Origin: a virus
Lineage: Duplodnaviria > Caudoviricetes
Strand: one strand, 5' to 3'
IMG/VR virus record: IMGVR_UViG_3300036802_000112
Location: 110,194 to 174,193 of that record
Length of the DNA stretch: 64,000 bases
Part shown: one piece after another, positions 1 through 64,000 of the stretch
Layout of the letters: each line of letters opens with the position of its first letter
Numbering within the stretch: the stretch's first letter is position 1
Notes under the pieces: model-generated
The model's input: the letters and a program-made list of their open reading frames with translations, nothing else
The model's database searches: none
Told to the model about the DNA's origin: nothing
Translations under genes and position numbers: made by a program

Positions 1-1
1 T

Positions 2-268
2 TATAATATGGTATTGGAACATAGATTAACAGAACTACAGGCCACGTTATATCCAGATGATGTTTATGAAGGGAAGCCAGGACAAGCGTATTCTCCAACC
101 GTCCTTCCTGATTACGTGACAGCAGATTTACAGCAATACATACATATGGAGCCTGTAACTTTAGAAGACGTAGAATCATGTTTAGAATGTTATCACTTGT
201 TCTTCATTAGGGAAGAAAGAGATTATCAAAATGAATATATTAACCCAATTATATTAGAGGTGTGGTAG
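2..268 (+). CDS. EVW-family acidic protein #1 (probably 5'-truncated by window edge)
   Basis: Frame is open from position 2; ends ...EDVESCLECYHLFF...YINPIILEVW*. Confidence 0.8.
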   Translation, partial: YNMVLEHRLTELQATLYPDDVYEGKPGQAYSPTVLPDYVTADLQQYIHMEPVTLEDVESCLECYHLFFIREERDYQNEYINPIILEVW

Positions 269-280
269 GGAGAGAATATT

Positions 281-682
281 ATGTTGCCAAACGTGTTAGT
301 TGAACATTCGGAGTTGTTAATTAATGATATGCAAATGTTTATATTTCAAGAATATAAATTGATTTGGGATGAATGTATATCGAAACGAAGAACGGAAGTT
401 CCTTCAATATATACGATTGCAGAACGCATTTACGAGGTTCTACAAGACAAAATCACAAAGCTGCTACAGGCTAAGTATACATTTAATATCGATAACTTCA
501 ACGAAGAAGATTTCCAAAAAACCGTGGCAATATATTCATTTTGGTTTGACCAAAAGACAGAAGGTAATGATTACATATTTGAATCTTTACTTCATGAAAT
601 GACTAAATTTTTCTGTTTGCATCAATTATTTCACGAAAGGGATGGGGAGTTAATAAATCAACCTATCTTGGAGGTGTGGTGA
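281..682 (+). CDS. EVW-family acidic protein #2
   Basis: GGAGAG RBS; ends LINQPILEVW*. Confidence 0.85.
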   Translation: MLPNVLVEHSELLINDMQMFIFQEYKLIWDECISKRRTEVPSIYTIAERIYEVLQDKITKLLQAKYTFNIDNFNEEDFQKTVAIYSFWFDQKTEGNDYIFESLLHEMTKFFCLHQLFHERDGELINQPILEVW

Positions 683-684
683 TA

Positions 685-1050
685 TTGTATGAACTGATAA
701 ACCCATTGGATGTTATCGGTAACTTAGCTTATGTAGCGCTTAATTCAACGTATTTATTTATCGTTTCGGAAAGATGTTATAACCCAAATCATATACCTAC
801 GATTGAAATGATTCACAATCACTTTGTGGATCATTTCATTCAAGAGTTAGTGTTAGAAGTTATACAAAGAGAAAGTTTCGAAACATTAGGTGCTGATGAT
901 TTAGACGACTTCTTACATCAAGTTAAGAACAAAAAATACCATCCGTTTATACCTGACATTATTGAACTACGAAATATGTTAGAAGCATGTTATATGACTT
1001 TTATAGAGGACGGTGAAGTTCATAATCCAATTATTGTGGAGGTGTGGTGA
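685..1050 (+). CDS. EVW-family acidic protein #3
   Basis: Probable TTG start (MYEL) 8 nt after GGAGGTG at 670-676; ends VHNPIIVEVW*. Confidence 0.85.
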   Translation: MYELINPLDVIGNLAYVALNSTYLFIVSERCYNPNHIPTIEMIHNHFVDHFIQELVLEVIQRESFETLGADDLDDFLHQVKNKKYHPFIPDIIELRNMLEACYMTFIEDGEVHNPIIVEVW

Positions 1051-1469
1051 TGTATCAACTTATACATCAGAATGACCGGAAAAAGAGCGCTTTAGAAGAA
1101 TCAGCAGAAGCCATATTTTATTCAGTATACGGAGAGTTAGGAGAAGCAATACTGGATGAATTGTTTGGAGATTACCCGTATATCTTTATAGGGGATTTAG
1201 TAGATAAAGTGTATCAAGAATTGTATTTCGAGGAATACACAAACTTAATAGATGAATCAATCTTGAGAGGTGATCACGAAATATATGCACTATCAAAAGA
1301 TGATTATACATTACAAGTATACGGAGGAAATATCGGTTTATATTATGAACCTGCTTTTGAAGTGTCTGATATAAAAACAATGATAAGTCAAATGTTGTGC
1401 GAACAGAACATAGCATACTTAGATTATGACTTCACGATGCAAAATGAAATTATATTAGAGGTGTGGTAA
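1050..1469 (+). CDS. EVW-family acidic protein #4
   Basis: TGATG overlap; starts MYQL; ends MQNEIILEVW*. Confidence 0.85.
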   Translation: MYQLIHQNDRKKSALEESAEAIFYSVYGELGEAILDELFGDYPYIFIGDLVDKVYQELYFEEYTNLIDESILRGDHEIYALSKDDYTLQVYGGNIGLYYEPAFEVSDIKTMISQMLCEQNIAYLDYDFTMQNEIILEVW

Positions 1470-1933
1470 TGGTCAATGTAAATGAATTAATGCTTATGAA
1501 TCCAGATGACATTGTAGGTATTATGGATGCTATGAATTTAATAACAAAGGAGACATTCGATAGGTTCGTCACGTTATTAACACATTGGTACAAAAGAGAA
1601 TCACTGATGGAAGATAACATTCCAAATTTATTTCCAATCTTCCAGATGACAGATCCAATCATAGACGACTTATGCGAAATATTTATAGAGAGTATAGGGT
1701 GGAGGGAGTTGGGAGAACAACAGATGACTCATGAATTCGAACGGAATCCGGAAGACAAACTAATTATCAAGAATCAATTTGTCGATGGTTACGATTCGGT
1801 ATATTCAACAAACATGGTCAGGGATACAGAACGAGTTTTTAATTCTATGAACCTTGTACATAGATGGGATTCTACATATGTAGGAGGTAAAGATAACTTA
1901 GTAACAGGAGGAGTTGTATTAGAAGTATGGTAG
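1469..1933 (+). CDS. EVW-family acidic protein #5
   Basis: TAATG overlap; HWY...IPNLF motif; ends TGGVVLEVW*. Confidence 0.85.
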   Translation: MVNVNELMLMNPDDIVGIMDAMNLITKETFDRFVTLLTHWYKRESLMEDNIPNLFPIFQMTDPIIDDLCEIFIESIGWRELGEQQMTHEFERNPEDKLIIKNQFVDGYDSVYSTNMVRDTERVFNSMNLVHRWDSTYVGGKDNLVTGGVVLEVW

Positions 1934-2364
1934 GTACATATGCATTATCAGTAGAAACGGAAGAAATAGAATACGATGTAATCAAACCACAATACGTATC
2001 ATGGTTTGAAAGGGTAATTATGAATTGGTATCAAGAGTTCGGTAGGTTAACCCCCAAATACCTACCGACTGTTGTGGATATTTTAGATGATAGCCTTCAT
2101 CCAATAGGTGGAACTGCATCAGAAGCATTCGCTCTTTTAGAACAATCTGTTCAAGTTGAGTTTTGTGGTATTGATACATTTCCAGAAGACTTAGGGAATT
2201 GGACAGATGACCACTACTTATACTTTGAAGACCAAGTGGATTTAACTGATTACGAAGTAGATTTATTTAAAGATATAGAGAAACTGTTAGAAACGAAAGG
2301 ATTAACATACTCTAGATATAACCCCGAAACAGCGCAAGTATCAAGTGTAATCGAGGTGTGGTAA
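1927..2364 (+). CDS. EVW-family acidic protein #6
   Basis: Starts MVGTYAL; NWY...LPT; KDIEKLLETKGLTY; ends SSVIEVW*. Confidence 0.85.
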   Translation: MVGTYALSVETEEIEYDVIKPQYVSWFERVIMNWYQEFGRLTPKYLPTVVDILDDSLHPIGGTASEAFALLEQSVQVEFCGIDTFPEDLGNWTDDHYLYFEDQVDLTDYEVDLFKDIEKLLETKGLTYSRYNPETAQVSSVIEVW

Positions 2365-2813
2365 ATGTATCAATTAGCGGTTAATAATTACAGTGAAGTG
2401 CCATTTAAAATAGTAGATAAGGACCCGGGAACCGTGCAAGAATTCTTCTTTTTAATTTCTGGATTGTATCATGACTATTGTATGTGCAGAGAAGACCTCC
2501 CTAGTCCAAAAGACATGCTAGAAGAAGATCGTAATTTTTATCCAAAATCAAACGAAACAGTAAACGGATTTTTAGATGGTATGATTCATGAAATGATGCA
2601 TAGACGAAATACTTTCTTAGATGATTTTATAGAAGTATTACCAGAAGACGCGGACACTGATTCTTTAGCTGATTTTTTAGATGGATGTTGGGATGATATG
2701 AAGCCTTACTATGAGGATGAAATACGTATCGCATTAGAAGTACTAGGATACGCATATAAAGGCGAATGGGGAGAAGTAAGAAATACTTATGTAATCGAGG
2801 TGTGGTAAATGTA
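2346..2813 (+). repeat. 24-bp exact direct repeat TGTAATCGAGGTGTGGTAAATGTA flanking EVW gene #7
   Basis: Identical at 2346-2369 and 2790-2813. Confidence 0.95.
2365..2808 (+). CDS. EVW-family acidic protein #7
   Basis: Starts MYQL directly after TAA; ends VRNTYVIEVW*. Confidence 0.85.
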   Translation: MYQLAVNNYSEVPFKIVDKDPGTVQEFFFLISGLYHDYCMCREDLPSPKDMLEEDRNFYPKSNETVNGFLDGMIHEMMHRRNTFLDDFIEVLPEDADTDSLADFLDGCWDDMKPYYEDEIRIALEVLGYAYKGEWGEVRNTYVIEVW

Positions 2814-3177
2814 CGAGATACAAAAGACAGAGGTAGAATTCATCTTTGTGCCGGATGATTTCTACCACACTTTTAAAGATGTTATAAAAACGTGGTATGA
2901 AAATTTCGAATACTGTTTCCCGACACGGATACCAGAGGCACAAATATTTAGTATGGACTACCAAATTGGTTTCGAATTTGAAAGTGGCTTAATATGGTTT
3001 GCAGGTGCAATATTAGAAATTGCGGAACCAGACAATGAATTTGCTTCCATGCATGATTTAAGTGTAATGGAACAGATGTGGTTCGAAGAGGATATGCGTA
3101 CATTATTAGATGCAGAAAGTATCACTTATATGTACGACGGTGAACTTAAAAATAGTGTTATTTTGGAGGTATGGTAG
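2809..3177 (+). CDS. EVW-family acidic protein #8
   Basis: Starts MYEI; ends LKNSVILEVW*. Confidence 0.85.
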   Translation: MYEIQKTEVEFIFVPDDFYHTFKDVIKTWYENFEYCFPTRIPEAQIFSMDYQIGFEFESGLIWFAGAILEIAEPDNEFASMHDLSVMEQMWFEEDMRTLLDAESITYMYDGELKNSVILEVW

Positions 3178-3179
3178 GT

Positions 3180-3713
3180 ATGTATTTAAGTACAGAAGTA
3201 GCAAATCATGAATTTCAATTTTTCTGTTTAGAAACAAATTCAATAGAAGAAATCACGAAAGATCTTAGAGAAGTTTATAAGGCGATTGTGAAAGAGACTG
3301 ATAATGTACCAAACTTATTCGATATCAGATTGTATAGTTCAAACTTAATCAACTACGTCTTTTTTGAAAGAATCGCCTTAGGGAAGGAAAGTGCCTTAGA
3401 TTATTATACAGACGGAGAAGGTATTATAGAACACATACAAGATATCATGAAAAGCTATTCGAAAGAAGAATTTCATCATGGAATCGAAAGGTGTATACAA
3501 GAATTCCCAACATTAGAATCTACCGAGGATATAATAGAACTTTTCATGGTTGACGCTTTATATATATTCAATCTGAATCAGTGGAGGTACCACGATATAG
3601 AATGGTATCCTGCTTACAACATGTTGCTGCTATCGGATAAATTAGGAGACATTTTGAATTCGCAGGGTAAGGTAGAATTCGATGTTAACAATCCAATGAT
3701 AGAGGTGTGGTGA
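3180..3713 (+). CDS. EVW-family acidic protein #9
   Basis: ATG at 3180 (MYLS) after GGAGGT; VPNLF motif; ends VNNPMIEVW*. Confidence 0.85.
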   Translation: MYLSTEVANHEFQFFCLETNSIEEITKDLREVYKAIVKETDNVPNLFDIRLYSSNLINYVFFERIALGKESALDYYTDGEGIIEHIQDIMKSYSKEEFHHGIERCIQEFPTLESTEDIIELFMVDALYIFNLNQWRYHDIEWYPAYNMLLLSDKLGDILNSQGKVEFDVNNPMIEVW

Positions 3714-3714
3714 A

Positions 3715-4200
3715 ATGAATCAATTAACATTACTTTCGGATGTTAATCAAGTTATAGACTTCGACTTTTTCGAACACAAAGGAAATAAGTTGGAAGAATT
3801 CAAAGAAGAATTGTTGGGTTCCTATGAACAAGCTTGTGAGTATTGGGTTTATGATGAAGGAGAAGAACAACTTCCCACGCTTTCTGTTATAGGCGATATA
3901 GCTTGCAGGATGTATGTAGAAGAAATTGTGTTTAAATGTTATGCAGATGGATCTATAGCAGGGAATATAGATGTCAGAGAAAATATAGATGAACATCAAT
4001 GCGACCAATTAGATGAAATACAAGACTCTATCCATGATGAGTTCCATCATAATAGAAGTTTCGGAATGGGTATCGGTAACATAAGAGATTACTTCAATGA
4101 CATCGAAAAGTTATTGAACTTATGTAACTTAACATATAGAAAGGATGATGATAGAGCGAATATATGCAACGTTAATTCACATGTTGTGGAGGTTTGGTGA
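3715..4200 (+). CDS. EVW-family acidic protein #10
   Basis: Starts MNQL; NDIEKLLNLCNLTY; ends VNSHVVEVW*. Confidence 0.85.
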   Translation: MNQLTLLSDVNQVIDFDFFEHKGNKLEEFKEELLGSYEQACEYWVYDEGEEQLPTLSVIGDIACRMYVEEIVFKCYADGSIAGNIDVRENIDEHQCDQLDEIQDSIHDEFHHNRSFGMGIGNIRDYFNDIEKLLNLCNLTYRKDDDRANICNVNSHVVEVW

Positions 4201-4667
4201 TGTATCAATTACAGACTGATGTAAAGGAGTTTCCGTTACATTTTATACCGAAAGAAAAAACAGAAGCATTCATTAAGGCAATACTGTCTGCATACAAACG
4301 TATATATACAGTTATGAGTAAAGTGAGTGGAGTGAATTCATTCCATTACATAGAACCCTGGGGAGACATTGGCGTCTTTCTAGGGGATTTTTATGTAATG
4401 GGATGTTGCTATTACGAGACAGGAGAAGAGTATGCATACGAAAAAGCAGTAGCAAAAATAGATGCTATGGGAGATGATGGCGCATTCGAGTTAAGTGCAA
4501 TGTATAACGACGAGTGTTTTGAAGATTGGAGAAGTGAGTTCATTGATGATATCACAGCGGTTCTAGATATGCACAACTATTCATATTTCGATCCAGCTTC
4601 CGACCCGTACGCTGTCAATCTTGATTGTGTAGAAGTGAACAATACTCATATTATATCAGTATGGTAA
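4200..4667 (+). CDS. EVW-family acidic protein #11 (SVW variant)
   Basis: TGATG overlap; starts MYQL; ends VNNTHIISVW*. Confidence 0.85.
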   Translation: MYQLQTDVKEFPLHFIPKEKTEAFIKAILSAYKRIYTVMSKVSGVNSFHYIEPWGDIGVFLGDFYVMGCCYYETGEEYAYEKAVAKIDAMGDDGAFELSAMYNDECFEDWRSEFIDDITAVLDMHNYSYFDPASDPYAVNLDCVEVNNTHIISVW

Positions 4668-4681
4668 AGGAGAAGATAAAG

Positions 4682-5155
4682 ATGCAACAATTTATGTTAC
4701 CACAAAACTATGTTAGAGGTTATGATAACGCCCCTTATCGTTTGATATTCAATGTTCCAGAAGATGAGTTTAGAAAAGTTATGCGAGATATTTATATAGC
4801 TACTCACACAACGAACAGACCACCATACTTCGAAAGAATTTTATCGGAGCTTATTGAGATAGGTATGTTCTCTCGTGTGTTCTTAGAATACGCCAAAGAG
4901 AATCCTGAAAAATTCGATATGTCTATAAAACGCATAGATGAATTATATTATTGGGTGGTGGAGAAAGGTGTGAATGATGAATCAATTACACAAGAATTAT
5001 TAAGTTTTGCAGGGTATTACTTCTGCGAAGAGTTCGAAAACGATATCCGTATCTTCTTGAACGATTTTAATTACAGTTTTTTAGAAAGAGATTATCACCA
5101 TCAACATGCGGATGAAGCTGCAATTAGAAACTCATGTATTATCCCTGTTTGGTGA
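4682..5155 (+). CDS. EVW-family acidic protein #12 (PVW variant)
   Basis: Own AAGGAG RBS, ATG at 4682 (MQQFML); NDIRIFLNDFNYSF; ends IRNSCIIPVW*. Confidence 0.8.
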   Translation: MQQFMLPQNYVRGYDNAPYRLIFNVPEDEFRKVMRDIYIATHTTNRPPYFERILSELIEIGMFSRVFLEYAKENPEKFDMSIKRIDELYYWVVEKGVNDESITQELLSFAGYYFCEEFENDIRIFLNDFNYSFLERDYHHQHADEAAIRNSCIIPVW

Positions 5156-5204
5156 TATGTGAGTTTTTCTTTTTTAGTAGTGCACAGAGAAGGGGTCTTG
5201 CAAA

Positions 5205-5996
5205 ATGACATTAGCAATTAAAGACAGTAAATGGATTAAGCGTTTTGACGTCGCTAAACTATTAGAGGATTCTTTAGACATGTCGTATTGGAAAGGGGAT
5301 GATTGTACAAAAGGAGTTTTCTTTACAGATGAATACGGTTACGCATTAAATAAAGTAGTAGCTATACGAGTTCATCATGACGAAGATGCTCCAGAAGTCT
5401 TCTACTCATTTAATGAGAAGGATGACGAAGAATGTGGACCAGTCGTAACAGAGTATCCATATGAAGAGTTATCGTTATTACCTCGTAAACATCATTTACT
5501 ATTTGAGGATACAAAAGTAGAGAAGAAAAATCTAGACAAAGTATTCGAAAGAAAAGAGGTGTTAAAATCAATTCAAATTGAACCGAAAACAATTGTGGAG
5601 AAGATCGAAGAGGAAATTCCAAATAAACGTCAACGTGATCGAACACAGTTGAAAATAAAGGTTCGGGATAACGAAGTGTTGTTTGAAGCACATAAGAAAA
5701 AGAAAGTTACTTTTTCGGAAATCATTAAGTATGATACAATTACAACGCGAGACATTATTGAACTACAACAACCTACATATGATTTAAGTCATTGGGAGAC
5801 AGATAAAAAGACCAATGAAATAAACGGGGCAATCAATGCACATACGTTATGCTATTTACTTCATGTGTTTCAGGATTTTAATTCTGTATTTTTGCACTTT
5901 GAAGAAAATAGAGTTTTTATCGTAGGTAATCCAAATGATGTTAATATAAATGGAACGCCTACAATAGAAGTCGTTGTTAGTTTAATGAAGCTTTAA
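5205..5996 (+). CDS. Hypothetical protein, possibly a divergent sliding-clamp (DnaN-like) protein
   Basis: C-terminus AINAHTLCYLLHVF...VFLHF...VVVSLMKL resembles the beta-clamp C-terminal domain pattern; adjacent to primase-helicase. Confidence 0.35.
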   Translation: MTLAIKDSKWIKRFDVAKLLEDSLDMSYWKGDDCTKGVFFTDEYGYALNKVVAIRVHHDEDAPEVFYSFNEKDDEECGPVVTEYPYEELSLLPRKHHLLFEDTKVEKKNLDKVFERKEVLKSIQIEPKTIVEKIEEEIPNKRQRDRTQLKIKVRDNEVLFEAHKKKKVTFSEIIKYDTITTRDIIELQQPTYDLSHWETDKKTNEINGAINAHTLCYLLHVFQDFNSVFLHFEENRVFIVGNPNDVNINGTPTIEVVVSLMKL

Positions 5997-6019
5997 TGTG
6001 TTTTAGAGGAGGAAATGGT

Positions 6020-9000
6020 GTGAGTTGGTACAGTAAGGTTAATAAATATATAGATGATAACTTAATGGATTTCATCAAAGAGTTCTTCGGAGCGAATGCA
6101 AATACAGAGAAAATCGCCAGAGCTATTCGTGTTAGTCCTGCGCCATGTTGTGGTCATAACGATTGTTTCTCATTCGCAACTGAGAAAAATGCATTCAACT
6201 GTTTCTCTTGTAGAAAAAGCGGCAACAGAATTAAATCGTTGCAATACTTATTCGGTAATGAAAAAGACGCGAATAAGGCACTTTCTAAATGGGCAGGCGT
6301 TGAGTACCTAGAAGATCGTGTATATGACGAACAAACGAGAAAGAAAATGGAGAAGGAAGAAAGACTGCAAGAGTTATATAGAATTGCTATTCTCCATTAC
6401 ACGTTCCAAATGCAAGACGAAACGGAATCTACGGCTTTAGCTATGCAAACAGGGAAAGAGCATGGTTGTCGTAAACACCAACTTGATTTCCTAAAGAAAT
6501 ATAAAGTTGGGTATTCAAGTGGTTGGGACTTCCTTCGCAATGCATTAGAAAAATCACCGAAGGGCTTCACAAAAGAAGAAATAGAAGAAGCGAAAAGTTT
6601 CATCTCTATTCCAGAAGGATACTTTGTTTACCCTTATTATGATAAAGCAGGAAACTTAATTCGTATCAATACTAAATTGTTCGAAAGAAAATGTTTAGGT
6701 TCTTACGATAGAGATACAGGAAGGTATGGTTACGATTGTGGCTATAGAACAAAAGACCTTTCCAAGAAATCACGAGAAACACATGAGCATCTAAAGAAAC
6801 ATAAGATGGCCGGAGATGGTTTTTCACGCGGTGAGAAAACAAATGCATTTTACTTTGATCCAGAATCTATACAAAGAAAGCGATTCGCTATTCTTGTGGA
6901 AGGTGAAAATGATGTAATCTCGGCTGACGAAGAAATGGCAAATCTCCCTGAAAGTTATCGAAGAGATTTCGCTATCATCGGTTTAGGCGGTCAAATGGAT
7001 GAAGAAAGTTTTGAGAGTCTATTCCTTCGTCAATTCGAAAAGATTTATGAGTGTTTCGACCACGACGATGCAGGAGATAAATACAGAAATTTGTTAGATG
7101 AAAAACTACCTGACGTTCCTGTATACTCTATCCTATTCGATGACGATATCAATGATATCGATGCATGGCTTAAATCTCATTTGTATAATCCAGGTGATTT
7201 CAAAGATGCTATTGATAATGCAGCGTACAGAGATACAAAGCATTATATCATCGAACGAGAAACATCAAAGCACCATTGGAGATTAAAGAACAGACAATTC
7301 GAAATTACTTTCGATGTTTCCAAAGCGAATCATCAGAAAGGTACCATTGATGGAACAATCAGTGTTTACAAAGGCGGTCAACCTACGTTCAAGAAAACTG
7401 GAGATTTAATGAACACGAAGATTGACCCAGCTTTAAACACAACAAAATTGTTATTCGCAGAAGAAGTAGATAAGTATTACAACGATGTTGAGATGGTAGC
7501 GGATAAACCGAAGCGTTCGTATTGGGAACTGATTAATATATTTAAATACACAAGTAAACAAAACCAAGTCATTAGACAGTTAGCTTGGTACTTACATCAG
7601 AAAGATATAAAAGAATTCCAAGCTGCAGCATCAAAACTAGGTGCGTTAGGTCAAGAAGTGAAGGCACAAATTCTACAAGAAGTAAATTCTATAGAAAACC
7701 AACAGTTCGACCCAAACATTACACCGCCAATTATTACGTTATCTCAGTTCTTTAACATTCCAAACAATGACGCTTTCTTCTACTTCTCGAAAATTATTAA
7801 TGAAGAAGATGTTACGAAAGCTGTTCCTTGTTTAATAACAAACAAGAAAGAAGAAATCCGTTTGGACCTGATGAAGAAGAGTGATCCGCAAAGTATCTTG
7901 CTGATTAAAAATAAATATCAACTTCCAACTGAAGTTCCGATAACAATCATGAACCAAAATGAAGTTTCTTTACAACGTTATTGGGTAGAACGTTGGAAGA
8001 ATGAACAATTAGATCCTGCGGAGTATGACCCGTCTAAATTAATTAAAGAAATTGAAGATTTCATTAGAGGTTCGTATTACCTGCATGATGATACGTTAAA
8101 AGTATTATCGTTATGGATCTATTCAACATATTTCTATATGTTATTCCAAAGCGGATTCCCTTACTTATTAATCACCGGGGAAAAAGGAACGGGTAAATCA
8201 ACTGCCGATTTCCTAATCTACTTGTTATCTCTTAATCCTAAGTTTGCACTGCACATGTCGGAATCATCATTATTCCGTGCAATCAGTCAGCAGGGCGGAA
8301 CGTTTATCCTGGATGAGTTAGAGAACCTAACAGACAAGAAATCAGTTGATGGAAATGCATTTGCGACAATCCTAAAAGGTGGGTATTCTAACTTCGGTAG
8401 AATTTACAGAACAAATATGGAAAACGGTATTGCGATGATTGAGGAACATTCAGCGTTTGGCCCGAAAGTAATTTCAAACATCAACGGATTAGATGATGTA
8501 ATCGGTGACCGTTGTATCTTCATTAAAACTGCGCGTGCACCGGAATCGAAATTGAAATTCTTGAAAGACCCGCAAATTTATAGAGAGCAAGAACGTTCCA
8601 AAGCACACTCAATCACTTCGAGATGTGTAATATCAGCGTTAGAATACTTCCAAACTGTAAACGAAATTTACAACGATGCAAATAACAAAGTAATGACTGG
8701 TAATGCTCGTCTATCGCAAATCATCTTACCGTTAGTAGCGATGGCTAAATTTGTAGGTGGAGATTACGAAGAAGCTTTAATGCGATTCTACCGCGACGAT
8801 ATCGCACCTGTAAAAGAAGAGTTATCTGTTTCTACACAAGAGGGTATGGTTAAGAACATCTTGAAAATTGTTGCACAAGAGCTTACAGGTATCAGAGAAT
8901 CGAAATGGGCAACGAATGAAAAGATACACACGCATACTGTTCCAATCACATATCATCGTGAAACTGGCATATTTGAAATGGACTTACTGCACTTTATGGT

Positions 9001-9268
9001 ACTTGGTGAAGAATCGAATGACGGTATAGAACTTGAATTGAAATCTTTACGCAATACAATTAAGATGATATTCAAAAGCGCAACCGACTTTAAAAACAGT
9101 GCGACACCAAAGAATTTAACCATCCATGATGAGTCATTACAAAGAAGGTTAAATAATCAGAAGAACATCAGAACAACGTTATTTAGATTTAACGTCAACG
9201 ATTATCTGAGTGAATCAGAAAAGCAAACGTTGCATAATAACTCTGTTCCAGAAACATCACTATTCTAA
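6020..9268 (+). CDS. DNA primase-helicase fusion (Zn finger + TOPRIM + C-terminal P-loop NTPase)
   Basis: PCCGHNDC...FNCFSC zinc finger; ILVEGEND and CFDHDDAG TOPRIM motifs; Walker A GEKGTGKS, Walker B FILDE; GAGGAGG RBS before GTG at 6020. Confidence 0.85.
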   Translation: MSWYSKVNKYIDDNLMDFIKEFFGANANTEKIARAIRVSPAPCCGHNDCFSFATEKNAFNCFSCRKSGNRIKSLQYLFGNEKDANKALSKWAGVEYLEDRVYDEQTRKKMEKEERLQELYRIAILHYTFQMQDETESTALAMQTGKEHGCRKHQLDFLKKYKVGYSSGWDFLRNALEKSPKGFTKEEIEEAKSFISIPEGYFVYPYYDKAGNLIRINTKLFERKCLGSYDRDTGRYGYDCGYRTKDLSKKSRETHEHLKKHKMAGDGFSRGEKTNAFYFDPESIQRKRFAILVEGENDVISADEEMANLPESYRRDFAIIGLGGQMDEESFESLFLRQFEKIYECFDHDDAGDKYRNLLDEKLPDVPVYSILFDDDINDIDAWLKSHLYNPGDFKDAIDNAAYRDTKHYIIERETSKHHWRLKNRQFEITFDVSKANHQKGTIDGTISVYKGGQPTFKKTGDLMNTKIDPALNTTKLLFAEEVDKYYNDVEMVADKPKRSYWELINIFKYTSKQNQVIRQLAWYLHQKDIKEFQAAASKLGALGQEVKAQILQEVNSIENQQFDPNITPPIITLSQFFNIPNNDAFFYFSKIINEEDVTKAVPCLITNKKEEIRLDLMKKSDPQSILLIKNKYQLPTEVPITIMNQNEVSLQRYWVERWKNEQLDPAEYDPSKLIKEIEDFIRGSYYLHDDTLKVLSLWIYSTYFYMLFQSGFPYLLITGEKGTGKSTADFLIYLLSLNPKFALHMSESSLFRAISQQGGTFILDELENLTDKKSVDGNAFATILKGGYSNFGRIYRTNMENGIAMIEEHSAFGPKVISNINGLDDVIGDRCIFIKTARAPESKLKFLKDPQIYREQERSKAHSITSRCVISALEYFQTVNEIYNDANNKVMTGNARLSQIILPLVAMAKFVGGDYEEALMRFYRDDIAPVKEELSVSTQEGMVKNILKIVAQELTGIRESKWATNEKIHTHTVPITYHRETGIFEMDLLHFMVLGEESNDGIELELKSLRNTIKMIFKSATDFKNSATPKNLTIHDESLQRRLNNQKNIRTTLFRFNVNDYLSESEKQTLHNNSVPETSLF

Positions 9269-9270
9269 CG

Positions 9271-9303
9271 AAAAGACCGCTAAGTATACTTAGTGGTCTT
9301 TTT
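9271..9303 (+). terminator. Intrinsic terminator
   Basis: AAAAGACCGCTAAG-TATA-CTTAGTGGTCTTTT hairpin with T-tract. Confidence 0.8.
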
Positions 9304-9324
9304 ATATTTTAGGAGGATAAAAAT

Positions 9325-9588
9325 ATGAAAAGAAGAACACGATTAGTATACGACGATGCGAGTTTTATCGAGGCGGAATACCTAGACGGAACATGCCCGG
9401 GGTGTAAGATATGGGAAGCACCTACAACTGTAGAAGATTTACGTAAAAGCAAAGAGCTACATGCACACGTAGGTTCAGGTCCTATCTTACAAGAAAAGAA
9501 CGTTCGGTATAGAAAGTTAGTTTGGAAAGAATATTTCAAATGCCCTATATGCCAAATGAAATTCTCTATTAAATTTAATGACTTTTAA
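9325..9588 (+). CDS. Small zinc-ribbon protein
   Basis: CPGC...CPIC pairs; AGGAGG RBS. Confidence 0.7.
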   Translation: MKRRTRLVYDDASFIEAEYLDGTCPGCKIWEAPTTVEDLRKSKELHAHVGSGPILQEKNVRYRKLVWKEYFKCPICQMKFSIKFNDF

Positions 9589-9610
9589 TGTCGTTTATAG
9601 GCGAAAACTT

Positions 9611-9626
9611 GTTATAAGTAAAGTGA
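9611..9626 (+). promoter_or_regulatory. Repeated motif GTTATAAGTAAAGTGA (putative phage-specific promoter), copy 1
   Basis: Same 16-mer occurs at five other intergenic sites upstream of + strand genes. Confidence 0.7.
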
Positions 9627-9677
9627 GAGAAGGAAAGAAAAACAAATAAAATATATATAATAAAGGAGAAATGAAAA

Positions 9678-9875
9678 ATGAATGGATTATTAAAAGTAGG
9701 TTTACAAATAGTAAAAGGTGCAGGGAAATTAATGACAATGGGAGCAATTTATACAGTGTCAAATGAATTACAAAGTATTAACAAACAACAATCAAAACAA
9801 TTCAATAGAGATATTAAAGATGGTGTTGAACATTCGGTAAGAAAGTTTAAGTTAATCAAAAACGATGAACAATAA
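9678..9875 (+). CDS. Small protein with amphipathic N-terminus
   Basis: AAGGAG RBS; followed by hairpin terminator. Confidence 0.7.
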   Translation: MNGLLKVGLQIVKGAGKLMTMGAIYTVSNELQSINKQQSKQFNRDIKDGVEHSVRKFKLIKNDEQ

Positions 9876-9904
9876 TAGTAGCGTATGCTACTATTATTGT
9901 TTTT
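9869..9904 (+). terminator. Intrinsic terminator
   Basis: ACAATAATAGTAGC-GTAT-GCTACTATTATTGT then TTTT. Confidence 0.75.
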
Positions 9905-9927
9905 CTATTTAAGGAGGAAAAAATACA

Positions 9928-10704
9928 ATGACAGAATTTGCAGTAATCACACCGTTCTCATTAAATTGGAAGTTTGTTGTTCCGCATGATTATGAGAGGT
10001 TAGAATATTTCGTTACACCTCGTGTATCTTTATTATTCCACGAGATCACAAATGGGAAACAAGATTTCGTTATCGGTTCATTCCTTATTAACGAAAGTAA
10101 CAAAGATAAGTTTATGAACGAGATTCTCCCGCAACGTTCTAATCAAAGAATTCAAAAGGCCTTTGAAGATGAAAATGTTTCTGCTTTTCTAAACAGAGAA
10201 GATGCAGAAATTTGCGAACAACTATTTAGAAACGAAGGTTTCTTTTGTCATCGATTAAGTATCTTGTTAGACGGGACACCTGTTGATTTAAGAACATTAC
10301 CAGCAGATGAGTTTTACGAAACGATAGAAACGTTATCTGCATTGAAGGTTGTGTCTGTTATGGACTTTGAAGAGAATGCAACTGAAATAGCTGATATGGT
10401 AACAGAAACAAGAAAACTCATCGAAGAAGGAATTAGAAAGGAAGAGAGCAGAAAACGTTCGGAGAAAAAGGGATTCACAAAAAGAGTCGCGAACATTCGA
10501 GGAGCATTAGGAACAGCATCAATGGTTGCATCAGTCGCATGTGGGATAGGAGCAAAGAAGATGGTAAGAAAAGGTGGGTTATTAGGTTTTGCAATAGCAA
10601 GCGTTTGTACAATATTAGGTTTCGGGTTTGCTTCAATTGGTAAGAGTCTAGCCGGAGATAGTATTCAATATTACATGCAAGGGATGGTGAGATTCGGTGT
10701 CTAA
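9928..10704 (+). CDS. Hypothetical membrane protein (two C-terminal hydrophobic helices)
   Basis: AAGGAGG RBS; GALGTASMVASVACGIGA and GLLGFAIASVCTILGFGFASIG. Confidence 0.75.
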   Translation: MTEFAVITPFSLNWKFVVPHDYERLEYFVTPRVSLLFHEITNGKQDFVIGSFLINESNKDKFMNEILPQRSNQRIQKAFEDENVSAFLNREDAEICEQLFRNEGFFCHRLSILLDGTPVDLRTLPADEFYETIETLSALKVVSVMDFEENATEIADMVTETRKLIEEGIRKEESRKRSEKKGFTKRVANIRGALGTASMVASVACGIGAKKMVRKGGLLGFAIASVCTILGFGFASIGKSLAGDSIQYYMQGMVRFGV

Positions 10705-11674
10705 TGAAATCGTAACAGCTGGACATTACAGCGAAAAGTATTTTAAACGTCCGAACAACAAAAAGAATAGTCCAAATGATTGTCACAAAACGAATGAAGA
10801 ATTAAAGTTCATGTGCGATACCGCTTTCGATGCACATATTTCTGCGTTCTTCGGTATAGAAGGTGGGCTTGAAGCATTGACAGATGACAGTGTAGAGTTA
10901 ACACAAGCGGCTCAACAAGAAGTTAAGAGTCAAGTCATGCAGGAAAAAGAGTTAAAAACAACAGATGACGCTTTCCACCAAAAGAAATTCGAAAGAGGTA
11001 AGGCTACTATTACACGAGAATATATCGAGGAAAAGTATGCAGAAGAAAAGGAGAAGATAGCACGAGGTGAATCTATTTCGAATTCAACAGATTTCGTTGT
11101 AGAAGAACCTAAATCTCCTTATCCTGATGGTTCTCCTTGGAACAGAGATAAACAATCTGGCCCAAGAACTCAAAGTTACTTCGGAGGGAAAGAAAAAGGA
11201 ATCAACGGCGAGCGTGTGTATTATAACGATAGAGAAAGAAAAGATACAACTAGCCGTTCAACATCTTCTTATCAAACAGGATCAACAACTAAGGATAGAA
11301 GAAAGTTAGATTCTGTATATGATCATATGGGGCGCATTGCAGATAACACACAAAACGTAGCGATGAAAACGAAACGTTGGAAAGACTACGAAAAAGAAGA
11401 AGCAAGAAACAACACTTCTTGGTCATCAGGAAATGGCAAGCAATCATTATTAGGGCGCATTAAACGTTTCGTACGTAAGCCAAAGTTTAGAGTAACAGCA
11501 AAAGTCGGTATGCTAATGACTCTACAACTCGGAATGGCAATGGTAGGTAAGAAGTACGAATTTGAAGGAATGGGACAAGCTGCTGCATTCCTAGCAATGA
11601 TGATGGGAGTATTCTACTTAACAAAAGAATTACAGAACGATGATTTCGATGTTAAGAGTTTCGGAATCTTATAG
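10697..11674 (+). CDS. Hypothetical membrane protein (low-complexity middle, two C-terminal hydrophobic helices)
   Basis: 325-aa ORF overlapping the previous gene; VGMLMTLQLGMAMVG and AAAFLAMMMGVFYL. Confidence 0.75.
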   Translation: MSNEIVTAGHYSEKYFKRPNNKKNSPNDCHKTNEELKFMCDTAFDAHISAFFGIEGGLEALTDDSVELTQAAQQEVKSQVMQEKELKTTDDAFHQKKFERGKATITREYIEEKYAEEKEKIARGESISNSTDFVVEEPKSPYPDGSPWNRDKQSGPRTQSYFGGKEKGINGERVYYNDRERKDTTSRSTSSYQTGSTTKDRRKLDSVYDHMGRIADNTQNVAMKTKRWKDYEKEEARNNTSWSSGNGKQSLLGRIKRFVRKPKFRVTAKVGMLMTLQLGMAMVGKKYEFEGMGQAAAFLAMMMGVFYLTKELQNDDFDVKSFGIL

Positions 11675-11675
11675 G

Positions 11676-11704
11676 TTGCAATACCGACCTCCTTATTATA
11701 TAAT
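11676..11704 (+). promoter_or_regulatory. Sigma-A-type promoter TTGCAA-17-TATAAT
   Basis: -35 at 11676-11681, -10 at 11699-11704, exact 17-nt spacer. Confidence 0.7.
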
Positions 11705-11733
11705 AGCCCCATAAGGTAAGGAGGTCGTTGAAC

Positions 11734-11889
11734 ATGAAGGAAGTAGCAAAGAAGGCATTAAAGGAAGTAGCAGTACAAGTTGTAATATTGGTGTGTCAAA
11801 AAGCAATTGAAGTAGCTGGAAATATACATACAAATAAAACAACAACAGAAGTACCGACACGAGCGTTACCAACACAATCAAAAATTAAC
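11734..11889 (+). CDS. 51-aa small protein, not in ORF track (MKEVAKKALKEVAVQVVILVCQKAIEVAG...)
   Basis: Perfect TAAGGAGGT SD at 11717-11725; promoter upstream and terminator downstream. Confidence 0.7.
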
Positions 11890-11930
11890 TGATTGTGTTT
11901 TCATAACATAAATGAACGAAAAAATAGGCA

Positions 11931-11972
11931 AAGATTATGAGTTCCCTTCGGGGAGCTCATAATCTTTCTTTT
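11931..11972 (+). terminator. Intrinsic terminator (cUUCGg loop)
   Basis: AAGATTATGAGTTCCC-TTCG-GGGAGCTCATAATCTT then T-rich tail. Confidence 0.85.
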
Positions 11973-11993
11973 GCATAAGAGGGTGGATTATAT

Positions 11994-13991
11994 ATGAGAC
12001 TGGATTTAAAGAATAACGAACTTGTCTTCTCGTACATAGAAAAGAATAAGTTAGCGTTATTCCTAGCAGCTTTAGAGAATGGAAAGGGTTTAAAGTACAG
12101 AAACTACAAAGGAACGATTTACATTCCGTTGAGACACTTTGACGTAGCAAGACAAGTATTAAAAGAGTTTAAAAACGAATTAACTTTCACGCTTAGATAC
12201 GAAAAGTTTGCTAGCTTATTCGTATTGAACAAAGATGTTATTAAGATAAAATGGTACCCTTGTGAATGTATCATTACAGGGAGAGTGCCATTTGATTTAA
12301 TCATTCCGAATACATCTTACTTTAACAAAGCCGCTTTGCAATCTAAAGCGTACGAGAAGGGGCAATGGGACGGGTTAACGCACATGTTTGATACAATGAC
12401 AGGTAAGTTCCCTTCTGGTCTTTTAGAAAGAATTGTGACAGGTCTGAATGAACGCGGTATGCAGTATGATATTGAGAGAATGTTTAATTACCCTGCACCT
12501 GAATTAACACTGCGTCCTAAATTCGAATTCACGCCTTCTGACGACCAAATAAAAGCGGTTGATGCGTTAGACAGAAGTAACAACGGAATCGCAAAATGCC
12601 CAACTGGATTCGGTAAAACATCTTACGTAGCAGCTAAGTTAATCAGCCAAAAGGGTGTTAAATCATTATTCTTAGCGAACCAACGTGTACTTATCAATGA
12701 TGCAAAAGACGATTTCAAAAAGGTCTTTGCTGATTGTGATATTAAAATCGGAACAATTGGTGACGGTGAGTTTGATCCAGGTGATATTACAGTAGCATCT
12801 ATCCAAGGTGTAATTGCAGCACTAACTCCACCATCCCAATTAGAGAAAGATAAGATAGCAAAAGAGTTAATGTTTGCTGAACAACAAGATGACCAACGAA
12901 CGGTAAAACGATTAAAGACAAGAATGAAGAAATTACTAGAAAGAGAAGAAAAATCTCGTTTAATTAAACCATTCCTAGAAGAGGTAGAGTTATTCGTTGT
13001 CGATGAAGGACAAGCGTTAGGCACAGATATGTGGAATAAGTTTTTAAAAGCATGTCCTGCACCTTATCGCTATACATTGTCAGCAACCCCTATCCGTACG
13101 GACGGTGGCGCTTTAGCTATTATAGGAGCAACTGGTGAGCGTAGATTTGAATCTTCTGCTGATGAACAAATTCAAAAAGGAAGACTTTCAGAGTTTAGAA
13201 GTTACTTCCGTAAGTTTGATCATAAAGTTTCTAAAGATGTACAGAAAACATTAACGATGGATTACCACCAAGCATACGAACTATTCATCGTTAACAACAA
13301 ACCACGAAACGAATACCTATGTAGTCTTGTGGTTGATTTAGCAAAACAAGGATTCAGTGTGTTAGCCCTTGTTACACGAAAAGCTCATGCTGCAATCATA
13401 CAACAGACACTGTTAGAAATGGGTATGCCTGAGGGAACATTCGCATATGTAGATGGAGATACAGGGAAGAAGAAAAGGAAAACAGCAATCGAAGATTTCC
13501 GAGCAAGTAAGTTCCCTATATTAATCGGTACATCTATTTTCGACGTAGGATTCAATGCTAAGAACGCATCTAAAATTGTCAGATTTAACGGTGGTGGCTC
13601 AGAGGTACGTGAACCACAAAGGGCAGGACGTACTGTTCGTATGCGTGATGATGGAAGTATAGGGGAAAGTTTCGACTTACTAGACATCAATGTTCCTTTC
13701 TTTGAAACACAATCTTACAAACGAATTAAAATATTAAAAGAAGAGTTTGGTAATCATCGTGTAGAAGTTATGAGAGATTTACCAATCGAAGGCGAACTAG
13801 ATATCGTTGCATTACAAGAGTTCGCAACAAAAGTATCTGAAACAGATGAGCAACGAGGCAAAGAAATCTTAGAACAATTAACGTTTATCAATACAGAATT
13901 CGAAGCACCGGATGAATTTAGTGAATTAAAAGATGCCTTTGCGGATAGAGATCTACAAGGTATGCTTGCTCAATTAGAATTTAAAGGATAA
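11994..13991 (+). CDS. Superfamily 2 DNA helicase (UvsW/XPB-like)
   Basis: Motif I PTGFGKT, II VVDEGQ, III SAT, V DVGFN, VI QRAGRTVR. Confidence 0.88.
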   Translation: MRLDLKNNELVFSYIEKNKLALFLAALENGKGLKYRNYKGTIYIPLRHFDVARQVLKEFKNELTFTLRYEKFASLFVLNKDVIKIKWYPCECIITGRVPFDLIIPNTSYFNKAALQSKAYEKGQWDGLTHMFDTMTGKFPSGLLERIVTGLNERGMQYDIERMFNYPAPELTLRPKFEFTPSDDQIKAVDALDRSNNGIAKCPTGFGKTSYVAAKLISQKGVKSLFLANQRVLINDAKDDFKKVFADCDIKIGTIGDGEFDPGDITVASIQGVIAALTPPSQLEKDKIAKELMFAEQQDDQRTVKRLKTRMKKLLEREEKSRLIKPFLEEVELFVVDEGQALGTDMWNKFLKACPAPYRYTLSATPIRTDGGALAIIGATGERRFESSADEQIQKGRLSEFRSYFRKFDHKVSKDVQKTLTMDYHQAYELFIVNNKPRNEYLCSLVVDLAKQGFSVLALVTRKAHAAIIQQTLLEMGMPEGTFAYVDGDTGKKKRKTAIEDFRASKFPILIGTSIFDVGFNAKNASKIVRFNGGGSEVREPQRAGRTVRMRDDGSIGESFDLLDINVPFFETQSYKRIKILKEEFGNHRVEVMRDLPIEGELDIVALQEFATKVSETDEQRGKEILEQLTFINTEFEAPDEFSELKDAFADRDLQGMLAQLEFKG

Positions 13992-14003
13992 GGAGAATGC
14001 ACA

Positions 14004-14450
14004 GTGAAAAACACAAAGGTTATTTCAGGATTCCCGGGAGTAGGTAAGACAGTATTATCGAACAAAGAGGGCTTAGTTATCTTAGATTCAGATAGTAGTA
14101 ATTTTTCTTGGATTGAAAAAGGAGTAAGAAATCCACACTTCCCTCTAAATTACATGCGACATATCGAAGCAAACTTAGGTGTGGCTGATTACATCTTCGT
14201 ATCTTCTCATGATAATGTTCGAAAAGCATTAGAAGACCGCGAGATTGAATACACATTGGTATATCCAAGAATGGATTTAAAAGAGGAATACATTGAACGA
14301 TATCGAAACAGAGGGAATGAAGCAGCATTTATTAACTTCATCGATTCTAAATGGGATGAGTTTATTTCGAACATCGAAAAAGAAACATTCCCTAAACTAG
14401 TTGAATTAACAAATGGAGAATACCTTTCTGACGTTTTAGATACAATATAA
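14004..14450 (+). CDS. P-loop nucleotide-kinase-like protein
   Basis: N-terminal ISGFPGVGKT then ILDSDSS. Confidence 0.7.
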   Translation: MKNTKVISGFPGVGKTVLSNKEGLVILDSDSSNFSWIEKGVRNPHFPLNYMRHIEANLGVADYIFVSSHDNVRKALEDREIEYTLVYPRMDLKEEYIERYRNRGNEAAFINFIDSKWDEFISNIEKETFPKLVELTNGEYLSDVLDTI

Positions 14451-14476
14451 AAAGAGTGCCCTCGGGCACTCTTTTT
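14449..14476. terminator. Bidirectional terminator between convergent genes
   Basis: AAAAGAGTGCCC-TC-GGGCACTCTTTT. Confidence 0.85.
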
Positions 14477-14738
14477 ATTGTTTGTTTGAAGTTTGCTTAA
14501 TAACTTGATGACCAAGTACAGAAGCACCGCAAACCAAAATACCTTGGATAACAGCTTGAACAGTGAAGCCCATTAATCCTAATGATCCAGCGATACCTAG
14601 AACAATTAGAATCCAAGGAATAATCCAATCAGCAACTTTAGCAGATTGTTTTAAGAAGAAACCAACAACCCATAAAGCGGGAATTAAGATAAGTGCTTCG
14701 TCTACGATAAATTGTGAAACCATTTCCATTCCATCCAT
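14475..14738 (-). CDS. Phage holin
   Basis: 87 aa, three hydrophobic segments; LIPALWVVGFFLK...WIIPWIL...VIQGIL...HQVIKQ pattern of Firmicute phage holins; GGAGG RBS. Confidence 0.85.
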   Translation of the reverse strand: MDGMEMVSQFIVDEALILIPALWVVGFFLKQSAKVADWIIPWILIVLGIAGSLGLMGFTVQAVIQGILVCGASVLGHQVIKQTSNKQ

Positions 14739-14804
14739 AATCAAAAACCTCCCTTTTCTTTTGGTATGGTTATATTTTACCACGAGAAAAAGGAGGTTGC
14801 CTAT

Positions 14805-15683
14805 TTATTCTTTTGCACTTTGTAAGCCGCCATCTTTATTGATAGTCAACTTGAAGGTAGAACCATCAGAAGCTTGCATCCGAATATAGTCCACGCCCAC
14901 TTCTGTTGTTTTCGATGTTGCGATTGAACCTTTATCATCTATCCCAATTAAATAGTTACCATTAGGAGAATTTAGAATTTTAGGTTTCATATCAATACCA
15001 GTTACATCTTTCGCAAGAGAAGTTACAATTTCACCCTTATTGTTAATTTCGACAAGGTATGCTTGTTTACCAGGAGAAGTAACACCCCAGTTCGTTTTAT
15101 TAACAAGAGTTGACCAAAGGGCACCATCATCATCTACAGTGATTTCGAATGACGGACCATCTTCAGTAGTAGGTAAAACCCAAGGGCCTGTTTCTGTTTG
15201 GTATGTCGAATCCGTCCAAATACGTCCATCATCATCTACAGATAAACCAAAGCGTTTCAACTGCGGACTCTTCAATATTACAGTAAATGTAGAAGGCGCA
15301 AAGCTTGTTACTGAAGTGCTTAAAATGCCATCTTGGTCTATAAAAATTTCATAATTAATACCGCTTGGAGAGCGTAAAATAAGTTTATCTTTGTAACTTT
15401 GTACGACTCCAATATCCTCACTAACCACTTGTCCTCTATCTGTAATCGTTAATTCGAAGATGGTTCCGTTAGGAGAAATTAAAACAGGTTTACCATTTTG
15501 TAATCCACTTGCATCTCGGAATTGACCATCAACGTAAAATCTTGTTTGTCGTGTTGCAGGAGAATACCACATGACACCTTCACGAACACCCGTTACTGGT
15601 TCGGTATTACTTTTTAAAATTCGAAGATGGCTGCCTGATGACAAACCATGACTACGTAAAATATCTTCCACACTAAAAGACAT
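14805..15683 (-). CDS. Tail-associated protein with seven SPNG-type repeats
   Basis: Seven copies of h-x-S-P-x-G-x-x-[FY]-x-h-x-h-D-x-x-G-x-h-x-[ST]; located at end of baseplate cluster. Confidence 0.6.
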   Translation of the reverse strand: MSFSVEDILRSHGLSSGSHLRILKSNTEPVTGVREGVMWYSPATRQTRFYVDGQFRDASGLQNGKPVLISPNGTIFELTITDRGQVVSEDIGVVQSYKDKLILRSPSGINYEIFIDQDGILSTSVTSFAPSTFTVILKSPQLKRFGLSVDDDGRIWTDSTYQTETGPWVLPTTEDGPSFEITVDDDGALWSTLVNKTNWGVTSPGKQAYLVEINNKGEIVTSLAKDVTGIDMKPKILNSPNGNYLIGIDDKGSIATSKTTEVGVDYIRMQASDGSTFKLTINKDGGLQSAKE

Positions 15684-15701
15684 AAAATTTCAACTCCTTT
15701 C

Positions 15702-16394
15702 CTATTTCGTCGGTCCTTCTGGAACTGTACTAGCTTGTATTAATTGGTCCACTTTATCACTTAGTGTTTTAAGTAATGTTTTATCTGTTGCAGTCATAAA
15801 TCCTGCTTTATTAACAGTGGCATAAGAAGAACGGTGAACCGAACCTGATAACTTTACTTCACCTGCTATGTCAACAATACCCCCAACATACACATCACCA
15901 TGTATCGTAGCATTACCTTCAACCTTCAATTCTTTCAAACCGTTATTCAAAGGTTTTAAGTGTTCTTCTAGTAACATACGATTAGTAGAAGGAGCGAAAA
16001 CATAACCTAATAATGTGTGTGTTTCTTCCGGTTTTACAGGAGCAGCTTCTCCTGTTTCCGCATTACCCGAAACTACAATGTAACTCACAACGTCATTACC
16101 GTGTATATGAACAGCATATATTGAATCGATACGGTCATTTGTCGCATGATCATTAGGATGAATGTAAATTTCATTCATTTTATCCTCATCTTCAATCATA
16201 ATACCACCATGAGTAACAAGTAGATTCTTCTCATCTGTACCCTTAATCAAACTCACATAACCACTTTTATCACTGACGCCAAATCGGAAGCCCTTCATAA
16301 TAGAACCTCCGAAAAAATCAGCGAAGCGATGGTTAAAATCACGAGAAACTAAGTCTGCTTTATATGGGAAACTTATTTTTGCAGTAGACGTCAT
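15702..16394 (-). CDS. Putative tail fibre/baseplate attachment protein
   Basis: DRIDSIYA...LLGYV motif; paralogous to the next gene; tail context. Confidence 0.55.
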   Translation of the reverse strand: MTSTAKISFPYKADLVSRDFNHRFADFFGGSIMKGFRFGVSDKSGYVSLIKGTDEKNLLVTHGGIMIEDEDKMNEIYIHPNDHATNDRIDSIYAVHIHGNDVVSYIVVSGNAETGEAAPVKPEETHTLLGYVFAPSTNRMLLEEHLKPLNNGLKELKVEGNATIHGDVYVGGIVDIAGEVKLSGSVHRSSYATVNKAGFMTATDKTLLKTLSDKVDQLIQASTVPEGPTK

Positions 16395-17227
16395 AGGTCA
16401 TCACCACTGTCTAGGTTAGTGATTTTCTTAGCGAACACCCCGCCATAATCGTCGTATTGAAGTTCCCATTGCATAGTAGATTTAACTCGTTTTCCTGTCG
16501 GATCAAAGTACTTAGCTTCAAGATACTTGTATCGTTTCTCTCCACCTGTTGTATATTCTGGATTTAGTAACCTCGTTTCCATGTGTACAATTTCTTCTGG
16601 TGTTGTGTAGCCTACGTTTGTATAGACACCGATATCTTTATCGTAATCAGAACCAACGATATTTAACTTACCATCTAATGTACCGCCCTGGAATGATACC
16701 ATTTCGTTAAATACAACAGGACCATTAAATTCAGCAGTGCCATTAAATTGAGCATGACCAGCTACGTTTAATTTGCTAAATCCGTAAGGTGTAGACTTGA
16801 TATCTTCTTCTAAAATATAGTCCGCTCTCTGGCGAATTTTCACATGACCTAATAATAAATGAGTTTTAGGATTAGGGTTAGCAGGTGGAACGTGGGTACC
16901 AGTAACAATAACGTATCGTGCATTAGATGTTTCACCAAAGATATACTCTAAATAAACTGCATCAATACGTTCTCTCGGGTTATTTTTATTCGATGTAATA
17001 TTTAGAACATCGATTAAATCTTCTGTTTCAGTAACTTTAGCACCAGAAGGAGTTACTGCGGCACTACTCGTAAACTTATCACGAATCAGGTTAAGTGATA
17101 GTTTTGTAGAACCTCTTTTAACACGGAAACCTCTTATGATAGAGGGCCCAGTTATATCTAAATAGCGTTGATTGACAACATCTGACTCAGCTTTTGCTCT
17201 ATAACGAATATCGATATATTGTGTCAT
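16391..17227 (-). CDS. Putative tail fibre/baseplate attachment protein
   Basis: ERIDAVYL...LLGHV; N-terminal ~170 aa parallels 15702..16394. Confidence 0.55.
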   Translation of the reverse strand: MTQYIDIRYRAKAESDVVNQRYLDITGPSIIRGFRVKRGSTKLSLNLIRDKFTSSAAVTPSGAKVTETEDLIDVLNITSNKNNPRERIDAVYLEYIFGETSNARYVIVTGTHVPPANPNPKTHLLLGHVKIRQRADYILEEDIKSTPYGFSKLNVAGHAQFNGTAEFNGPVVFNEMVSFQGGTLDGKLNIVGSDYDKDIGVYTNVGYTTPEEIVHMETRLLNPEYTTGGEKRYKYLEAKYFDPTGKRVKSTMQWELQYDDYGGVFAKKITNLDSGDDL

Positions 17228-17240
17228 GTACGACTCCCCC

Positions 17241-17846
17241 TTAGATTACTGTGCCAACAGGGAAAGGTTCCTCTGTCGCTTGATTGAAGTTAAAGCGCCA
17301 AATAATTTCAATTCCAGTTCCTTTATCAACTGTTAAACGAACTGTAGGGAAAGTAATTCGAGCAAACATCATAAGTTTGTTCGTTACATCTTCTTCGAAC
17401 ATCATTGCAGCTTCGTTTACATCGTCATTGATTTCGTCACAAATTAATGTTTCTCTGTACTCTAATTCAGTACGAGATAACTTTTTAGGCGTTGATAATA
17501 CTTTGTCTTTCAAAAAGATACCGATATCGATGTCACTATCTTGCACCGGGATAGCATCTAGTGGATCACCTTTAGGGAATTTTAATGCGCCACCTTGTCC
17601 ATAGCGGATATATTTAAGATGCATCTTTTTAGCACCACTTAAAATATCCAGTAAACCTTCTCGTCCTTGCATAACAATTAAATTGTTTTTCTTAAAATCA
17701 TCAAAGTATTGCTTCTCCCCGTCTACCATCTTAAACTGACGGATACATACCGAACCAACTGCTCGGAAACTTTCTTTTCGAGTTAGAACAGAACCTACTT
17801 TTTCTGTAGCTCCCATACCTACCACTTCATTTTCACTAAATTCCAT
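17241..17846 (-). CDS. Baseplate/tail-fibre-base structural protein
   Basis: KNNLIVMQGR...NEAAMM...MFARITFP...IIWRF pattern typical of myovirus baseplate-associated proteins. Confidence 0.6.
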   Translation of the reverse strand: MEFSENEVVGMGATEKVGSVLTRKESFRAVGSVCIRQFKMVDGEKQYFDDFKKNNLIVMQGREGLLDILSGAKKMHLKYIRYGQGGALKFPKGDPLDAIPVQDSDIDIGIFLKDKVLSTPKKLSRTELEYRETLICDEINDDVNEAAMMFEEDVTNKLMMFARITFPTVRLTVDKGTGIEIIWRFNFNQATEEPFPVGTVI

Positions 17847-17936
17847 TTTGGCACGCCCTTTCAAATGTTTTGTTTATCTATTTCCATGATACACTTTTCT
17901 CGATGCCTTTGCATTACAGACATCGAGAAAAGATTA

Positions 17937-19514
17937 TTAGAATAGCATTTCGAGTGTCTTCATACTATTAGCGATTCCGCCAACAGTTGCTCTCAACCTA
18001 ACTCCTATTATATCACTAGGAACGTCTTTTATAACGCCTTCTGAACGTTCTTTTATTGATACATTAGGTATTTTATCCAACAATACCTCTTCCTTTGTAC
18101 CAGATTTAATACCGTACACCTCAACATCAGTCGTACCATCATTACTAGATTCAAACGATACCTTGTAACCAACTTTAGGTACTACCTCTACCTCCGCCTT
18201 TCTAGGGATGCGCGGAAAGGCGTGTTCAATGATTGTAACTGTCTCCGCAGGCTTATCGATTTCCTGGTCAAACTTTAATCCTGAATCAAACGCAAACCCT
18301 CTATCAGCATGAATGAATCGGTTTTTATCATAGAAAAAGTTCTTTGAATAATGGCCGCTTGTATCATACTTATCTAGTAAGGAACTACCCATCCACAAAT
18401 GCTCTGCCATTCCTATAGAAACCTTACTAACTTTAGCTGCATCCAAATGACGAAGTGTTTCTTCCACTGTTTTAATTTGTGTTCGTTGTACACTACTTCC
18501 AATTGCAATAGGTTCCATTAACGCTTTTACAAACGTAGCTTTTCTTGTATCTTCAAATTTACCTTTCTCTAAAACGGGTAAATGAATAATCTTCCCCGCC
18601 TTAAACGTAACAGGTATTGGATCAGTGCGGACGATATCGAAGAATACTGAGTAATCTGTGCCAGCTTGTTTCGTCTCATCTAATAAGAACAGCAGCATGT
18701 TTAGTCGCATCTTATCTTTGATTAAGACTTCTGGAAGTGTAGCGATAAACTTAGAAGGGGAAATCCATAAGTTATCGTAGTATTTCTTTTTCGCAGGAGA
18801 TAACGATTTAGAATACATATCCTGAATAACGAATGTTTCCCAACCGATAGCTTTACTAATACCTTCAGAGATTTCTTTGATGGTTAAATTACTCATAAGG
18901 GCATAATCTAATCCTTCTAAGTAGTCTCGGTATTTATACTTCGGAACTAAGCTACCTACTTCTACTTCGTATTCGGTGCCCCAGTTCTTCTCTAGAAGAC
19001 GTTCATCTATTTTGATTTGTAGAGCATGTAAATGAGTACGAACACGCTCATGCTGCATAATAAACTCAGGCATTAAATACAATTTATTGTCCCGAACAAA
19101 GTAGTGCTCATATAACTTTAGCGGTTCCTTTGCTATAAACGTAGTTTTCAATACCATCGAAACAACTTTCGCTTTTCTTAGATTTTCATCATGGAATTCG
19201 AACGTTGTGTATTTACCTCTTCGATCTAACGTATTTAACACTTCTTCAAATTCTAACTCACGAAGCAAGAAAGCCTCGTGAGTTGAATAGATGCAGTCAG
19301 CGATTTCGACTTTTGCATAAGGCATTGTGTACAAAGTGTGCGCAGTAGGGACAGAAGTATTAGCCATAACGTAACGATATTCGTATTCCACATATTCTAA
19401 TATCTTTTTGTAAATTTCCAACATCCCGCCTAACGACGGATCGTCAGGCATGTACGTTTTATAGAATGAACTCATTTGCCACAATGCATCATCTGTATCG
19501 TACGGCTTTTTCAT
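17937..19514 (-). CDS. Putative baseplate wedge protein
   Basis: Immediately downstream of the baseplate J-like gene; called by synteny. Confidence 0.5.
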   Translation of the reverse strand: MKKPYDTDDALWQMSSFYKTYMPDDPSLGGMLEIYKKILEYVEYEYRYVMANTSVPTAHTLYTMPYAKVEIADCIYSTHEAFLLRELEFEEVLNTLDRRGKYTTFEFHDENLRKAKVVSMVLKTTFIAKEPLKLYEHYFVRDNKLYLMPEFIMQHERVRTHLHALQIKIDERLLEKNWGTEYEVEVGSLVPKYKYRDYLEGLDYALMSNLTIKEISEGISKAIGWETFVIQDMYSKSLSPAKKKYYDNLWISPSKFIATLPEVLIKDKMRLNMLLFLLDETKQAGTDYSVFFDIVRTDPIPVTFKAGKIIHLPVLEKGKFEDTRKATFVKALMEPIAIGSSVQRTQIKTVEETLRHLDAAKVSKVSIGMAEHLWMGSSLLDKYDTSGHYSKNFFYDKNRFIHADRGFAFDSGLKFDQEIDKPAETVTIIEHAFPRIPRKAEVEVVPKVGYKVSFESSNDGTTDVEVYGIKSGTKEEVLLDKIPNVSIKERSEGVIKDVPSDIIGVRLRATVGGIANSMKTLEMLF

Positions 19515-19530
19515 ACTACTTCACCCCATT

Positions 19531-21609
19531 CTATAATTTTAAATCTATCTCTTTGTTATTGTCGGTAAATTTTCGTAAGAATTCAATTAAGAATCCTATT
19601 AAAACATCTTCCGTTTTTAAAGTTGCAACGTATGTGATAGCAGCAACGAAGATAGTATAATCTAACCATCGACCACCTTTGAAATCCAAGTCAATATTTG
19701 TGATTACATTCCCTTCTTCGTCACGTTCACGAGGTCCATTCACAATATTTTGTGCCGTCCAAAACATTTCCTTCATTTCGTCCATGCTGTATTGTTTGTA
19801 CTCGTAAACATTCATGTTAGCAAGTTCGAAATACTCGTTCTCTTGTATATAAGTGATAGCAGGAGAAAGCATTTCTGGAATTAAACCGTTATTAATTAAT
19901 CTTCTTGCCTTTCGTACATAGTCTACCGGAACACTCTCATCTGTAATATCCTCTGCGTCTTTCTTTAATAGAGTTAAGATATCTTCGATGTTATGACCGT
20001 AAGTAAAGGTATGCATAATATCGAAGTAATCATTAACCGTTACTTTATCTTTGTATCTGTCAACAATTTCTCGAAGTGGTTGACTTAATGAACATACAAA
20101 TTGAATAACAGATCTTCGTTTTTCATCTAAAGAATGGTAAAGGAAACGATTGTCGTTCTCCAGTAATAGAAATTGCGGCGGAAGGTGAATGTAATCTATG
20201 ATTTGTTCAGTATCATCTACACCGATATTAAATGTATCAACGAATGGACTTAGTACATCACTGTACTGCATTTCTTCACCCATACGTAACTGTTTAACTG
20301 CATCGTATCCTTGTCTGAACATCAAGTTTTTATCTTTATCTCGAACGCCTGCTCCTGTTTTTAACTTAACAACCATACCGAAATGTAAAAACTTTTTATT
20401 CGCTTCTTTTATTTTAACATCAGTCGCAGGTGGTCTTTCTTCGTATTGATTCATGTGCGAATCAATTCTTTCGATGAGAGAGTTCTTTCTATAACGAACT
20501 GTAACTAATGAACCATTTTGTAAATCCTCATGTTCCATAACAACATAAGCTTTTTCCTTTAAAGTTCCCATCGTTTCGAAATTCTCATCCTTCTCTAAGT
20601 GGAACTCTTGAATAAATAATTTACTTTGGTTTACATCAGGGTCATCATTAGAACCAAACGGATCATACAACTTTACGCTGATAATATCTGACACTGGTTT
20701 TTCTGTTAACACAGCTTCAAAGTGATTACGTTTCGCATTAAATTTAACCTCTAAATTCTCTTCGAATTCCTCAAGGTCTTTACCGCGAACATAAAGGTCA
20801 ACCTTTTGCCCCCAATGTACATCTCGCACCGTTTGGATAAACGGGCCATCAGGTTTATATTGACCGATAATATCTCGTTTCATAAGCGGGTGACCGTACC
20901 CAACAACTCGAACATCTTCTACATTATCGAAGCTTCTAATGTATTTTTCGTAACCTCTCGTATTACCTAAGTTCGGTGCAGCTATACTTTCTTTTACACG
21001 TTGCGCTAACTCAGCATTCGTCTCTTTGTTTTTACCACCTAAGAACCTAGTTTCGTTTCTCACTTCATCTAAGAACGGCAAATCAGTTCCGCTCGATGTA
21101 ATGTCCCCTTCTTCTACATTATAATCTGTACCTGTAGCTTCCGCTTCTGCCTCTACAACGATTTTATATCTAAAGGTTTCACTATCATACATATCGACCA
21201 ATTGGTCTTCTGTAAACACTCTCGTCACTGTCGTAACGTATGTTAACCCTTGCTTAGAACGTATTTCTGTTCTTTCAGGTATCGTTACAACACCGCTTTT
21301 AGGGATATCATTGAAGTAGAAGGCAATATAACCTTTCGCCTTCTCGCCGAGGTTACGGTATACATTCTTTCTAGCAGAAACCTCATCCATTTCTTCTTCA
21401 GACATTAATTCTGCATTGTCGATACTTTGCATCAATTTAATTCTGTCCGCATAATCAATGAGGGGTAACATCATTTTAATGTGCGGCATACCGAACATTT
21501 CCATAAAAGCTCCATTATCCCGAACATCAACGTTCGGGTAGGAAGCCTTCACTAATTCTTTAATGTAATCTTGCATCATCTTTTCTTTGTTAGATAAATG
21601 ATTAACCAT
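19531..21609 (-). CDS. Baseplate J-like (gpJ/gp47) wedge protein
   Basis: AEATGTDYNV, GGKNKETNAELAQRVK, VEDVRVVG, KVDLYV motifs. Confidence 0.85.
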   Translation of the reverse strand: MVNHLSNKEKMMQDYIKELVKASYPNVDVRDNGAFMEMFGMPHIKMMLPLIDYADRIKLMQSIDNAELMSEEEMDEVSARKNVYRNLGEKAKGYIAFYFNDIPKSGVVTIPERTEIRSKQGLTYVTTVTRVFTEDQLVDMYDSETFRYKIVVEAEAEATGTDYNVEEGDITSSGTDLPFLDEVRNETRFLGGKNKETNAELAQRVKESIAAPNLGNTRGYEKYIRSFDNVEDVRVVGYGHPLMKRDIIGQYKPDGPFIQTVRDVHWGQKVDLYVRGKDLEEFEENLEVKFNAKRNHFEAVLTEKPVSDIISVKLYDPFGSNDDPDVNQSKLFIQEFHLEKDENFETMGTLKEKAYVVMEHEDLQNGSLVTVRYRKNSLIERIDSHMNQYEERPPATDVKIKEANKKFLHFGMVVKLKTGAGVRDKDKNLMFRQGYDAVKQLRMGEEMQYSDVLSPFVDTFNIGVDDTEQIIDYIHLPPQFLLLENDNRFLYHSLDEKRRSVIQFVCSLSQPLREIVDRYKDKVTVNDYFDIMHTFTYGHNIEDILTLLKKDAEDITDESVPVDYVRKARRLINNGLIPEMLSPAITYIQENEYFELANMNVYEYKQYSMDEMKEMFWTAQNIVNGPRERDEEGNVITNIDLDFKGGRWLDYTIFVAAITYVATLKTEDVLIGFLIEFLRKFTDNNKEIDLKL

Positions 21610-21623
21610 CTTATTCCCTCCTT

Positions 21624-22493
21624 TTAAAATCCTAATCTAAAGTTCCCACTCGTAGCCATAGTGGTAATCAACAACTCAATTACAACGATACGAGGGTTAG
21701 TTGGCGGTTTGTACACTTTCTTCACCCGAAGAGATACAAATGTTTCTTCGTCAGATAATCCATCTCGATAATCTACTTGTTCTTCAAGGTATTTATCTTC
21801 TACCTCTGAAACAATTAGTCTTATATTATCGAATAGATCATCGTCATGTTTCGAGTTATGCATGATTGTAGCATGGAGTGTCGTACCATATTCTTCTTCC
21901 AACTGACTAGAACCTAACTTAGTTAACAGGTCTTTTACAACCTTCTGTAATACTAAGTGTACACCTTCTGCGTTCGCATATCTTCCTTCTTCGTCGAATA
22001 AATCTATAAACCATCCTCTTCCTAAACATCTCCGGCATTCGTCTGGTTTATCAAATTCTTGATTACCCGTTGGATAGAATACACGAATCTTTGCATAATA
22101 CTTCGTAGGAGGCTTTACATTCCATTTGATTCTGTTGTGTAAGAATCGTTCGTAAAATTTTTTCGGTAAAGGATTAGACATCGCCGCCCCTTCTTGAAAA
22201 TACTTACGATAGTCAACTAAGAACTCATCGTCACCGTCATAAAAACCATCTGTTGGATCAGGGTCATCGTACGTTTGTCTTTCAGAAGTCATATCATATT
22301 CGAACTCTTCGTAGTCGTCGATTCTTTCAAATTCGATAGCTCTGACTTCTAAAATTTCCAGCACTTTCGCCTTATCGATAAGGATATCTCTTTGCGTACC
22401 GTTGTTTATAATGGTAACCTCTTTCACCATACCGTCCCTATCATCCTGCTTCTTTACATGCGTACAAAAGTGCATGTGTTTTGGTACGTTCAT
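21624..22493 (-). CDS. Baseplate protein with gp25/W-like C-terminal domain
   Basis: CRRCLGRGW then LQKVVKDLLTKLGS...YGTTL; upstream of J. Confidence 0.6.
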   Translation of the reverse strand: MNVPKHMHFCTHVKKQDDRDGMVKEVTIINNGTQRDILIDKAKVLEILEVRAIEFERIDDYEEFEYDMTSERQTYDDPDPTDGFYDGDDEFLVDYRKYFQEGAAMSNPLPKKFYERFLHNRIKWNVKPPTKYYAKIRVFYPTGNQEFDKPDECRRCLGRGWFIDLFDEEGRYANAEGVHLVLQKVVKDLLTKLGSSQLEEEYGTTLHATIMHNSKHDDDLFDNIRLIVSEVEDKYLEEQVDYRDGLSDEETFVSLRVKKVYKPPTNPRIVVIELLITTMATSGNFRLGF

Positions 22494-23045
22494 TTACTTC
22501 ACCGCCTGTCTTGTGTATTGTCCGTAAATCTTTTCCATTTGCTCTTGCGTCAATGTTTCTAGATTTATTCTGTTCTCGGCAATGAAGTTGTATATCTTTT
22601 CGCATTCATCAAGGCCAAGTATCTCATTGTCTATTTTATCAATTTCTCTAATGACAGACATTAAATTCTTAGCAGAACGAGTCAATTTTAATTTATTTTC
22701 TTGTATAGACTTCTCAAGCATACTGATTTTTTGATTACATTCTGTGATCCTAGCTATTGTAATCTTCTTAGATTGCGTATAAATACTACTACGTTGCTGT
22801 TCCATAATTACCTTTTGTAACTTAGGAATATCAACCGACATAATAGTTTGTATCTTCTCTTCGTATTTATCGTTCGCTAGATGTACATTTGTATATACAC
22901 TGTCTAATTCAGTACGATAACGTTGTTGTTCTGTTTTTAATTCCTTACGCTGCTCTTTCAATGTATCTCTACTCGTTAATAAATCAGAAAATGTATACCT
23001 TTGAAGAATGGTGATAGCATCGTAAAACAAAGGTTTAGAAATCAT
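22494..23045 (-). CDS. Coiled-coil hypothetical structural protein
   Basis: Heptad-rich 183-aa ORF within the baseplate operon. Confidence 0.55.
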   Translation of the reverse strand: MISKPLFYDAITILQRYTFSDLLTSRDTLKEQRKELKTEQQRYRTELDSVYTNVHLANDKYEEKIQTIMSVDIPKLQKVIMEQQRSSIYTQSKKITIARITECNQKISMLEKSIQENKLKLTRSAKNLMSVIREIDKIDNEILGLDECEKIYNFIAENRINLETLTQEQMEKIYGQYTRQAVK

Positions 23046-24049
23046 TTCGCATCACCTTTCTTCAATCGATTCACTTGCTCTGTTAATTCATTTACGCTTT
23101 CTATTAAATTACTAAAAGAAAGGTTCTTTCCATCAATCTTAACTACTACATCATCTTCACCTATCATAAACGATACCTTTTCCCCGATTTCATACTTTAG
23201 CGTACCGTTTTTTGATACCGTTAATTTCGTCGTTTTATCAGCGTGATTAAACGTTGTTTTTAACAACAACTCACTACCGTCATCATCAGACTTTTCTTTG
23301 TTATCCTCATCATCAAATACATTTAGTGCTTGAATCTTTAACTCATCTGTACCTTCCTCTATATTTATCCCTGTTGAGTTATTGGATAATACAGCTTGAG
23401 CAAACTCTTTGTCAGTAAGTTCCGTAACAATTTGAGGAACTTTTGTTTTCGCTTCTAATACGTATGCTTGATCATTTGTTTTTGTTCCATCTTTTTTTAC
23501 ATATTCCCCTAGTGCGCTTTTCAAACCACCGACTTGCAAGGTAGTTTTATCCACATGCACATTAAAAGAACCATCAGATTCAGAAAGGGTTAGTCGATGT
23601 AACTTTTGTGTTCCTATCTCAATTTCTCCCATGTTCTTAACGAATACATACGAACCACCTAAAGAGCGCAACATGATTTCTCCTAGTTGTATGTTCGATA
23701 AATCTAACGTGCTATCAAACTTAGATGGCGAAGCATTCTGTTTCATCGAACCATTTTCGACTGTTACATCTGGAAGAATATATTGAGCAGGTAAAACGTA
23801 AGGCACTCTATCCGCCCCCCAAAACGCTAATGCTGTAACATTTCGTGGTGGTGGTGCGATAATACCTGAGTTTAAAAACAAAGCAGGGAAGAGTATAATA
23901 ACATCTTCCCTCTTCTGCTTAGAATTAATGAATTGGACAGTTCCGACCATTCTTTGCATATCAAAATCCAAAATTTTACAAGGTTCGAAAATAGAATCTT
24001 TATTTGCGTTGATGATACCATTTAATCTACTGTAGTACTCGTTCTCCAC
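23042..24049 (-). CDS. Putative baseplate central spike (gpV/gp5-like)
   Basis: OB-like N-terminus, LGEIMLRSLGGSYVFVKNMGEIEI beta-repeat; follows the hub genes. Confidence 0.55.
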   Translation of the reverse strand: MENEYYSRLNGIINANKDSIFEPCKILDFDMQRMVGTVQFINSKQKREDVIILFPALFLNSGIIAPPPRNVTALAFWGADRVPYVLPAQYILPDVTVENGSMKQNASPSKFDSTLDLSNIQLGEIMLRSLGGSYVFVKNMGEIEIGTQKLHRLTLSESDGSFNVHVDKTTLQVGGLKSALGEYVKKDGTKTNDQAYVLEAKTKVPQIVTELTDKEFAQAVLSNNSTGINIEEGTDELKIQALNVFDDEDNKEKSDDDGSELLLKTTFNHADKTTKLTVSKNGTLKYEIGEKVSFMIGEDDVVVKIDGKNLSFSNLIESVNELTEQVNRLKKGDAK

Positions 24050-24065
24050 GATTCCATCTCCTTTC

Positions 24066-27000
24066 TTAATATCTTTGCATTAATAAGAACTTAGCGTAAT
24101 CTTCTAACGATTCTTCTAAAGCCTTTTCTAAATTCTTCACACGTTTTGCGATAACTTCGGGACCACCTTTTACATGGCGATTAATGATTGCCTCGATTTC
24201 TGTTATCGTTAAATCCTTATTCCACACCGTACCAAAATTCTCATTAGGTGTTTTGTCGTTTTTGTATAAGTCACGTAATGTTTCGCATTCAGAAGCGTTA
24301 ATTACTACTCCTTCTACTTCGTGCATTTTCTTCAACTTATCTCTGATTCCATTCATGCCAGCACGATCCACAACTTCTCCAAAGTCAGAAGCCTTTACAT
24401 TCGTTTGGCCTAGCAATACAGAATCCTCAATATCATTATAACTTTCTGGAGAGCGTAAGTAACCACCTGAAATTTGTGTTCTTGCACCTTTATTGTACTC
24501 TCCTTCATGAGAAACACCAGTTACGTAGAATACAATGTTTTCTCTAGTTGGTTCGAGCCATGCGTTGAATCCTGGTCTAATCATAGGATTCATCGTTGTC
24601 AGGTTTACATTGATGGTATGTGCATTCGCTCTACTTAGATGCATAATGTACTTAGCGTATCTTTCTAACATCGTATCGATACTCATTTGACCCTCTGTTA
24701 CACTTTTTAAGTCATTACGTATCAATATTTGTTCTTCTACTCTTAAATTCATTTTGTATCTCTTTTCATCATCACTCAGCATCGGTTCATAGTTAGATGT
24801 GAACTCAGGAAGTTCTGTCGGATACCCTTGGACTAATTGATTACCATCCATCGAAGCACCACCGCCACCTGCGTCACCACCACCAGCTCCAGGAACAGTT
24901 CCGGTTGCATTGTCACCAATCGCTTGAACATCTTTACCTTGACTTCCTCTACCGCTACCACGCTGTACAATACGCATTCTAACTGTACGTTTCCCCCAAC
25001 TATCAGCTGTCTTTCCATCTGGTTGCAAAAGGTCAATATGTTTTACCTTAATTGCTCCACCTGTATCGAGAGCTACTGCTAAAAATTTAGCTGGAGCAGC
25101 TGGATGCACATCACCTACTTGTTCGATTTCTACAACTGAATAGTATGGAATATATCTTGGATCTACAGCGATAATTCTATGACCTTTATAAAGAGTAACC
25201 CCTCTAATAGAGAAACCAACGGCAGTACTGAATCCACCTTCCATCGCATTATCCGCAGCATAGTAAGATGTACATAAAATATTATCCGCCCATCCACCAC
25301 TATCCATAGCCGCTTTCAGTGAAGCACCATCATTTACTTGAGCGCTTGTAGGTGGCCCGAAAGTTTGTGCAGCAACTCTAACTTGCGGTGCTGACATAGC
25401 TTTTGGTGCTGGTAACAGTGGAGGAATCTTTATCGGATTCTTATCCAGATTACTTGTAATAGGTTTTGGACCGAACTTTTCCATAAGGGGTTGCGAAGGA
25501 GTTTCTGTTTTCCCTGGCTTACCTATACAAGCGTTGTATTCAGTGACTACATCTTTCAATAGCATCGCATAACTCTTTCCGATTTTACCTAAAGCATCAC
25601 CTGGATCTACACGTCGAGCAGGGTCTAAAATTTGGTGAGATGTTATCGAGTTAGCAGGATTCAATTTAAAGTGATAACAAAGGTAAGCTAGTATCCACAC
25701 ATATCTTTTGTACGCTTCTTCATTATTACCTGTTCCTTTTACCGAGTAACAAAACTCTACACCTATCGCATTACTGTTAGGTTGTACTCCATATAGTTCC
25801 ACCGCTTTCGGACTATCCCTAACATGGTTAGCCGCTTCGGTTGGTCCTGTAACAGCAGGGATGCATTCTAATATATTCTGCCAATCAACAAATATATGAG
25901 CAGAAGCGAAGTCTTCGTTACGACTTCTTTCATAAAAACCTACGTTAGCGTTAGCGAAAGATTCCGGAGAACCTACGTCATGTGCTACGATAAATTTAAC
26001 TTGTCCTAGTTTGTTGCCTGATCTACGTTTACTAGGAGCAGTTAAATACTTAGTGGATATTTGATATTTCATATTAAAATTAACACCAGATGGAGGTGTC
26101 CAATTGCTATTATCGACAGCACCACCTCCGCCTTCAGCAGAGCCACTTCCACCTCCACCAACCATTTGTTTTCCATAAACTTTCGCTTCAATGAATTGAG
26201 ATACGTATTTCCCCTTCTCAGGCGTACCTACGTATAATCCCATTGGAACTGAAGCTGCCAATTGTGAACCTACAGTTGCTTGATCTCGAAGTTCTCCGAT
26301 AATCATTTCATTCGTGCCACCCTTTACGAGCACACGAGTCGGTTCAGCTTCCCAATTGTTATAATAAGATGCGTTTTCTACAATTGACTCATCTAGTATA
26401 TGACTCTTTAAGATGTCATCCTTCCAAGAAGGAGTTTTTATTTTGAATGTGCCATCTCTATCTTGGTAGAATTCAAATGACAGTTGAGATAACAGTTCGT
26501 TTAAATACGAATAAAACGTATCTATTTTAACTGCCCTAGAGAACGTAACCGCATCGAAATACCCCGATTCCCTAAATACCTTATCAACATCAGCCATAAC
26601 CTTAAATCTGTTCTTTAATCCGGTAAATGAGAAGTTTGTATCTTCTTTTCCGATGTCATAGTACGCTTTGTGTATTTGGTCAAATAAATGAAGAATAAGT
26701 TCTTCAATACTTTTATCTTTCAGCAATGTATCCTTTTGCGTTTGGAATAATTGAAAGGCTTCTGTAGAGTTAATGTTTTGCGCTTCGTATTCGAACCGTT
26801 GTGAGTTAACATACTCGTCTCCTGGTTTTAAATTAAGCGGTACCGCGATATCTAACCAATGATAAAATCCTTTTACATTGAAAGTTAAAAGCCCTAAATA
26901 CCCTCGGCTTTCATTCCACGACTTATTCAGAATTTCTCCTTCAAAAATCATCCCGAATTTACCCGAGAATGGATTTTTACCAAAGATACGAACCTGCGTT

Positions 27001-27164
27001 AAATATAATTTCAACTTATCTAAAGCAGGTGTCTTTAACATTGTGACGGTACCAGTCGCACCATCAGCGAACAAACCAAGATTCGTTTTCCAATTGATAA
27101 CGTACGGATCAACCCGTACGTTATCAAAATAAATCAGATAGTCTGCTTGTTCTATTAAATTCAT
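24066..27164 (-). CDS. Baseplate hub / tail lysin paralogue B with Amidase_2 and 3D domains
   Basis: FIVAHDVG...SAHIFVD...AIGVEFC...ITSHQILDPARRVDPG amidase; IIAVDPRYIP...ALDTGGAIKVKHIDL 3D domain. Confidence 0.85.
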   Translation of the reverse strand: MNLIEQADYLIYFDNVRVDPYVINWKTNLGLFADGATGTVTMLKTPALDKLKLYLTQVRIFGKNPFSGKFGMIFEGEILNKSWNESRGYLGLLTFNVKGFYHWLDIAVPLNLKPGDEYVNSQRFEYEAQNINSTEAFQLFQTQKDTLLKDKSIEELILHLFDQIHKAYYDIGKEDTNFSFTGLKNRFKVMADVDKVFRESGYFDAVTFSRAVKIDTFYSYLNELLSQLSFEFYQDRDGTFKIKTPSWKDDILKSHILDESIVENASYYNNWEAEPTRVLVKGGTNEMIIGELRDQATVGSQLAASVPMGLYVGTPEKGKYVSQFIEAKVYGKQMVGGGGSGSAEGGGGAVDNSNWTPPSGVNFNMKYQISTKYLTAPSKRRSGNKLGQVKFIVAHDVGSPESFANANVGFYERSRNEDFASAHIFVDWQNILECIPAVTGPTEAANHVRDSPKAVELYGVQPNSNAIGVEFCYSVKGTGNNEEAYKRYVWILAYLCYHFKLNPANSITSHQILDPARRVDPGDALGKIGKSYAMLLKDVVTEYNACIGKPGKTETPSQPLMEKFGPKPITSNLDKNPIKIPPLLPAPKAMSAPQVRVAAQTFGPPTSAQVNDGASLKAAMDSGGWADNILCTSYYAADNAMEGGFSTAVGFSIRGVTLYKGHRIIAVDPRYIPYYSVVEIEQVGDVHPAAPAKFLAVALDTGGAIKVKHIDLLQPDGKTADSWGKRTVRMRIVQRGSGRGSQGKDVQAIGDNATGTVPGAGGGDAGGGGASMDGNQLVQGYPTELPEFTSNYEPMLSDDEKRYKMNLRVEEQILIRNDLKSVTEGQMSIDTMLERYAKYIMHLSRANAHTINVNLTTMNPMIRPGFNAWLEPTRENIVFYVTGVSHEGEYNKGARTQISGGYLRSPESYNDIEDSVLLGQTNVKASDFGEVVDRAGMNGIRDKLKKMHEVEGVVINASECETLRDLYKNDKTPNENFGTVWNKDLTITEIEAIINRHVKGGPEVIAKRVKNLEKALEESLEDYAKFLLMQRY

Positions 27165-27179
27165 ACAAACACCACCATT

Positions 27180-30100
27180 CTAGAAGTTCTGCATCAATAA
27201 ATGCTTCACGAAGAACTCAACAGAATTAGAAATTGCCTCGTCCACTTCTTTCGCTCTCTTTTTAACAAACTCAGGAGCCTTAGCAAACGTATCTTGTACT
27301 TGCTTATGCAATTCATCCTCTGTGAATTCTTTGTTCCATATCGTCGCATAATTACCTACCTTATCGTCAGGTATTGTATACAACTCTTTTAATAATTCTA
27401 CCTCACTTGCATCAGAAACAACATCTTCTCGAGCATGAAGTTCCTTCAGTTTATTTTGGATACCCGGTAAAGCATCTTTCTTCAGTGCAATACCGAAATC
27501 ACTAGCGCCAGCATTAGGGACACCTACAAATATAGAAGAGTCGATTTTATCATACTTATCTGTTTCCCTAACGTAACCACCACTGATAGACGTTGTACAT
27601 CCACTACCATACGCCCCATTATGACCAAGGCCAGTAATATAAAATACAACATCTTGTCTAGTTGGCTCAAGCCAAGCATTAAATCCAGGACGTAGATTAG
27701 GCATACAAAGGTTTAATGAAACTTGTATGTTGTGCGCTTGGGCTCTAGATACATACATAATGTACTTCGCATAATCTTGAAGTAATTTATCGATTGTATA
27801 CTGCCCTTCTTGAATACTCTTCAAATCATTCTTCAGTAGTGTTTGTTCTACTATTTTTAAGTTCATTTTATACATTTTTTCTTCGTCACTTAGCATCGCT
27901 CTGTAGTTAGATTCGAAGTCAGGTAACGTTGCGTTGGTAGCAGATCCAGGGAACATAATACTCTCATTCTCCCCTGGTTTAGATGTGTTATCGAAATCTT
28001 TATTCGGGTCACCTTCAATGTAGTTAGCATCAAATAACCCAGTATATTCTTTGATAACAGAATCAATGAAATTCAATTCGTCTTTGTTATTAACTTTCTT
28101 TCTAGCTAACTTAAAGTTCAATCCATTCAATTGACCTGATTCTTTCGCTACTTCTTGTGCTAGACTTTCAACCGTCCCCATTTCACCACGATAGTAAGCT
28201 AATAAAGCGAATGTAACTTTATTATTAAATCGCTTCATACATTGAGCTAAAAATTCAGAACCAAACTGAATAGAACTAAATCCGAAGTCCTTGTCCTTTC
28301 CACCTAATACATCCTTACCGTAATGCTCCTTGTTAATCCCTGTCAATCCAATGTGTGTCTTGCTTTCCCAATCCATTTTCCATTTAGAGAAAAAAGCAAT
28401 GATACAAGCAATCAAGTTACCCTCTACACCACTCGGATTCTGTGCTAATGCCATTGTATAAAAACTTCCATCCTTTGGAACTGGATATTTGAAAGCTCTA
28501 CTTGGATCGTACTTAACTGGTTTCGGTTTTGGTTTTTGATTCAAACTATTAACCCATTCTAAACCACCTTGTACTTTAATAGGGTTATTTAAGTCAGGAA
28601 CAAGATTAGTGTTTGCAAGAGGTGTCGCAGTCGTTCTTTGCATCGGCATTGCCATAGCAGCTGCTTTCGGCTTTAATTTATCCATTGGATTAATAAGGCT
28701 GCTATTACCACCACCCCCTGTTAACTTGTCCATAGGATTGATAAGGCTACTATTTCCTTTAGGATCATCTTTCTTAGGAGCTGTTGGCTTAACCGGACTT
28801 CCTGAACCAGCAGGTGGTTCTTGCCCAGCCCCACTTTTCTTCATTCCAGCCAAGAATGGAATAGGATTTAAATTCTTACCACCGTTATGTCTATCACCTT
28901 GCCAAATTTCAAAGTGAAGGTGAGGTCCCGAAGAATCACCTGTATTTCCTGACACTCCTAATTCTTGTCCAGGTGTAACGTTATCTCCAACTTTTACAGC
29001 AAAGGTACTCATATGCATGTAAACAAATTGATGCATTTTCCCATTAAGTTGCTGTTCAACAATAATCCAATTTCCTGCTGTCGCTGAACCTTTATTCGCT
29101 AATGTAACCTTTCCATGTGTACCAATACTTTTAATTGGTTGATATCTAAAACCATAATCGACTCCTCTATGACCCGGGTTACCAGGATTCTCAGCCCCAT
29201 GTTTCTGAGTGATTTTGTATTCACCCAAATTATCGAACCATCCACCTGCAACTGTACCCGTAGGCGCAAAACCATCATTACCAACGCCACCAGGAGGGGG
29301 AGCGACGCCGTAATCTTTCAAGAATCGTTGAATCGTTTGAGAGAAGAATTCACCTTCCTCGGGAGTTCCGATGTATAATCCCATAGGCATATCTCCCAAC
29401 ATTTGACTAGCACCTGGTGAAATTGGAGTTGTAGTATTATGCAGCAACTCACTTGTACCACCTTTTACAAGAACACGAGTTGGTTCGCCTTCCCAGTTAT
29501 CAAGACCCGATACGTTTTGAACTAAGAATTCATCAATGATATGATTCTGCAAAATGTTATCAGCCCATGCAGGAGGTTTTATTTTAAAAGAGCCATCTCT
29601 ATCTTGGTAAAATTCAAACATCATTTGAGATAAAAGTTCATTTAAATACACATAAAACGAATTGATTTGAGTTGCTGTTACAAAGGTGGAAATATCTATA
29701 AAACCCGCTTGTCTGAATGACTCGTCTATATCACCAAGTACTTTAAATCGATTCTTAATATCTACAAAATCGAATGCGGTTTTGTTTTCTCCAAGGTCGA
29801 AGTACCCTTTGTGGATTTGTTCAATTAACAAATCGATAACTTGTTGTATTGTCTTTTCTTTTAATAACGCATCTTTCTGAGAAATCATCATTTCTAATAC
29901 GTTATTTGTATTTATGTTTTGTGCCTCATACTCAAAACGTTTCGCGTTTACGAATTCATCAAATGTGTTAATCATCATAGGAACCGAGATGTTTAACCAA
30001 TGATAAAAACCACGAATTGCAAATGTAACTGTGCCTGTATTCCCTCTACTACTGCTATGATTTCGGTTTATGATTTCACCATCAAAAACCATTGCGAATT

Positions 30101-30305
30101 TCTTCGTGAATACGTTTCTAGCGAAGATTTTTACTTGTGATAAATAAGGTTTTAATTTATCCATCGCAGGTGTTCTAAACATTGTTATTGATGCACTCGC
30201 ATCAGAAGCGAATAAACCAAGTTGACTATTCCATTGAATTACATACGGATCTACACGAACGTTATCCATATAAATACGGTAATCGCTTGTTTGTATAAGA
30301 TTCAC
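27180..30305 (-). CDS. Baseplate hub / tail lysin paralogue A with M23 peptidase and degenerate SLT domain
   Basis: HRGVD, YMHM, GNTGDSSGPHLHFEI M23 motifs; N- and C-termini closely match 24066..27164. Confidence 0.85.
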   Translation of the reverse strand: MNLIQTSDYRIYMDNVRVDPYVIQWNSQLGLFASDASASITMFRTPAMDKLKPYLSQVKIFARNVFTKKFAMVFDGEIINRNHSSSRGNTGTVTFAIRGFYHWLNISVPMMINTFDEFVNAKRFEYEAQNINTNNVLEMMISQKDALLKEKTIQQVIDLLIEQIHKGYFDLGENKTAFDFVDIKNRFKVLGDIDESFRQAGFIDISTFVTATQINSFYVYLNELLSQMMFEFYQDRDGSFKIKPPAWADNILQNHIIDEFLVQNVSGLDNWEGEPTRVLVKGGTSELLHNTTTPISPGASQMLGDMPMGLYIGTPEEGEFFSQTIQRFLKDYGVAPPPGGVGNDGFAPTGTVAGGWFDNLGEYKITQKHGAENPGNPGHRGVDYGFRYQPIKSIGTHGKVTLANKGSATAGNWIIVEQQLNGKMHQFVYMHMSTFAVKVGDNVTPGQELGVSGNTGDSSGPHLHFEIWQGDRHNGGKNLNPIPFLAGMKKSGAGQEPPAGSGSPVKPTAPKKDDPKGNSSLINPMDKLTGGGGNSSLINPMDKLKPKAAAMAMPMQRTTATPLANTNLVPDLNNPIKVQGGLEWVNSLNQKPKPKPVKYDPSRAFKYPVPKDGSFYTMALAQNPSGVEGNLIACIIAFFSKWKMDWESKTHIGLTGINKEHYGKDVLGGKDKDFGFSSIQFGSEFLAQCMKRFNNKVTFALLAYYRGEMGTVESLAQEVAKESGQLNGLNFKLARKKVNNKDELNFIDSVIKEYTGLFDANYIEGDPNKDFDNTSKPGENESIMFPGSATNATLPDFESNYRAMLSDEEKMYKMNLKIVEQTLLKNDLKSIQEGQYTIDKLLQDYAKYIMYVSRAQAHNIQVSLNLCMPNLRPGFNAWLEPTRQDVVFYITGLGHNGAYGSGCTTSISGGYVRETDKYDKIDSSIFVGVPNAGASDFGIALKKDALPGIQNKLKELHAREDVVSDASEVELLKELYTIPDDKVGNYATIWNKEFTEDELHKQVQDTFAKAPEFVKKRAKEVDEAISNSVEFFVKHLLMQNF

Positions 30306-30321
30306 ATTATCACTCCTATAT

Positions 30322-30359
30322 TTATAAAAAACCCTATCCGCGGATAGGGTTTTTTATAA
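30322..30359. terminator. 38-bp perfect palindrome / terminator inside the tail operon
   Basis: TTATAAAAAACCCTATCCGCGGATAGGGTTTTTTATAA. Confidence 0.75.
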
Positions 30360-31566
30360 CGTTATTAATATCACTCAGCCATTCAGTCTCCGTCTTACCA
30401 CCCCTATCATGAGTATAAGGGATACTGTTTATTTCTGACGAGTTTAAACCTTTTTCATGAAGAACCATTAGTTGCATTTGGAACTTACGATGTAATGATT
30501 CTTCTTGTCTGTCGCTATAACTAAAACTAGCAATCAGACCTTTGTAGAGTCTTTCTTTATAGAAGAACTCACAAATGGACATAGAATAATGTTGTCCACT
30601 CTTTTGAGGTTCGATAAACTTCTTGTAATGATTTAAGAACTGATCAAACTCTCTATTTGTTTTTGTGTCTAGCCAATAACCAGAGATATTCAGTACAGAT
30701 AAATTGGCACCAGATAAATTGAAGAACCAACCACCATTTGATTTTGTAGCGTTTATCGTATTACTGTAACTACCACTGACAGACATAACACGCATTTCCA
30801 TGCTGATAGTCTCCTTGTCATTTTTAACTCTTAGTACAGGTCTTCTGTAATTAGGGTTTTCAAAAGCAGGAAGCGTAGTCGGAACAGATGTATTTTTCAC
30901 ACTACGAGAAGCGATTGGTAAAGGTATTTCAATATCGCCATGAGCGATTTTTGTTTCTGTGACATTATTAGGCGCGTCTCCAGTAGCGACACTGTAAGCT
31001 GAGAAGCGTGGAAGTACTTCTTCTACAGAAGCCGATTGATTTACACCACCTGTAATTTCCAGTAATTTCTCGGGTAGAGGAGTAAACAATACCGTTTCTT
31101 CATTACTAGCTTCCACCCATTCATTAGGGCCTACAAGCCACTTCTCACCATTAATATCTGATGAACCGAATACATAACGAACCTCTCCCATTTGCATATC
31201 ACGTACGCGCATGACGTCTGTTCCGTTTCTTACAGTTCTATAAAGCGGAATCTTTTCTAGTGTTTCCAGTGTTCCGATTTGCCCTATACGAACTAAACGG
31301 TTTTTGTATTTCGTTTCCTCAATCATATCACTTCTATGATATAAGTCACTTGATTTCAACACACTATCCGCACTTTGTTTCATTGCGATATCAGACTGTT
31401 CCTGAGAATATTCAGAAACAGTCCTTACTTTTACTTTCGTTAGATCTGGCACACGATGTGGATTTTTAATTGAAGGGTTATCTTTCAACAATATCGATAC
31501 CTTTGAATTAAACTTATACGCAACCGTATATAGATTTTCACCATCTCGTGTAACGTAATTTATCAT
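30334..31566 (-). CDS. LysM-domain tail tube initiator-like protein
   Basis: N-terminal LysM (YVTRDGENLYTVAYKF...NPSIKNP); lies between tape measure and hub. Confidence 0.7.
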   Translation of the reverse strand: MINYVTRDGENLYTVAYKFNSKVSILLKDNPSIKNPHRVPDLTKVKVRTVSEYSQEQSDIAMKQSADSVLKSSDLYHRSDMIEETKYKNRLVRIGQIGTLETLEKIPLYRTVRNGTDVMRVRDMQMGEVRYVFGSSDINGEKWLVGPNEWVEASNEETVLFTPLPEKLLEITGGVNQSASVEEVLPRFSAYSVATGDAPNNVTETKIAHGDIEIPLPIASRSVKNTSVPTTLPAFENPNYRRPVLRVKNDKETISMEMRVMSVSGSYSNTINATKSNGGWFFNLSGANLSVLNISGYWLDTKTNREFDQFLNHYKKFIEPQKSGQHYSMSICEFFYKERLYKGLIASFSYSDRQEESLHRKFQMQLMVLHEKGLNSSEINSIPYTHDRGGKTETEWLSDINNVIKNPIRG

Positions 31567-31856
31567 TTTGCATCACGATCCTTTCTAAAGAGCGGACCGC
31601 TTGAAAAGTGAGCGTACACATCATCAACTTGAGCCTGAAGGGAATACATTGATATAGCTTCTGCTGCATCGTTATCAATCTCAGTTAATATACGCGTTCT
31701 TTCATGCTCGGGCAATCCACCCTCGTTGCGTTCTAAAAATTCTCCCATCTGTTCATTACGCTCAACTAATTCATCGCCGTTTGTTCTGAGCATTCGTTCG
31801 ATATCATGCGCATTGATTTCTTGAAGTCTTAGATTTCTAAACGCCCTTCTGTTCAA
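31563..31856 (-). CDS. Hypothetical protein
   Basis: 97-aa ORF filling the operon gap, AGGTGG RBS. Confidence 0.55.
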   Translation of the reverse strand: MNRRAFRNLRLQEINAHDIERMLRTNGDELVERNEQMGEFLERNEGGLPEHERTRILTEIDNDAAEAISMYSLQAQVDDVYAHFSSGPLFRKDRDAK

Positions 31857-31868
31857 TTATAGCACCAC

Positions 31869-34800
31869 CTATCCCGAATACGTATTTTTCGTTCTGTAAG
31901 AACCATTTTTTATACTATTCGTAGCATCTTTTAATTGCTTCGCTTCTTTTGTCATTGTTTCAACAAAAGTACCGAGTGCTTTTTCATGGTCTTTAGCAGC
32001 AGCAGACATCTTCTTATCACCGTCTTTACCTTCTTTTCCGTTGACGATGTTATCAGTCTTATCAGCATGACCTTCACGAACAACGTCATTTGCAATAGCG
32101 TTAAATACCTTTTGGCTATCGACTGTACCATTAGACATTAACTTGTCCATACTAATTTGACCATTCGATTTTTCTTGCAAACCTTGAGCAACTTTTTTCA
32201 ATTGTTCAGGACTCATGTTATCAAAGATTTCTTTACCTTGCTTTAACATAACATCCGACTGTTCTTTTAAATCCGTTACAGAAAGTTTACCTTCTTTTAA
32301 TTGTTCTTTAAAGCTATCTCCATAAGCCTTATAGCTTTTGAACATCTTGTTCATACCTTCTTCATCTAATGCACCAGTGATACCAACGAATTCACTGACA
32401 CCTTCAGCAAGACGAGCATAGCCTTCTGATTGTCTACCCATATCCTTTGCTGCTTTTAATGCACCTTCTTGGTCATTTTGTTTATCGGTAAACTTTTGGT
32501 AATCTTTTGCCAAGTCTCTCACTTTAGAGTTAGAAGTCATTTTTTCAACTTCGTCTACGTTACCTGATTTAATCAAGCTTTCAAGTTTCGTATAATCCTT
32601 TTCATCTACATCAGTCAGTTTTTCATTTGAAAATACTTTTTTGATTTTCTTACTTAAATCCTTACCTTCTTTATTTAAATTTTTACCACTTTCTTCAAGA
32701 GATGAAATGGTGTCATTTAAATTACCACTCATATCAACTTTGCCTCGGTCTAAATCTTTTCCAGAACCCCATATAGGCGTTTCAGGACTTAAAGCAATCA
32801 TAGATCTATCCGCAAACTGACCTACTGTACCTAAGAAACCATCATATTTACCAGAAGCTTTATTAGTTGCATATTCTGCCCTTCTTTTGTCTACGCCTTC
32901 TAATTTACCTCCAGATATTTTATCTTGTAGCTTCTTCAATTCTGAACCTGTGATAGAGTCATCATCAATTCTATCTACTATGCCAGAGAAGGATTCTTTC
33001 GATATACGAGTGCGTTTGTCTTCCGCTAATTTATCTAACGAAATAATACCCTTTTCCATCTTATAGGCACTTTCCGCATCAGTAACATCCATACCTTTTT
33101 TACTTCTTAGTTCATCGACATTACCTTTTAAAACTTTATTAATGGCATCGACACCCTTAGTATCTCTTATTTGATCCGCACTGAATTCATCAAGTACTTC
33201 TCCACCAATAATACTTCTGTCGCCTATTCCTGTTTGCCACTTTTGGAAGTCAGTCGAGAAGTTAGCGATACCGTCACTTACATACTGACCTGCATCTCCA
33301 AAGTGAGAAGAAACATTACGTTTCCACCAATATTTTGCACCTTTCATTATCCCTGTCGCATTAGATTGCGAATAAGAATCCATTTCTTCTCGAATAGATT
33401 TGGCAGTCATTAATTTACCGATATCTTCATTCTTATTCATTTCGAATAAGTTTTCTAAATGCTCGGCTTCAGCAGAGCTTCTAGCTAACCCTAATTGTTG
33501 AATTGCGACACTCTTATCGTCGATGCCACCTTGTTTCATAGCAGCTTCAACCGCAGCGTTAGCGTACTTATAAATGTCTGCTCCATTAGCTTTGTTAGAG
33601 AATGATTCAGACGCGCTGGATACAATCTTAGCTTGTTCAACGTTAGAGTATTGTTGCAAATTATTAGCTGAACTAGATCTTAAACTATCAAGAGTAAGAC
33701 TTCCGTTTTCTACACCTTCCGTCAACTCATTGAATTTTTCCATATTAAATTCGAACTTTTTACCCTTTTGTTCAATAGCTCCGCCAAAAAGACCAATTAA
33801 GTTGTTTCTACCTTCTTGACCATCAAGGTAACCACGCACACTTCTTTCAGTATTCATCGATACTTGATCTGCACCACCATTATTTTTTAAGTAGTGATAC
33901 ATGTCTTGGTCATCGGATTTTTTATACTTCTCCTCTAACATCGTTCCTAATGTAGCAGAGTAAGTTAAAGTACCCATAACATTTTTAGCATCGAGTGACG
34001 TGCCTTGTGTAATTGCATCAGAAGTACCCATTAATTTTTCGGCAGCCTTAGACGGATCAGTTCCCCAAAGAGAAGAAACTACTTTGATTCTAGCAGACAT
34101 ACTAGACATATCCTGTGAACCAACACCACGACGTTCTAACTCACCCATAAATGCAGTAGCTTCTTCGATAGATTGATTCATTGTTAAAGTGATTTGTTTC
34201 ACTTGATCTACAATGCTATCGAATTTCTTTTTGAAGCCTTCAATGTCAGTCGCACTCTTTAATAACTTATTATCAAGAGCACCACCTAATATTTGTTGCA
34301 TCTCTTGGTCTTCTAAGAGCTTCTCAGGGGCTAAGTGTCTGATATGTTTCGCTAAGTCTTGTCGTCCTTCTAAATCAATACCCGCTCCGCCAAACTCCGT
34401 TGTAGACTCGAATGCGTTAAATGCTTTCGTTCCTTTTTTACGTAAGATTTCTTGTATCTTATTAGAAGTTTCAGCACCATCAGAAACCGCACCCACTGTA
34501 CCGCCCACAGCCGCCCCGACACCAGCTCCAATTGCTAACGAAGGTAATAACCCTGGAATTAAGAAAGAACCAGCAAACGCGGCACCCTGCGCCACCGCAG
34601 AGCCGGCACCGATCACCTTGTCTTGCACTAATTTCGTTTGTTCAGCGAACATATCCGATGTACTCTCTTTAGAGTTTCGGCTCGGGTCATAATCCAAGTA
34701 GTTATTCACAGCTTGGCTAATCATACCAGATGATTGTGCAACCTCTTTCTTTCCACTTCCGTATATAGGAGTCGCTTGAGACACTAACGGTTCGTACATT

Positions 34801-34991
34801 TGATAACCATTATAAGGAGACATCGCAGGCATTGGGCGTTGAGATTGTGAAGCTTGAGCAACAGCAGATGCTAAAACCGCTTTATCACCTTGTGATTGAG
34901 CGCCTTGAACAGCTTGATTACCTTGCATGTTTTGTAACAACATATTTTGCGTGTTGAGCACCTGCATCAACGCGGCGTTATCCATTTCCAT
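31869..34991 (-). CDS. Tail tape measure protein
   Basis: 1040 aa, helical, Gly/Ala-rich hydrophobic segment; follows tube and chaperone genes. Confidence 0.8.
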   Translation of the reverse strand: MEMDNAALMQVLNTQNMLLQNMQGNQAVQGAQSQGDKAVLASAVAQASQSQRPMPAMSPYNGYQMYEPLVSQATPIYGSGKKEVAQSSGMISQAVNNYLDYDPSRNSKESTSDMFAEQTKLVQDKVIGAGSAVAQGAAFAGSFLIPGLLPSLAIGAGVGAAVGGTVGAVSDGAETSNKIQEILRKKGTKAFNAFESTTEFGGAGIDLEGRQDLAKHIRHLAPEKLLEDQEMQQILGGALDNKLLKSATDIEGFKKKFDSIVDQVKQITLTMNQSIEEATAFMGELERRGVGSQDMSSMSARIKVVSSLWGTDPSKAAEKLMGTSDAITQGTSLDAKNVMGTLTYSATLGTMLEEKYKKSDDQDMYHYLKNNGGADQVSMNTERSVRGYLDGQEGRNNLIGLFGGAIEQKGKKFEFNMEKFNELTEGVENGSLTLDSLRSSSANNLQQYSNVEQAKIVSSASESFSNKANGADIYKYANAAVEAAMKQGGIDDKSVAIQQLGLARSSAEAEHLENLFEMNKNEDIGKLMTAKSIREEMDSYSQSNATGIMKGAKYWWKRNVSSHFGDAGQYVSDGIANFSTDFQKWQTGIGDRSIIGGEVLDEFSADQIRDTKGVDAINKVLKGNVDELRSKKGMDVTDAESAYKMEKGIISLDKLAEDKRTRISKESFSGIVDRIDDDSITGSELKKLQDKISGGKLEGVDKRRAEYATNKASGKYDGFLGTVGQFADRSMIALSPETPIWGSGKDLDRGKVDMSGNLNDTISSLEESGKNLNKEGKDLSKKIKKVFSNEKLTDVDEKDYTKLESLIKSGNVDEVEKMTSNSKVRDLAKDYQKFTDKQNDQEGALKAAKDMGRQSEGYARLAEGVSEFVGITGALDEEGMNKMFKSYKAYGDSFKEQLKEGKLSVTDLKEQSDVMLKQGKEIFDNMSPEQLKKVAQGLQEKSNGQISMDKLMSNGTVDSQKVFNAIANDVVREGHADKTDNIVNGKEGKDGDKKMSAAAKDHEKALGTFVETMTKEAKQLKDATNSIKNGSYRTKNTYSG

Positions 34992-34997
34992 TATTCA

Positions 34998-35522
34998 TCA
35001 CCCCTCTTCGTTAATTGGTGTAAATCCTGTTGTACTTGATGAATCCCAACCGCTAACAGGATCTTCTTTAACAAATTTATTTAATGCATCAAATCTGCTT
35101 TGCGACTCCCACCCACTAAAGACTTCATCCATTTCAGGAGATGCTACAGGAATCGAGGCTTCATGATCAGCTTCAATATCACTAACGATACATTCGTTAG
35201 GTAAGATATCCATAAGGTCATTCCACATCTCAGGGAAGTCCTCTGCATCGATTTCCCCTCGAAGCCCTTCGATATCTTTCATTTCCTGTACCATTTTGTA
35301 CGCTTCTGGATTCGTAAACATCAATAAGTTTTCGAAATGAACATTGAAATTTTCTACCCAAAATTCATTCAACATTTTAATCATTTCCCACTTATCTTCG
35401 TTTGTCTTTTTCTTATCCCGCATAGCTTGTTCGTACAATATCCTTAGTTCAAGGAAGTCCATATCGAGAAATCGCTTCTCCAAGGCGTGTCCGCCATAGT
35501 GAGAAGCGACTGTATTCCTCAT
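34998..35522 (-). CDS. Tail assembly chaperone, frameshifted (GT-like) extension
   Basis: In the -1 frame of the upstream ORF via A AAA AAG; no clear SD of its own. Confidence 0.75.
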   Translation of the reverse strand: MRNTVASHYGGHALEKRFLDMDFLELRILYEQAMRDKKKTNEDKWEMIKMLNEFWVENFNVHFENLLMFTNPEAYKMVQEMKDIEGLRGEIDAEDFPEMWNDLMDILPNECIVSDIEADHEASIPVASPEMDEVFSGWESQSRFDALNKFVKEDPVSGWDSSSTTGFTPINEEG

Positions 35523-35542
35523 ATGCCAAATAGGGTCGTCTA

Positions 35543-35977
35543 TTACTTTTTTACATTTTCGTCCAAATCTTCAAACATCGCATTACGTTTTTCGATAAGT
35601 TTATTGTACTCCCCGACGATTTGGTCGTACATTTTACCTTCTAAAGTAGATAACTCTTCACGGAATTCCATTCGTTGTTCAAATTGTTTTTCTACAGGTA
35701 GTGTCTCATCTACTGGAGATTTACCATTAACCTTTCGAACTGCGTATGCCATTTGAGATAGAGAACGTTGTTTTCCAATGCTATCCCCTAGCACTTGGAA
35801 ACGATCATCAGCACCGAACTTCTCCTTTAACTCTTTAAAATTCACTAACGCATCAGCTAAGAAAAGTTCTTCCGTAGTAAGTAGTTCCATTTCAAACTTA
35901 ATTCCACGAAGTGTGAACTCGTGTGTAATTTTACCTTCTTTTGCTAAACTTTCAATTGCATCTTTAACTAAACTCAT
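35543..35977 (-). CDS. Tail assembly chaperone (G-like)
   Basis: Between tube and tape measure; AAGGAGG RBS before MSLVKD; ends GTA AAA AAG TAA. Confidence 0.8.
   Translation of the reverse strand: MSLVKDAIESLAKEGKITHEFTLRGIKFEMELLTTEELFLADALVNFKELKEKFGADDRFQVLGDSIGKQRSLSQMAYAVRKVNGKSPVDETLPVEKQFEQRMEFREELSTLEGKMYDQIVGEYNKLIEKRNAMFEDLDENVKK
35546..35552 (-). other. Programmed -1 ribosomal frameshift slippery site A_AAA_AAG
   Basis: -1 frame reads KKVIDDPIWH-MRNTVASH without a stop, joining 34998..35522. Confidence 0.8.
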
Positions 35978-36025
35978 ATTCATATTCCTCCTTAGATTTA
36001 CTAACTCCATTATACACAACAAACA

Positions 36026-36058
36026 AAAAGAAGTGCACTAAGCTAGTGCACTTCTTTT
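36026..36058 (-). terminator. Intrinsic terminator after tail tube gene
   Basis: AAAAGAAGTGCACTA-AGC-TAGTGCACTTCTTTT. Confidence 0.85.
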
Positions 36059-36060
36059 GA

Positions 36061-36636
36061 TTATTGCAGGTTAAATGTAACTTTAGGGATTGTTGTGTAC
36101 ATGATATTTAATTGCTCAAATACCACAACTCCACCAGCAGAAATCGATTCTGAACGAGATTGAATCTGACAACCACGGAATAAGATTGTAGATACAGCCT
36201 TCGTAGCTTGCGTTGCATCCTCTAATACTGGATACTTTGCCATCATTAAATCGAATGGATGGTTGACGTCACGAATACTACGTAAGATTTGATCATTCGT
36301 TAAGTTCGTTTTATCAACACCATGATAGATAGCATTCAGTAAGTCTACACCGTTTAATAATACACGTTGTAGACTGATTTGACCTTGTGTTAAGCCCGGG
36401 ATGATGATTGGAGCATCAGAACCTAACTCGAAGATCATTTGCAATTGCTTTGTTTCACTATGTGACATACCTTGAATCAACCCGATAGCTTTCATACTAA
36501 CTTGAGTTGATTGAGTTGGTGTAGGGCCTGCATAAATTACCGTACGGTCAGCACGAGTAAAGTTTTTCTCAGCCACACCACCTTGAATATTCTTATCATG
36601 GTAGTCCCACTTTGGTACTGTAATACCGTTTGACAT
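36061..36636 (-). CDS. Tail tube protein
   Basis: IGLIQGMSHS...IFELGS...IIPG...ISLQRV...FRGCQI pattern; follows sheath. Confidence 0.8.
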   Translation of the reverse strand: MSNGITVPKWDYHDKNIQGGVAEKNFTRADRTVIYAGPTPTQSTQVSMKAIGLIQGMSHSETKQLQMIFELGSDAPIIIPGLTQGQISLQRVLLNGVDLLNAIYHGVDKTNLTNDQILRSIRDVNHPFDLMMAKYPVLEDATQATKAVSTILFRGCQIQSRSESISAGGVVVFEQLNIMYTTIPKVTFNLQ

Positions 36637-36654
36637 AGTAGCTCACCTCACCTA

Positions 36655-38154
36655 TTAAATTTGGATATAAACATCTAAGTTATTCGCAGGGTATGCAGGA
36701 GTCATTTTTAAACGAGTAACTAAGTTACGTTCGTTTTTACGCTCCGAAGTAGATGGTCCCGTTTGGCGCATCTGCCAGCCTACTACAACCTTGATATCTC
36801 GCGCAAGACCTAATTCCTTACACTCTTCGATAGCGCTTGTCAGCGTACCGTCTAAGCGTTCCATGAATCCATCAGTGATATTGTTTTTACCGCTGTATGG
36901 TTTTAAACGGTCACGAAGTCGTTTTACAACAACGTCAAAGTTTTTAATCATAGAATACTCTTGTTCCTCTGCACGTTCACTCTGAGCAGTTGTAAGCTGA
37001 TGACGGATGATTAAAGGACCATTCGTTTCCTCTTGGTACACAATAAACACACCGCGCTTAGCTAACTCATCCCATTGACGAGGACGGTACTTAGGAGCAT
37101 TTACACGATAAAACACACCTGGAATTTCTCGTAAAGAAAGTGGATCTACAGGACCAACAACGGAATCTAAAGCTACAATAGCAGCATTTACGAAGAAACC
37201 TGGAAGACCACTATACACAACACCACTTTGTAAGATATCAACTGTTTTTGCACAGAAGATGTTGTTTACTCGAACGTTGTTTAGAGACTCCGATAATCCA
37301 CCAACTTTATCAATAAGCTCGTCCATATCGTTAAGGTTATTGATTTTGCCCATATCGTACCCAGTGAACCCAACAGTTTCTCGGCGGTCATTCGGATTAG
37401 AGATAGCTGATACAAAAGCATTCAATGCATTCGTAACCTCTTGGTCGTCACTTAGAGGGCATAAACGATACGCATTCTTCTTGTAGTAAACTTTCTCCAT
37501 AATCTTAATGATGTCTTCTTTCGTTGCTTTTTCACCGAATTTACGAGGCACTTCTAAATAGTAGAAATACGGGCAACCGATACGGAAAGCAATCTCTGCT
37601 GCAATCGCAATATCATTTGTGATTTTAACACCGTTTTCTTCTAAAATAAATGAACCAAAAATCTCTTGTGCATAATAACGATCTTCCATTCCAACGATTC
37701 GAAGGTCGAAATCCTCTTCTTTGTTTTCAATGTTTAATGCAACATTGAACATTAAGTCCGCACTTGTTACAGCCGTTTCATTAACGATTTCTAATTCGAT
37801 GTCTAATACAACAGAATTAGTTGAAATCTTAGTGATGGATGTAACTTTGTAATCTGTATCCTTCTTCAATACAGTTGGTCCATCCGTTTTTACTACGCTG
37901 ATTTCTTCCAACGTAAATTCAGTTTCCTTGAACACTTGCAAGTTAACTGCCTTCTGAACAGAAACAGATAACTTTAATTTTGGATAGTCTTTGTTAGCTG
38001 CTTTCACGTTCTCAATTTTAACGCTACGTTTTAGTGACGTCATACCTGTTCCGATATACACCGGATGGAATTCAGTAATAGCATTTGATTCCGTTTGTGG
38101 TTGGCGCTCGATCATTACATTCGTGCCTGGAGAAATATAATCTTTATATGCCAC
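36655..38154 (-). CDS. Contractile tail sheath protein
   Basis: YISPGT N-terminus; IIRHQLTT...EYSM...PAYPANNLDVYI sheath C-terminal signature. Confidence 0.85.
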   Translation of the reverse strand: MAYKDYISPGTNVMIERQPQTESNAITEFHPVYIGTGMTSLKRSVKIENVKAANKDYPKLKLSVSVQKAVNLQVFKETEFTLEEISVVKTDGPTVLKKDTDYKVTSITKISTNSVVLDIELEIVNETAVTSADLMFNVALNIENKEEDFDLRIVGMEDRYYAQEIFGSFILEENGVKITNDIAIAAEIAFRIGCPYFYYLEVPRKFGEKATKEDIIKIMEKVYYKKNAYRLCPLSDDQEVTNALNAFVSAISNPNDRRETVGFTGYDMGKINNLNDMDELIDKVGGLSESLNNVRVNNIFCAKTVDILQSGVVYSGLPGFFVNAAIVALDSVVGPVDPLSLREIPGVFYRVNAPKYRPRQWDELAKRGVFIVYQEETNGPLIIRHQLTTAQSERAEEQEYSMIKNFDVVVKRLRDRLKPYSGKNNITDGFMERLDGTLTSAIEECKELGLARDIKVVVGWQMRQTGPSTSERKNERNLVTRLKMTPAYPANNLDVYIQI

Positions 38155-38221
38155 TACAATTCAACTCCCTTTCTTAAAATATTTACTATTTAAATTGTAA
38201 AACACATTGAGAAATAAATCA

Positions 38222-39013
38222 CTACTTATTACTATTTCCTTCAACCCATTCTTGGTAAACTCTTATGCCAGGTGACTCAACTTCATAAGGTAGCATCCCA
38301 TTCGGGTTTTCACTTTCTTTTCGATTACCCTCTATATCAAGATAACCTGTTCTTGCATTCTTATCTTGGACAACAGCACCAACTCCCGGAGGTCTGTAAT
38401 CACTAATCTCGTCATCTGGATCTGGCGGTTCTATTTCTGGATTCACAATAATTTCTTCCGTGTCTCCTGTAGACTTCGTATTCTCCCAAGGAACATCGAT
38501 GATAAACTGAACCGTAGTTTGATAGATTCCTTTATCCCCTCTGTATTCATCAGTTTCAGATACTTGTGCACCATTCATGATAAGTCCTAATTCACTGTAC
38601 ATACTCTTACAAGCAAATAAACAAATGTCTGCTAGTTCGTCAGCTAAGTCACTTGATTCTTCCTCGGTAAAAGCATGAACTAAGACCACAATAGTAGGGG
38701 AAATCATTTTAAAATACTTCGTACCCACTATCGCCCCAGTAGAATCAGTCGCATAACCTGACATGTTATTATTTAACATATCATTAAATCCTTTTTGGTA
38801 TCCACCTGCTTTAATAATAAAACGAGGTTGTTTACCATGATCAGTAGGATTACCATAAGACGGATAAATTTGAAGTCCCGTTTTAGAATCGTCGTCATTA
38901 TACGTATAGACAGGATGATTCTCGTAAATAGCACGAGTCGCTGTAAGGAATCGTTCTGTTAATTCCTTCTTAAATAAATTCAACTCAGGAAAGATTAACC
39001 TTTTATTCCCCAT
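38222..39013 (-). CDS. Putative tail terminator / neck protein
   Basis: Upstream of sheath; GAGGTGG RBS before MGNKRL; called by synteny. Confidence 0.55.
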   Translation of the reverse strand: MGNKRLIFPELNLFKKELTERFLTATRAIYENHPVYTYNDDDSKTGLQIYPSYGNPTDHGKQPRFIIKAGGYQKGFNDMLNNNMSGYATDSTGAIVGTKYFKMISPTIVVLVHAFTEEESSDLADELADICLFACKSMYSELGLIMNGAQVSETDEYRGDKGIYQTTVQFIIDVPWENTKSTGDTEEIIVNPEIEPPDPDDEISDYRPPGVGAVVQDKNARTGYLDIEGNRKESENPNGMLPYEVESPGIRVYQEWVEGNSNK

Positions 39014-39749
39014 CGTAATCCACCTCGACTTGATATATAGGATCTCCTCTTTCAATCGGTATCAGATTTAGAAGTTGTCTCATTACGTAACGAGACTTCG
39101 TTCTAGGAGTTACCTGATTAATTCTGTAGCGATGATTCATGATATCTACAATTACATCACCCGGCATAACGAGAGGGTAGTTTGCTATCCAAGCATTCAC
39201 AGGAGTCGCAGTTACCTCGTCACCATCAAGCATTCCCGATTCATCCACTTGAGAACTAATATCTGTAGAAATCATTGTCTTGATAGGAGGGAAATAACCA
39301 CCCTTTATTATCCCTGTACCATTACAAACTTCGCAATTTGCCCAGCGAACACGTTTTGTAATTGGATTCCAACACTCAGGACATTCCCCTCCATCACGTC
39401 TTTGTATTAAAACAAAAACAGGAGGATTCTTCATTACCCTCAAGGCAGTACGCGCTTCGTAAATTACTACATCAGCAATCGTATCTTTTGGTTGATAACG
39501 TAACGTATCCACTTCACTTTCATCAACTTTTTCACCGTTTATATATCCATCGATACGATAGTAATATCTTAACGCATGATTATAAAAGTTAACTGTTTTA
39601 TCAACATAGTGGTTAATCGTGATATCTTCCGCAATCATTTCGAATTCATCTTGAGGGGAAAGGGAACGGAAGACTTTAAATGAGTCTCCTTTTACATCTG
39701 ACCACTCTATATATAATTCTCTTGAATGCAGAGGCACTGTCTTTAACAT
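39003..39749 (-). CDS. Putative head-closure/neck protein with Fn3-like N-terminus and zinc finger
   Basis: YIEWSD...FKVFRS...YYYRID; CPECW...CEVCNGTG; PGDVIVD...RYRI. Confidence 0.6.
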   Translation of the reverse strand: MLKTVPLHSRELYIEWSDVKGDSFKVFRSLSPQDEFEMIAEDITINHYVDKTVNFYNHALRYYYRIDGYINGEKVDESEVDTLRYQPKDTIADVVIYEARTALRVMKNPPVFVLIQRRDGGECPECWNPITKRVRWANCEVCNGTGIIKGGYFPPIKTMISTDISSQVDESGMLDGDEVTATPVNAWIANYPLVMPGDVIVDIMNHRYRINQVTPRTKSRYVMRQLLNLIPIERGDPIYQVEVDYDGE

Positions 39750-39751
39750 AA

Positions 39752-40186
39752 CTAGTACCTCCACCCCATCGGACTACCAAGACCCCTAAAGCGAGGTACT
39801 TGTCCTCTTTTGAAATCACTTAGTTTACGTTGATAGTCAACAATCTCTTGTTGCATCCAACCTTGATAGTGACCTGACTTGTCATTTAAATTGACAGAGA
39901 AACCAGCATCGCTATAACTTACTTGGTTACGAAGATGAAGAAGTCCTCTTGCTCGGAACATAAATAACGTTGCGCCATCTAATAACAAACTTGTCTTTGG
40001 AAATTCTTCAAGTCTAAAGTTATTACGTGGTTCTTCCTCATTAATGTTAGCTAGTGACTCTAAGATATAACCTTCCAGTTGTTCATCATTAAATTCTAAG
40101 TTACCTTCTAAGATGTTTTTAATCGGATCAGTGTCGTAGATTCGTAAACGAAACCTTTTAATAAGGCCTTCCATTAATTCCGACAT
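39752..40186 (-). CDS. Putative head-tail adaptor
   Basis: RLRIYDTD...EFNDEQL...RNQVSYSDAGFSV; position after capsid. Confidence 0.6.
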   Translation of the reverse strand: MSELMEGLIKRFRLRIYDTDPIKNILEGNLEFNDEQLEGYILESLANINEEEPRNNFRLEEFPKTSLLLDGATLFMFRARGLLHLRNQVSYSDAGFSVNLNDKSGHYQGWMQQEIVDYQRKLSDFKRGQVPRFRGLGSPMGWRY

Positions 40187-40197
40187 ACTATCACCCC

Positions 40198-40620
40198 TTA
40201 TTCAGCTTCAACAGCAACAGGTTCGAAACCAAAGTGAGTTAATAAAGCATTTGTCACTTCTGGAGCACCCGAACGACTATGCACACCTAAGTCTAATTCA
40301 TTGTCTTTCATAAACTTTAATGCATCTTTCTTAGACAGCCCTTTAATTTCTTCTTCTGTTAAAGTTTTTGGTTCTACTTTAACTTCCTCTTTTACCTCTT
40401 CAACAATTTTGGTTTCCTGTACTTCTTCTACAGTATCTGTAATTGCAGAAATTTCGATTACACCTTGCTTGTGTAAAGAGTTAGCTAAGTCTAAATCTTT
40501 TTGTGTCTTAAATGTAATCGGCTGCGGTATATTCGGCTCTACCACGATACGAGCTAACGCAAGAGCGATTTTCGCCTTATTCGTTACTAATAGTGTTTCT
40601 GTAATTTTTGATTTTGACAT
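40198..40620 (-). CDS. Hypothetical protein downstream of capsid
   Basis: GGAGGTG RBS before MSKSK; C-terminal helix-extended-helix-like segment. Confidence 0.6.
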   Translation of the reverse strand: MSKSKITETLLVTNKAKIALALARIVVEPNIPQPITFKTQKDLDLANSLHKQGVIEISAITDTVEEVQETKIVEEVKEEVKVEPKTLTEEEIKGLSKKDALKFMKDNELDLGVHSRSGAPEVTNALLTHFGFEPVAVEAE

Positions 40621-40654
40621 AATAAAAAACACCTCCACAGTCATTATAGCATAA

Positions 40655-40689
40655 GAAAAAGCGAGACTCGTCATAAGTCTCGCTTTTTC
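40655..40689 (-). terminator. Terminator after major capsid gene
   Basis: GAAAAAGCGAGACT...AGTCTCGCTTTTTC. Confidence 0.85.
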
Positions 40690-40705
40690 AATATATTTAT
40701 GCAGC

Positions 40706-41623
40706 TTACGCTTTTGCTTTACCAATCTCTAGACGAGCGATAGCTTTTGCATCGTGAATGAACATTCCGATGAACTCGTAAGCAAATACTTCTTTATCCT
40801 TTGTTTCAGGGATACGTTGAACATCCATCGTGATGTCACGAAGGATTGGCATACGTCCAAGAACTTCTTTAGGAGAAAGACCATAGATGAATTTTTCATC
40901 AACGATGATACCAGTAACCATTTTGATGCCGCCCCAAATTGTAGGAAGCTCACCAGTTTCTAATACTGTACGTTGAGAAACTTCATCAAGATCTTCTTCG
41001 CCCCATAGTAAGAAGTCATCGTAAGTAGCAGGGTTCATTAAGTAAGAAGAGAACGCTACGTTGTTACGAGAGAAGATTTTCTTAATTGCAAGTAAACCAG
41101 CTTTTGTAACAGAAGTTTCAGCTTGGAATACTTGTTGAGCAGGAACGCTATCGACAAGTAAGTTAGCAACGCGTAAGAATTCTTTATCTTCCACTTTCGC
41201 CATTTCTTGTCCTGCTTTTTCTTGCGTACGACGCATTAAGTCGTAAGGTTGTGTATCAAGATCCCATTGAGTGATCGTTAAGCGAGGTGTTGCGATTTCA
41301 TAGAAATCAACTTTAACAGTATCGCCTTTGATGATTAAACTTGGAACCTCAGATTCACGAGGCATTACAGCAGCAGTTGCTTCAACGTCTTTAGAGTATA
41401 CAACGAATACTTCTTCGTTAATACGAACTAAGTCTTCTGGAGATACATCTGTTACAGTGATTACGTCACGTACGAAACCTTCGTAGTCACGAACAACTTG
41501 GATGAATTCAGGCATTTTTTCTTTTGCGTAACGCTCGAATCCTTCCGATTGTTTCAGCAATTCTTTTAAGTCATATTCTTCTTCGCGCATTTCGCGTCCC
41601 ATGCGTGGTTCATGTAATGGCAT
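40706..41623 (-). CDS. Major capsid protein
   Basis: 305 aa; order protease-scaffold-decoration-capsid; EMAKVEDKEF, YLMNPATYDDF, YEFIGMFIHD patterns fit the HK97 fold; terminator follows. Confidence 0.75.
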   Translation of the reverse strand: MPLHEPRMGREMREEEYDLKELLKQSEGFERYAKEKMPEFIQVVRDYEGFVRDVITVTDVSPEDLVRINEEVFVVYSKDVEATAAVMPRESEVPSLIIKGDTVKVDFYEIATPRLTITQWDLDTQPYDLMRRTQEKAGQEMAKVEDKEFLRVANLLVDSVPAQQVFQAETSVTKAGLLAIKKIFSRNNVAFSSYLMNPATYDDFLLWGEEDLDEVSQRTVLETGELPTIWGGIKMVTGIIVDEKFIYGLSPKEVLGRMPILRDITMDVQRIPETKDKEVFAYEFIGMFIHDAKAIARLEIGKAKA

Positions 41624-41656
41624 TTTTATAGCCCCTTTCCAACTGTTTTATTTTTA

Positions 41657-42103
41657 TTAGCCTTCGTAGCGAAGGAATGGATATTCCTGAGTAGGAATTT
41701 TAGTTACAGTACCGATAATTAAGTGTGCTTTTGTAGTATCCGTAGCTGGAACTGCAAGGCCTTTTTTACCAGAAGTAATAGGTTGACCGAATGTGAATGA
41801 TGCTGTTTTATCATATTGATCTGTACCTAATTCGTAGTTACCTTTTAGACATGTAATCATGCCCACACGACTTACGTTATCGCGACCTTCTAAAAGTTCA
41901 CCTTGTAAACCGCGGCCTTTACCTGCGTAACGTGCGTTTAATGTTGGGAATGCAGGGCGAGTACCATCAGCATATTCCCACTCACCTGAATCATTTAAGT
42001 GGAATAATTGACCAGGTTGTACTTCTGTTACTTTTGCGCTTACTTTGTTACCAGATAAGCGGTGTGCTTTTTGATAATAAATATTCATTCTATCAAGTGC
42101 CAT
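41657..42103 (-). CDS. Putative capsid decoration/cement protein
   Basis: 148 aa directly upstream of capsid; ITCLKGNYELGTDQYD...IIGTVTKIP. Confidence 0.6.
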   Translation of the reverse strand: MALDRMNIYYQKAHRLSGNKVSAKVTEVQPGQLFHLNDSGEWEYADGTRPAFPTLNARYAGKGRGLQGELLEGRDNVSRVGMITCLKGNYELGTDQYDKTASFTFGQPITSGKKGLAVPATDTTKAHLIIGTVTKIPTQEYPFLRYEG

Positions 42104-42123
42104 GTTTCGTATCCTCCCTTTAA

Positions 42124-43344
42124 CTAGTGTTTGTTCAATTCTTTTGCCGCTTCGCCGATAGTTTGTCCTCGTTTGGATAAACCATTTTCAGCGGTGCCAA
42201 CATAAGAATCAACTCCATTACTATTATAATCTACTAAAACGCCCAAACTTGCAAGTCCTTCTTCTTGATTCTGCGCTTGTTTAATTAACATATCGTAAAG
42301 TTTCAATTGATCTTCACTTGCTGTTTTTAATTCTCCAAAGCGCTCATTGTATTCAGACTGTTTAATCATCTGTAGTTCAAGCATTTTTCCGACCATATCG
42401 AAAGCTACTTTCTCACGTTTTTCATCAAACATTTGTTGTTTGTAGAAAGAAAAATCAGAAGCAGTTTTATCTAATTCTCTTTGAACCTTAGATAATTCTT
42501 TTCGGACTCCCATTTTTTCTTCACGTTCGTACGCAGCTTCCTTTTGTAATAAGTGATTCTCACTTGTTAGGCTATCAATTTCAGCAGCACTCTTTTCGAG
42601 GTTTTCTTCAAGTTGAGCAATCTTATTCATAGAAGCTTGCTTGTCCAACTCTAAAGACATAATTTCCTCTTTTAATATACCACGAACTTCCATACCGTCG
42701 CTATTATTTTCCGCAACTTTCATGGTTTGAGGTTGTTGTTCCTCTTTATTTTCGTTGCCATACATCTTTTCACCGACATATGCAGTAGCTAAGAATGGAG
42801 AAACAACTTTCGTTGTATTCGTGACAGGACCCATTAATGAAGGTCTTCTATCTTGACCACCAGAGCCTTCGAACAATTGCGAGACACTTCCGTCTGCATT
42901 TGTTTTTTCACCTACCGCTATCCCCCTTCCTTGTTCACCTACTGGTGTAGAGAAGAATTTACCTCTCGCTTTTTCAGGGTTCTTTCCGGCTAGATGTTTA
43001 CCTGCCCATGTATCAGCGGCAATCGTTTTATCTTTTAGATAAGCCATACCATCTTTTGCTTTTTGTTGAATCTTTTCACCTTTAGGAAGAAACTTCATAG
43101 CCCCGATACCTGCATCTAAAACAAGTCCATTAGACTCTCTATCCATTTCTTCTCTTTGTATCTTTTTAATCTTGTCTCCATCGTACATTCGAACAGGACC
43201 GTTAGCTTTACCAACTTCCTTTTCAGCGTTCATTACAAATTTACCAAGATTCGTACCATTGCTTGCACCACGTCCTAAAAACCTTCCGAAGAAAGCTTCT
43301 TTTTCGAGAAAGGCGTGATTACTTAAATCTATATTACTCATCAA
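42124..43344 (-). CDS. Putative scaffolding/internal head protein (K-x-A rich)
   Basis: Long coiled coil; about ten h-x-K-x-A motifs. Confidence 0.6.
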   Translation of the reverse strand: MMSNIDLSNHAFLEKEAFFGRFLGRGASNGTNLGKFVMNAEKEVGKANGPVRMYDGDKIKKIQREEMDRESNGLVLDAGIGAMKFLPKGEKIQQKAKDGMAYLKDKTIAADTWAGKHLAGKNPEKARGKFFSTPVGEQGRGIAVGEKTNADGSVSQLFEGSGGQDRRPSLMGPVTNTTKVVSPFLATAYVGEKMYGNENKEEQQPQTMKVAENNSDGMEVRGILKEEIMSLELDKQASMNKIAQLEENLEKSAAEIDSLTSENHLLQKEAAYEREEKMGVRKELSKVQRELDKTASDFSFYKQQMFDEKREKVAFDMVGKMLELQMIKQSEYNERFGELKTASEDQLKLYDMLIKQAQNQEEGLASLGVLVDYNSNGVDSYVGTAENGLSKRGQTIGEAAKELNKH

Positions 43345-43374
43345 AGTACCTCCCCTCTTTATACATATTATACG

Positions 43375-44052
43375 TTACTTCAAGTAAGCGCGTAATCCTT
43401 CAACTAAAATCTTAGAATCTTTTATTTCATATGCAAGAGAAGGGTTGTTTCTATCCTTAATCATATTTACAATCGCATCTGCAATTTGTTGCTTATTATA
43501 AGGACGAAGAACTGTTGTTAAATCTCCAGCTTGTTTAATAATAGATAACTTCAAGCGGTCAGCTTCATAAGGACTTAACATCACTTCTTCCACTAAGCGA
43601 TTCTTAATATACTCTGTTAAGTCTTTATTGCTACTCATTCTCATATTAACCATTCCGAGTGGAGATTTTAGAGAACCAGGATTTGTTGCAACTTCACTTC
43701 CCATTGCATCAACAATACCTTCAATGATTTTCCCTTGATCACCTTGAAAGCGATTTTGGATTCTGTCAGAGTGCGTAATAACACGAGAAGAAAGTTCGTG
43801 AGCCATACCATCAGAAACCCCTAATCGTTGAGCAATTAAATTCTTTGTGTTATCAAACAAATCAAGACCTCTAGATAAGAAAGCTTCTTTTGTCATATGA
43901 CTTGCTGTTTTTTCAAGCGAGTCTGGAATCAGACCCGCTTGTTTTTCTAGGTATTCACGTACACCTTGATTATCTTCTTGTGCCAATTTACCTAAAGATA
44001 ACTCTTCTTTTTTAGCACGATTGGAATTCATTAAAATATCATAATTACGCAT
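43375..44052 (-). CDS. Putative head assembly/internal protein (K-x-A motifs)
   Basis: LGKLAQ, LEKQAG, LEKTAS, MTKEAF, IIKQAG. Confidence 0.55.
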   Translation of the reverse strand: MRNYDILMNSNRAKKEELSLGKLAQEDNQGVREYLEKQAGLIPDSLEKTASHMTKEAFLSRGLDLFDNTKNLIAQRLGVSDGMAHELSSRVITHSDRIQNRFQGDQGKIIEGIVDAMGSEVATNPGSLKSPLGMVNMRMSSNKDLTEYIKNRLVEEVMLSPYEADRLKLSIIKQAGDLTTVLRPYNKQQIADAIVNMIKDRNNPSLAYEIKDSKILVEGLRAYLK

Positions 44053-46523
44053 TACAACTTCACTCCATTCTGTTCTAATGTATGTTTTACTCCTTCTGGA
44101 TTCAATTGACTCTTAGGTTTAGCACCATTGTTATTCAGTAATTTACCGAATACAAACGCATCTACCATCCGTCCAGGGATAGAACCTGTGAAGGCTCTAT
44201 TATCAGCAATTGTATCTAGAACAAGCGTATTTACAAAGTCACTAGATGCTTCTTTTACTTGTCCATGTACATATTCTGCCGCTGACTTTAAGAATAGACC
44301 TTTTGCATAACTTGGTAAACCTACATGATCCAATAATTCTTGTGCTTCTTTATCCATATTGCCAACTGATAATAACGTAGCTAATTTAAGTCCAGCTACT
44401 TCGTCAGGAGTCATTCCACTTTCAGAAGCAAACTTCGTCATGAATTCTTCGTTGAATGCATTGAAGTTCCCAATCGGATATTCAGATGCTTCTTTTACCA
44501 ACTCTTCGAATTCCTGCATTGCACTTAACTTTAACGCACCCTTCGCTTTATTGATTGCTTCAGGGAAATCTTTCATAAGCACTTTGCTAACAGGCTTACC
44601 TGCAATTGCTGCACCTAAAGTTGTAACTCCCGGACGATCCGCAATGAAGTTCTCAGCATCAGAAAGGTTACGACCATTTTCACGACGATTCTTTTCGAAC
44701 ATACTAGCTCCGTACGCAAGTGGAGCTGTAATACCTAGTAACTTCATCGTTCCTAGACCACCAGCTTTTTTACGTCGAATGATAGCTTCCGCTTCTTCCC
44801 GTTGTAGTCGTTTACCTTCTGAAACACCATTATTATATAACATTTGTTCTTGCATGCCATTGAACGGATTAGAGAATGCAGCAGTCTTTTCTAACTCACT
44901 ATCTAAGTATTGAGCCATTTTCACTAGTCTCGTCACTCGGATATTCGGGCGCATGTTTTGGTAGTTACGATAAGCAAGTGTACCTAATATGTCACCTAAT
45001 GTTTTAGGGTTAACCATCATATCGATATCTCGTCTTACATCACTTCCACCAATCAATGAATGACCGCCACTTAATACCGCAGATAAACGAGGAATTAAGT
45101 ACTCAGGTCCTTGACTTCTCATTTCTAAGAACGGACTCATTGTACGTCTTACAATTTTAACTACTCGTGTAGATGGAACTTCATCTAAGTCATCATGAGT
45201 AGGAAGACTTCCAATGAATGATAATGGATCACTATTAAAACCACTCATATCATGAGCGCTTTCATCATACAACTCAGTTAATCCAGACGGGTCGTTCATA
45301 TCAGGTAATTGTTCTGTCGCTAAAGAAGTAACCTTAAATGCTTTTGAAACATCAGAAGGATATACCTCTTCATCTCCCGAAGGAGATAGACTTAATTCAG
45401 GTCTGAAATGCGCATCAGTTAATCCAGATAAAATCGTGTGTAGTTCCCCAGGGAAAAATTCGATACCCATTAATTCAGAAATACCTAAGAACGTAGAGAA
45501 TACACGATGTTCAGAAAGCCCCTCTTCTTCCGCTAACTCTTTTAATGTACCTGCAATACTATTTAGCGATTCATCATCGAAACGCTTCTCAGTAAGGAAT
45601 TTGATAAGTCTCAGCATGTTACCTGCATTCTCTGTATCTTCCTCTGTAGGAATTGTAGAAATATTAACTAACTTACCTGTTAGTTCTTTTTCTAATTCCG
45701 CTAACTTTTGCATCATTACGTTTTTGTGTGATGCCACTTTTTCTACATTCTTTTGTACTAGAGGATGCAGTTCTTGTTCGTAGCTAGCCACTTTGTCCAT
45801 TTCGTAATCACTTAAACGAACGAAACGTGTCTTACCATTTTCAGAAGCAACCTTTTTGAATGATGATTTAGATTCACCTGCACCAGAATCAAATACAACC
45901 AATGCTTTCGCTACACGTTCTGCGCCGTTTAATACAGCAGAAGAATCATGGAACTTAGGGCTATGGTTAATCTCGTATACACGCTCACCGTTACCTAAGT
46001 ACTGCATACGATAATGTCTAACGTGGTCGCAGAATTCTCGTTGTGTACGAGCTTTATTACCACATACAGAACAAATTGTGTATGGTACTCGGCAACCCAT
46101 TGATACGTCAGTTAAGTAACCCTTTTCGAAACCTCTTACGATTTCAGGTGCTAACTTCTTATCGATGCTCTTGAAAATCTCTACGCATTTCATGATAGGA
46201 TTCCAACGCACAGAAATGATTTCACCGATAGCTTGCTCAATCTTTTTGTTCTCGTGGTTTTTGAATACATGACCTTCATTGAACGTTTCGTAAGAGTTAA
46301 CTAATTCGCTCTCAGGGAAGTAGTCACCGTTTTTGTTCGGGCCATAATACTCACCTGCACTGATGATTCGAACCCACAAGTACATGAAGTCAGGGTCGAA
46401 TGTGAAACCTTCAGGTAAATCCACATGAGAACTTGCTACTTTTTCTAAGTGCTCAGTACTTGCAACATTGTACAATTCGTACTCAGCGATTGTGGAAGGG
46501 ATTGTTTTATCAAAACCGTTCAC
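44052..46523 (-). CDS. Prohead protease with zinc-finger insert and long C-terminal extension
   Basis: NKNGDYF, VFKNH, IGEII, TDVSMGC...CSVCGN...FCDH, EIN...A motifs of HK97/herpes-fold prohead proteases. Confidence 0.8.
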   Translation of the reverse strand: MNGFDKTIPSTIAEYELYNVASTEHLEKVASSHVDLPEGFTFDPDFMYLWVRIISAGEYYGPNKNGDYFPESELVNSYETFNEGHVFKNHENKKIEQAIGEIISVRWNPIMKCVEIFKSIDKKLAPEIVRGFEKGYLTDVSMGCRVPYTICSVCGNKARTQREFCDHVRHYRMQYLGNGERVYEINHSPKFHDSSAVLNGAERVAKALVVFDSGAGESKSSFKKVASENGKTRFVRLSDYEMDKVASYEQELHPLVQKNVEKVASHKNVMMQKLAELEKELTGKLVNISTIPTEEDTENAGNMLRLIKFLTEKRFDDESLNSIAGTLKELAEEEGLSEHRVFSTFLGISELMGIEFFPGELHTILSGLTDAHFRPELSLSPSGDEEVYPSDVSKAFKVTSLATEQLPDMNDPSGLTELYDESAHDMSGFNSDPLSFIGSLPTHDDLDEVPSTRVVKIVRRTMSPFLEMRSQGPEYLIPRLSAVLSGGHSLIGGSDVRRDIDMMVNPKTLGDILGTLAYRNYQNMRPNIRVTRLVKMAQYLDSELEKTAAFSNPFNGMQEQMLYNNGVSEGKRLQREEAEAIIRRKKAGGLGTMKLLGITAPLAYGASMFEKNRRENGRNLSDAENFIADRPGVTTLGAAIAGKPVSKVLMKDFPEAINKAKGALKLSAMQEFEELVKEASEYPIGNFNAFNEEFMTKFASESGMTPDEVAGLKLATLLSVGNMDKEAQELLDHVGLPSYAKGLFLKSAAEYVHGQVKEASSDFVNTLVLDTIADNRAFTGSIPGRMVDAFVFGKLLNNNGAKPKSQLNPEGVKHTLEQNGVKL

Positions 46524-46605
46524 AGCATCTCAACTCCTTTTTATATCGTTCTAAAAAAAGTATAGCACACGTTGTATAGCAGGAGAATAAACGAATACAG
46601 AAGGC

Positions 46606-46636
46606 AAAAAAATAACTGCGCCCCGAAGGGCACAGT
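46606..46636 (-). terminator. Terminator after ssb (cUUCGg loop)
   Basis: Minus strand ACTGTGCCC-TTCG-GGGCGCAGT then T-tract. Confidence 0.8.
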
Positions 46637-46656
46637 ATATGTTTTGTTTCCAAATT

Positions 46657-47139
46657 TTAGAAGGGTAAGTCGTCGTCCGAGATATCAATTGGTTGTCCAA
46701 CATTACTAAACGGGTCATCGTTTTTGTTTTGATTACCAAAACCGTTACCTTGACCTTGATTGCTAAATCCGCTATTTCCTTGATTGCTGAAATCACCGTT
46801 ACCACGCGCTTCAGTTGTATTTCGCGGCTCTAAAAACTGTACGCTCTCCGCAAGAACTTCTGTTACATATACACGCTTGCCATCTTGCCCATCATAGTTA
46901 CGAGTTTGAAGACGTCCATCAACACCAGCTAAACTACCTTTCTTTAGATACTTAGCTACGTTCTCTGCTTGTTTACGCCAAATTACACAGTTGATAAAAT
47001 CAGCTTCACGATCACCTTGTTGATTTGCAAATGCACGATTTACAGCTAGTGTAAAAGTAGCCACTGCAATTCCATTTGGTGTGTAACGTAAATCAGGATC
47101 TTTCGTTAGTCGTCCTACTAAAATCACTCTATTCATCAT
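46657..47139 (-). CDS. ssb: Single-stranded DNA-binding protein, Bacillus SsbA-like
   Basis: [23 protein letters not shown]...[16 protein letters not shown]...DISDDDLPF. Confidence 0.97.
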
Positions 47140-47332
47140 AATCAATCTCTCCGTTTCTTTTCTTTAAATGTGGATATTTCGTTGCAAAGTATCTTTCTAT
47201 TTCTTCTTTCTCCATGTAGTACGTAACCACTTCGCTCGGCTTAATATTTTGTTCTACACTTCGTTTCCCGACTCCGTACGGTTTCTTGCCATAATGTGTT
47301 CGTACTTGTCTAACCAATTTTTGTAACACCAC
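47129..47332 (-). CDS. Small hypothetical protein
   Basis: 67-aa ORF overlapping the ssb start. Confidence 0.45.
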
Positions 47333-47394
47333 CCATCATTTCGGTATGATTTAATTATTACCACCCAAATGATGAATGCACAAGCTACATATCG

Positions 47395-47925
47395 TTATTT
47401 CTTACACCAGCGATGAATAACAGTTTGGAGGATATTTGCATTCATTTCAAAATCATCCATATCGTTGTTCGGAATTAACATATCATAGTCCGTAAACTTA
47501 GGGAAAATTTCACCATCGTGCTTCACTCGTTCTCTTGCATGTTCTTCATTTCGAGACATACGCATACGACCAAAACATACACGCGCATCTACATTTAAGA
47601 AAATAACAAACAGGTTTCCTCTACCTACTGTTAATTTCAAATCTTCTACGCCAGAAGGATCAACCACGTACAAATCGTTCTTTTCAATTTGTTCCATCGT
47701 CGCTCCGTATTCATGACCAGCAAATTCAGTGTATGCAACTAAATTAGAACGAATGCTTTCGAACTCTTCTTCCGATACGAACGTTCGGCTATTTTCATCT
47801 TCGAAACGTCTTTCTCGTGTTGTGTAACTCTTTAACACTTTGTAACCTCTACTTGTTAATTCATCCTCAAGCTTCGTTTTACCACTACCACTTGCACCAA
47901 CTAAACACACTATTTTCCTAGACAT
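47395..47925 (-). CDS. gmk: Guanylate kinase-like protein
   Basis: GASGSGKT, SYTTRERR, FVSEEEF, YTEFAGHEYG. Confidence 0.85.
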   Translation of the reverse strand: MSRKIVCLVGASGSGKTKLEDELTSRGYKVLKSYTTRERRFEDENSRTFVSEEEFESIRSNLVAYTEFAGHEYGATMEQIEKNDLYVVDPSGVEDLKLTVGRGNLFVIFLNVDARVCFGRMRMSRNEEHARERVKHDGEIFPKFTDYDMLIPNNDMDDFEMNANILQTVIHRWCKK

Positions 47926-48010
47926 AAAAAAACACCCTTTCTGTATTTATACATTTTGCTTTTAACAAAGCAACTTTTTAAAATGCTATTAAAGAGAAAA
48001 ATGACGAGTA

Positions 48011-48970
48011 TTACACTTCGTCATTTTTACGGTATAAATATAATTGTACGTTACCTAAACCATAAACTTTATCCGTCCATTCACCATTTGCATTTTCAAC
48101 AGCTTCACGAACCATGTACATTTTCGCATCTAGGTTATCTAAGAAGTGTAAGAATACCGCTTCTGGCATTTGTGGTTGTTTCGGGCTTCCCCACTCAGCT
48201 TTGTCGTGATGACTTACCACTAAATGTTGCAACGCTTCTTTTGTATCTTGAGGTGTGTTGTACTTTGCAGCCATTTGTTCAATCAACATAACGCCTTGTA
48301 CAAGGTGTCCAAGTAATTTACCACCTCTTGTGTATTCCGTAACCGAGCCATGATCTGCATTCGTTTCAGTTGTCTTCTCAATGTCATGCAAGATGATACC
48401 TGCATATACTAAATCTTTATTTAAGAAAGGATACATCGGTAATAACGATTCAGCTAAACGTAACATAGATAATTCGTGGAATAACAATCCGCCGTAAATA
48501 GCGTGATGCATACCTTTCGCAGCAGGATATGTTTTCAAATCATCTTGTCGTAATGTCACTGCACCACCAACAACCGAACGGATATCAGTATCCTCGATTT
48601 TCTTTCCAAACTCAATTAGTTCCGTAAACATTTCATCAATCGAAATCGGAGCAGACTTGATGAACTCAGATAACTCTTTTTGTCCTTTTGGAACTGTTTT
48701 GATTTGAGATACTTTCAATTGGATTTTTCCATCCCATTCAGCACCCATCCCAACAACATAAACGATTCTATTATCCAGTAATTCTTTCTCGTTCTTAATA
48801 AGTTCAGCTTCCCAAACTTTCGCTAACACTTCGCCTGTAGCATCTTGTAGCCAAACATCATAGTAATCGGTTTTCTTAACTGTTTGTTGTTTCTCCATAC
48901 TTTTAATCAAATAAAAACCATGTGACTTTTCGCCTACTTTAATGTCTTTTACTTTATCATGCACCGTCAT
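48011..48970 (-). CDS. yhaM: YhaM/Cbf1-like OB-fold + HD-domain 3'-5' exonuclease
   Basis: LQDATGEVLAKVW; YPAAKGMHHA...GGLLFH; LHDIEK; SHH...EWGSP...EAVFLHFLDNLDAKM. Confidence 0.9.
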   Translation of the reverse strand: MTVHDKVKDIKVGEKSHGFYLIKSMEKQQTVKKTDYYDVWLQDATGEVLAKVWEAELIKNEKELLDNRIVYVVGMGAEWDGKIQLKVSQIKTVPKGQKELSEFIKSAPISIDEMFTELIEFGKKIEDTDIRSVVGGAVTLRQDDLKTYPAAKGMHHAIYGGLLFHELSMLRLAESLLPMYPFLNKDLVYAGIILHDIEKTTETNADHGSVTEYTRGGKLLGHLVQGVMLIEQMAAKYNTPQDTKEALQHLVVSHHDKAEWGSPKQPQMPEAVFLHFLDNLDAKMYMVREAVENANGEWTDKVYGLGNVQLYLYRKNDEV

Positions 48971-48980
48971 TTTTATTCAC

Positions 48981-49376
48981 CTATTTCTTTTTATCTTTTT
49001 TCTTCTTCTCTACCTTAACAAGTCTTACGGATGTTCTACGTTCTTCATGCGTATACTTGTTACGTTTATATTGGTCAAAACTATATTTACGTTCATCGAT
49101 TTTTTTCATGATAACTTCTGGCTTAACATTCTCTTCTGTTAAATCCAACTCTTCAGCAATTGCTTCTCTATTTAATTTTGTTTGACGATTTAAGCCACTT
49201 TCAACTTTTATATCATGCGTTTCACTAAATGGATATCTAACAACAGATTCACCGCTATCTCGCATGATTTTATCAATAATTTGTTTTTCTTGATGTATCT
49301 TTTCCTCAAGGCTTTTCTTTTCATTAATAAGATTAATCAACCGTTCAGAGTGAAAATGTAATTTATCTTCTGTCAT
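48981..49376 (-). CDS. Hypothetical protein
   Basis: 131-aa ORF with AAGGGG RBS. Confidence 0.65.
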   Translation of the reverse strand: MTEDKLHFHSERLINLINEKKSLEEKIHQEKQIIDKIMRDSGESVVRYPFSETHDIKVESGLNRQTKLNREAIAEELDLTEENVKPEVIMKKIDERKYSFDQYKRNKYTHEERRTSVRLVKVEKKKKDKKK

Positions 49377-49456
49377 TGTAATTCCCCTTTCGCTTCGTCT
49401 ATAAATAATACTACTACAAACAAGTTGTTAGGTCTAGAAAAAAATCTTCATTTCTA

Positions 49457-49472
49457 GTTATAAGCAAATTGA
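49457..49472 (+). promoter_or_regulatory. Repeated motif variant GTTATAAGCAAATTGA, copy 2
   Basis: Two mismatches to consensus; upstream of 49523. Confidence 0.55.
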
Positions 49473-49522
49473 CAGATAAACATACTATTTTATAAGGTAC
49501 CAACCAATAAAAAATAGGAGGA

Positions 49523-49900
49523 ATGTTTATGTTAGTTGCAATGACAAGCGGAGAATTACTAGCACTTATAACGCTAGTAATTCTCATATTTTCTATTTAC
49601 TTTCATGTAAAGAAGAAAACGAAAGTCATCCCGGTTATCGCAGAGACAGTGGAGGATGTTAATAAAGAAATTGATTACGATTCCGCCCAACAGCATAACG
49701 AACGGTTAAGACGACAACGTAGACATGTAGACGATGTAAAAGTCTACATTTCCTTCCAAGAGCCTTCAGCAAAGATTGAAGAAGCTGAAGAACCAGAAAA
49801 GAAAAAGAAACACGTACTCGAAGGCTATACACTTAAAGACTACATCAAGAATAGCAAGGAGTGCGATAGATTACTTACGCCATTAAGAACGACTTATTAA
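49523..49900 (+). CDS. Membrane-anchored hypothetical protein
   Basis: N-terminal hydrophobic helix followed by KKKTK; AGGAGG RBS. Confidence 0.7.
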   Translation: MFMLVAMTSGELLALITLVILIFSIYFHVKKKTKVIPVIAETVEDVNKEIDYDSAQQHNERLRRQRRHVDDVKVYISFQEPSAKIEEAEEPEKKKKHVLEGYTLKDYIKNSKECDRLLTPLRTTY

Positions 49901-49961
49901 TGTAAGTAATATTGGTACCTTATAAACCACAAAACAAATCTGTCATTGCAACTAACTCTTG

Positions 49962-49994
49962 AAAACACAGGGCCTTCGGGCCTTGTGTTTTTTT
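49962..49994 (+). terminator. Intrinsic terminator
   Basis: ACACAGGGCC-TTCG-GGCCTTGTGT then T-tract. Confidence 0.8.
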
Positions 49995-50005
49995 CGTCGA
50001 AATTA

Positions 50006-50021
50006 GTTATAAGTAAAGTGA
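50006..50021 (+). promoter_or_regulatory. Repeated motif GTTATAAGTAAAGTGA, copy 3
   Basis: Exact match. Confidence 0.7.
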
Positions 50022-50053
50022 AGAAACAATACATAACAAAGGAGAAATGAAAA

Positions 50054-50257
50054 ATGAACAAGAATTTAAAATTAGCAGTAAAAATCGGATTAGGAATTGC
50101 AGGATATATAGCAGGAGTAAAGATTATGGGCAAAGGCGTAGAGTACGCAGTAAAAGCAATTATTGAGCACGGAGAAGAAGGAAGTGACAAAGAACAGATT
50201 CAGGAAGAAATTCAAGAAGAGATTCAAGAAGAAGCAGAATTAAAAGAAGCACAATAA
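50054..50257 (+). CDS. Small protein: hydrophobic N-terminus, acidic (IQEE)3 tail
   Basis: Leader identical to the 9678 gene; 12-bp tandem repeat at 50198-50233; hairpin terminator at 50263-50295. Confidence 0.75.
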   Translation: MNKNLKLAVKIGLGIAGYIAGVKIMGKGVEYAVKAIIEHGEEGSDKEQIQEEIQEEIQEEAELKEAQ

Positions 50258-50320
50258 AAATTAAAACACATACGAATATTCGTATGTGTTTTTTTCATCC
50301 TAAGAAAGAAGGAATAGAAC

Positions 50321-50905
50321 ATGACAAATACAAAAGAATTATATTTACGAATGAAAAACGGGGAGAAAGAAACGGAATTAAAAATACCATCATTTAACGA
50401 GGAAAATCAATTAGCAATCATACAAGGATTGTTTTCATTTTTCGATGTAAATGTAGATTTTAAAGAAATGGCAGAAATTGATATTAGAACCAGAAAAGCT
50501 TATGCTTCATTTTACAAAGAAGGACATACAGAATTCATGGAGACTGGAGAGGATATTAAAACACAACCTCGTATTGGAATCGCTAAAAAAGTCGATACGA
50601 TTGAGGTAGGGATACAAGAAGAAACAAAAGTACCGGAGGAAGATCACTTCACAACAGGATACAAAATTAAAAATGGAATCAAGACTTATAGATGTAGATA
50701 TGTTTGTACAAAATGTGCACATCGTGCAAACAGTTATATAACGGAAGACACAAAGAGAGTAAAGTGTTATATGTGTAGTCAACCAATGAAAGTTACACCA
50801 GCTACAGATAAACCGTTCCCTGAAAGAGATAGCTTCGGTAATTTCTTCTCAGCAGGAAATCATAAACAAGAATCCAAGGAGGTATATGATTATGTCAGTT
50901 CATAA
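50321..50905 (+). CDS. Zinc-ribbon-containing hypothetical protein
   Basis: YRCRYVCTKC...VKCYMC. Confidence 0.7.
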   Translation: MTNTKELYLRMKNGEKETELKIPSFNEENQLAIIQGLFSFFDVNVDFKEMAEIDIRTRKAYASFYKEGHTEFMETGEDIKTQPRIGIAKKVDTIEVGIQEETKVPEEDHFTTGYKIKNGIKTYRCRYVCTKCAHRANSYITEDTKRVKCYMCSQPMKVTPATDKPFPERDSFGNFFSAGNHKQESKEVYDYVSS

Positions 50906-51347
50906 AAACATTACAAGAACAAAGTTCCCTCAACAAGAACATATAGGAGTTGAGGTTGCTGTTACTTTTCATTACGATACGAAAAATCCGATGAGAGGTC
51001 ACATTGTAAGAAGTGATGTGAATTCTCCTTTTATCACGATTATTAAGTTAGTGGATGGTAGATATATTTTAAGTGATGAATGTCATTATTCAATTGTGCA
51101 AGATGACTATTTCGCAAAAACTGACGCCTTCACATATAAGAATTCAAGAATTGTAATTTCGTTAGAAACAAAACATTTAATTATAGGGGAGGTGGTCGCA
51201 GAAGAATATGCAGATGCGGATTATTTCCCAGTCGTGAAAACATTAATTAAAAAGGGAGAGGTGGTCACAGAAGAAATATTCAACAAGCTTTTAAAACAAG
51301 GACGAAAAGAAATTGAAATCAATAAACTTATAAAGAAGGTAAAATAA
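50886..51347 (+). CDS. Two-domain hypothetical protein
   Basis: AAGGAGGT RBS; N-terminal FPQQ...FHYDT...GHIVRSD...DGRYILSDECHYS; C-terminal GEVVAEE...LIKKGEVVTEE. Confidence 0.7.
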   Translation: MIMSVHKNITRTKFPQQEHIGVEVAVTFHYDTKNPMRGHIVRSDVNSPFITIIKLVDGRYILSDECHYSIVQDDYFAKTDAFTYKNSRIVISLETKHLIIGEVVAEEYADADYFPVVKTLIKKGEVVTEEIFNKLLKQGRKEIEINKLIKKVK

Positions 51348-51359
51348 AAAACAAAGGGG

Positions 51360-51653
51360 ATGTTTATTATGATGACTTGGTTTTCGAAACACGCATGGTT
51401 ACAATGTTCAGAGAGGTCAATATTACCACCACAAATTTCAATGGCAGTCAGTGCACTTCAAAAGAAATTACGAAAATTAAAACCGGAAGAAGAATGTATG
51501 ATTATCGACAGGAATTACGATGCAGGTTACGTATGTGCCGTACAAGACACTGTAGAACCAATCGGCAAGAAAGCTGTTATTATCACCGTAGTAGACGAGA
51601 AAGACCCGTTTGTAAAACGTGGCACAAAAGTGTTGTACCACAAAGAAAAATAA
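51360..51653 (+). CDS. Small protein with possible BECR/DUF4258-like RNase fold
   Basis: FSKHAWLQCSER N-terminal motif and VIITV C-terminal strand. Confidence 0.45.
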   Translation: MFIMMTWFSKHAWLQCSERSILPPQISMAVSALQKKLRKLKPEEECMIIDRNYDAGYVCAVQDTVEPIGKKAVIITVVDEKDPFVKRGTKVLYHKEK

Positions 51654-51684
51654 GGTGTGCCCTTCGGGGCGCACCTTATTTTTT
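51646..51684. terminator. Bidirectional terminator (cUUCGg loop)
   Basis: AAAAATAAGGTGTGCCC-TTCG-GGGCGCACCTTATTTTT between convergent genes. Confidence 0.85.
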
Positions 51685-52653
51685 ATTTTCAGTAGCTATT
51701 TTAATCAGGCCACTAAAATTAGACTTAGCTTGTTGTTGGAATCCTGGTTCCATTTGTGGAGGAACGTAAGGGAATTGTACATTAGGATTTTGTTGTGGTT
51801 GCATGTTATCCAATAGTTGTTGATCCTTCTTCTGTTGTTGGTCTTTCAATGCTTGTTGTGTACCTACACCAACCAATCCCACACCAGCAGTCCCACGAGC
51901 TAAACGTTGGTCAAAAGTTTTTTGCTTTAAGTTTTGTTCAGCAGAACGAACCTGATTGTTCATTGATTCTGTAGCTTCTTTCATTTTCTGATTCGCTTGC
52001 GTCATGCGAAGTGTCGGTTCAGACATACGCCAGTTTGGATCATTCTTATGTGCTGAACGGAAATAAGCATCGTACCCTTGGTCGAATTGCTTCACACCTT
52101 GTTGATGAACTTTGTTCATGTTATTCACGTTTGTTAATTCTTTTTGTGCTGTTTTCTTTCCGACACCTAATAAACCTGAACCCATACGTTTACCAAAGTT
52201 TAGCAGACCACCAACGAACGCCGCTTTTGGCATACCAACATTTAGTTTTTTCTCATGCATCTCTTTATCCCAAGGGCCATTATTTTCTTTTACTTCTCCC
52301 ACATACGCTTTGATGGATTTTTCACCTGCATGTTGGAAGCCAAGCGTTCTATGGTAACCGTCAGCTATCTTAATCGTTCCATCAGGACGTTTTACTAAAA
52401 CGACTGGTTCCATAGCCTTTCCATCTTTCACCGCTTGTGCAATACCTTTTACTTTATCTGTTTCTCTAGCGCCACCTGGACGTCGAGCCATTTTAATATC
52501 AGATAAAGGAACTGACTTTTGTAATGACCATTTCGTGTCTTTTACCCACTGTAAGCAATCCGCAGGATAGTTTTCTTTTAGATATTCGAATACTTTGTTC
52601 GTTAAACCATTCTTCACTTCTTCAGCTATTTTAATTAAACTCATTCTCTTCAC
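51676..52653 (-). CDS. ParB/Sulfiredoxin N-domain protein with K-x-A motifs (candidate internal virion protein)
   Basis: MEPVVLVKRPDGTIKIADGYHRT; LIKIAE, MPKAAF, LIKIAT. Confidence 0.75.
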   Translation of the reverse strand: MKRMSLIKIAEEVKNGLTNKVFEYLKENYPADCLQWVKDTKWSLQKSVPLSDIKMARRPGGARETDKVKGIAQAVKDGKAMEPVVLVKRPDGTIKIADGYHRTLGFQHAGEKSIKAYVGEVKENNGPWDKEMHEKKLNVGMPKAAFVGGLLNFGKRMGSGLLGVGKKTAQKELTNVNNMNKVHQQGVKQFDQGYDAYFRSAHKNDPNWRMSEPTLRMTQANQKMKEATESMNNQVRSAEQNLKQKTFDQRLARGTAGVGLVGVGTQQALKDQQQKKDQQLLDNMQPQQNPNVQFPYVPPQMEPGFQQQAKSNFSGLIKIATENKK

Positions 52654-52797
52654 CTACTTCACTGGACGAGCGATTGCGCCTTTATTTGCTGCTGCAATTT
52701 TAACAGCATCTTCACGAGGTAAATAAGCTTCGATAACTTGTCCTTCTTTAACAACCTCGTATACTTCTTGTGCAACACCGTATTTTTCCATAGCCAT
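52654..52797 (-). CDS. 47-aa protein, not in ORF track (MAMEKYGVAQEVYEVVKEG...ARPVK)
   Basis: AAGGGTG RBS; stop abuts the ParB-like gene start; extended -10 upstream. Confidence 0.7.
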   Translation of the reverse strand: MAMEKYGVAQEVYEVVKEGQVIEAYLPREDAVKIAAANKGAIARPVK

Positions 52798-52856
52798 AAT
52801 AAAACACCCTTTCTAATAAATTGATATCTAAAGTATAACAGACACCCACAAAAATA

Positions 52857-52872
52857 GTTATAAGTAAAGTGA
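52857..52872 (+). promoter_or_regulatory. Repeated motif GTTATAAGTAAAGTGA, copy 4
   Basis: Exact match, directly before AAGGAGG. Confidence 0.7.
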
Positions 52873-52886
52873 AAGGAGGGGAGTTT

Positions 52887-53207
52887 ATGGAACTCTTCAT
52901 TTTATTTTTACTCTCTTATTTAGCTTTTGGAATTTGGACAGCAGGATACATACCACAACGTATATCAAATCGGATGCAACAACTAATCGTTATTAAATCA
53001 GCATTAGATACTCAAATCCATTTTTACCAAAGCTTAAATATTTCAGAGGAAGAGAAAGATATGAAAGAGAGGCAAAGGCAAGGAATAGAAAAAGAATTAT
53101 CGTTCCATAAAGAAATACAAAGCCAATTACATACAGACAGTTTTCTATTCAAAAGTATATTTTTATGGTTTGTTTACTTGCCAAAATTCTTAGTAATAAA
53201 ACACTAA
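52887..53207 (+). CDS. Hypothetical membrane protein
   Basis: Hydrophobic N- and C-termini flanking a coiled coil. Confidence 0.7.
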   Translation: MELFILFLLSYLAFGIWTAGYIPQRISNRMQQLIVIKSALDTQIHFYQSLNISEEEKDMKERQRQGIEKELSFHKEIQSQLHTDSFLFKSIFLWFVYLPKFLVIKH

Positions 53208-53234
53208 TCGACTAGTGTTTTATTACTAAAACTA

Positions 53235-53250
53235 GTTATAAGTAAAGTGA
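53235..53250 (+). promoter_or_regulatory. Repeated motif GTTATAAGTAAAGTGA, copy 5
   Basis: Exact match. Confidence 0.7.
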
Positions 53251-53276
53251 AGAAAGAATAAACATATAAAAGGAGA

Positions 53277-53642
53277 ATGATAAAAATGGCAGTAGGATTA
53301 TTAACAATAGGAAGTTCAGTATACATAGGAGTAGGGATTTGCAAAAGCGGAATTAAATTATATTCAGCATTAAGTACAAAGAAGAACATTAAATTAGCAG
53401 AAACAGAAATGAATAGAATCATAACAAGAACAGAAGATATGACAGTAAGAGCAGCAGCATATAAGAATATGAAGAGAACAATTGAAGATGTAAAAGAAGT
53501 ATCATTAGATCAAGAATTTACACAAGAAGTATTATACGGAAATGGAATAAGAGCATTCACAAAGAACACGTTAGCGTGGTGGATTCCAAATGGAGCATTA
53601 GAAAAAACAAAAGAATTTGCATATAAATATATACTTGCATAG
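53277..53642 (+). CDS. Hypothetical protein with hydrophobic N-terminus
   Basis: AAGGAG RBS; hairpin terminator at 53638-53673. Confidence 0.7.
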   Translation: MIKMAVGLLTIGSSVYIGVGICKSGIKLYSALSTKKNIKLAETEMNRIITRTEDMTVRAAAYKNMKRTIEDVKEVSLDQEFTQEVLYGNGIRAFTKNTLAWWIPNGALEKTKEFAYKYILA

Positions 53643-53700
53643 AATAACGGTAGACGTTATTCTATGTTTTTTTATTTTAAAACCAAAAGGAGCGAGTGAA

Positions 53701-54027
53701 ATGAACTTAAAAGAAATAGCATTACAAGCATTACAGGCAGATAAGGATATTATGAAATCAGGAGTTAATGTAGAATTATTAGCAGATTTGGTAGAACCTC
53801 AAGGAGAACCACCTGAAGGATCTACTCCAGAACAAATAAAAAAACACAGAGAGAATCAAGAAAAATTAAAAGAAAACATCATAGATTCTTGGAACTCAAA
53901 AGTCTATGCAACAAATGCATGGTTCTTCATTGAAAAGGTTCGTATGGCGAAACGAGAAGGACAAGATACATCTTGGTTAGAAGCTGTTCCAAACGCAGAA
54001 GAAATATTTAAAAACTTAAAAATATAA
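53701..54027 (+). CDS. Hypothetical protein
   Basis: AAGGAG RBS before MNLKEIAL. Confidence 0.7.
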   Translation: MNLKEIALQALQADKDIMKSGVNVELLADLVEPQGEPPEGSTPEQIKKHRENQEKLKENIIDSWNSKVYATNAWFFIEKVRMAKREGQDTSWLEAVPNAEEIFKNLKI

Positions 54028-54041
54028 AAGGAGTGTTTATC

Positions 54042-54116
54042 ATGGGCTTAGTTTTATTAGGAGCATTAACAGGCGCAATCGTATTCGCACTAAGAAAGAA
54101 GCACTCCACAAAATAG
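54042..54116 (+). CDS. 24-aa hydrophobic peptide, not in ORF track (MGLVLLGALTGAIVFALRKKHSTK)
   Basis: AAGGAG RBS; fills the gap before the terminator. Confidence 0.55.
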   Translation: MGLVLLGALTGAIVFALRKKHSTK

Positions 54117-54145
54117 ATGGTGCCCTTCGGGGCACCATCTATTTT
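54110..54145 (+). terminator. Intrinsic terminator (cUUCGg loop)
   Basis: AAAATAGATGGTGCCC-TTCG-GGGCACCATCTATTTT. Confidence 0.85.
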
Positions 54146-54229
54146 GCTCTCAATGACAACATTTCAATATATTATTCGCTTCCTTATGGTAAAATGAAGA
54201 AAGATTACATTACAAAGGAGTGAATACAC

Positions 54230-55300
54230 ATGGCAAAACACCTTATTCCAAAAGACTTGGAAAACTTGCCTAATTTCCCTATCACACAGGATCAGATTCA
54301 ACCAACTAACCCGAAGCCTAATCATTGGTGGTTAGACCTCAGTGTGATACCTCATATTTTATACCGTTGGAACGGTGTGAAATGGACAGCTATCGGTAAT
54401 ACTGGTGGAGGAAATGGAAGTGGCGGTATAGACGCAAGTGTTATCGCACAATTACAAGAACGAATTTCTATTATTGATTCTCAAATCGTTGTATTAAAAA
54501 ATGATTTAGATTCAAAGGTTTCTCGTACTCAATATGATACAGAGCGTATCGCTACTACAAACCGTCTTTCTAATTTAGAATCTAAAGCGATTCAACACTT
54601 AGATATGATCAACTTAAAAGTGTCTTTAGTGGATTACCAAAAGGATAAAACAAGCATCCTTTCACGCTTAACAGATTCAGAAAACCGCATTATCGAACAT
54701 ACGAATTTATTAGGTAATGTCACGCAACGTGATGTGATTATCGCAACGATCAACCAAAGTGTTGAAAAAGCGAAAATCAAAGGTGCTCTTATCGACTTAA
54801 CTGGAGTTGTTCGTCCAGAAGATTTAAAGACAACTCAATTAACTTTGACACGTCCAGATGGTTTTGTAACAGTAGATAAAGGTACATTAAATGTTCCGAT
54901 TTACATTCCAGGTGCATATCCGTTCTGTATTTCTGACAATGTAGATGTAGTAAAAGCGTTCTTCCGTACCGGTTCAATTAACCGAGAAGATGTACACCAA
55001 ATGGTATTTACTCATACAGCTCGTTACTTAAAAGTCATCTTAGGTATGTATTCAGAAGGTGATGCTTCAGTAAGCATGGCTGTAGAAGAAGAAGATTCAA
55101 AAGGAACACGTAATGTATTGGGTTCTAAAAACTCATCTAATACAGACAAGAAATCTCCTGATGCTACAAAAGGGCAAGTCTTAACAATTGACCTTGGCGA
55201 GCCAAAAGGGATGCAAAAAACAGTATACGTTACACTTCGCTCGACGTTAACTGGTAAGAATGTATACGGACGAGTTATCCAATCTTATTTAGAAGGTTAA
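54230..55300 (+). CDS. Tail fibre-like protein, short paralogue (356 aa)
   Basis: N-terminal WWLDLS...LYRWNGVKW; coiled coil; LTRPDG...IDLGEP...SYLEG C-terminal domain. Confidence 0.75.
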   Translation: MAKHLIPKDLENLPNFPITQDQIQPTNPKPNHWWLDLSVIPHILYRWNGVKWTAIGNTGGGNGSGGIDASVIAQLQERISIIDSQIVVLKNDLDSKVSRTQYDTERIATTNRLSNLESKAIQHLDMINLKVSLVDYQKDKTSILSRLTDSENRIIEHTNLLGNVTQRDVIIATINQSVEKAKIKGALIDLTGVVRPEDLKTTQLTLTRPDGFVTVDKGTLNVPIYIPGAYPFCISDNVDVVKAFFRTGSINREDVHQMVFTHTARYLKVILGMYSEGDASVSMAVEEEDSKGTRNVLGSKNSSNTDKKSPDATKGQVLTIDLGEPKGMQKTVYVTLRSTLTGKNVYGRVIQSYLEG

Positions 55301-55316
55301 GAAAGGGTGATATAAA

Positions 55317-57143
55317 ATGAGAAAGATTCACTCCTTGCTGGAAGATTTTCAAATCTTCCAGCAAAATGTTCCACCATCACAACCAGAAGAAAACGTTTGG
55401 TGGTGTGATACATCTATCGAACCAAACCGTCTTTACCGTTGGAATACACTAAAATGGATTCCGGTTGGATCTATTATTTCTGGTGGCGGCGGTAGTGGTA
55501 TGGATGAAGAGATTATTATTAAATTAGAAGATAAAATTAATAATCTACAATCTCAGCTCACTATGACTGCAAAAGAAATTGCAACAAAGGTAAGTAAACA
55601 AGATTACGAAAAAGATATTAATGGTGTACTGCAACGTGTAACTTTAGCAGAAAGCTCAATTTCACAAACTGCAGAACAAATCAAAAACACTGTTTCGAAA
55701 TCAGTTTACGAAAAAGATCAAAATGGTGTATTACAAAAAATCAGCACAATGGAAAGTTCGATTACACAAACCGCAGAAAGTATTAAATCCGTTGTAAAAA
55801 AAGATGATATTATATCTTCAATCAATCAGTCTGCGGAACAAATTCAAATCTCGGCAAATAGAATCTCATTCGAAGGTACAGCTATTTTTGATAACCTAGA
55901 AGGCGAACTCAAAAAGCAAATGTACGAGATTGAACAGGCTGCTAACCAAGCTAAACAGTTAGTTGATTTATGGAAGGTTAGCGGAACGACAACGATTAAC
56001 GGTGGTATGATTGCTTCTGATACAATTGCTGCCAAAACTTTGTTAATCGGTAACTTCGATAATCTATTCTCGAACGGAACATTAGAGTTCGGAGCTAAAG
56101 GTTTCACCTTAGGAACCAGCGGTAAGATTTTAGCAGAGAATCCTTACAGCGGTAAGTTCGCTTTACGCATCGCATTAAATGGTAATTTTAATGACGTTAT
56201 GGATGAGCGCTCTATTAAAGTAGTGCCTGGTGAAAAATACAAGTATGAAGTATTCGCTAGAACAAATAGTGGAACGATGTATGACCGTGTATTCCTAGTG
56301 AAATATATCGACACAACAGGAACTGTAAAAAGCTTCTATGTAGATAGCCAAACTATCAATAACACATGGAAACAGTTCTCAGGAACATTTACAATCCCTG
56401 CCGGAATTGTTGAAATGACTATTGGTGTAGGTACAACTGCTAGCCCTGCTAACGGAACTACTTACATCTACTATGACAATTTATATTGCCGTAGAATGTT
56501 AGACGGAAATACGATCATTGATGGTACACTTTCATTCGATAAAGCGAAAGGCGGAAGCCTTACATTAGGCGGAGCTAACAATGAAAGTGGCGCGCTTTAT
56601 ATCAAGGATGAAAATGGAAATATTATCGTGTACGGCAATAAAAACGGCCTTAATATTCAAAATGGTAAATTAACTGTCGTTCGTCCCGATGGGGCGAAAA
56701 TGATTACAGATGGTGTTATGGCTTATGACTTTACTATTGATAGTCATGAACCTCCATTTACAGGAACCAACATCCGTACACGTTCTTGGTACTGGGCAAC
56801 AAACAAAGGAATCGGCATGACGCGTGATGACCAAGTTTGCCAGTTCTTCTCATTCAGACATACATCAAGATACATCAATTTTGAAATGGATTATTTAATG
56901 GATGGCGTAGGACAAGGAAGCTTATTATTCACGCACGCTGGTAAATTTGATAACAACGGGAAAGAAATCATACTAAGAGATATTGCTTTCAGTAACACAA
57001 AAGCATTAACTGGTGGCGCAGGTCATGTTATTATTGACTTAGGAAAACCAACATACGAAAAGATGGGTATCTACGTAACTCTATATTCATGGACTGCCAA
57101 TGATGCTTTATGTCGTAAAGTACGCGCTTACTTGGAGGGATAA
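55317..57143 (+). CDS. Tail fibre-like protein, medium paralogue (608 aa) with one carbohydrate-binding-like module
   Basis: Same N/C domains; SSISQTAEQI repeats; NLFSNGTLE...VVPGEKYKY...WKQFSGTFTIP. Confidence 0.8.
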   Translation: MRKIHSLLEDFQIFQQNVPPSQPEENVWWCDTSIEPNRLYRWNTLKWIPVGSIISGGGGSGMDEEIIIKLEDKINNLQSQLTMTAKEIATKVSKQDYEKDINGVLQRVTLAESSISQTAEQIKNTVSKSVYEKDQNGVLQKISTMESSITQTAESIKSVVKKDDIISSINQSAEQIQISANRISFEGTAIFDNLEGELKKQMYEIEQAANQAKQLVDLWKVSGTTTINGGMIASDTIAAKTLLIGNFDNLFSNGTLEFGAKGFTLGTSGKILAENPYSGKFALRIALNGNFNDVMDERSIKVVPGEKYKYEVFARTNSGTMYDRVFLVKYIDTTGTVKSFYVDSQTINNTWKQFSGTFTIPAGIVEMTIGVGTTASPANGTTYIYYDNLYCRRMLDGNTIIDGTLSFDKAKGGSLTLGGANNESGALYIKDENGNIIVYGNKNGLNIQNGKLTVVRPDGAKMITDGVMAYDFTIDSHEPPFTGTNIRTRSWYWATNKGIGMTRDDQVCQFFSFRHTSRYINFEMDYLMDGVGQGSLLFTHAGKFDNNGKEIILRDIAFSNTKALTGGAGHVIIDLGKPTYEKMGIYVTLYSWTANDALCRKVRAYLEG

Positions 57144-57148
57144 TAAAA

Positions 57149-57490
57149 ATGGAAACAACAACTTTAATGGTTCGAGTGGATGAGAACGGGAATATTATAG
57201 AAGCCCAAAATGGAAAATATTTAATGGTTTCTCCTGGATATACATTCATTTTAAGTAATGTCGATGTTGAAGTAGCGAAATTAGCTATTCATTACAAAAT
57301 AGAAATGGATGGTTTCAAACCTAAATTAGTAACTAAAGATGGAACTCAACTTCCGGAACAACCAGATGTTCCAGAAATGGGATTGTCTACGGACGAGAAA
57401 TTGAAACGACTAGAAAACGAAAACAAGTCCATACAGCAAGCACTTCTAGATCTTACGGACTTCGTATTCCAGTCTCAATCGAAAAATTAA
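57149..57490 (+). CDS. Putative tail fibre chaperone/accessory protein
   Basis: Follows fibre gene; C-terminal EKLKRLENEN...ALLDL coiled coil. Confidence 0.55.
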   Translation: METTTLMVRVDENGNIIEAQNGKYLMVSPGYTFILSNVDVEVAKLAIHYKIEMDGFKPKLVTKDGTQLPEQPDVPEMGLSTDEKLKRLENENKSIQQALLDLTDFVFQSQSKN

Positions 57491-57491
57491 T

Positions 57492-57529
57492 TTTAAAAAC
57501 CAGGTGTGATTATCATACCTGGTTTTTAA
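57492..57529 (+). terminator. Intrinsic terminator
   Basis: TTAAAAACCAGGTGTGA...TCATACCTGGTTTTTAA. Confidence 0.75.
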
Positions 57530-57569
57530 TGATAAAATAGATGTATTATCATTAAAAGAAGGTGAGAAG

Positions 57570-60500
57570 ATGCCGAAACATTTAACCACATTTGACGAAA
57601 TATTATTTGAGTCTAACATTACAAAACAACCGACTCCACCTCAAAATCCATTACCAAACCAGGTGTGGATGGACACGAGTAAAGAGCCAAATATCCTTTT
57701 CCGTTGGGATGGCATAAAATGGGTTCCAGTTGGATTGCAAAACGAAAACGGGAATATCGAAATCATCGAAGACTTGCAAAATCACGTCGATCAAATCATT
57801 GATGATTTAAATAACAAAGCAAACAAAGAAGAAGTTCTAGCGAAAGTGAAAGAAATCGAGACAGACTTAGCCACGAAGGTTAATGGTGAATTTGTCGATG
57901 GTAAACTAATCATTGTTAACGATCAAATCGAAAACAAGATAAAAGAGCTTACAACTAAACTAGATGAGAAAGTTAACGATGCTGTATTCACAGAAGAAAT
58001 CACCGACATCTTAAATTCTTTAAAAGATAAAGCGGATTTAACATTCATTAACGGGCAGCTTGTATCGAAAGCGGATAAGGATAATACTTTTACAAAAGAA
58101 GAAACGATAAACGCTCTTAACTCAAAAGTAAGTAAAACGGAATATACGACTGATAAAGAAGGTATCGTAAAAGATTTAAAGGACCAAGAAAGTCGTATCA
58201 CACAGACGGAAGAAGAAATAAAAGCAACTGTAAAATCTGTAGATTATAAAGCTGACCAAAAAGGTGTAGTAGACCGATTAACTCAAGCAGAAAGTGCTAT
58301 CACACAGACGTCCGGTCAGATTTCATCAACCGTTAAGAAAACCGAGTATGACATAGACCAAAAGAAAGTTAATGATTCCCTCGGAGGGAAGGCCAATAGC
58401 GCCGACTTAGGTTTACTCGCTGATCGTGTGACAAAAAACGAAAGTTCCATTACACAAACCGCAGAACAAATCGAGAGTAAAGTATCTAAAACCACATACG
58501 AAAAAAACGTAACGGATACAAAAACGAAGTTGGACCAATTCAATCAGGACTTAGATACAAAAGCATCTAAGGGTGAATTAACGCAAGCCGTAACACGCAT
58601 TACAGAAGCGGAAAGTCGTATCACTCAAACAGAGAAAGATATCACCGCTACTGTAAAACAAACTGTTTACGACAAAGATCAGCAAGGATTAATCTCACGA
58701 TTGAGTACAGCAGAAAGTAAGATTACACAACAAGCAGGTCTTATCGAAAGCACAGTAACGAAGACAGAATTCACTACAGCTAACAAAGTACTAAATGACC
58801 AGATTGAACAAATCAAAGCTGAAGCTGGTGATGGAGAAGCAATCGCACAACGTTTCGTAGAAGCGGAAAGTCGTATCACTCAAACAGAGAAAGATATCAC
58901 CGCTACTGTTAAAAAGGTTGATTATGAAAAAGACCAAAACAACGTCGTAACTAGATTGAATACCGCCGAAAGTAAAATTTCCCAAACGGAGAAAGATATC
59001 ACTTCTAAGGTTTCTTCCACCCAGTATAACCAAGACCAAACGACATTAAAAACACGAGTTACAGATGCAGAAAGTAAGATTACACAACAAGCGGGCCTTA
59101 TCGAAAGTAAGGTAACAAAAACTGATTATGAAAAAGACCAAGGAACTGTTATCAATCGATTAACAAGCGCTGAAAGTAAAATCACACAAACTGAAAAAGA
59201 TATTACTTCTAAGGTATCGAATGACATTTATACAAAAGACAAAAACGATACTTTAACTCGACTCGGAAAGGCAGAAAGTTCTATCACGCAACAAGCAGGC
59301 CTTATCGAGAGTAAAGTAGAGAAAACAGTTGTATCTAGCCTTGATACGAAAGTAACAAATTCATTATCACAAATGAACGAAGACTTAGATACTATCGGGG
59401 TAAGAGTTGAAAAAACAGAGAGCTCCATTAAACAAACAAACGACTCTATCGCAACTTCCGTTTCTTCTATAAATAAAAAAATAGATGGTATTTCTGTAGG
59501 CGGTAACAACATCATTCCTAATTCCCTATTCAAAACACAAGGAAAATGGAGAAATTGGGGAGTTACTGGAGGAACAAGAACTTTCGGTGTTCCTGTAGAT
59601 ATAGCTGGTTTCAGTCACGGTTTTCAATTCGACGCACCCGCAGCAGGGGAATATGGTTACGCAGTCGATAGCATTGAAGTAACACAAGGTGAAACATATA
59701 CGCTTTCGGCTTGGTTTAAATTAACAAAAGCAGGTACTATAAAAGTCCAAGAAGGTGATACCACTATCAAATGGACAAGTACAAACAATACCCCTGCACT
59801 TAATCAATGGATTCGAATCACACACACATTCGTAGCTAAAGGAAGTACAATAAGTCTTTACTTCGGTCAGGAAAGCACTTCTCCTGCATGTGCTGGATTT
59901 GTAACTGGTGCTCAATTAGAAAGAGGTAATAAAGCTACTGATTGGAGTGTATCTACTCAAGATTTAGATGCGGCTATTAACGACAAAGTATCTAATACAG
60001 AATACACGAAGAAAATGGCTGAAATCAAGGTAACAACAGACCAAATCTCTCAAAGTGTTTCTAACGTCGATAAGAAAGTTAACGATCAAGGCACACGATT
60101 AACAACAGCTGAATCTAAGATTACACAAACGGAAAAAGATATTGCGTTAAAAGTCAATTCTACCGATGTATACAAGAAAACAGAAATTGACCCTAAGTTA
60201 AATGCGAAAGTTGATAATAACACGTATAATTCTAAAATCGCATCTATCGAAGCGACCAATAATTCAATCACTCAACGTGTTGAAGAAGTAAATAAAACAG
60301 TTACAGAAATTTCTGTAGGTGGTAGCAACTTCTATAATCAGAAGGAATTTGGCCCTGGTGGTGGTACTACTGCTACTTATAATTCAACTTTAGGAGAATG
60401 GACAGTAACGGTTGCAGCTAATAACAGTGTGTCTTGGAAGGGTATTGCGTATGCCTCAAAAACAGCGTTACTTTTACCAGGCAGAACCTACACTATAAGT

Positions 60501-63500
60501 TACGAGGTTTACGCTGACGAAGTTATCCCTACTTCCGTAGACATTAATAACTTCCCAGTTTCAACAGGTACAGGAGGAAATGACAACGACATTACAAGTA
60601 AACGCATTAACCGATTCCCTAAAACTATTGCGGGGCAGTGGGTTAAAGCTTCTGCTACATTCACAATGCCGGATGATCTTAAAGAGAACTACTTTGATAA
60701 ATCTGTTATAGGTGTGGGTGGATGGACACCGACGAAAACGACTGTTTTTAAGGTTCGTAAAATGCAGCTGGAAGAAGGTAATATTCCTTCAGACTTCTCT
60801 GTTTCCCAAGGCGATGTGGACGCGGCTATTAACGACAAAGTATCTAATACAGAATACACGAAGAAGCTAGCTGAATTGAAAGTTACAACGGACGGCATTA
60901 CAAGTTCTGTAACTAGTACGAATCAACGTATTGATGGTATTTCTGTTGGTGGAGAAAATTTGATGGAGAACACAAGCAACTTCTCTTCTACTGCCAATTG
61001 GTATTTAAACAGTGGAACATCAATGAACATTGTCACGAAAGATGGTTTTAATGTTTTAGAGGGTGTAGGTTCTATTCAACACATGAAGAACCCAACTGTT
61101 AAACCTAATACTGAATATATATTAACTGTCGAAATCATGTTTACGAAGGATACACCTTTAGACGGTTTGAATCCTATTCATTGGTGGTTAACTGATGGGG
61201 TGGCTGCAAGCGGACAAGGAGGAATGTTATCTTACAAACGATTAGTACCTTCAAACGCAACTTTTAAAGCTAATACATGGACTACCGTATCGATACTCTT
61301 AAAAACAAAAAGCGATATAAAACCGGGTGCTTTCTTTAAATTCTTTATTTACGGAGCAGCTCAATTAACAGCTGACAATAAGTATTGGTTAAAGACTGTT
61401 AAATTCGAAGAAGGTAATGTCCCTTCAGCTTACAGCCCTAGTTCTTCTGATTCATCTTATGGTGAGTTGTATGTAAAAGGTGTAGGTAATGACAGACCTA
61501 GCAATCGTTCGATCATTTTAAATGGTACAGAAATTGCAAAAACGACAGGTCGAGGTCATAACTTAATTTGTATCAAGCGAAGCGATTTATCAATTCTAGA
61601 TAACATACTATACGATACACATGCAAGTTTACAAACACCTGCATTAGTGACTAAGTTGAATGATTTAAATGATGACGTCATTATCGTTCTTTCAACTTGG
61701 GATTCAGCTTACGTAAACACTGCATTAGCAACTGCATTAAAACGATTTGGTGGATCTGGTAGAGAGGCGAATAAACAGCGCGTACCACACGCATTCATCG
61801 GTATCGCTGGTATCGGCGAAGGTGCTGGTATCGAATCAATGACAGACTCAGGAGCGACTTCACCACCTGCTGAAATCTCAACGAAGATTATCAACGGTAT
61901 CCCGCAAGGGATTAATATCGGTGCAAGCGAGGCTTTATCAAGAGTTGCAAGTGCTGAATCACGCATTACACAAACAGAAAAAGATATTACATCTAAAGTT
62001 TCTACTACAGATTACAACGGAACAAAATTAGTATCTATGATCAATCAAACTGCATCTACCGTAATGATTGATGCGAAAAACATCAACTTAAATGGTAATT
62101 TAACAATTAGTAACTTTAACCAAGATGTACAAAACAAAATCCAAACAGGTGTGGATGCAAAGGGTGTTGCTGATTCTGCTACTAATACGATAAACGGCAA
62201 TAAGGCAACTTGGGATAGATCATCTAACATCAATACAGATGGTACGTTGAATACAGCTAAGTTAAAAGGTACCGTATCTGATGCTCAAGTAGCTTCTGCA
62301 ACAAACTGGAATACCGCTAAGAGCACAGTAGATTCCAATAAGGCAACTTGGGATAGAGCGACGAACATCAACGCAGACGGTAAATTCAATACATCTAAAT
62401 TGAATGGTACATTAAGTGATGCTCAAATCGCTTCCGCTGCAAACTGGAATGGCGCTAAGTCATTGATGGATTCTTGGAAATCAGGAACAACAATGATCAA
62501 TGGTGGTATGATTGCTACTAATACTATCTTCGCTCAGCAAATTAATATTGGTGATTTTACGAACTTGTGTCAAATTGATGAGTCAAAAAATCCTAACGGT
62601 TTTAACACAGCTGTCGTAAATGGAAAAAGATACTTCAAAATCGGACCTGGCGCTTATGCTCCTGTAACAATAGTAAATGCTACAACAGTCGATTTCAAAC
62701 CTGACGATGAGTATTACATTGCTTTCAACGGTTATAAAGAAGCTGCGGTAACTAATCTTAACGCTATCTATCGTTATTACTATTCAGATGGAACATGGGA
62801 CAATGCGGGTACCGTTACTATGACTCCTGGAGCATCAGATGCACGTATCGCAAAAAACTTAAAAATAACAGCAGAGCCAAATAGCGCAAAAACCTTAACG
62901 AGTGTTAGTTTATTCTTTGAAAAAGATAGCGGAACGAGCGGATACTATTACATCCGTAATCTCGAAGTTCGTAAACGTTATGGCGGAGACTTAATCATTG
63001 ACGGTTCCCTTACGTTTGATAAAGCGAAGGGCGGAAATCTTGTACTAGGTGGAGCTAACAACGAAGGTGGTTCTCTTTACATCAGAGATGCCGCTGGCAA
63101 TAATATCATTTATGGAAATCAAAACGGTATCAATATTACTGGCGGTAAATTAACAGTCTCTCGTCCTGATGGAGCGAAATTCATTGAAAATGGAATGCCA
63201 TCTTTCGAGTTTGCCGTAAGCCCTCATCAACCATCATTCCGAGGTGGGAATATAACAACTAGGTCTTGGTATTGGTATACAGATAAAGGTCTTAACGCAA
63301 CGCGAGATGACCAAGTTTGTGAATTCTTCTCGTTCAAACACACATCTCGTTATATCACTTTCGAAATGGACTACTATAGCCAAAATGGTGGAGACTGTGT
63401 GTTAACATTTGTTCACGCTGGTAAATTCGACGCGAATGGAAAAGAAATTAATTTACGTTATATCGACTTTAAAAATACCAAACCATTAACTGCTAATGAA

Positions 63501-63623
63501 GGACGCGTTACTATTGACTTAGGAGTACCTACCTATGAAAAGATGGGTATATATGTCGTTCTTTATACTTGGTCAGGACCCGGGGCTTTAGCACGTTGCA
63601 TACGAGCTTACCTAGAAGGATAA
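57570..63623 (+). CDS. Long tail fibre / receptor-binding protein (2017 aa)
   Basis: Shared N/C domains; many AESxITQT coiled-coil repeats; three ISVGGxN...xExGN modules; ILEI/PANDER-like domain. Confidence 0.85.
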   Translation: MPKHLTTFDEILFESNITKQPTPPQNPLPNQVWMDTSKEPNILFRWDGIKWVPVGLQNENGNIEIIEDLQNHVDQIIDDLNNKANKEEVLAKVKEIETDLATKVNGEFVDGKLIIVNDQIENKIKELTTKLDEKVNDAVFTEEITDILNSLKDKADLTFINGQLVSKADKDNTFTKEETINALNSKVSKTEYTTDKEGIVKDLKDQESRITQTEEEIKATVKSVDYKADQKGVVDRLTQAESAITQTSGQISSTVKKTEYDIDQKKVNDSLGGKANSADLGLLADRVTKNESSITQTAEQIESKVSKTTYEKNVTDTKTKLDQFNQDLDTKASKGELTQAVTRITEAESRITQTEKDITATVKQTVYDKDQQGLISRLSTAESKITQQAGLIESTVTKTEFTTANKVLNDQIEQIKAEAGDGEAIAQRFVEAESRITQTEKDITATVKKVDYEKDQNNVVTRLNTAESKISQTEKDITSKVSSTQYNQDQTTLKTRVTDAESKITQQAGLIESKVTKTDYEKDQGTVINRLTSAESKITQTEKDITSKVSNDIYTKDKNDTLTRLGKAESSITQQAGLIESKVEKTVVSSLDTKVTNSLSQMNEDLDTIGVRVEKTESSIKQTNDSIATSVSSINKKIDGISVGGNNIIPNSLFKTQGKWRNWGVTGGTRTFGVPVDIAGFSHGFQFDAPAAGEYGYAVDSIEVTQGETYTLSAWFKLTKAGTIKVQEGDTTIKWTSTNNTPALNQWIRITHTFVAKGSTISLYFGQESTSPACAGFVTGAQLERGNKATDWSVSTQDLDAAINDKVSNTEYTKKMAEIKVTTDQISQSVSNVDKKVNDQGTRLTTAESKITQTEKDIALKVNSTDVYKKTEIDPKLNAKVDNNTYNSKIASIEATNNSITQRVEEVNKTVTEISVGGSNFYNQKEFGPGGGTTATYNSTLGEWTVTVAANNSVSWKGIAYASKTALLLPGRTYTISYEVYADEVIPTSVDINNFPVSTGTGGNDNDITSKRINRFPKTIAGQWVKASATFTMPDDLKENYFDKSVIGVGGWTPTKTTVFKVRKMQLEEGNIPSDFSVSQGDVDAAINDKVSNTEYTKKLAELKVTTDGITSSVTSTNQRIDGISVGGENLMENTSNFSSTANWYLNSGTSMNIVTKDGFNVLEGVGSIQHMKNPTVKPNTEYILTVEIMFTKDTPLDGLNPIHWWLTDGVAASGQGGMLSYKRLVPSNATFKANTWTTVSILLKTKSDIKPGAFFKFFIYGAAQLTADNKYWLKTVKFEEGNVPSAYSPSSSDSSYGELYVKGVGNDRPSNRSIILNGTEIAKTTGRGHNLICIKRSDLSILDNILYDTHASLQTPALVTKLNDLNDDVIIVLSTWDSAYVNTALATALKRFGGSGREANKQRVPHAFIGIAGIGEGAGIESMTDSGATSPPAEISTKIINGIPQGINIGASEALSRVASAESRITQTEKDITSKVSTTDYNGTKLVSMINQTASTVMIDAKNINLNGNLTISNFNQDVQNKIQTGVDAKGVADSATNTINGNKATWDRSSNINTDGTLNTAKLKGTVSDAQVASATNWNTAKSTVDSNKATWDRATNINADGKFNTSKLNGTLSDAQIASAANWNGAKSLMDSWKSGTTMINGGMIATNTIFAQQINIGDFTNLCQIDESKNPNGFNTAVVNGKRYFKIGPGAYAPVTIVNATTVDFKPDDEYYIAFNGYKEAAVTNLNAIYRYYYSDGTWDNAGTVTMTPGASDARIAKNLKITAEPNSAKTLTSVSLFFEKDSGTSGYYYIRNLEVRKRYGGDLIIDGSLTFDKAKGGNLVLGGANNEGGSLYIRDAAGNNIIYGNQNGINITGGKLTVSRPDGAKFIENGMPSFEFAVSPHQPSFRGGNITTRSWYWYTDKGLNATRDDQVCEFFSFKHTSRYITFEMDYYSQNGGDCVLTFVHAGKFDANGKEINLRYIDFKNTKPLTANEGRVTIDLGVPTYEKMGIYVVLYTWSGPGALARCIRAYLEG

Positions 63624-63695
63624 AATCAATGGAAAAACAATTCGGGATATCATACAATAATACTTGTAAGATATCCCGAAAGGAGATGAATAATA

Positions 63696-63824
63696 ATGAC
63701 GAGCTTCTACGCAGAGATGATTATCAAAGGTTTTCGTAAGTTTGAGCAATGCCCAGACCCTTTGAAACCACAAGTGAAAGAACGACTTAACGAACTAAAT
63801 GCTGGGTACCTTGTAACTGCATAG
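63696..63824 (+). CDS. 42-aa XkdX/CD1375-like protein, not in ORF track (MTSFYAEMIIKGFRKFEQCPDPLKPQVKERL...)
   Basis: AAGGAG RBS; Y-x-x-h-I-x-x-G...P...V...L pattern typical of small genes after Firmicute phage fibre genes. Confidence 0.65.
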   Translation: MTSFYAEMIIKGFRKFEQCPDPLKPQVKERLNELNAGYLVTA

Positions 63825-63833
63825 GTAAAATTG

Positions 63834-63849
63834 GTTATAAGTAAATTGA
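63834..63849 (+). promoter_or_regulatory. Repeated motif GTTATAAGTAAATTGA, copy 6
   Basis: One mismatch to consensus. Confidence 0.65.
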
Positions 63850-63852
63850 AGG

Positions 63853-63885
63853 AGAGAACGTATATTATATACGTTCTCTTTTTTT
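63853..63885 (+). terminator. Intrinsic terminator
   Basis: AGAGAACGTATA-TTA-TATACGTTCTCT then T-tract. Confidence 0.75.
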
Positions 63886-63913
63886 ATGTTTAAATACAGG
63901 AAGGAGCATAACA

Positions 63914-64000
63914 ATGAAACGATTTGAATACCTATTAAATAATAATTTTCGAGAAATATTAACACCACATAAAAAGGAAGAGGTAGTCAAAGATATATTA
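63914..64000 (+). CDS. Hypothetical protein, 3'-truncated by window edge
   Basis: AAGGAG RBS; MKRFEYLLNNNFREILTPHKKEEVVKDI..., open to the end. Confidence 0.6.
   Translation, partial: MKRFEYLLNNNFREILTPHKKEEVVKDIL

Follow-up and report, generated by a model that had tools for sequence, protein, structure and literature searches.

The DNA analysed here, the window, is a stretch of 64,000 nucleotides (G000:C1:110194-174193) inside a 174,193-bp virus record, which represents a tailed phage of 174 kb, uncultured and equipped with a tail sheath. Its left end carries most of an array of small, tightly packed and mostly translationally coupled genes. The earlier note had described 12 co-oriented ORFs with their C-terminal sequences, and all of these were present in the window as claimed. 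It had also placed at least 12 genes in an array running off the left edge; the array does extend leftward, and its true count is 14. The leftmost two and a half members lie outside the window, the first beginning 856 bases to its left. The features of the locus are listed below, with positions in the window unless a record is named.

L011 10222-10253: partner terminator-like hairpin, immediately before the clamp gene
G000 108295-109338: predicted clamp-fold gene, 347 aa, directly upstream of the array, just left of the window
2..268, + strand: a3, third in the array, 133 aa of which the C-terminal 88 are in the window (start at G000 110060), end NPIILEVW, family HMM match
281..682, + strand: a4, 133 aa, end NQPILEVW, its own Shine-Dalgarno (SD) sequence (GGAGAG) past the a3 stop
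685..1050, + strand: a5, 121 aa, TTG start (MYELIN...), end NPIIVEVW
1050..1469, + strand: a6, 139 aa, overlapping a5 via TGATG
1469..1933, + strand: a7, 154 aa, overlapping a6 via TAATG, end GGVVLEVW
1927..2364, + strand: a8, 145 aa, 7-base overlap with its ATG within the GTA-TGG (V-W) codons of a7
2365..2808, + strand: a9, 147 aa, structure modelled
2809..3177, + strand: a10, 122 aa, end NSVILEVW
3180..3713, + strand: a11, 177 aa, end NNPMIEVW
3715..4200, + strand: a12, 161 aa, end NSHVVEVW
4200..4667, + strand: a13, 155 aa, end NTHIISVW (S instead of E), the next gene's SD (AAGGAG) past the stop
4682..5155, + strand: a14, final member, 157 aa, end NSCIIPVW (P instead of E), without a coupled gene downstream
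5126..5168, + strand: terminator-like hairpin and T-run, closing the clamp-array unit
5205..5996, + strand: 'dn' gene, 263 aa, no Pfam family, immediately following the array in all lineages seen
5996..9268, + strand: primase-like gene, 1090 aa, CHC2 zinc finger and Toprim

The start positions given for a4 to a14 are the likely ones; mechanical ORF calling placed the start too early for several array genes. The clamp-plus-array unit is bounded on both sides by terminator-like hairpins.

Among the 634 ORFs of at least 50 aa in the genome, VW endings were found solely in the 14 array members. Leave-one-out HMM tests were run with the last three residues removed, against a background of 299 decoy ORFs from the same genome: 13 of the 14 members came out in first place (E 9e-10 to 1.6e-3), and the weakest member was a6 (E 0.021, rank 2). 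An HMM of the kind that the earlier note had suggested, built here from all 14 members, recovered 57 cluster representatives at E <= 1e-3 (1.84 billion searched). All 57 carried [VI]W at the extreme C-terminus. In a 55-sequence alignment, Y35 and P46 were invariant and a D-I-x-x-x-L...Y block formed the consensus, which confirmed the two internal anchors that had been read from the sequence by eye. The acidity that had been pointed out was also real: the proteins (118-177 aa) have a pI of 4.05-4.76 and a net charge of -11 to -23, whereas the comparison ORFs of the same genome (>=150 aa) have a median pI of 5.7. The 'MYQL' start applied to about 8 of the 14 members here and was absent as a family-wide rule. 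No Pfam or PHROGs family reached its cut-off for the 10 array members searched. When the 55 family representatives were searched one by one against Pfam, no family reached its cut-off and none was common to two members; the best Pfam score belonged to a single member (E 7e-4). These results indicated that the array is one real homologous family with no name in the Pfam, PHROG or PDB fold libraries, as first supposed, and the picture of a conserved scaffold with a conserved C-terminal peptide was supported.

In each lineage looked up, the gene order was clamp, array, 'dn' and primase. The array held 11, 13, 14, 14, at least 14 and at least 6 copies by lineage, and the clamp stop was translationally coupled to the first array start in five of the six lineages; the clamps of these lineages are mutually 24-63% identical. 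In a related phage, all 14 copies were found in identical order as 1:1 orthologues (36-65% identical), and the flanking clamp and primase were 62% and 58% identical in the same comparison. Copy number and order, whose comparison had been proposed earlier, were thus stable among related phages (11-14 copies). The earlier note had envisaged an adaptor/effector library; a fast-diversifying one does not agree with this collinearity or with identities close to those of the clamp and primase. Judged by these identities, the array is stable rather than fast-turning, its orthologues diverging about like the flanking replication genes. tblastn searches with one family member, the clamp and the primase gave no match in 50,697 GenBank phage records, and an uncultured phage clade was the only place where the family was seen, in collinear arrays with 11-14 copies. 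Nothing in the analysis pointed to a particular host, the B. cereus named in the earlier note included. Downstream of the array, the 'dn' protein may have a second clamp-like fold, for which the leads were weak, and the primase-like protein carries a conserved acidic C-terminal E-x-S-L-F tail.

The E of the terminal (E)VW had been treated as invariant, but the residue there is S in a13 and P in a14, and for the most part the E stems from the next gene's SD, which is embedded in these codons. The GAG-GTG codons for residue -2 and Val build the SD sequence GGAGGTG. At the 40 tight junctions (gap -1 to +3), E or G occupied position -2 in 38 cases, whereas it did so in just 7 of 17 spaced or terminal junctions. 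The E codon at tight junctions was GAG in 32 of 33 cases, compared with 271 GAG to 739 GAA in the bodies of the same genes (p 5e-17), and the Val codon was GTG in 24 of 40, compared with 27% within gene bodies (p 3.5e-5). In the 7-base overlaps, GTA-TGG holds the ATG of the following gene. The E and the codon choice are therefore explained by the next gene's SD and start, which makes the glutamate of EVW chiefly a constraint on the nucleotides and not a protein signature. Unrelated genes upstream show ...LEV or ...KVW ends because of the same SD.

It could be argued from these ends and from the strong codon bias at tight junctions that the entire (E)VW is a by-product of the coupling junction GGAGGTGTGG-TRA-ATG, without protein-level meaning. 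We consider this extremely improbable, since the terminal Trp was kept in 71 of 71 array genes, including 17 junctions with the SD past the stop or with no following gene, and Val/Ile at -1 was encoded six ways (GTG, GTA, GTT, GTC, ATT and ATA). TGG is absent from the anti-SD complement, given the established 16S 3'-end sequence of Bacillus-type ribosomes. A tail logo of 116 distinct members showed N(-7) at 88%, V/I(-4) at 90%, V(-1) at 93% and W at 100%, with positions -6, -5, -3 and -2 variable; the SD does not reach the conserved Asn(-7) and Val/Ile(-4). The by-product reading was thus refuted for [VI]W and survives for residue -2 and the GTG preference alone. At the protein level, the motif is N-x-x-[VI]-x-x-[VI]-W-COOH, kept whatever the junction type. 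In a sister lineage (L016), whose tails end in S/N/D-[IV]-W, the SD has moved past the stop, so the nucleotide and protein constraints are separable. The locus is therefore a natural example of overlapping codes, in which an SD, and sometimes a start codon, lies within the final codons of a conserved peptide. It is also a caution for motif hunters that a 'protein signature' at the ends of tightly packed genes can be partly a ribosome-binding site. The terminus had been described as a hydrophobic strand, but the conserved positions -4, -1 and 0 suit a helical turn more than a beta strand.

The protein encoded directly upstream of the array was modelled with AF2 from a 9-sequence alignment, which gave a model of medium confidence (pLDDT 67.6, pTM 0.68). 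With VIA-align 2, the best 39 rows for this model were natural sliding clamps or clamp-fold processivity factors, including DnaN (Z 14.5; rmsd 3.5-3.9 A over 189-191 residues), PCNA (Z 12.2), T4 gp45 (Z 11.6) and herpes UL44 (Z 11.4). The Foldseek matches listed at E <= 1e-3 were clamps throughout. According to the model, the gene upstream of the array is predicted to fold as a divergent sliding clamp. Pfam searches of the 174-kb genome detected no DNA polymerase A, B or C, DnaN, clamp-loader or AAA domain, so the clamp-fold protein may not be loaded as a ring; phages do have subunits that derive from clamps and form no ring (PMC13648687).

The array lies directly behind this clamp-fold gene, and the common tail may thus dock on the clamp. 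We read the clamp gene and the 14 family genes behind it as one transcription unit. In the docking mechanism, the tail would insert a small hydrophobic plug in the pocket of the phage clamp, and the 14 differing acidic bodies would tether 14 activities or targets to clamp-marked DNA. By analogy with T4 gp33, gp55 and gp43, we tentatively propose that the family consists of clamp-docking adaptors with a PIP-box-like tail, a proposal to which we give less than even weight. The earlier note had suggested that the shared terminus docks on a common partner, and the clamp-fold protein is now a concrete candidate. We infer the binding, as we infer the role of the protein bodies, and the tail-clamp link rests on adjacency, operon structure and PIP-box-like motif spacing. 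Against clamp docking, the tail is literally neither a PIP box nor the bacterial clamp motif, and the putative clamp may not be a ring that is loaded. To our knowledge, 14 clamp adaptors in a single phage would be unprecedented.

A structure model of a9 (pLDDT 75.8) comprised four helices, a C-terminal hairpin and an 8-residue tail, suggesting that the family proteins are mainly alpha-helical. The tail (mean pLDDT about 74) directly follows the confidently modelled hairpin, so it may pack on its own helical bundle instead of being free, which is a further point against docking. A tail that abuts a well-modelled hairpin with middling confidence, and is not floppy, is consistent with another explanation, which we regard as possible but doubtful. 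Here the VW tail would be a fold element, or a strand or plug swapped between members, and would be unconnected with the clamp. The array would then encode early or middle host-interaction factors, working for instance as acidic mimics of DNA or by inhibiting host nucleases or defence proteins, and their position in the replication module would be chance. The invariant Y35 and P46 could make a pocket for the tail in cis, and the strong acidity is also in its favour; many phage inhibitors and DNA mimics are acidic. Among the Foldseek, VIA-align 2 and BFVD rows listed for a9, there was no entry for Ocr, ArdA or a similar DNA-mimic or anti-restriction fold; a fold outside the listed rows may still be related. 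Against this explanation, neither the 10 array members searched nor the 55 representatives matched PF23813 (AdfA) or another anti-defence or immunity Pfam family. The stable copy number and order and the replication-gene-like rate are unlike those of typical arms-race sets. The synteny and translational coupling of clamp and array were kept despite the divergence of the clamps, and conservation at -7, -4, -1 and 0 with free positions between has the look of a short linear docking motif.

When the a9 model was compared with 48,161 chains, the best Z was 4.7, far below significance, and the weak rows included several sigma domain 4 or winged-helix domains (Z 3.1-3.7). These rows would suit a special case of clamp docking, in which the proteins act as gp33 does: they would bridge an RNA polymerase, perhaps one encoded by the phage itself, and the clamp, coupling transcription of gene sets to replicated DNA, with different paralogues for different promoters or stages. 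Size, acidity, helical content and the hydrophobic-acidic tail resemble those of gp33 (PMC2988020), but when the 55-sequence family profile was aligned with T4 gp33 by hhalign, the probability was 2.2% over 16 columns, indicating no detectable homology, and fourteen co-activators are hard to rationalise. We therefore consider this case improbable.

Clamp docking can also be carried further, to a 'tool-belt library'. A loader-less or highly divergent clamp would be co-expressed, from a single operon, with 11-14 anciently diverged adaptors that share one pocket through the PIP-like tail, each recruiting a different partner, possibly the phage's RNA polymerase, to replicating DNA in a clade without a recognisable DNA polymerase. 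This extension is speculative, and we hold it to be somewhat unlikely. If the tail does dock on the clamp, the array would be the largest dedicated set of clamp partners known in any virus, N-x-x-[VI]-x-x-[VI]-W-COOH would define a new clamp-binding motif, and the locus would offer an entry to how a phage clade without a cultured relative replicates and transcribes its DNA.

Compared with DnaN, PCNA and gp45, the upstream protein is predicted to share a clamp fold of two domains (Z 14.5 against DnaN domains II-III, Z 11-12 against PCNA and gp45), and its gene lies within a replication and recombination module. It differs in lacking a Pfam DnaN match and in an extra beta-barrel at about residues 148-220, for which the S1/OB-like rows were weak (Z 6-7). 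Rad50/Mre11-type genes are found near the clamp gene here, as they are in T4, where genes 46 and 47 of this type adjoin it; in contrast to T4, no clamp loader or DNA polymerase was recognisable in this phage by Pfam. T4 gp43, gp55 and gp33 bind the gp45 clamp through their C-termini (PMC2988020), which read SLDFLFG, SLDFLYEAND and NTLDFLL, respectively. In both systems, several proteins of a single phage, unrelated or diverged in other respects, end in a short peptide that is hydrophobic plus acidic, and gp33 (112 aa, pI 4.47) is small, acidic and helical, as are the array proteins. The T4 tails follow (S/T)LDFL(F/Y/L) and are carried by three unrelated proteins, whereas fourteen paralogous proteins carry N-x-x-[VI]-x-x-[VI]-W here. 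The PIP box of PCNA partners is Qxx[I/L]xxFF and is often C-terminal, and the bacterial beta-clamp motif is QL(S/D)LF (PMC9690074). The array tails fit neither consensus, having Asn for Gln and Val-Trp for Phe-Phe; their motif is always exactly C-terminal, and Pro is common at position 3. It is in spacing alone that they match the PIP box (i, i+3, i+6, i+7), with an amide at position 1, an aliphatic residue at 4 and hydrophobic or aromatic residues at 7 and 8, the positions between being free.

All twelve co-oriented open reading frames of the earlier note, with the C-termini it quoted, were present as written. The note had also allowed that the array might run past the left edge of the window. 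A profile of the twelve proteins recovered the missing front of the first one and two more members, which lie in L011, the flank of the phage's own genome to the left, and end in NSIVLEVW and NTAVIEVW; thus the array comprises 14 members (a1-a14). Several mechanically assigned starts were too early and were reassigned by ribosome sites, after which the family proteins measured 118-177 aa.

Reassigned array starts in the window, plus strand, from ribosome sites: 281, 685 (TTG), 1050, 1469, 1927, 2365, 2809, 3180, 3715, 4200, 4682

The proteins were acidic and aromatic-rich, as had been remarked, with a pI of 4.05-4.76, a net charge of -11 to -23 and 10-19% aromatics, compared with a median pI of 5.7 for the ORFs of at least 150 aa in the proteome. 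Among the genome ORFs of at least 50 aa, only array members ended in VW. Pairwise BLAST between members was weak, with best E values of 4e-6 to 4e-4 for a few pairs. In a leave-one-out HMM test that omitted the three C-terminal residues, 13 of the 14 members ranked first against 299 decoy ORFs from the same genome (E 9e-10 to 1.6e-3), and a6 was the sole marginal member. The homology among array members is solid despite the weak pairwise BLAST. An N-terminal 'MYQL' as a second conserved motif was rejected family-wide.

A search with the 14-member profile, of the kind that the earlier note had recommended, retrieved, from 1.84 billion proteins, 57 cluster representatives at E <= 1e-3, all of which aligned to the very C-terminus and ended in [VI]W. 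The family alignment itself offered no segment of sufficient conservation for a related-loci search. A word-index protein search with the family profile gave five clusters only, a number set by the limits of the word index. No named family had been recognised from the sequence, and Pfam and PHROG likewise gave no match. The VW-tailed family is real and unnamed. In the AF2 model of member a9, built from a 14-row alignment, four helices were followed by a C-terminal hairpin and a tail of eight residues (pLDDT 75.8, pTM 0.69). Foldseek against PDB and BFVD returned nothing at E <= 1e-3 for this model, and a second pass through the Foldseek candidates returned nothing. VIA-align 2 over 48,161 chains gave a best Z of 4.7 with no credible relative, the ESM Atlas shape search gave TM <= 0.45, and the ESM Atlas feature search with a9 gave no usable match. 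The absence of fold matches for a predicted model does not prove a new fold.

The homologue contigs shared a common layout, in which a gene of 344-398 aa is followed by the array, a gene of 241-267 aa and a primase-like gene of about 1090 aa; the array copies numbered 14, at least 14, 13, 11 and at least 6. In L012, the closest relative (L012, L015, L016, L022 and L023 are related loci from uncultured phages), 14 of 14 copies were ordered one-to-one orthologues with strong tree support. The orthologues were 36-65% identical, the flanking genes were 62% (upstream gene), 58% (primase) and 74% (downstream gene) identical, and the paralogues inside one genome were 13-29% identical. The ordered orthologues and the low paralogue identity indicated that the copies are ancient, that each has been maintained separately and that they cannot replace one another; the array is not a library in rapid turnover.

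At the gene junctions, the DNA read ...GAG GTG TGG TRA (N0-3) ATG. GGAGGTG is the canonical Shine-Dalgarno (SD) sequence of Bacillus-type ribosomes, and at the array junctions it lay 5-9 bases ahead of the next start. We classified 71 junctions from six related arrays; a junction was called tight when the next start lay no more than 1 base ahead of the stop and no more than 3 bases behind it, and tail positions were counted from the C-terminal Trp as 0.

Junction classes, residue at tail position -2 and codon use
Tight junctions (n=40): -2 is E in 33 and G in 5; the E codon is GAG in 32/33; the Val codon is GTG in 24/40
Overlaps of 7 bases, one of 4 bases (n=14): -2 is free (G, E, D, A, S, N, H); the Val codon is GTA in 10/14
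Spaced or terminal junctions (n=17): -2 is E or G in 7; the six Glu codons are GAA in 4 and GAG in 2

Within the same genes, the GAG:GAA ratio was 271:739 (p 5e-17 for the tight class), and GTG accounted for 27% of the Val codons in gene interiors (p 3.5e-5). Where genes overlap by 7 bases, the next ATG is contained in GT-ATG-G, so that the downstream protein starts with MV.

Seven-base overlaps with the ATG formed inside the GTA-TGG (Val-Trp) codons
Window 1927-1933
L011 12061-12067
Several junctions in L012, L015, L016 and L022

In the L016/L023 lineage, the SD followed the stop and the tails were S/N/D-[IV]-W. The same SD gave an unrelated upstream gene a ...LEV or ...KVW end; in the clamp genes of the L016/L023 lineage, the terminal codons (L016 6233-6244 and L023 11186-11197) double as the GGAGGTG of the first array gene, which gives these genes an ...ILEV end. 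The codon and residue counts by junction class thus demonstrated that translational coupling produces both the 'E' of EVW and the preference for GTG as by-products; this E, previously listed as invariant, was confined mostly to tight junctions, as the SD codon of the next gene. Every one of the 71 genes carried the terminal Trp, even the terminal genes with no gene downstream, and six different codons encoded the Val or Ile before it. The tail logo of 116 distinct family members gave N at -7 (88%), V/I at -4 (90%), V at -1 (93%) and W (100%), with positions -6, -5, -3 and -2 variable. For [VI]W, an origin of the signature at the nucleotide level alone is refuted, and the conserved N/[VI]/[VI]W part of the tail is selected as protein. 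What had been read as an (E)VW protein signature is a protein motif in part and a ribosome-binding site in part.

The gene directly before the array, with its own upstream neighbours, was then placed as follows.

G000:C1:108295-109338 (G000 being the whole virus record; L011 10296-11339): 347-aa clamp-fold protein, a two-domain sliding clamp by AF2 model and fold search
L011 4940-9218 (G000 102939-107217): metallophosphatase/Mre11-like gene, DnaJ-like gene and split Rad50-like ATPase, upstream of the clamp gene

The 347-aa protein had no Pfam match, and its C-terminal part is similar to the final unit of DnaN. It was modelled by AF2 with nine homologues (pLDDT 67.6, pTM 0.68). In VIA-align 2, the top 39 rows were natural sliding clamps or clamp-fold processivity factors, including DnaN (Z 14.5, rmsd 3.5-3.9 Å, 189-191 residues), PCNA (Z 12.2), T4 gp45 (Z 11.6) and herpes UL44 (Z 11.4). 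Only clamps were found among the Foldseek matches listed at E <= 1e-3. Two clamp domains aligned, and an extra beta-barrel at about residues 148-220 gave weak S1/OB-like rows (Z 6-7). The related-loci search with the single clamp protein gave no pattern match. The clamp-gene stop overlapped or abutted the first array start in five of six lineages, and terminator-like hairpins lay directly ahead of the clamp gene and where a14 ends; from this arrangement, the clamp gene and the array look like one operon. The Mre11-like call was based on length, position and an L023 orthologue with Pfam Metallophos, and the DnaJ-like call on L016, L022 and L023 orthologues with Pfam DnaJ. The Rad50-like ATPase occupied two ORFs (437 and 217 aa) parted by an 83-aa ORF.

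The genes after the array were as follows.

Window 5205-5996: 'dn', 263 aa, conserved after the array in every lineage seen
Window 5996-9268: primase-like protein, 1090 aa, with a CHC2 zinc finger and Toprim
Window 9928-11674: pair of overlapping genes downstream of the primase, coding for 258 and 325 aa

The 'dn' protein had no PDB or Pfam match. Its near clusters in ESM Atlas features partly carried DnaN domains (score 0.91), and hhalign placed its C-terminal 44 columns in register with the last unit of the clamp at a probability of just 3.6%. It may be a second clamp-like protein, which we regard as a lead only. The acidic primase tail ended in E-x-S-L-F in four lineages (ETSLF, EKSLF, EDSLF and EGSLF) and in EEPF in a fifth, resembling the bacterial clamp motif QLSLF or an SSB-type tail. 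The 258- and 325-aa proteins were rejected as clamp loaders, having no Pfam match and no N-terminal P-loop; both carried hydrophobic, membrane-like C-terminal segments.

The IMG/VR virus record of 174,193 bp, whose final 64 kb (G000:C1:110194-174193) form the window, carries direct terminal repeats, has a G+C content of 34-40% and encodes a tail-sheath-like protein. No match was found among GenBank phages, either by megablast of window 1-9300 or with primase, clamp and a10 as tblastn queries, and a search of bacterial genomes with a tail-fibre protein, as a hint to the host, found no relative. The strong GGAGGTG-type ribosome sites together with the low G+C tentatively suggest a Bacillota host. 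An exact 18-base motif, TTGTTATAAGTAAAGTGA, occurred at window 9609-9626 and at G000 67826, 101811 and 107662, with start codons 40-60 bases downstream, and a fifth copy with 2 mismatches occurred at G000 99678; one copy lies ahead of a 169-aa gene that directly precedes the clamp gene.

Window 54230-63623, plus strand: three consecutive proteins of 356, 608 and 2017 aa with tail-fibre and endopeptidase-type PHROG matches

These three proteins shared the C-terminal ending ...(S/A)YLEG.

The earlier note had proposed that the shared terminus docks on one common partner; the adjacent clamp-fold gene now provides a specific candidate. Tail positions -7, -4, -1 and 0 are spaced like the conserved residues of the PIP box, Qxx[I/L]xxFF (i, i+3, i+6, i+7; PMC9690074), although the VW tail is not a literal PIP box. 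Judged from the pattern, the triplet -4, -1, 0 fits one side of a helical turn better than it fits a beta strand. The main rival, in our view only slightly less probable than docking on the clamp, is a host-interaction or anti-defence family in which the tail is structural. Since the tail pLDDT was about 74, the tail may pack in cis instead. A single complex prediction of the clamp-fold protein with a9 scored 0.00 without controls and counts neither way. In T4, gp43, gp55 and gp33 bind the gp45 clamp by their C-termini; these clamp-binding tails are SLDFLFG, SLDFLYEAND and NTLDFLL in the T4 record, and gp33 has a pI of 4.47, but the family proteins are not homologous to gp33. Based on the spacing, the helical-face fit and the T4 tails, we tentatively propose that the VW tail would dock on the clamp encoded by the phage itself, with the 14 acidic bodies serving as adaptors.

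Across the whole 174-kb genome, Pfam searches detected neither a DNA polymerase of family A, B or C nor a DnaN, clamp-loader delta-prime or AAA domain; on this basis, the clamp-fold protein might be a non-ring processivity subunit, by analogy with the one recently described in PhiKZ (PMC13648687). The gene order also resembles that of T4, in which gene 45 (clamp) adjoins genes 46 and 47, as the Mre11- and Rad50-like genes lie upstream of the clamp here.

Follow-up and report, generated by a model that had tools for sequence, protein, structure and literature searches.

Fourteen sister genes lie in tandem in an uncultured phage with a complete genome of 174 kb, and their last codons raise the question of whether they are held for the protein that they terminate, for the ribosome that starts on the next gene, or for both. 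A sequence-only reading of the window (the whole 64,000-nt stretch of DNA analysed, to which coordinates refer unless given as genome positions) had proposed that the codons of a recurrent Glu-Val-Trp tail double as the ribosome-binding site of the next gene, that V-W is probably a protein-level constraint, and that E may be partly RNA-driven. From the analysis below we conclude, with a probability of about 0.8, that this is an operon of ancient paralogues whose last codons carry protein and RNA selection jointly.

Organisation of the array locus

The operon consists of 15 genes, a 347-aa head gene and the 14 paralogues, with a terminator at either end, and the array proteins are small and acidic (pI 4.0-4.8). 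The left edge of the window cuts the array, leaving two and a half copies upstream (genome 109338-110193), and all features described here are on the plus strand. The array is followed by a 263-aa gene (5205..5996), for which Pfam and PDB-profile searches gave no family match, and by a 1090-aa Toprim/zinc-ribbon primase with a P-loop domain (5996..9268), which is the syntenic anchor of the cluster and has a conserved tail of its own, ...P-E-x-S-L-F. Across genomes the arrays hold 9-14 tail repeats, and the order clamp-like gene, array, 236-267-aa gene and primase is kept in every complete locus examined; the L026 contig begins within the array.

The 14 paralogues are ancient. They share ~21% identity within the array, which is 1:1 collinear with that of the relative L002 at 37-65% identity between orthologues (14 pairs), and synonymous sites are therefore saturated. 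When L002 was compared with L023, dN/dS was 0.02-0.15 in every one of the 14 copies, and each copy is under purifying selection. There was also no sign of recent duplication or shuffling between the two collinear 14-copy genomes. The suggestion that each cassette carries its successor's signal as a design for duplication and reshuffling finds no support in the collinearity of these diverged arrays or in the selection on their copies.

Tail junctions in this genome

On re-reading the sequence, every coordinate in the sequence-only reading proved correct. GAG GTG TGG followed by a stop codon is present at 257, 671, 1039, 1458, 2353, 2797 and 3702, and GGAGGTG, GAGGTG or GGAGGT stands 5-9 nt ahead of the next start. 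In 9 of the 13 internal junctions this start lies 0 to +4 nt past the stop, in two it lies at -6, within the Val-Trp codons, and in the remaining two it follows the stop at a distance of 13 and 15 nt and has a separate SD. The 3' part of copy 3 (1..268; start upstream at genome 110060) ends in ILEVW with GAG GTG TGG TAG at 257-268, and in copy 4 (281..682, 133 aa, also ILEVW) GGAGGTG at 670-676 serves TTG 685, the most probable start of copy 5 (685..1050, 121 aa, IVEVW), with 676 and 679 as alternatives. Copy 5 overlaps copy 6 (1050..1469, 139 aa, ILEVW) through TGATG at 1050, and copy 6 overlaps copy 7 (1469..1933, 154 aa) through TAATG at 1469. Likewise, TAA-ATG joins copy 8 (1927..2364, 145 aa, VIEVW) to copy 9 (2365..2808, 147 aa, VIEVW) at 2365 and copy 9 to copy 10 (2809..3177, 122 aa, ILEVW) at 2809, while copy 11 (3180..3713, 177 aa, MIEVW) is followed by copy 12 (3715..4200, 161 aa, VVEVW), which has GAG GTT TGG at 4189 and a TGATG overlap at 4200 with copy 13 (4200..4667, 155 aa).

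Synonymous variants were described as keeping the peptide while weakening the SD. The first part stands, but the second does not hold as stated, since GTA-TGG does more than weaken the SD and builds the next ATG. Copy 7 ends in T-G-G-V-V-L-E-V-W with GAA GTA TGG at 1922, and ATG 1927, within its Val-Trp codons, is the sole in-frame start candidate for copy 8 near this junction; the likely SD for copy 8 is GGAGGA from the Gly codons of copy 7 (1907-1912). The ATG in GTATGG is likewise the likeliest start for the copy ending at 268, again with the SD placed further upstream, and the GAG GTA TGG of copy 10 at 3166 contains an alternative start for copy 11 (ATG 3171 versus 3180). Where E is lost, in the IISVW tail of copy 13 (TCA GTA TGG at 4656), a separate AAGGAG (4667-4672) precedes ATG 4682 just as had been noticed, although the gene then counted as the eleventh is the 13th copy. 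The last copy (copy 14, 4682..5155, 157 aa; alternative start 4661) keeps IIPVW, encoded with its stop by CCT GTT TGG TGA within 5141-5155, and, as first read, has no coupled gene 3' of it, with the next start 50 nt downstream. Here an intrinsic-terminator-like hairpin (5126..5178) with an 18-bp stem followed by a T-run takes its 5' arm and loop from the final ten sense codons of the copy, and equivalent hairpins lie over the last tail in L002 and L026, such that, of four last-copy tails that were folded, three have their tail codons in a terminator hairpin.

Codon usage in the tails is skewed beyond chance, with GAG accounting for 10/12 Glu codons compared with 24% genome-wide (p=2.6e-5) and GTG for 7/14 Val codons compared with 15% genome-wide (p=0.002). 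Predicted anti-SD duplexes at the 13 junctions ranged from -6.4 to -13.1 kcal/mol, with 12/13 at or below -8.5, with a Firmicute-type anti-SD assumed. At 40 other tight gene junctions of the same genome, the upstream tails are rich in G/E/K/R and a terminal W was found in 0/40.

Comparison of junctions across related phages

We compared codons and residues at 104 junctions from nine related phage lineages, including array-terminal copies, and defined a junction as coupled when the next start lay within -3 to +9 nt of the stop (n=68). Starts were those of a gene caller in seven lineages, while in this genome and L024 they were picked partly by SD strength, which is mildly circular; the seven lineages with independent starts gave the same result. 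Junctions of one array or of close relatives are not fully independent, and L002 and L023 were not both counted.

The sequence [V/I]-W-stop was present in 104/104 junctions. VW was never lost, being retained in the last copy of all 7 complete arrays, where residue -3 is P, A, N, K, E, S or N, and at all 19 junctions with a separate downstream SD. As uncoupled and terminal copies retain VW with P, A, N, S or T at -3, VW is therefore held at the protein level, as had been suspected. The full tail motif is N-x-P-[VI]-x-x-[VI]-W.

The two residues before VW behave differently. Among E/K/Q codons at -3, the NAG:NAA ratio was 57:1 in coupled junctions and 3:11 elsewhere (Fisher p=1.4e-9), in agreement with the view that the tail codons double as the SD of the next gene, and at -4 the corresponding ratios were 21:1 and 2:10 in coupled and uncoupled junctions (p=5e-6), with the direction of the bias identical in every lineage having data. 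Likewise, E/G/K/Q/R occupied -3 in 65/68 coupled junctions compared with 7/19 of those with a separate SD; two coupled junctions carry S at this position, with a weak SD-like sequence. Ile at -2 was found in 0/68 and 6/19, respectively, and the choice of Val over Ile at -2 also follows the SD. Between this genome and L002, residue -3 differs in 8/14 orthologue pairs and VW in none, with six of the 14 pairs swapping E for G while retaining a GGAG-type core. In other lineages -3 is K (AAG), Q (CAG) or R (AGG), and where the SD lies past the stop it is N, S, D, P, A or T. Because both the NAG bias and the presence of E/G/K/Q/R at -3 track coupling, residues -3 and -4 are dictated chiefly by the Shine-Dalgarno site. 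At -3 the choice appears to be driven almost entirely by the RNA, which bears out and exceeds the partial RNA influence on E first suggested.

These patterns are best read as two superimposed layers of selection. The protein layer holds N(-8), P(-6), [VI](-5), [VI](-2) and W(-1), and where the next start is close the RNA layer recruits the free positions -4 and -3 together with the third base of the -2 codon. The recruited bases spell a strong Firmicute-type Shine-Dalgarno (GGAGGTG, AGGAGGT or GGnAAGGTG) ~5-9 nt before the start, and this demand fixes the codon (NAG, GTG) as well as the residue (E, G, K, Q or R). When Val is GTA, GTATGG supplies the next ATG and the SD shifts to codons -6 to -3; when the SD is placed past the stop or spans it, as in TGG TAG GAGG, the constraint on -4 and -3 loosens, with NAA codons and the residues N, S, D, T, P or A; and in three of the four last copies examined the tail codons are used for the terminator hairpin instead. 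The tail SDs would drive coupled translation of the next gene, which we infer from these sequence patterns.

Structure and possible role of the tail

We found no counterpart of the array proteins in Pfam, PHROGs or the PDB. Pfam gave no match above threshold for 10 array copies, PHROGs gave none below E=0.005 for 94 members, and the best hit in a PDB profile search was a designed helical protein at E 0.025. The AF2 model consists of three long helices and a β-hairpin (element order H, bridge, H, H, hairpin), followed by the C-terminal tail. The winged-helix order is H1-S1-H2-H3-S2-S3; the best VIA-align Z for the model was 5.1, and several winged-helix domains (ScpA, Stn1, E2F-DP and the Spo11/Topo VI-A CAP-like domain) scored Z 3.4-4.7, all under the level that the tool treats as meaningful. 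In the 94 sequences only Y30, P42, N115, V121 and W122 are near-invariant, and in the better model, that of copy 10, DSSP assigned neither strand nor helix to residues 115-122.

We infer that this conserved C-terminus acts in docking, and it may bind the clamp-like protein of the head gene. We put forward only tentatively the specific form of this idea, in which the 14 proteins, as clients or adaptors, would insert N-x-P-[VI]-x-x-[VI]-W-COOH into the hydrophobic pocket of the phage's own clamp-like protein(s). The PIP-box is Q-x-x-psi-x-x-theta-theta with positions 2, 5 and 6 free (PMC6881253), and the tail is conserved at -8, -5, -2 and -1, matching register 1-4-7-8 (N 86/94, V/I 81/94, V/I 94/94 and W 94/94), with -7, -4 and -3 free. 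As in the PIP-box, positions 1, 4 and 8 are an amide, an aliphatic and an aromatic residue, respectively. However, N replaces Q at position 1, position 7 is aliphatic (V/I) and not aromatic, W is the only aromatic, and the register match was spotted post hoc. PIPs of archaea, like the tail with which T4 gp43 binds gp45, lie at the extreme C-terminus (PMC6881253, PMC6212786), and the eight-residue array motif is likewise terminal, as in the gp45-binding tails of T4/RB69 gp43, gp33 and gp55. One tail is also common to many proteins, as with clamp-interacting peptides, although its carriers are 14 small acidic paralogues and not enzymes. Conservation peaks at V121 and W122, yet their pLDDT is 70, compared with about 90-95 in helices 1 and 3, which fits a linear motif.

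As for the partner, the nine structural neighbours listed for the 347-aa head gene in the ESM Atlas all belong to the sliding clamps (PCNA, beta clamp, Hus1, Rad9), and this predicted clamp-like gene shares the array's operon, in the conserved cluster beside the primase. Against this, the TM scores of 0.45-0.48 by query fall below 0.5 (0.59-0.63 by the 244-252-aa targets), and no sequence method detects a clamp, with PCNA_N, gp45-slide_C and DNA_pol3_beta from Pfam giving no match even at E=10 and PDB profiles finding nothing. The candidate clamp assignment is drawn from predicted-structure neighbours. Neither a clamp loader nor a DNA polymerase could be recognised in this genome. Clamp docking would explain VW conservation and is compatible with dual coding of the tail.

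It is slightly less likely that the tail belongs to the protein's own fold or to an oligomer interface, with W packing on the helix 1 Tyr and the Pro after that helix. Y30, P42, N115, V121 and W122 are co-conserved, and scattered residues of this kind often cluster in 3D; furthermore, residues 111-120 have a pLDDT of 87 outside regular secondary structure. However, the final two residues have the lowest confidence in the C-terminal half, and the tail from 115 onwards forms no regular element.

Discussion

Two further explanations bear on the joint selection of the tail codons. The GAG/GTG bias could be the legacy of a junction cassette that was recently duplicated or gene-converted, with no ongoing SD selection, and direct repeats of 19-36 nt occur at the junctions, including an identical 24-nt junction at 2346-2369 and 2790-2813. 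We consider this very improbable, as synonymous sites are saturated, junction similarity stops at the junction limits, uncoupled junctions in the same arrays lack the bias, and orthologues swap GAG-G for GGA-G or AAG-G, keeping the SD while altering the residue. That V-W is purely an RNA artefact, with TGG and GTN kept as a spacer, SD extension or embedded start, is largely refuted and scarcely credible: GT[A/G/T]-TGG always holds an NTG start at -6, apparently used in 17/104 junctions, and the W codon adds to stop-spanning SDs in some lineages, e.g. TGGTAGGAGG, but last copies with the next gene 30-52 nt away keep VW, with GTT or GTA codons that do not extend a GGAGG-type core, VW also persists in 19/19 junctions with a separate SD, the 40 other tight junctions meet the same RNA need without W, and conservation reaches N(-8), P(-6) and [VI](-5), which lie outside the SD.

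Joint protein and RNA selection on the tail codons draws on a mechanism that is already well known, of which the array is a clean instance. A survey of 720 genomes described intragenic SDs and translational coupling at overlapping or abutting pairs (ATGA, TGATG), and overlapping pairs normally have their SD within the 3' end of the upstream gene, above all in Firmicutes (PMC6728339). The array genes are similarly co-directional with a spacing of -6 to +9 nt, carry a strong SD within the terminal codons of the upstream gene in the Firmicute pattern, and have synonymous codons and tail residues shaped by the downstream signal. They differ in that the SD shares nine bases with a C-terminal peptide that is strictly conserved and recurs 9-14 times per genome, and the two constraints are therefore separable by position. 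Furthermore, these codons can double as a start codon (GTATGG) or a terminator arm according to where the copy stands in the array, and coupling in the array is predicted from sequence, a further difference from the surveyed pairs.

It is possible, although we would not expect it on balance, that the locus encodes a private clamp-and-client system, in which one or two highly divergent clamps beside a primase-helicase are docked by 9-14 ancient acidic paralogues via a non-canonical PIP-like tail whose free positions 5 and 6 have been taken by the signals of the next gene. If true, the clients would form a new class and their tail a new motif for clamp binding.

Organisation of the array and its operon

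The virus record is a complete genome of 174,193 bp with direct terminal repeats and 37% G+C, and the window is its last 64 kb. The first 5.2 kb of the window contains twelve tandem plus-strand genes ending in (E/S/P)-V-W-stop, the first of which is cut by the window start, and the upstream genome adds the missing start of this gene together with two further copies. The full array therefore lies at genome positions 109338-115348 (+) and comprises 14 genes, and not 12. The copies are ~21% identical to one another, all are acidic (pI 4.0-4.8), and they conserve M-Y-x-L at the N-terminus, a single Tyr, a single Pro and a C-terminal block. When every ORF of the genome was screened with a family HMM, no orphan copy was detected; the sole extra match was marginal (E=0.005) and is probably due to chance. 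This ORF (genome 99734-100336; 61-336 of the upstream stretch L001) matches over two partial stretches and ends in E-G-G-S-L without a VW tail, with a Shine-Dalgarno (SD) site in its tail.

Copy 1 is abutted by a 347-aa head gene just upstream of the window (genome 108295-109338; L001:8295-9338), which is preceded by a strong hairpin terminator. This is a perfect 14-bp palindromic hairpin (genome 108221-108252; L001:8221-8252) located between a 169-aa gene and the head gene, with T-runs on both strands, as in a bidirectional terminator. A second terminator-like hairpin, with an 18-bp stem and a T-run (z = -3.7), overlaps the end of copy 14, and promoter-like sites within the array were fewer than in shuffled sequence. 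The flanking terminators and few internal promoter-like sites therefore indicate that the head gene and array form one 15-gene operon, in which an Rfam search found no family.

Searches of the array proteins against Pfam, PHROGs and PDB sequences gave no usable match. An AlphaFold model of copy 10, built from 94 aligned sequences, was confident (pLDDT 85.9, pTM 0.78) and displayed three long helices, the first of them followed by a beta-bridge, and a C-terminal hairpin, followed by a tail without regular structure whose last two residues had a pLDDT of 70. Foldseek searches of the PDB and BFVD with both models returned nothing with E below 0.7, ESM Atlas gave no usable match for copy 10, and VIA-align over 48,161 chains gave a best Z of 5.1, with several weak winged-helix matches. 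We also considered Ocr- or ArdA-type anti-restriction proteins, which mimic DNA, and dropped these as acidity was the sole resemblance, with no support from fold or family.

Related loci and stability of the array

We searched 1.84 billion representative proteins with a profile built from the 14 copies and obtained 55 matches, ~44 of them foreign, with nearly all ending in N-x-x-[VIL]-x-x-[VI]-W. The DNA of eight other lineages was retrieved. Arrays of 14 copies were present at loci L002 and L023 (primase 59% identical to that of this genome), L026 and L028, with 12 copies in L024, 11 each in L027 and L007, at least 10 in L003 and fragments in L005. Gene order was the same in every complete locus, with a head gene of 340-390 aa followed by the array, a gene of 236-267 aa and a Toprim primase of ~1,020-1,090 aa; the L026 contig starts within the array and its head gene is not on that contig. 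INPHARED phages gave no match to the array (megablast) or to the primase (tblastn), a related-locus search with the whole primase gave no match, and a primase zinc-finger profile with a metagenome scan recovered only distant primases (L010-L022), none with arrays.

The arrays of this genome and L002 are 1:1 collinear orthologues (37-65% identity), and dN/dS between L002 and L023 was 0.02-0.15 for all 14 genes. The array genes are old and each individually conserved, rather than a cassette set that is recently expanding or shuffling. This stability gives no support to the proposal that the arrangement serves to keep duplicated or reshuffled cassettes expressed. A fast-evolving arms-race family was dropped in view of the low dN/dS and of orthologue conservation equal to that of the flanking genes. 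Recent gene conversion, considered as the origin of the codon bias described below, was dropped after orthologue, repeat and junction comparisons.

Tail codons and ribosome-binding sites

It is textbook knowledge that an SD site can be concealed in the end of the upstream gene. Every coordinate and codon listed in the sequence-only reading, which proposed that the E-V-W codons double as the ribosome-binding site of the next gene, proved correct. Across 150 long ORFs of this genome GAG accounts for 24% of Glu codons and GTG for 15% of Val codons, while in the tails these are used in 10/12 (p = 2.6e-5) and 7/14 (p = 0.002) cases, respectively. GAGGTG or GGAGGTG cores lie 5-9 nt ahead of the next start, and duplexes predicted at 13 junctions ranged from -6.4 to -13.1 kcal/mol with an assumed Firmicute-type anti-SD, which may not be that of the host. 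As a control we examined 40 other tight junctions in this genome, which have G/E/K/R-rich tails with none (0/40) ending in W; G/E/K/R-rich tails are the general footprint of an intragenic SD.

Variants with GTA had been taken as merely weaker SD sites, which was not borne out, as GTA-TGG contains an ATG. The copy following 1933 has no in-frame start candidate other than ATG 1927 of the window, within GTA-TGG, and at this junction the SD is displaced upstream, where a pair of Gly codons in an atypical T-G-G-V-V-L-E-V-W tail forms GGAGGA. An embedded GTA-TGG ATG is also the likeliest start of the copy that ends at 268, and for the copy after 682 the likeliest start is TTG 685. More generally, GT[A/G/T]-TGG (e.g. 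window 1925-1930, 3169-3174 and 4659-4664) always includes an NTG start 6 nt upstream of the end of the stop codon. Gene callers used this embedded NTG in 17/104 junctions, giving proteins beginning M-V, so that the annotation of starts is systematically ambiguous across these arrays.

At the last copy in this genome (window 5126-5178), L002 (7661-7698) and L026 (6042-6086), a terminator-like hairpin with a T-run behind it takes its 5' arm and loop from the tail codons, the stems being kept with different sequences, and no such hairpin was found at the last copy of L027. Position in the array thus decides whether this one peptide tail is overlaid by an SD, by a start codon or by a terminator.

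Comparison of junctions across nine lineages

We compared 104 family junctions, each the end of one copy with the start of the next gene, using starts from the depositors' gene caller (seven lineages) or our own assignment (this genome and L024). Tail positions were counted from the C-terminus (Trp, -1), and junctions with the next start -3 to +9 nt from the stop were classed as coupled (n=68). The remaining 36 comprised 19 with the SD after or across the stop or no gene nearby, and 17 with the next start within the Val-Trp codons. All 104 junctions encode [V/I]-W. Counted over E/K/Q codons, the NAG:NAA ratio at -3 was 57:1 in coupled and 3:11 in other junctions (Fisher p = 1.4e-9), and at -4 it was 21:1 and 2:10 (p = 5e-6), with the contrast in the same direction in each lineage having data. 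Residue -3 was E/G/K/Q/R in 65 of the coupled junctions and in 7/19 of those with the SD after or across the stop or no close gene. Ile at -2 was absent from coupled junctions and occurred in seven of the others (6/19 and 1/17 of the two groups, respectively).

Individual lineages follow this pattern. L024 tails of the form G-[K/Q/E/R]-V-W use AAG, CAG, GAG or AGG, and its last copy has GGG AAA GTA. L-Q-E-V-W in L027 and L028 is written CAG GAG GT, and where the SD lies elsewhere these codons are CAA GAA, CAA ACT or CAA AGC. Most SDs of L007 span the stop (TGG TAG GAGG), and here -3 is S, N or D with Ile at -2 in 6/11 copies. Between orthologues of this genome and L002, -3 differs in 8/14 pairs, six of which are E to G (GAG-G to GGA-G or GGG-G), while VW is changed in none. 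VW is likewise retained in the last copies of seven complete arrays, where residue -3 is P, A, N, K, E, S or N.

These data uphold V-W as a constraint at the protein level, and the suggestion that E is partly RNA-driven was if anything too cautious. On the junction sequences, positions -4 and -3, together with the third base in codon -2, belong to the RNA signal, which also biases -2 towards Val, with N(-8), P(-6), [VI](-5), [VI](-2) and W(-1) held by the protein, and "EVW" is properly read as "x-VW". The original observation is confirmed and its main interpretation, in which successive copies would be translationally coupled, is supported with the above corrections. Overlapping gene pairs, above all in Firmicutes, as a rule carry the SD of the second gene within the 3' end of the first (PMC6728339), and the mechanism is therefore of a known, well-documented kind.

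Possible roles of the conserved tail

The conserved positions N-x-P-[VI]-x-x-[VI]-W fall exactly in the PIP-box register Q1-x-x-psi4-x-x-theta7-theta8, in which the free positions 5 and 6 correspond to those taken up by the SD. Like the array tails, archaeal PIPs and the tail by which T4 gp43 binds gp45 lie at the very end of the protein (PMC6881253, PMC6212786). Furthermore, the nine listed structural neighbours of the ESM Atlas model of the 347-aa head protein were all sliding clamps (PCNA, beta clamp, Hus1 and Rad9), with TM of 0.45-0.48 relative to the query and 0.59-0.63 relative to the targets of 244-252 aa; the head gene had no Pfam or PDB sequence match, and its clamp likeness is unconfirmed by sequence methods. 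It ends in R-G-K-V-W-T-P, where AAGGTGTGG provides the SD for copy 1 via a TGATG overlap, and its relatives end in GKVLTV, GKVVTK, RGRIWIP or GKILEV. The 263-aa gene after the array (window 5205-5996), which has a counterpart in every complete array locus examined, shows 28-74% identity to four aligned relatives, ends in V-V-V-S-L-M-K-L and has no sequence support for clamp likeness. hhalign detected no similarity between the 347-aa and 263-aa families, and iterated protein searches with both flanking genes found clade members only, none Pfam-labelled.

A six-frame Pfam search of the genome detected no PCNA, gp45, beta clamp, clamp loader (DNA_pol3_delta2, AAA), PolA, PolB or Pol III alpha. 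Yet this complete 174-kb phage has a primase, several helicases, SbcCD-like genes and a DnaJ; either it encodes a highly diverged replicase or it depends on that of the host. We put the probability that the tail is a clamp-docking peptide at about one in three. An intramolecular or oligomer role is about equally probable, and binding to some other partner takes up the remainder.

Among ORFs of at least 100 aa, five have the C-terminus x-L-F-COOH (ELF, ELF, SLF, QLF and MLF), compared with ~0.8 expected by chance. These are the primase (C-terminus at window 9254-9268) and ORFs at genome 67890-68420, 69318-70223 and 29531-30025 (-) and window 17937-19514 (-), the latter four having no family match over threshold. 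In the primase tail, P-E-x-S-L-F, the F is invariant in three lineages, and L024 ends in E-V-L-F. From their sequences, the x-L-F tails may represent a second docking-tail class.

Implications

The array proteins are an undescribed, strictly conserved family located at the replication module, with a concrete partner hypothesis. What is rare is that nine bases carrying the SD are also bound to encode a fixed peptide, and that this is replicated naturally >100 times. The array serves as a natural experiment on how far, position by position, an RNA signal reaches into amino-acid identity, through E/G/K/Q/R swaps at -3 and Val over Ile at -2, and it also reveals the residues that the protein does not give up. 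This is of use for phage gene-start prediction and for the correct reading of C-terminal motifs, and when phage operons are recoded or refactored, "silent" changes at these codons would break expression.
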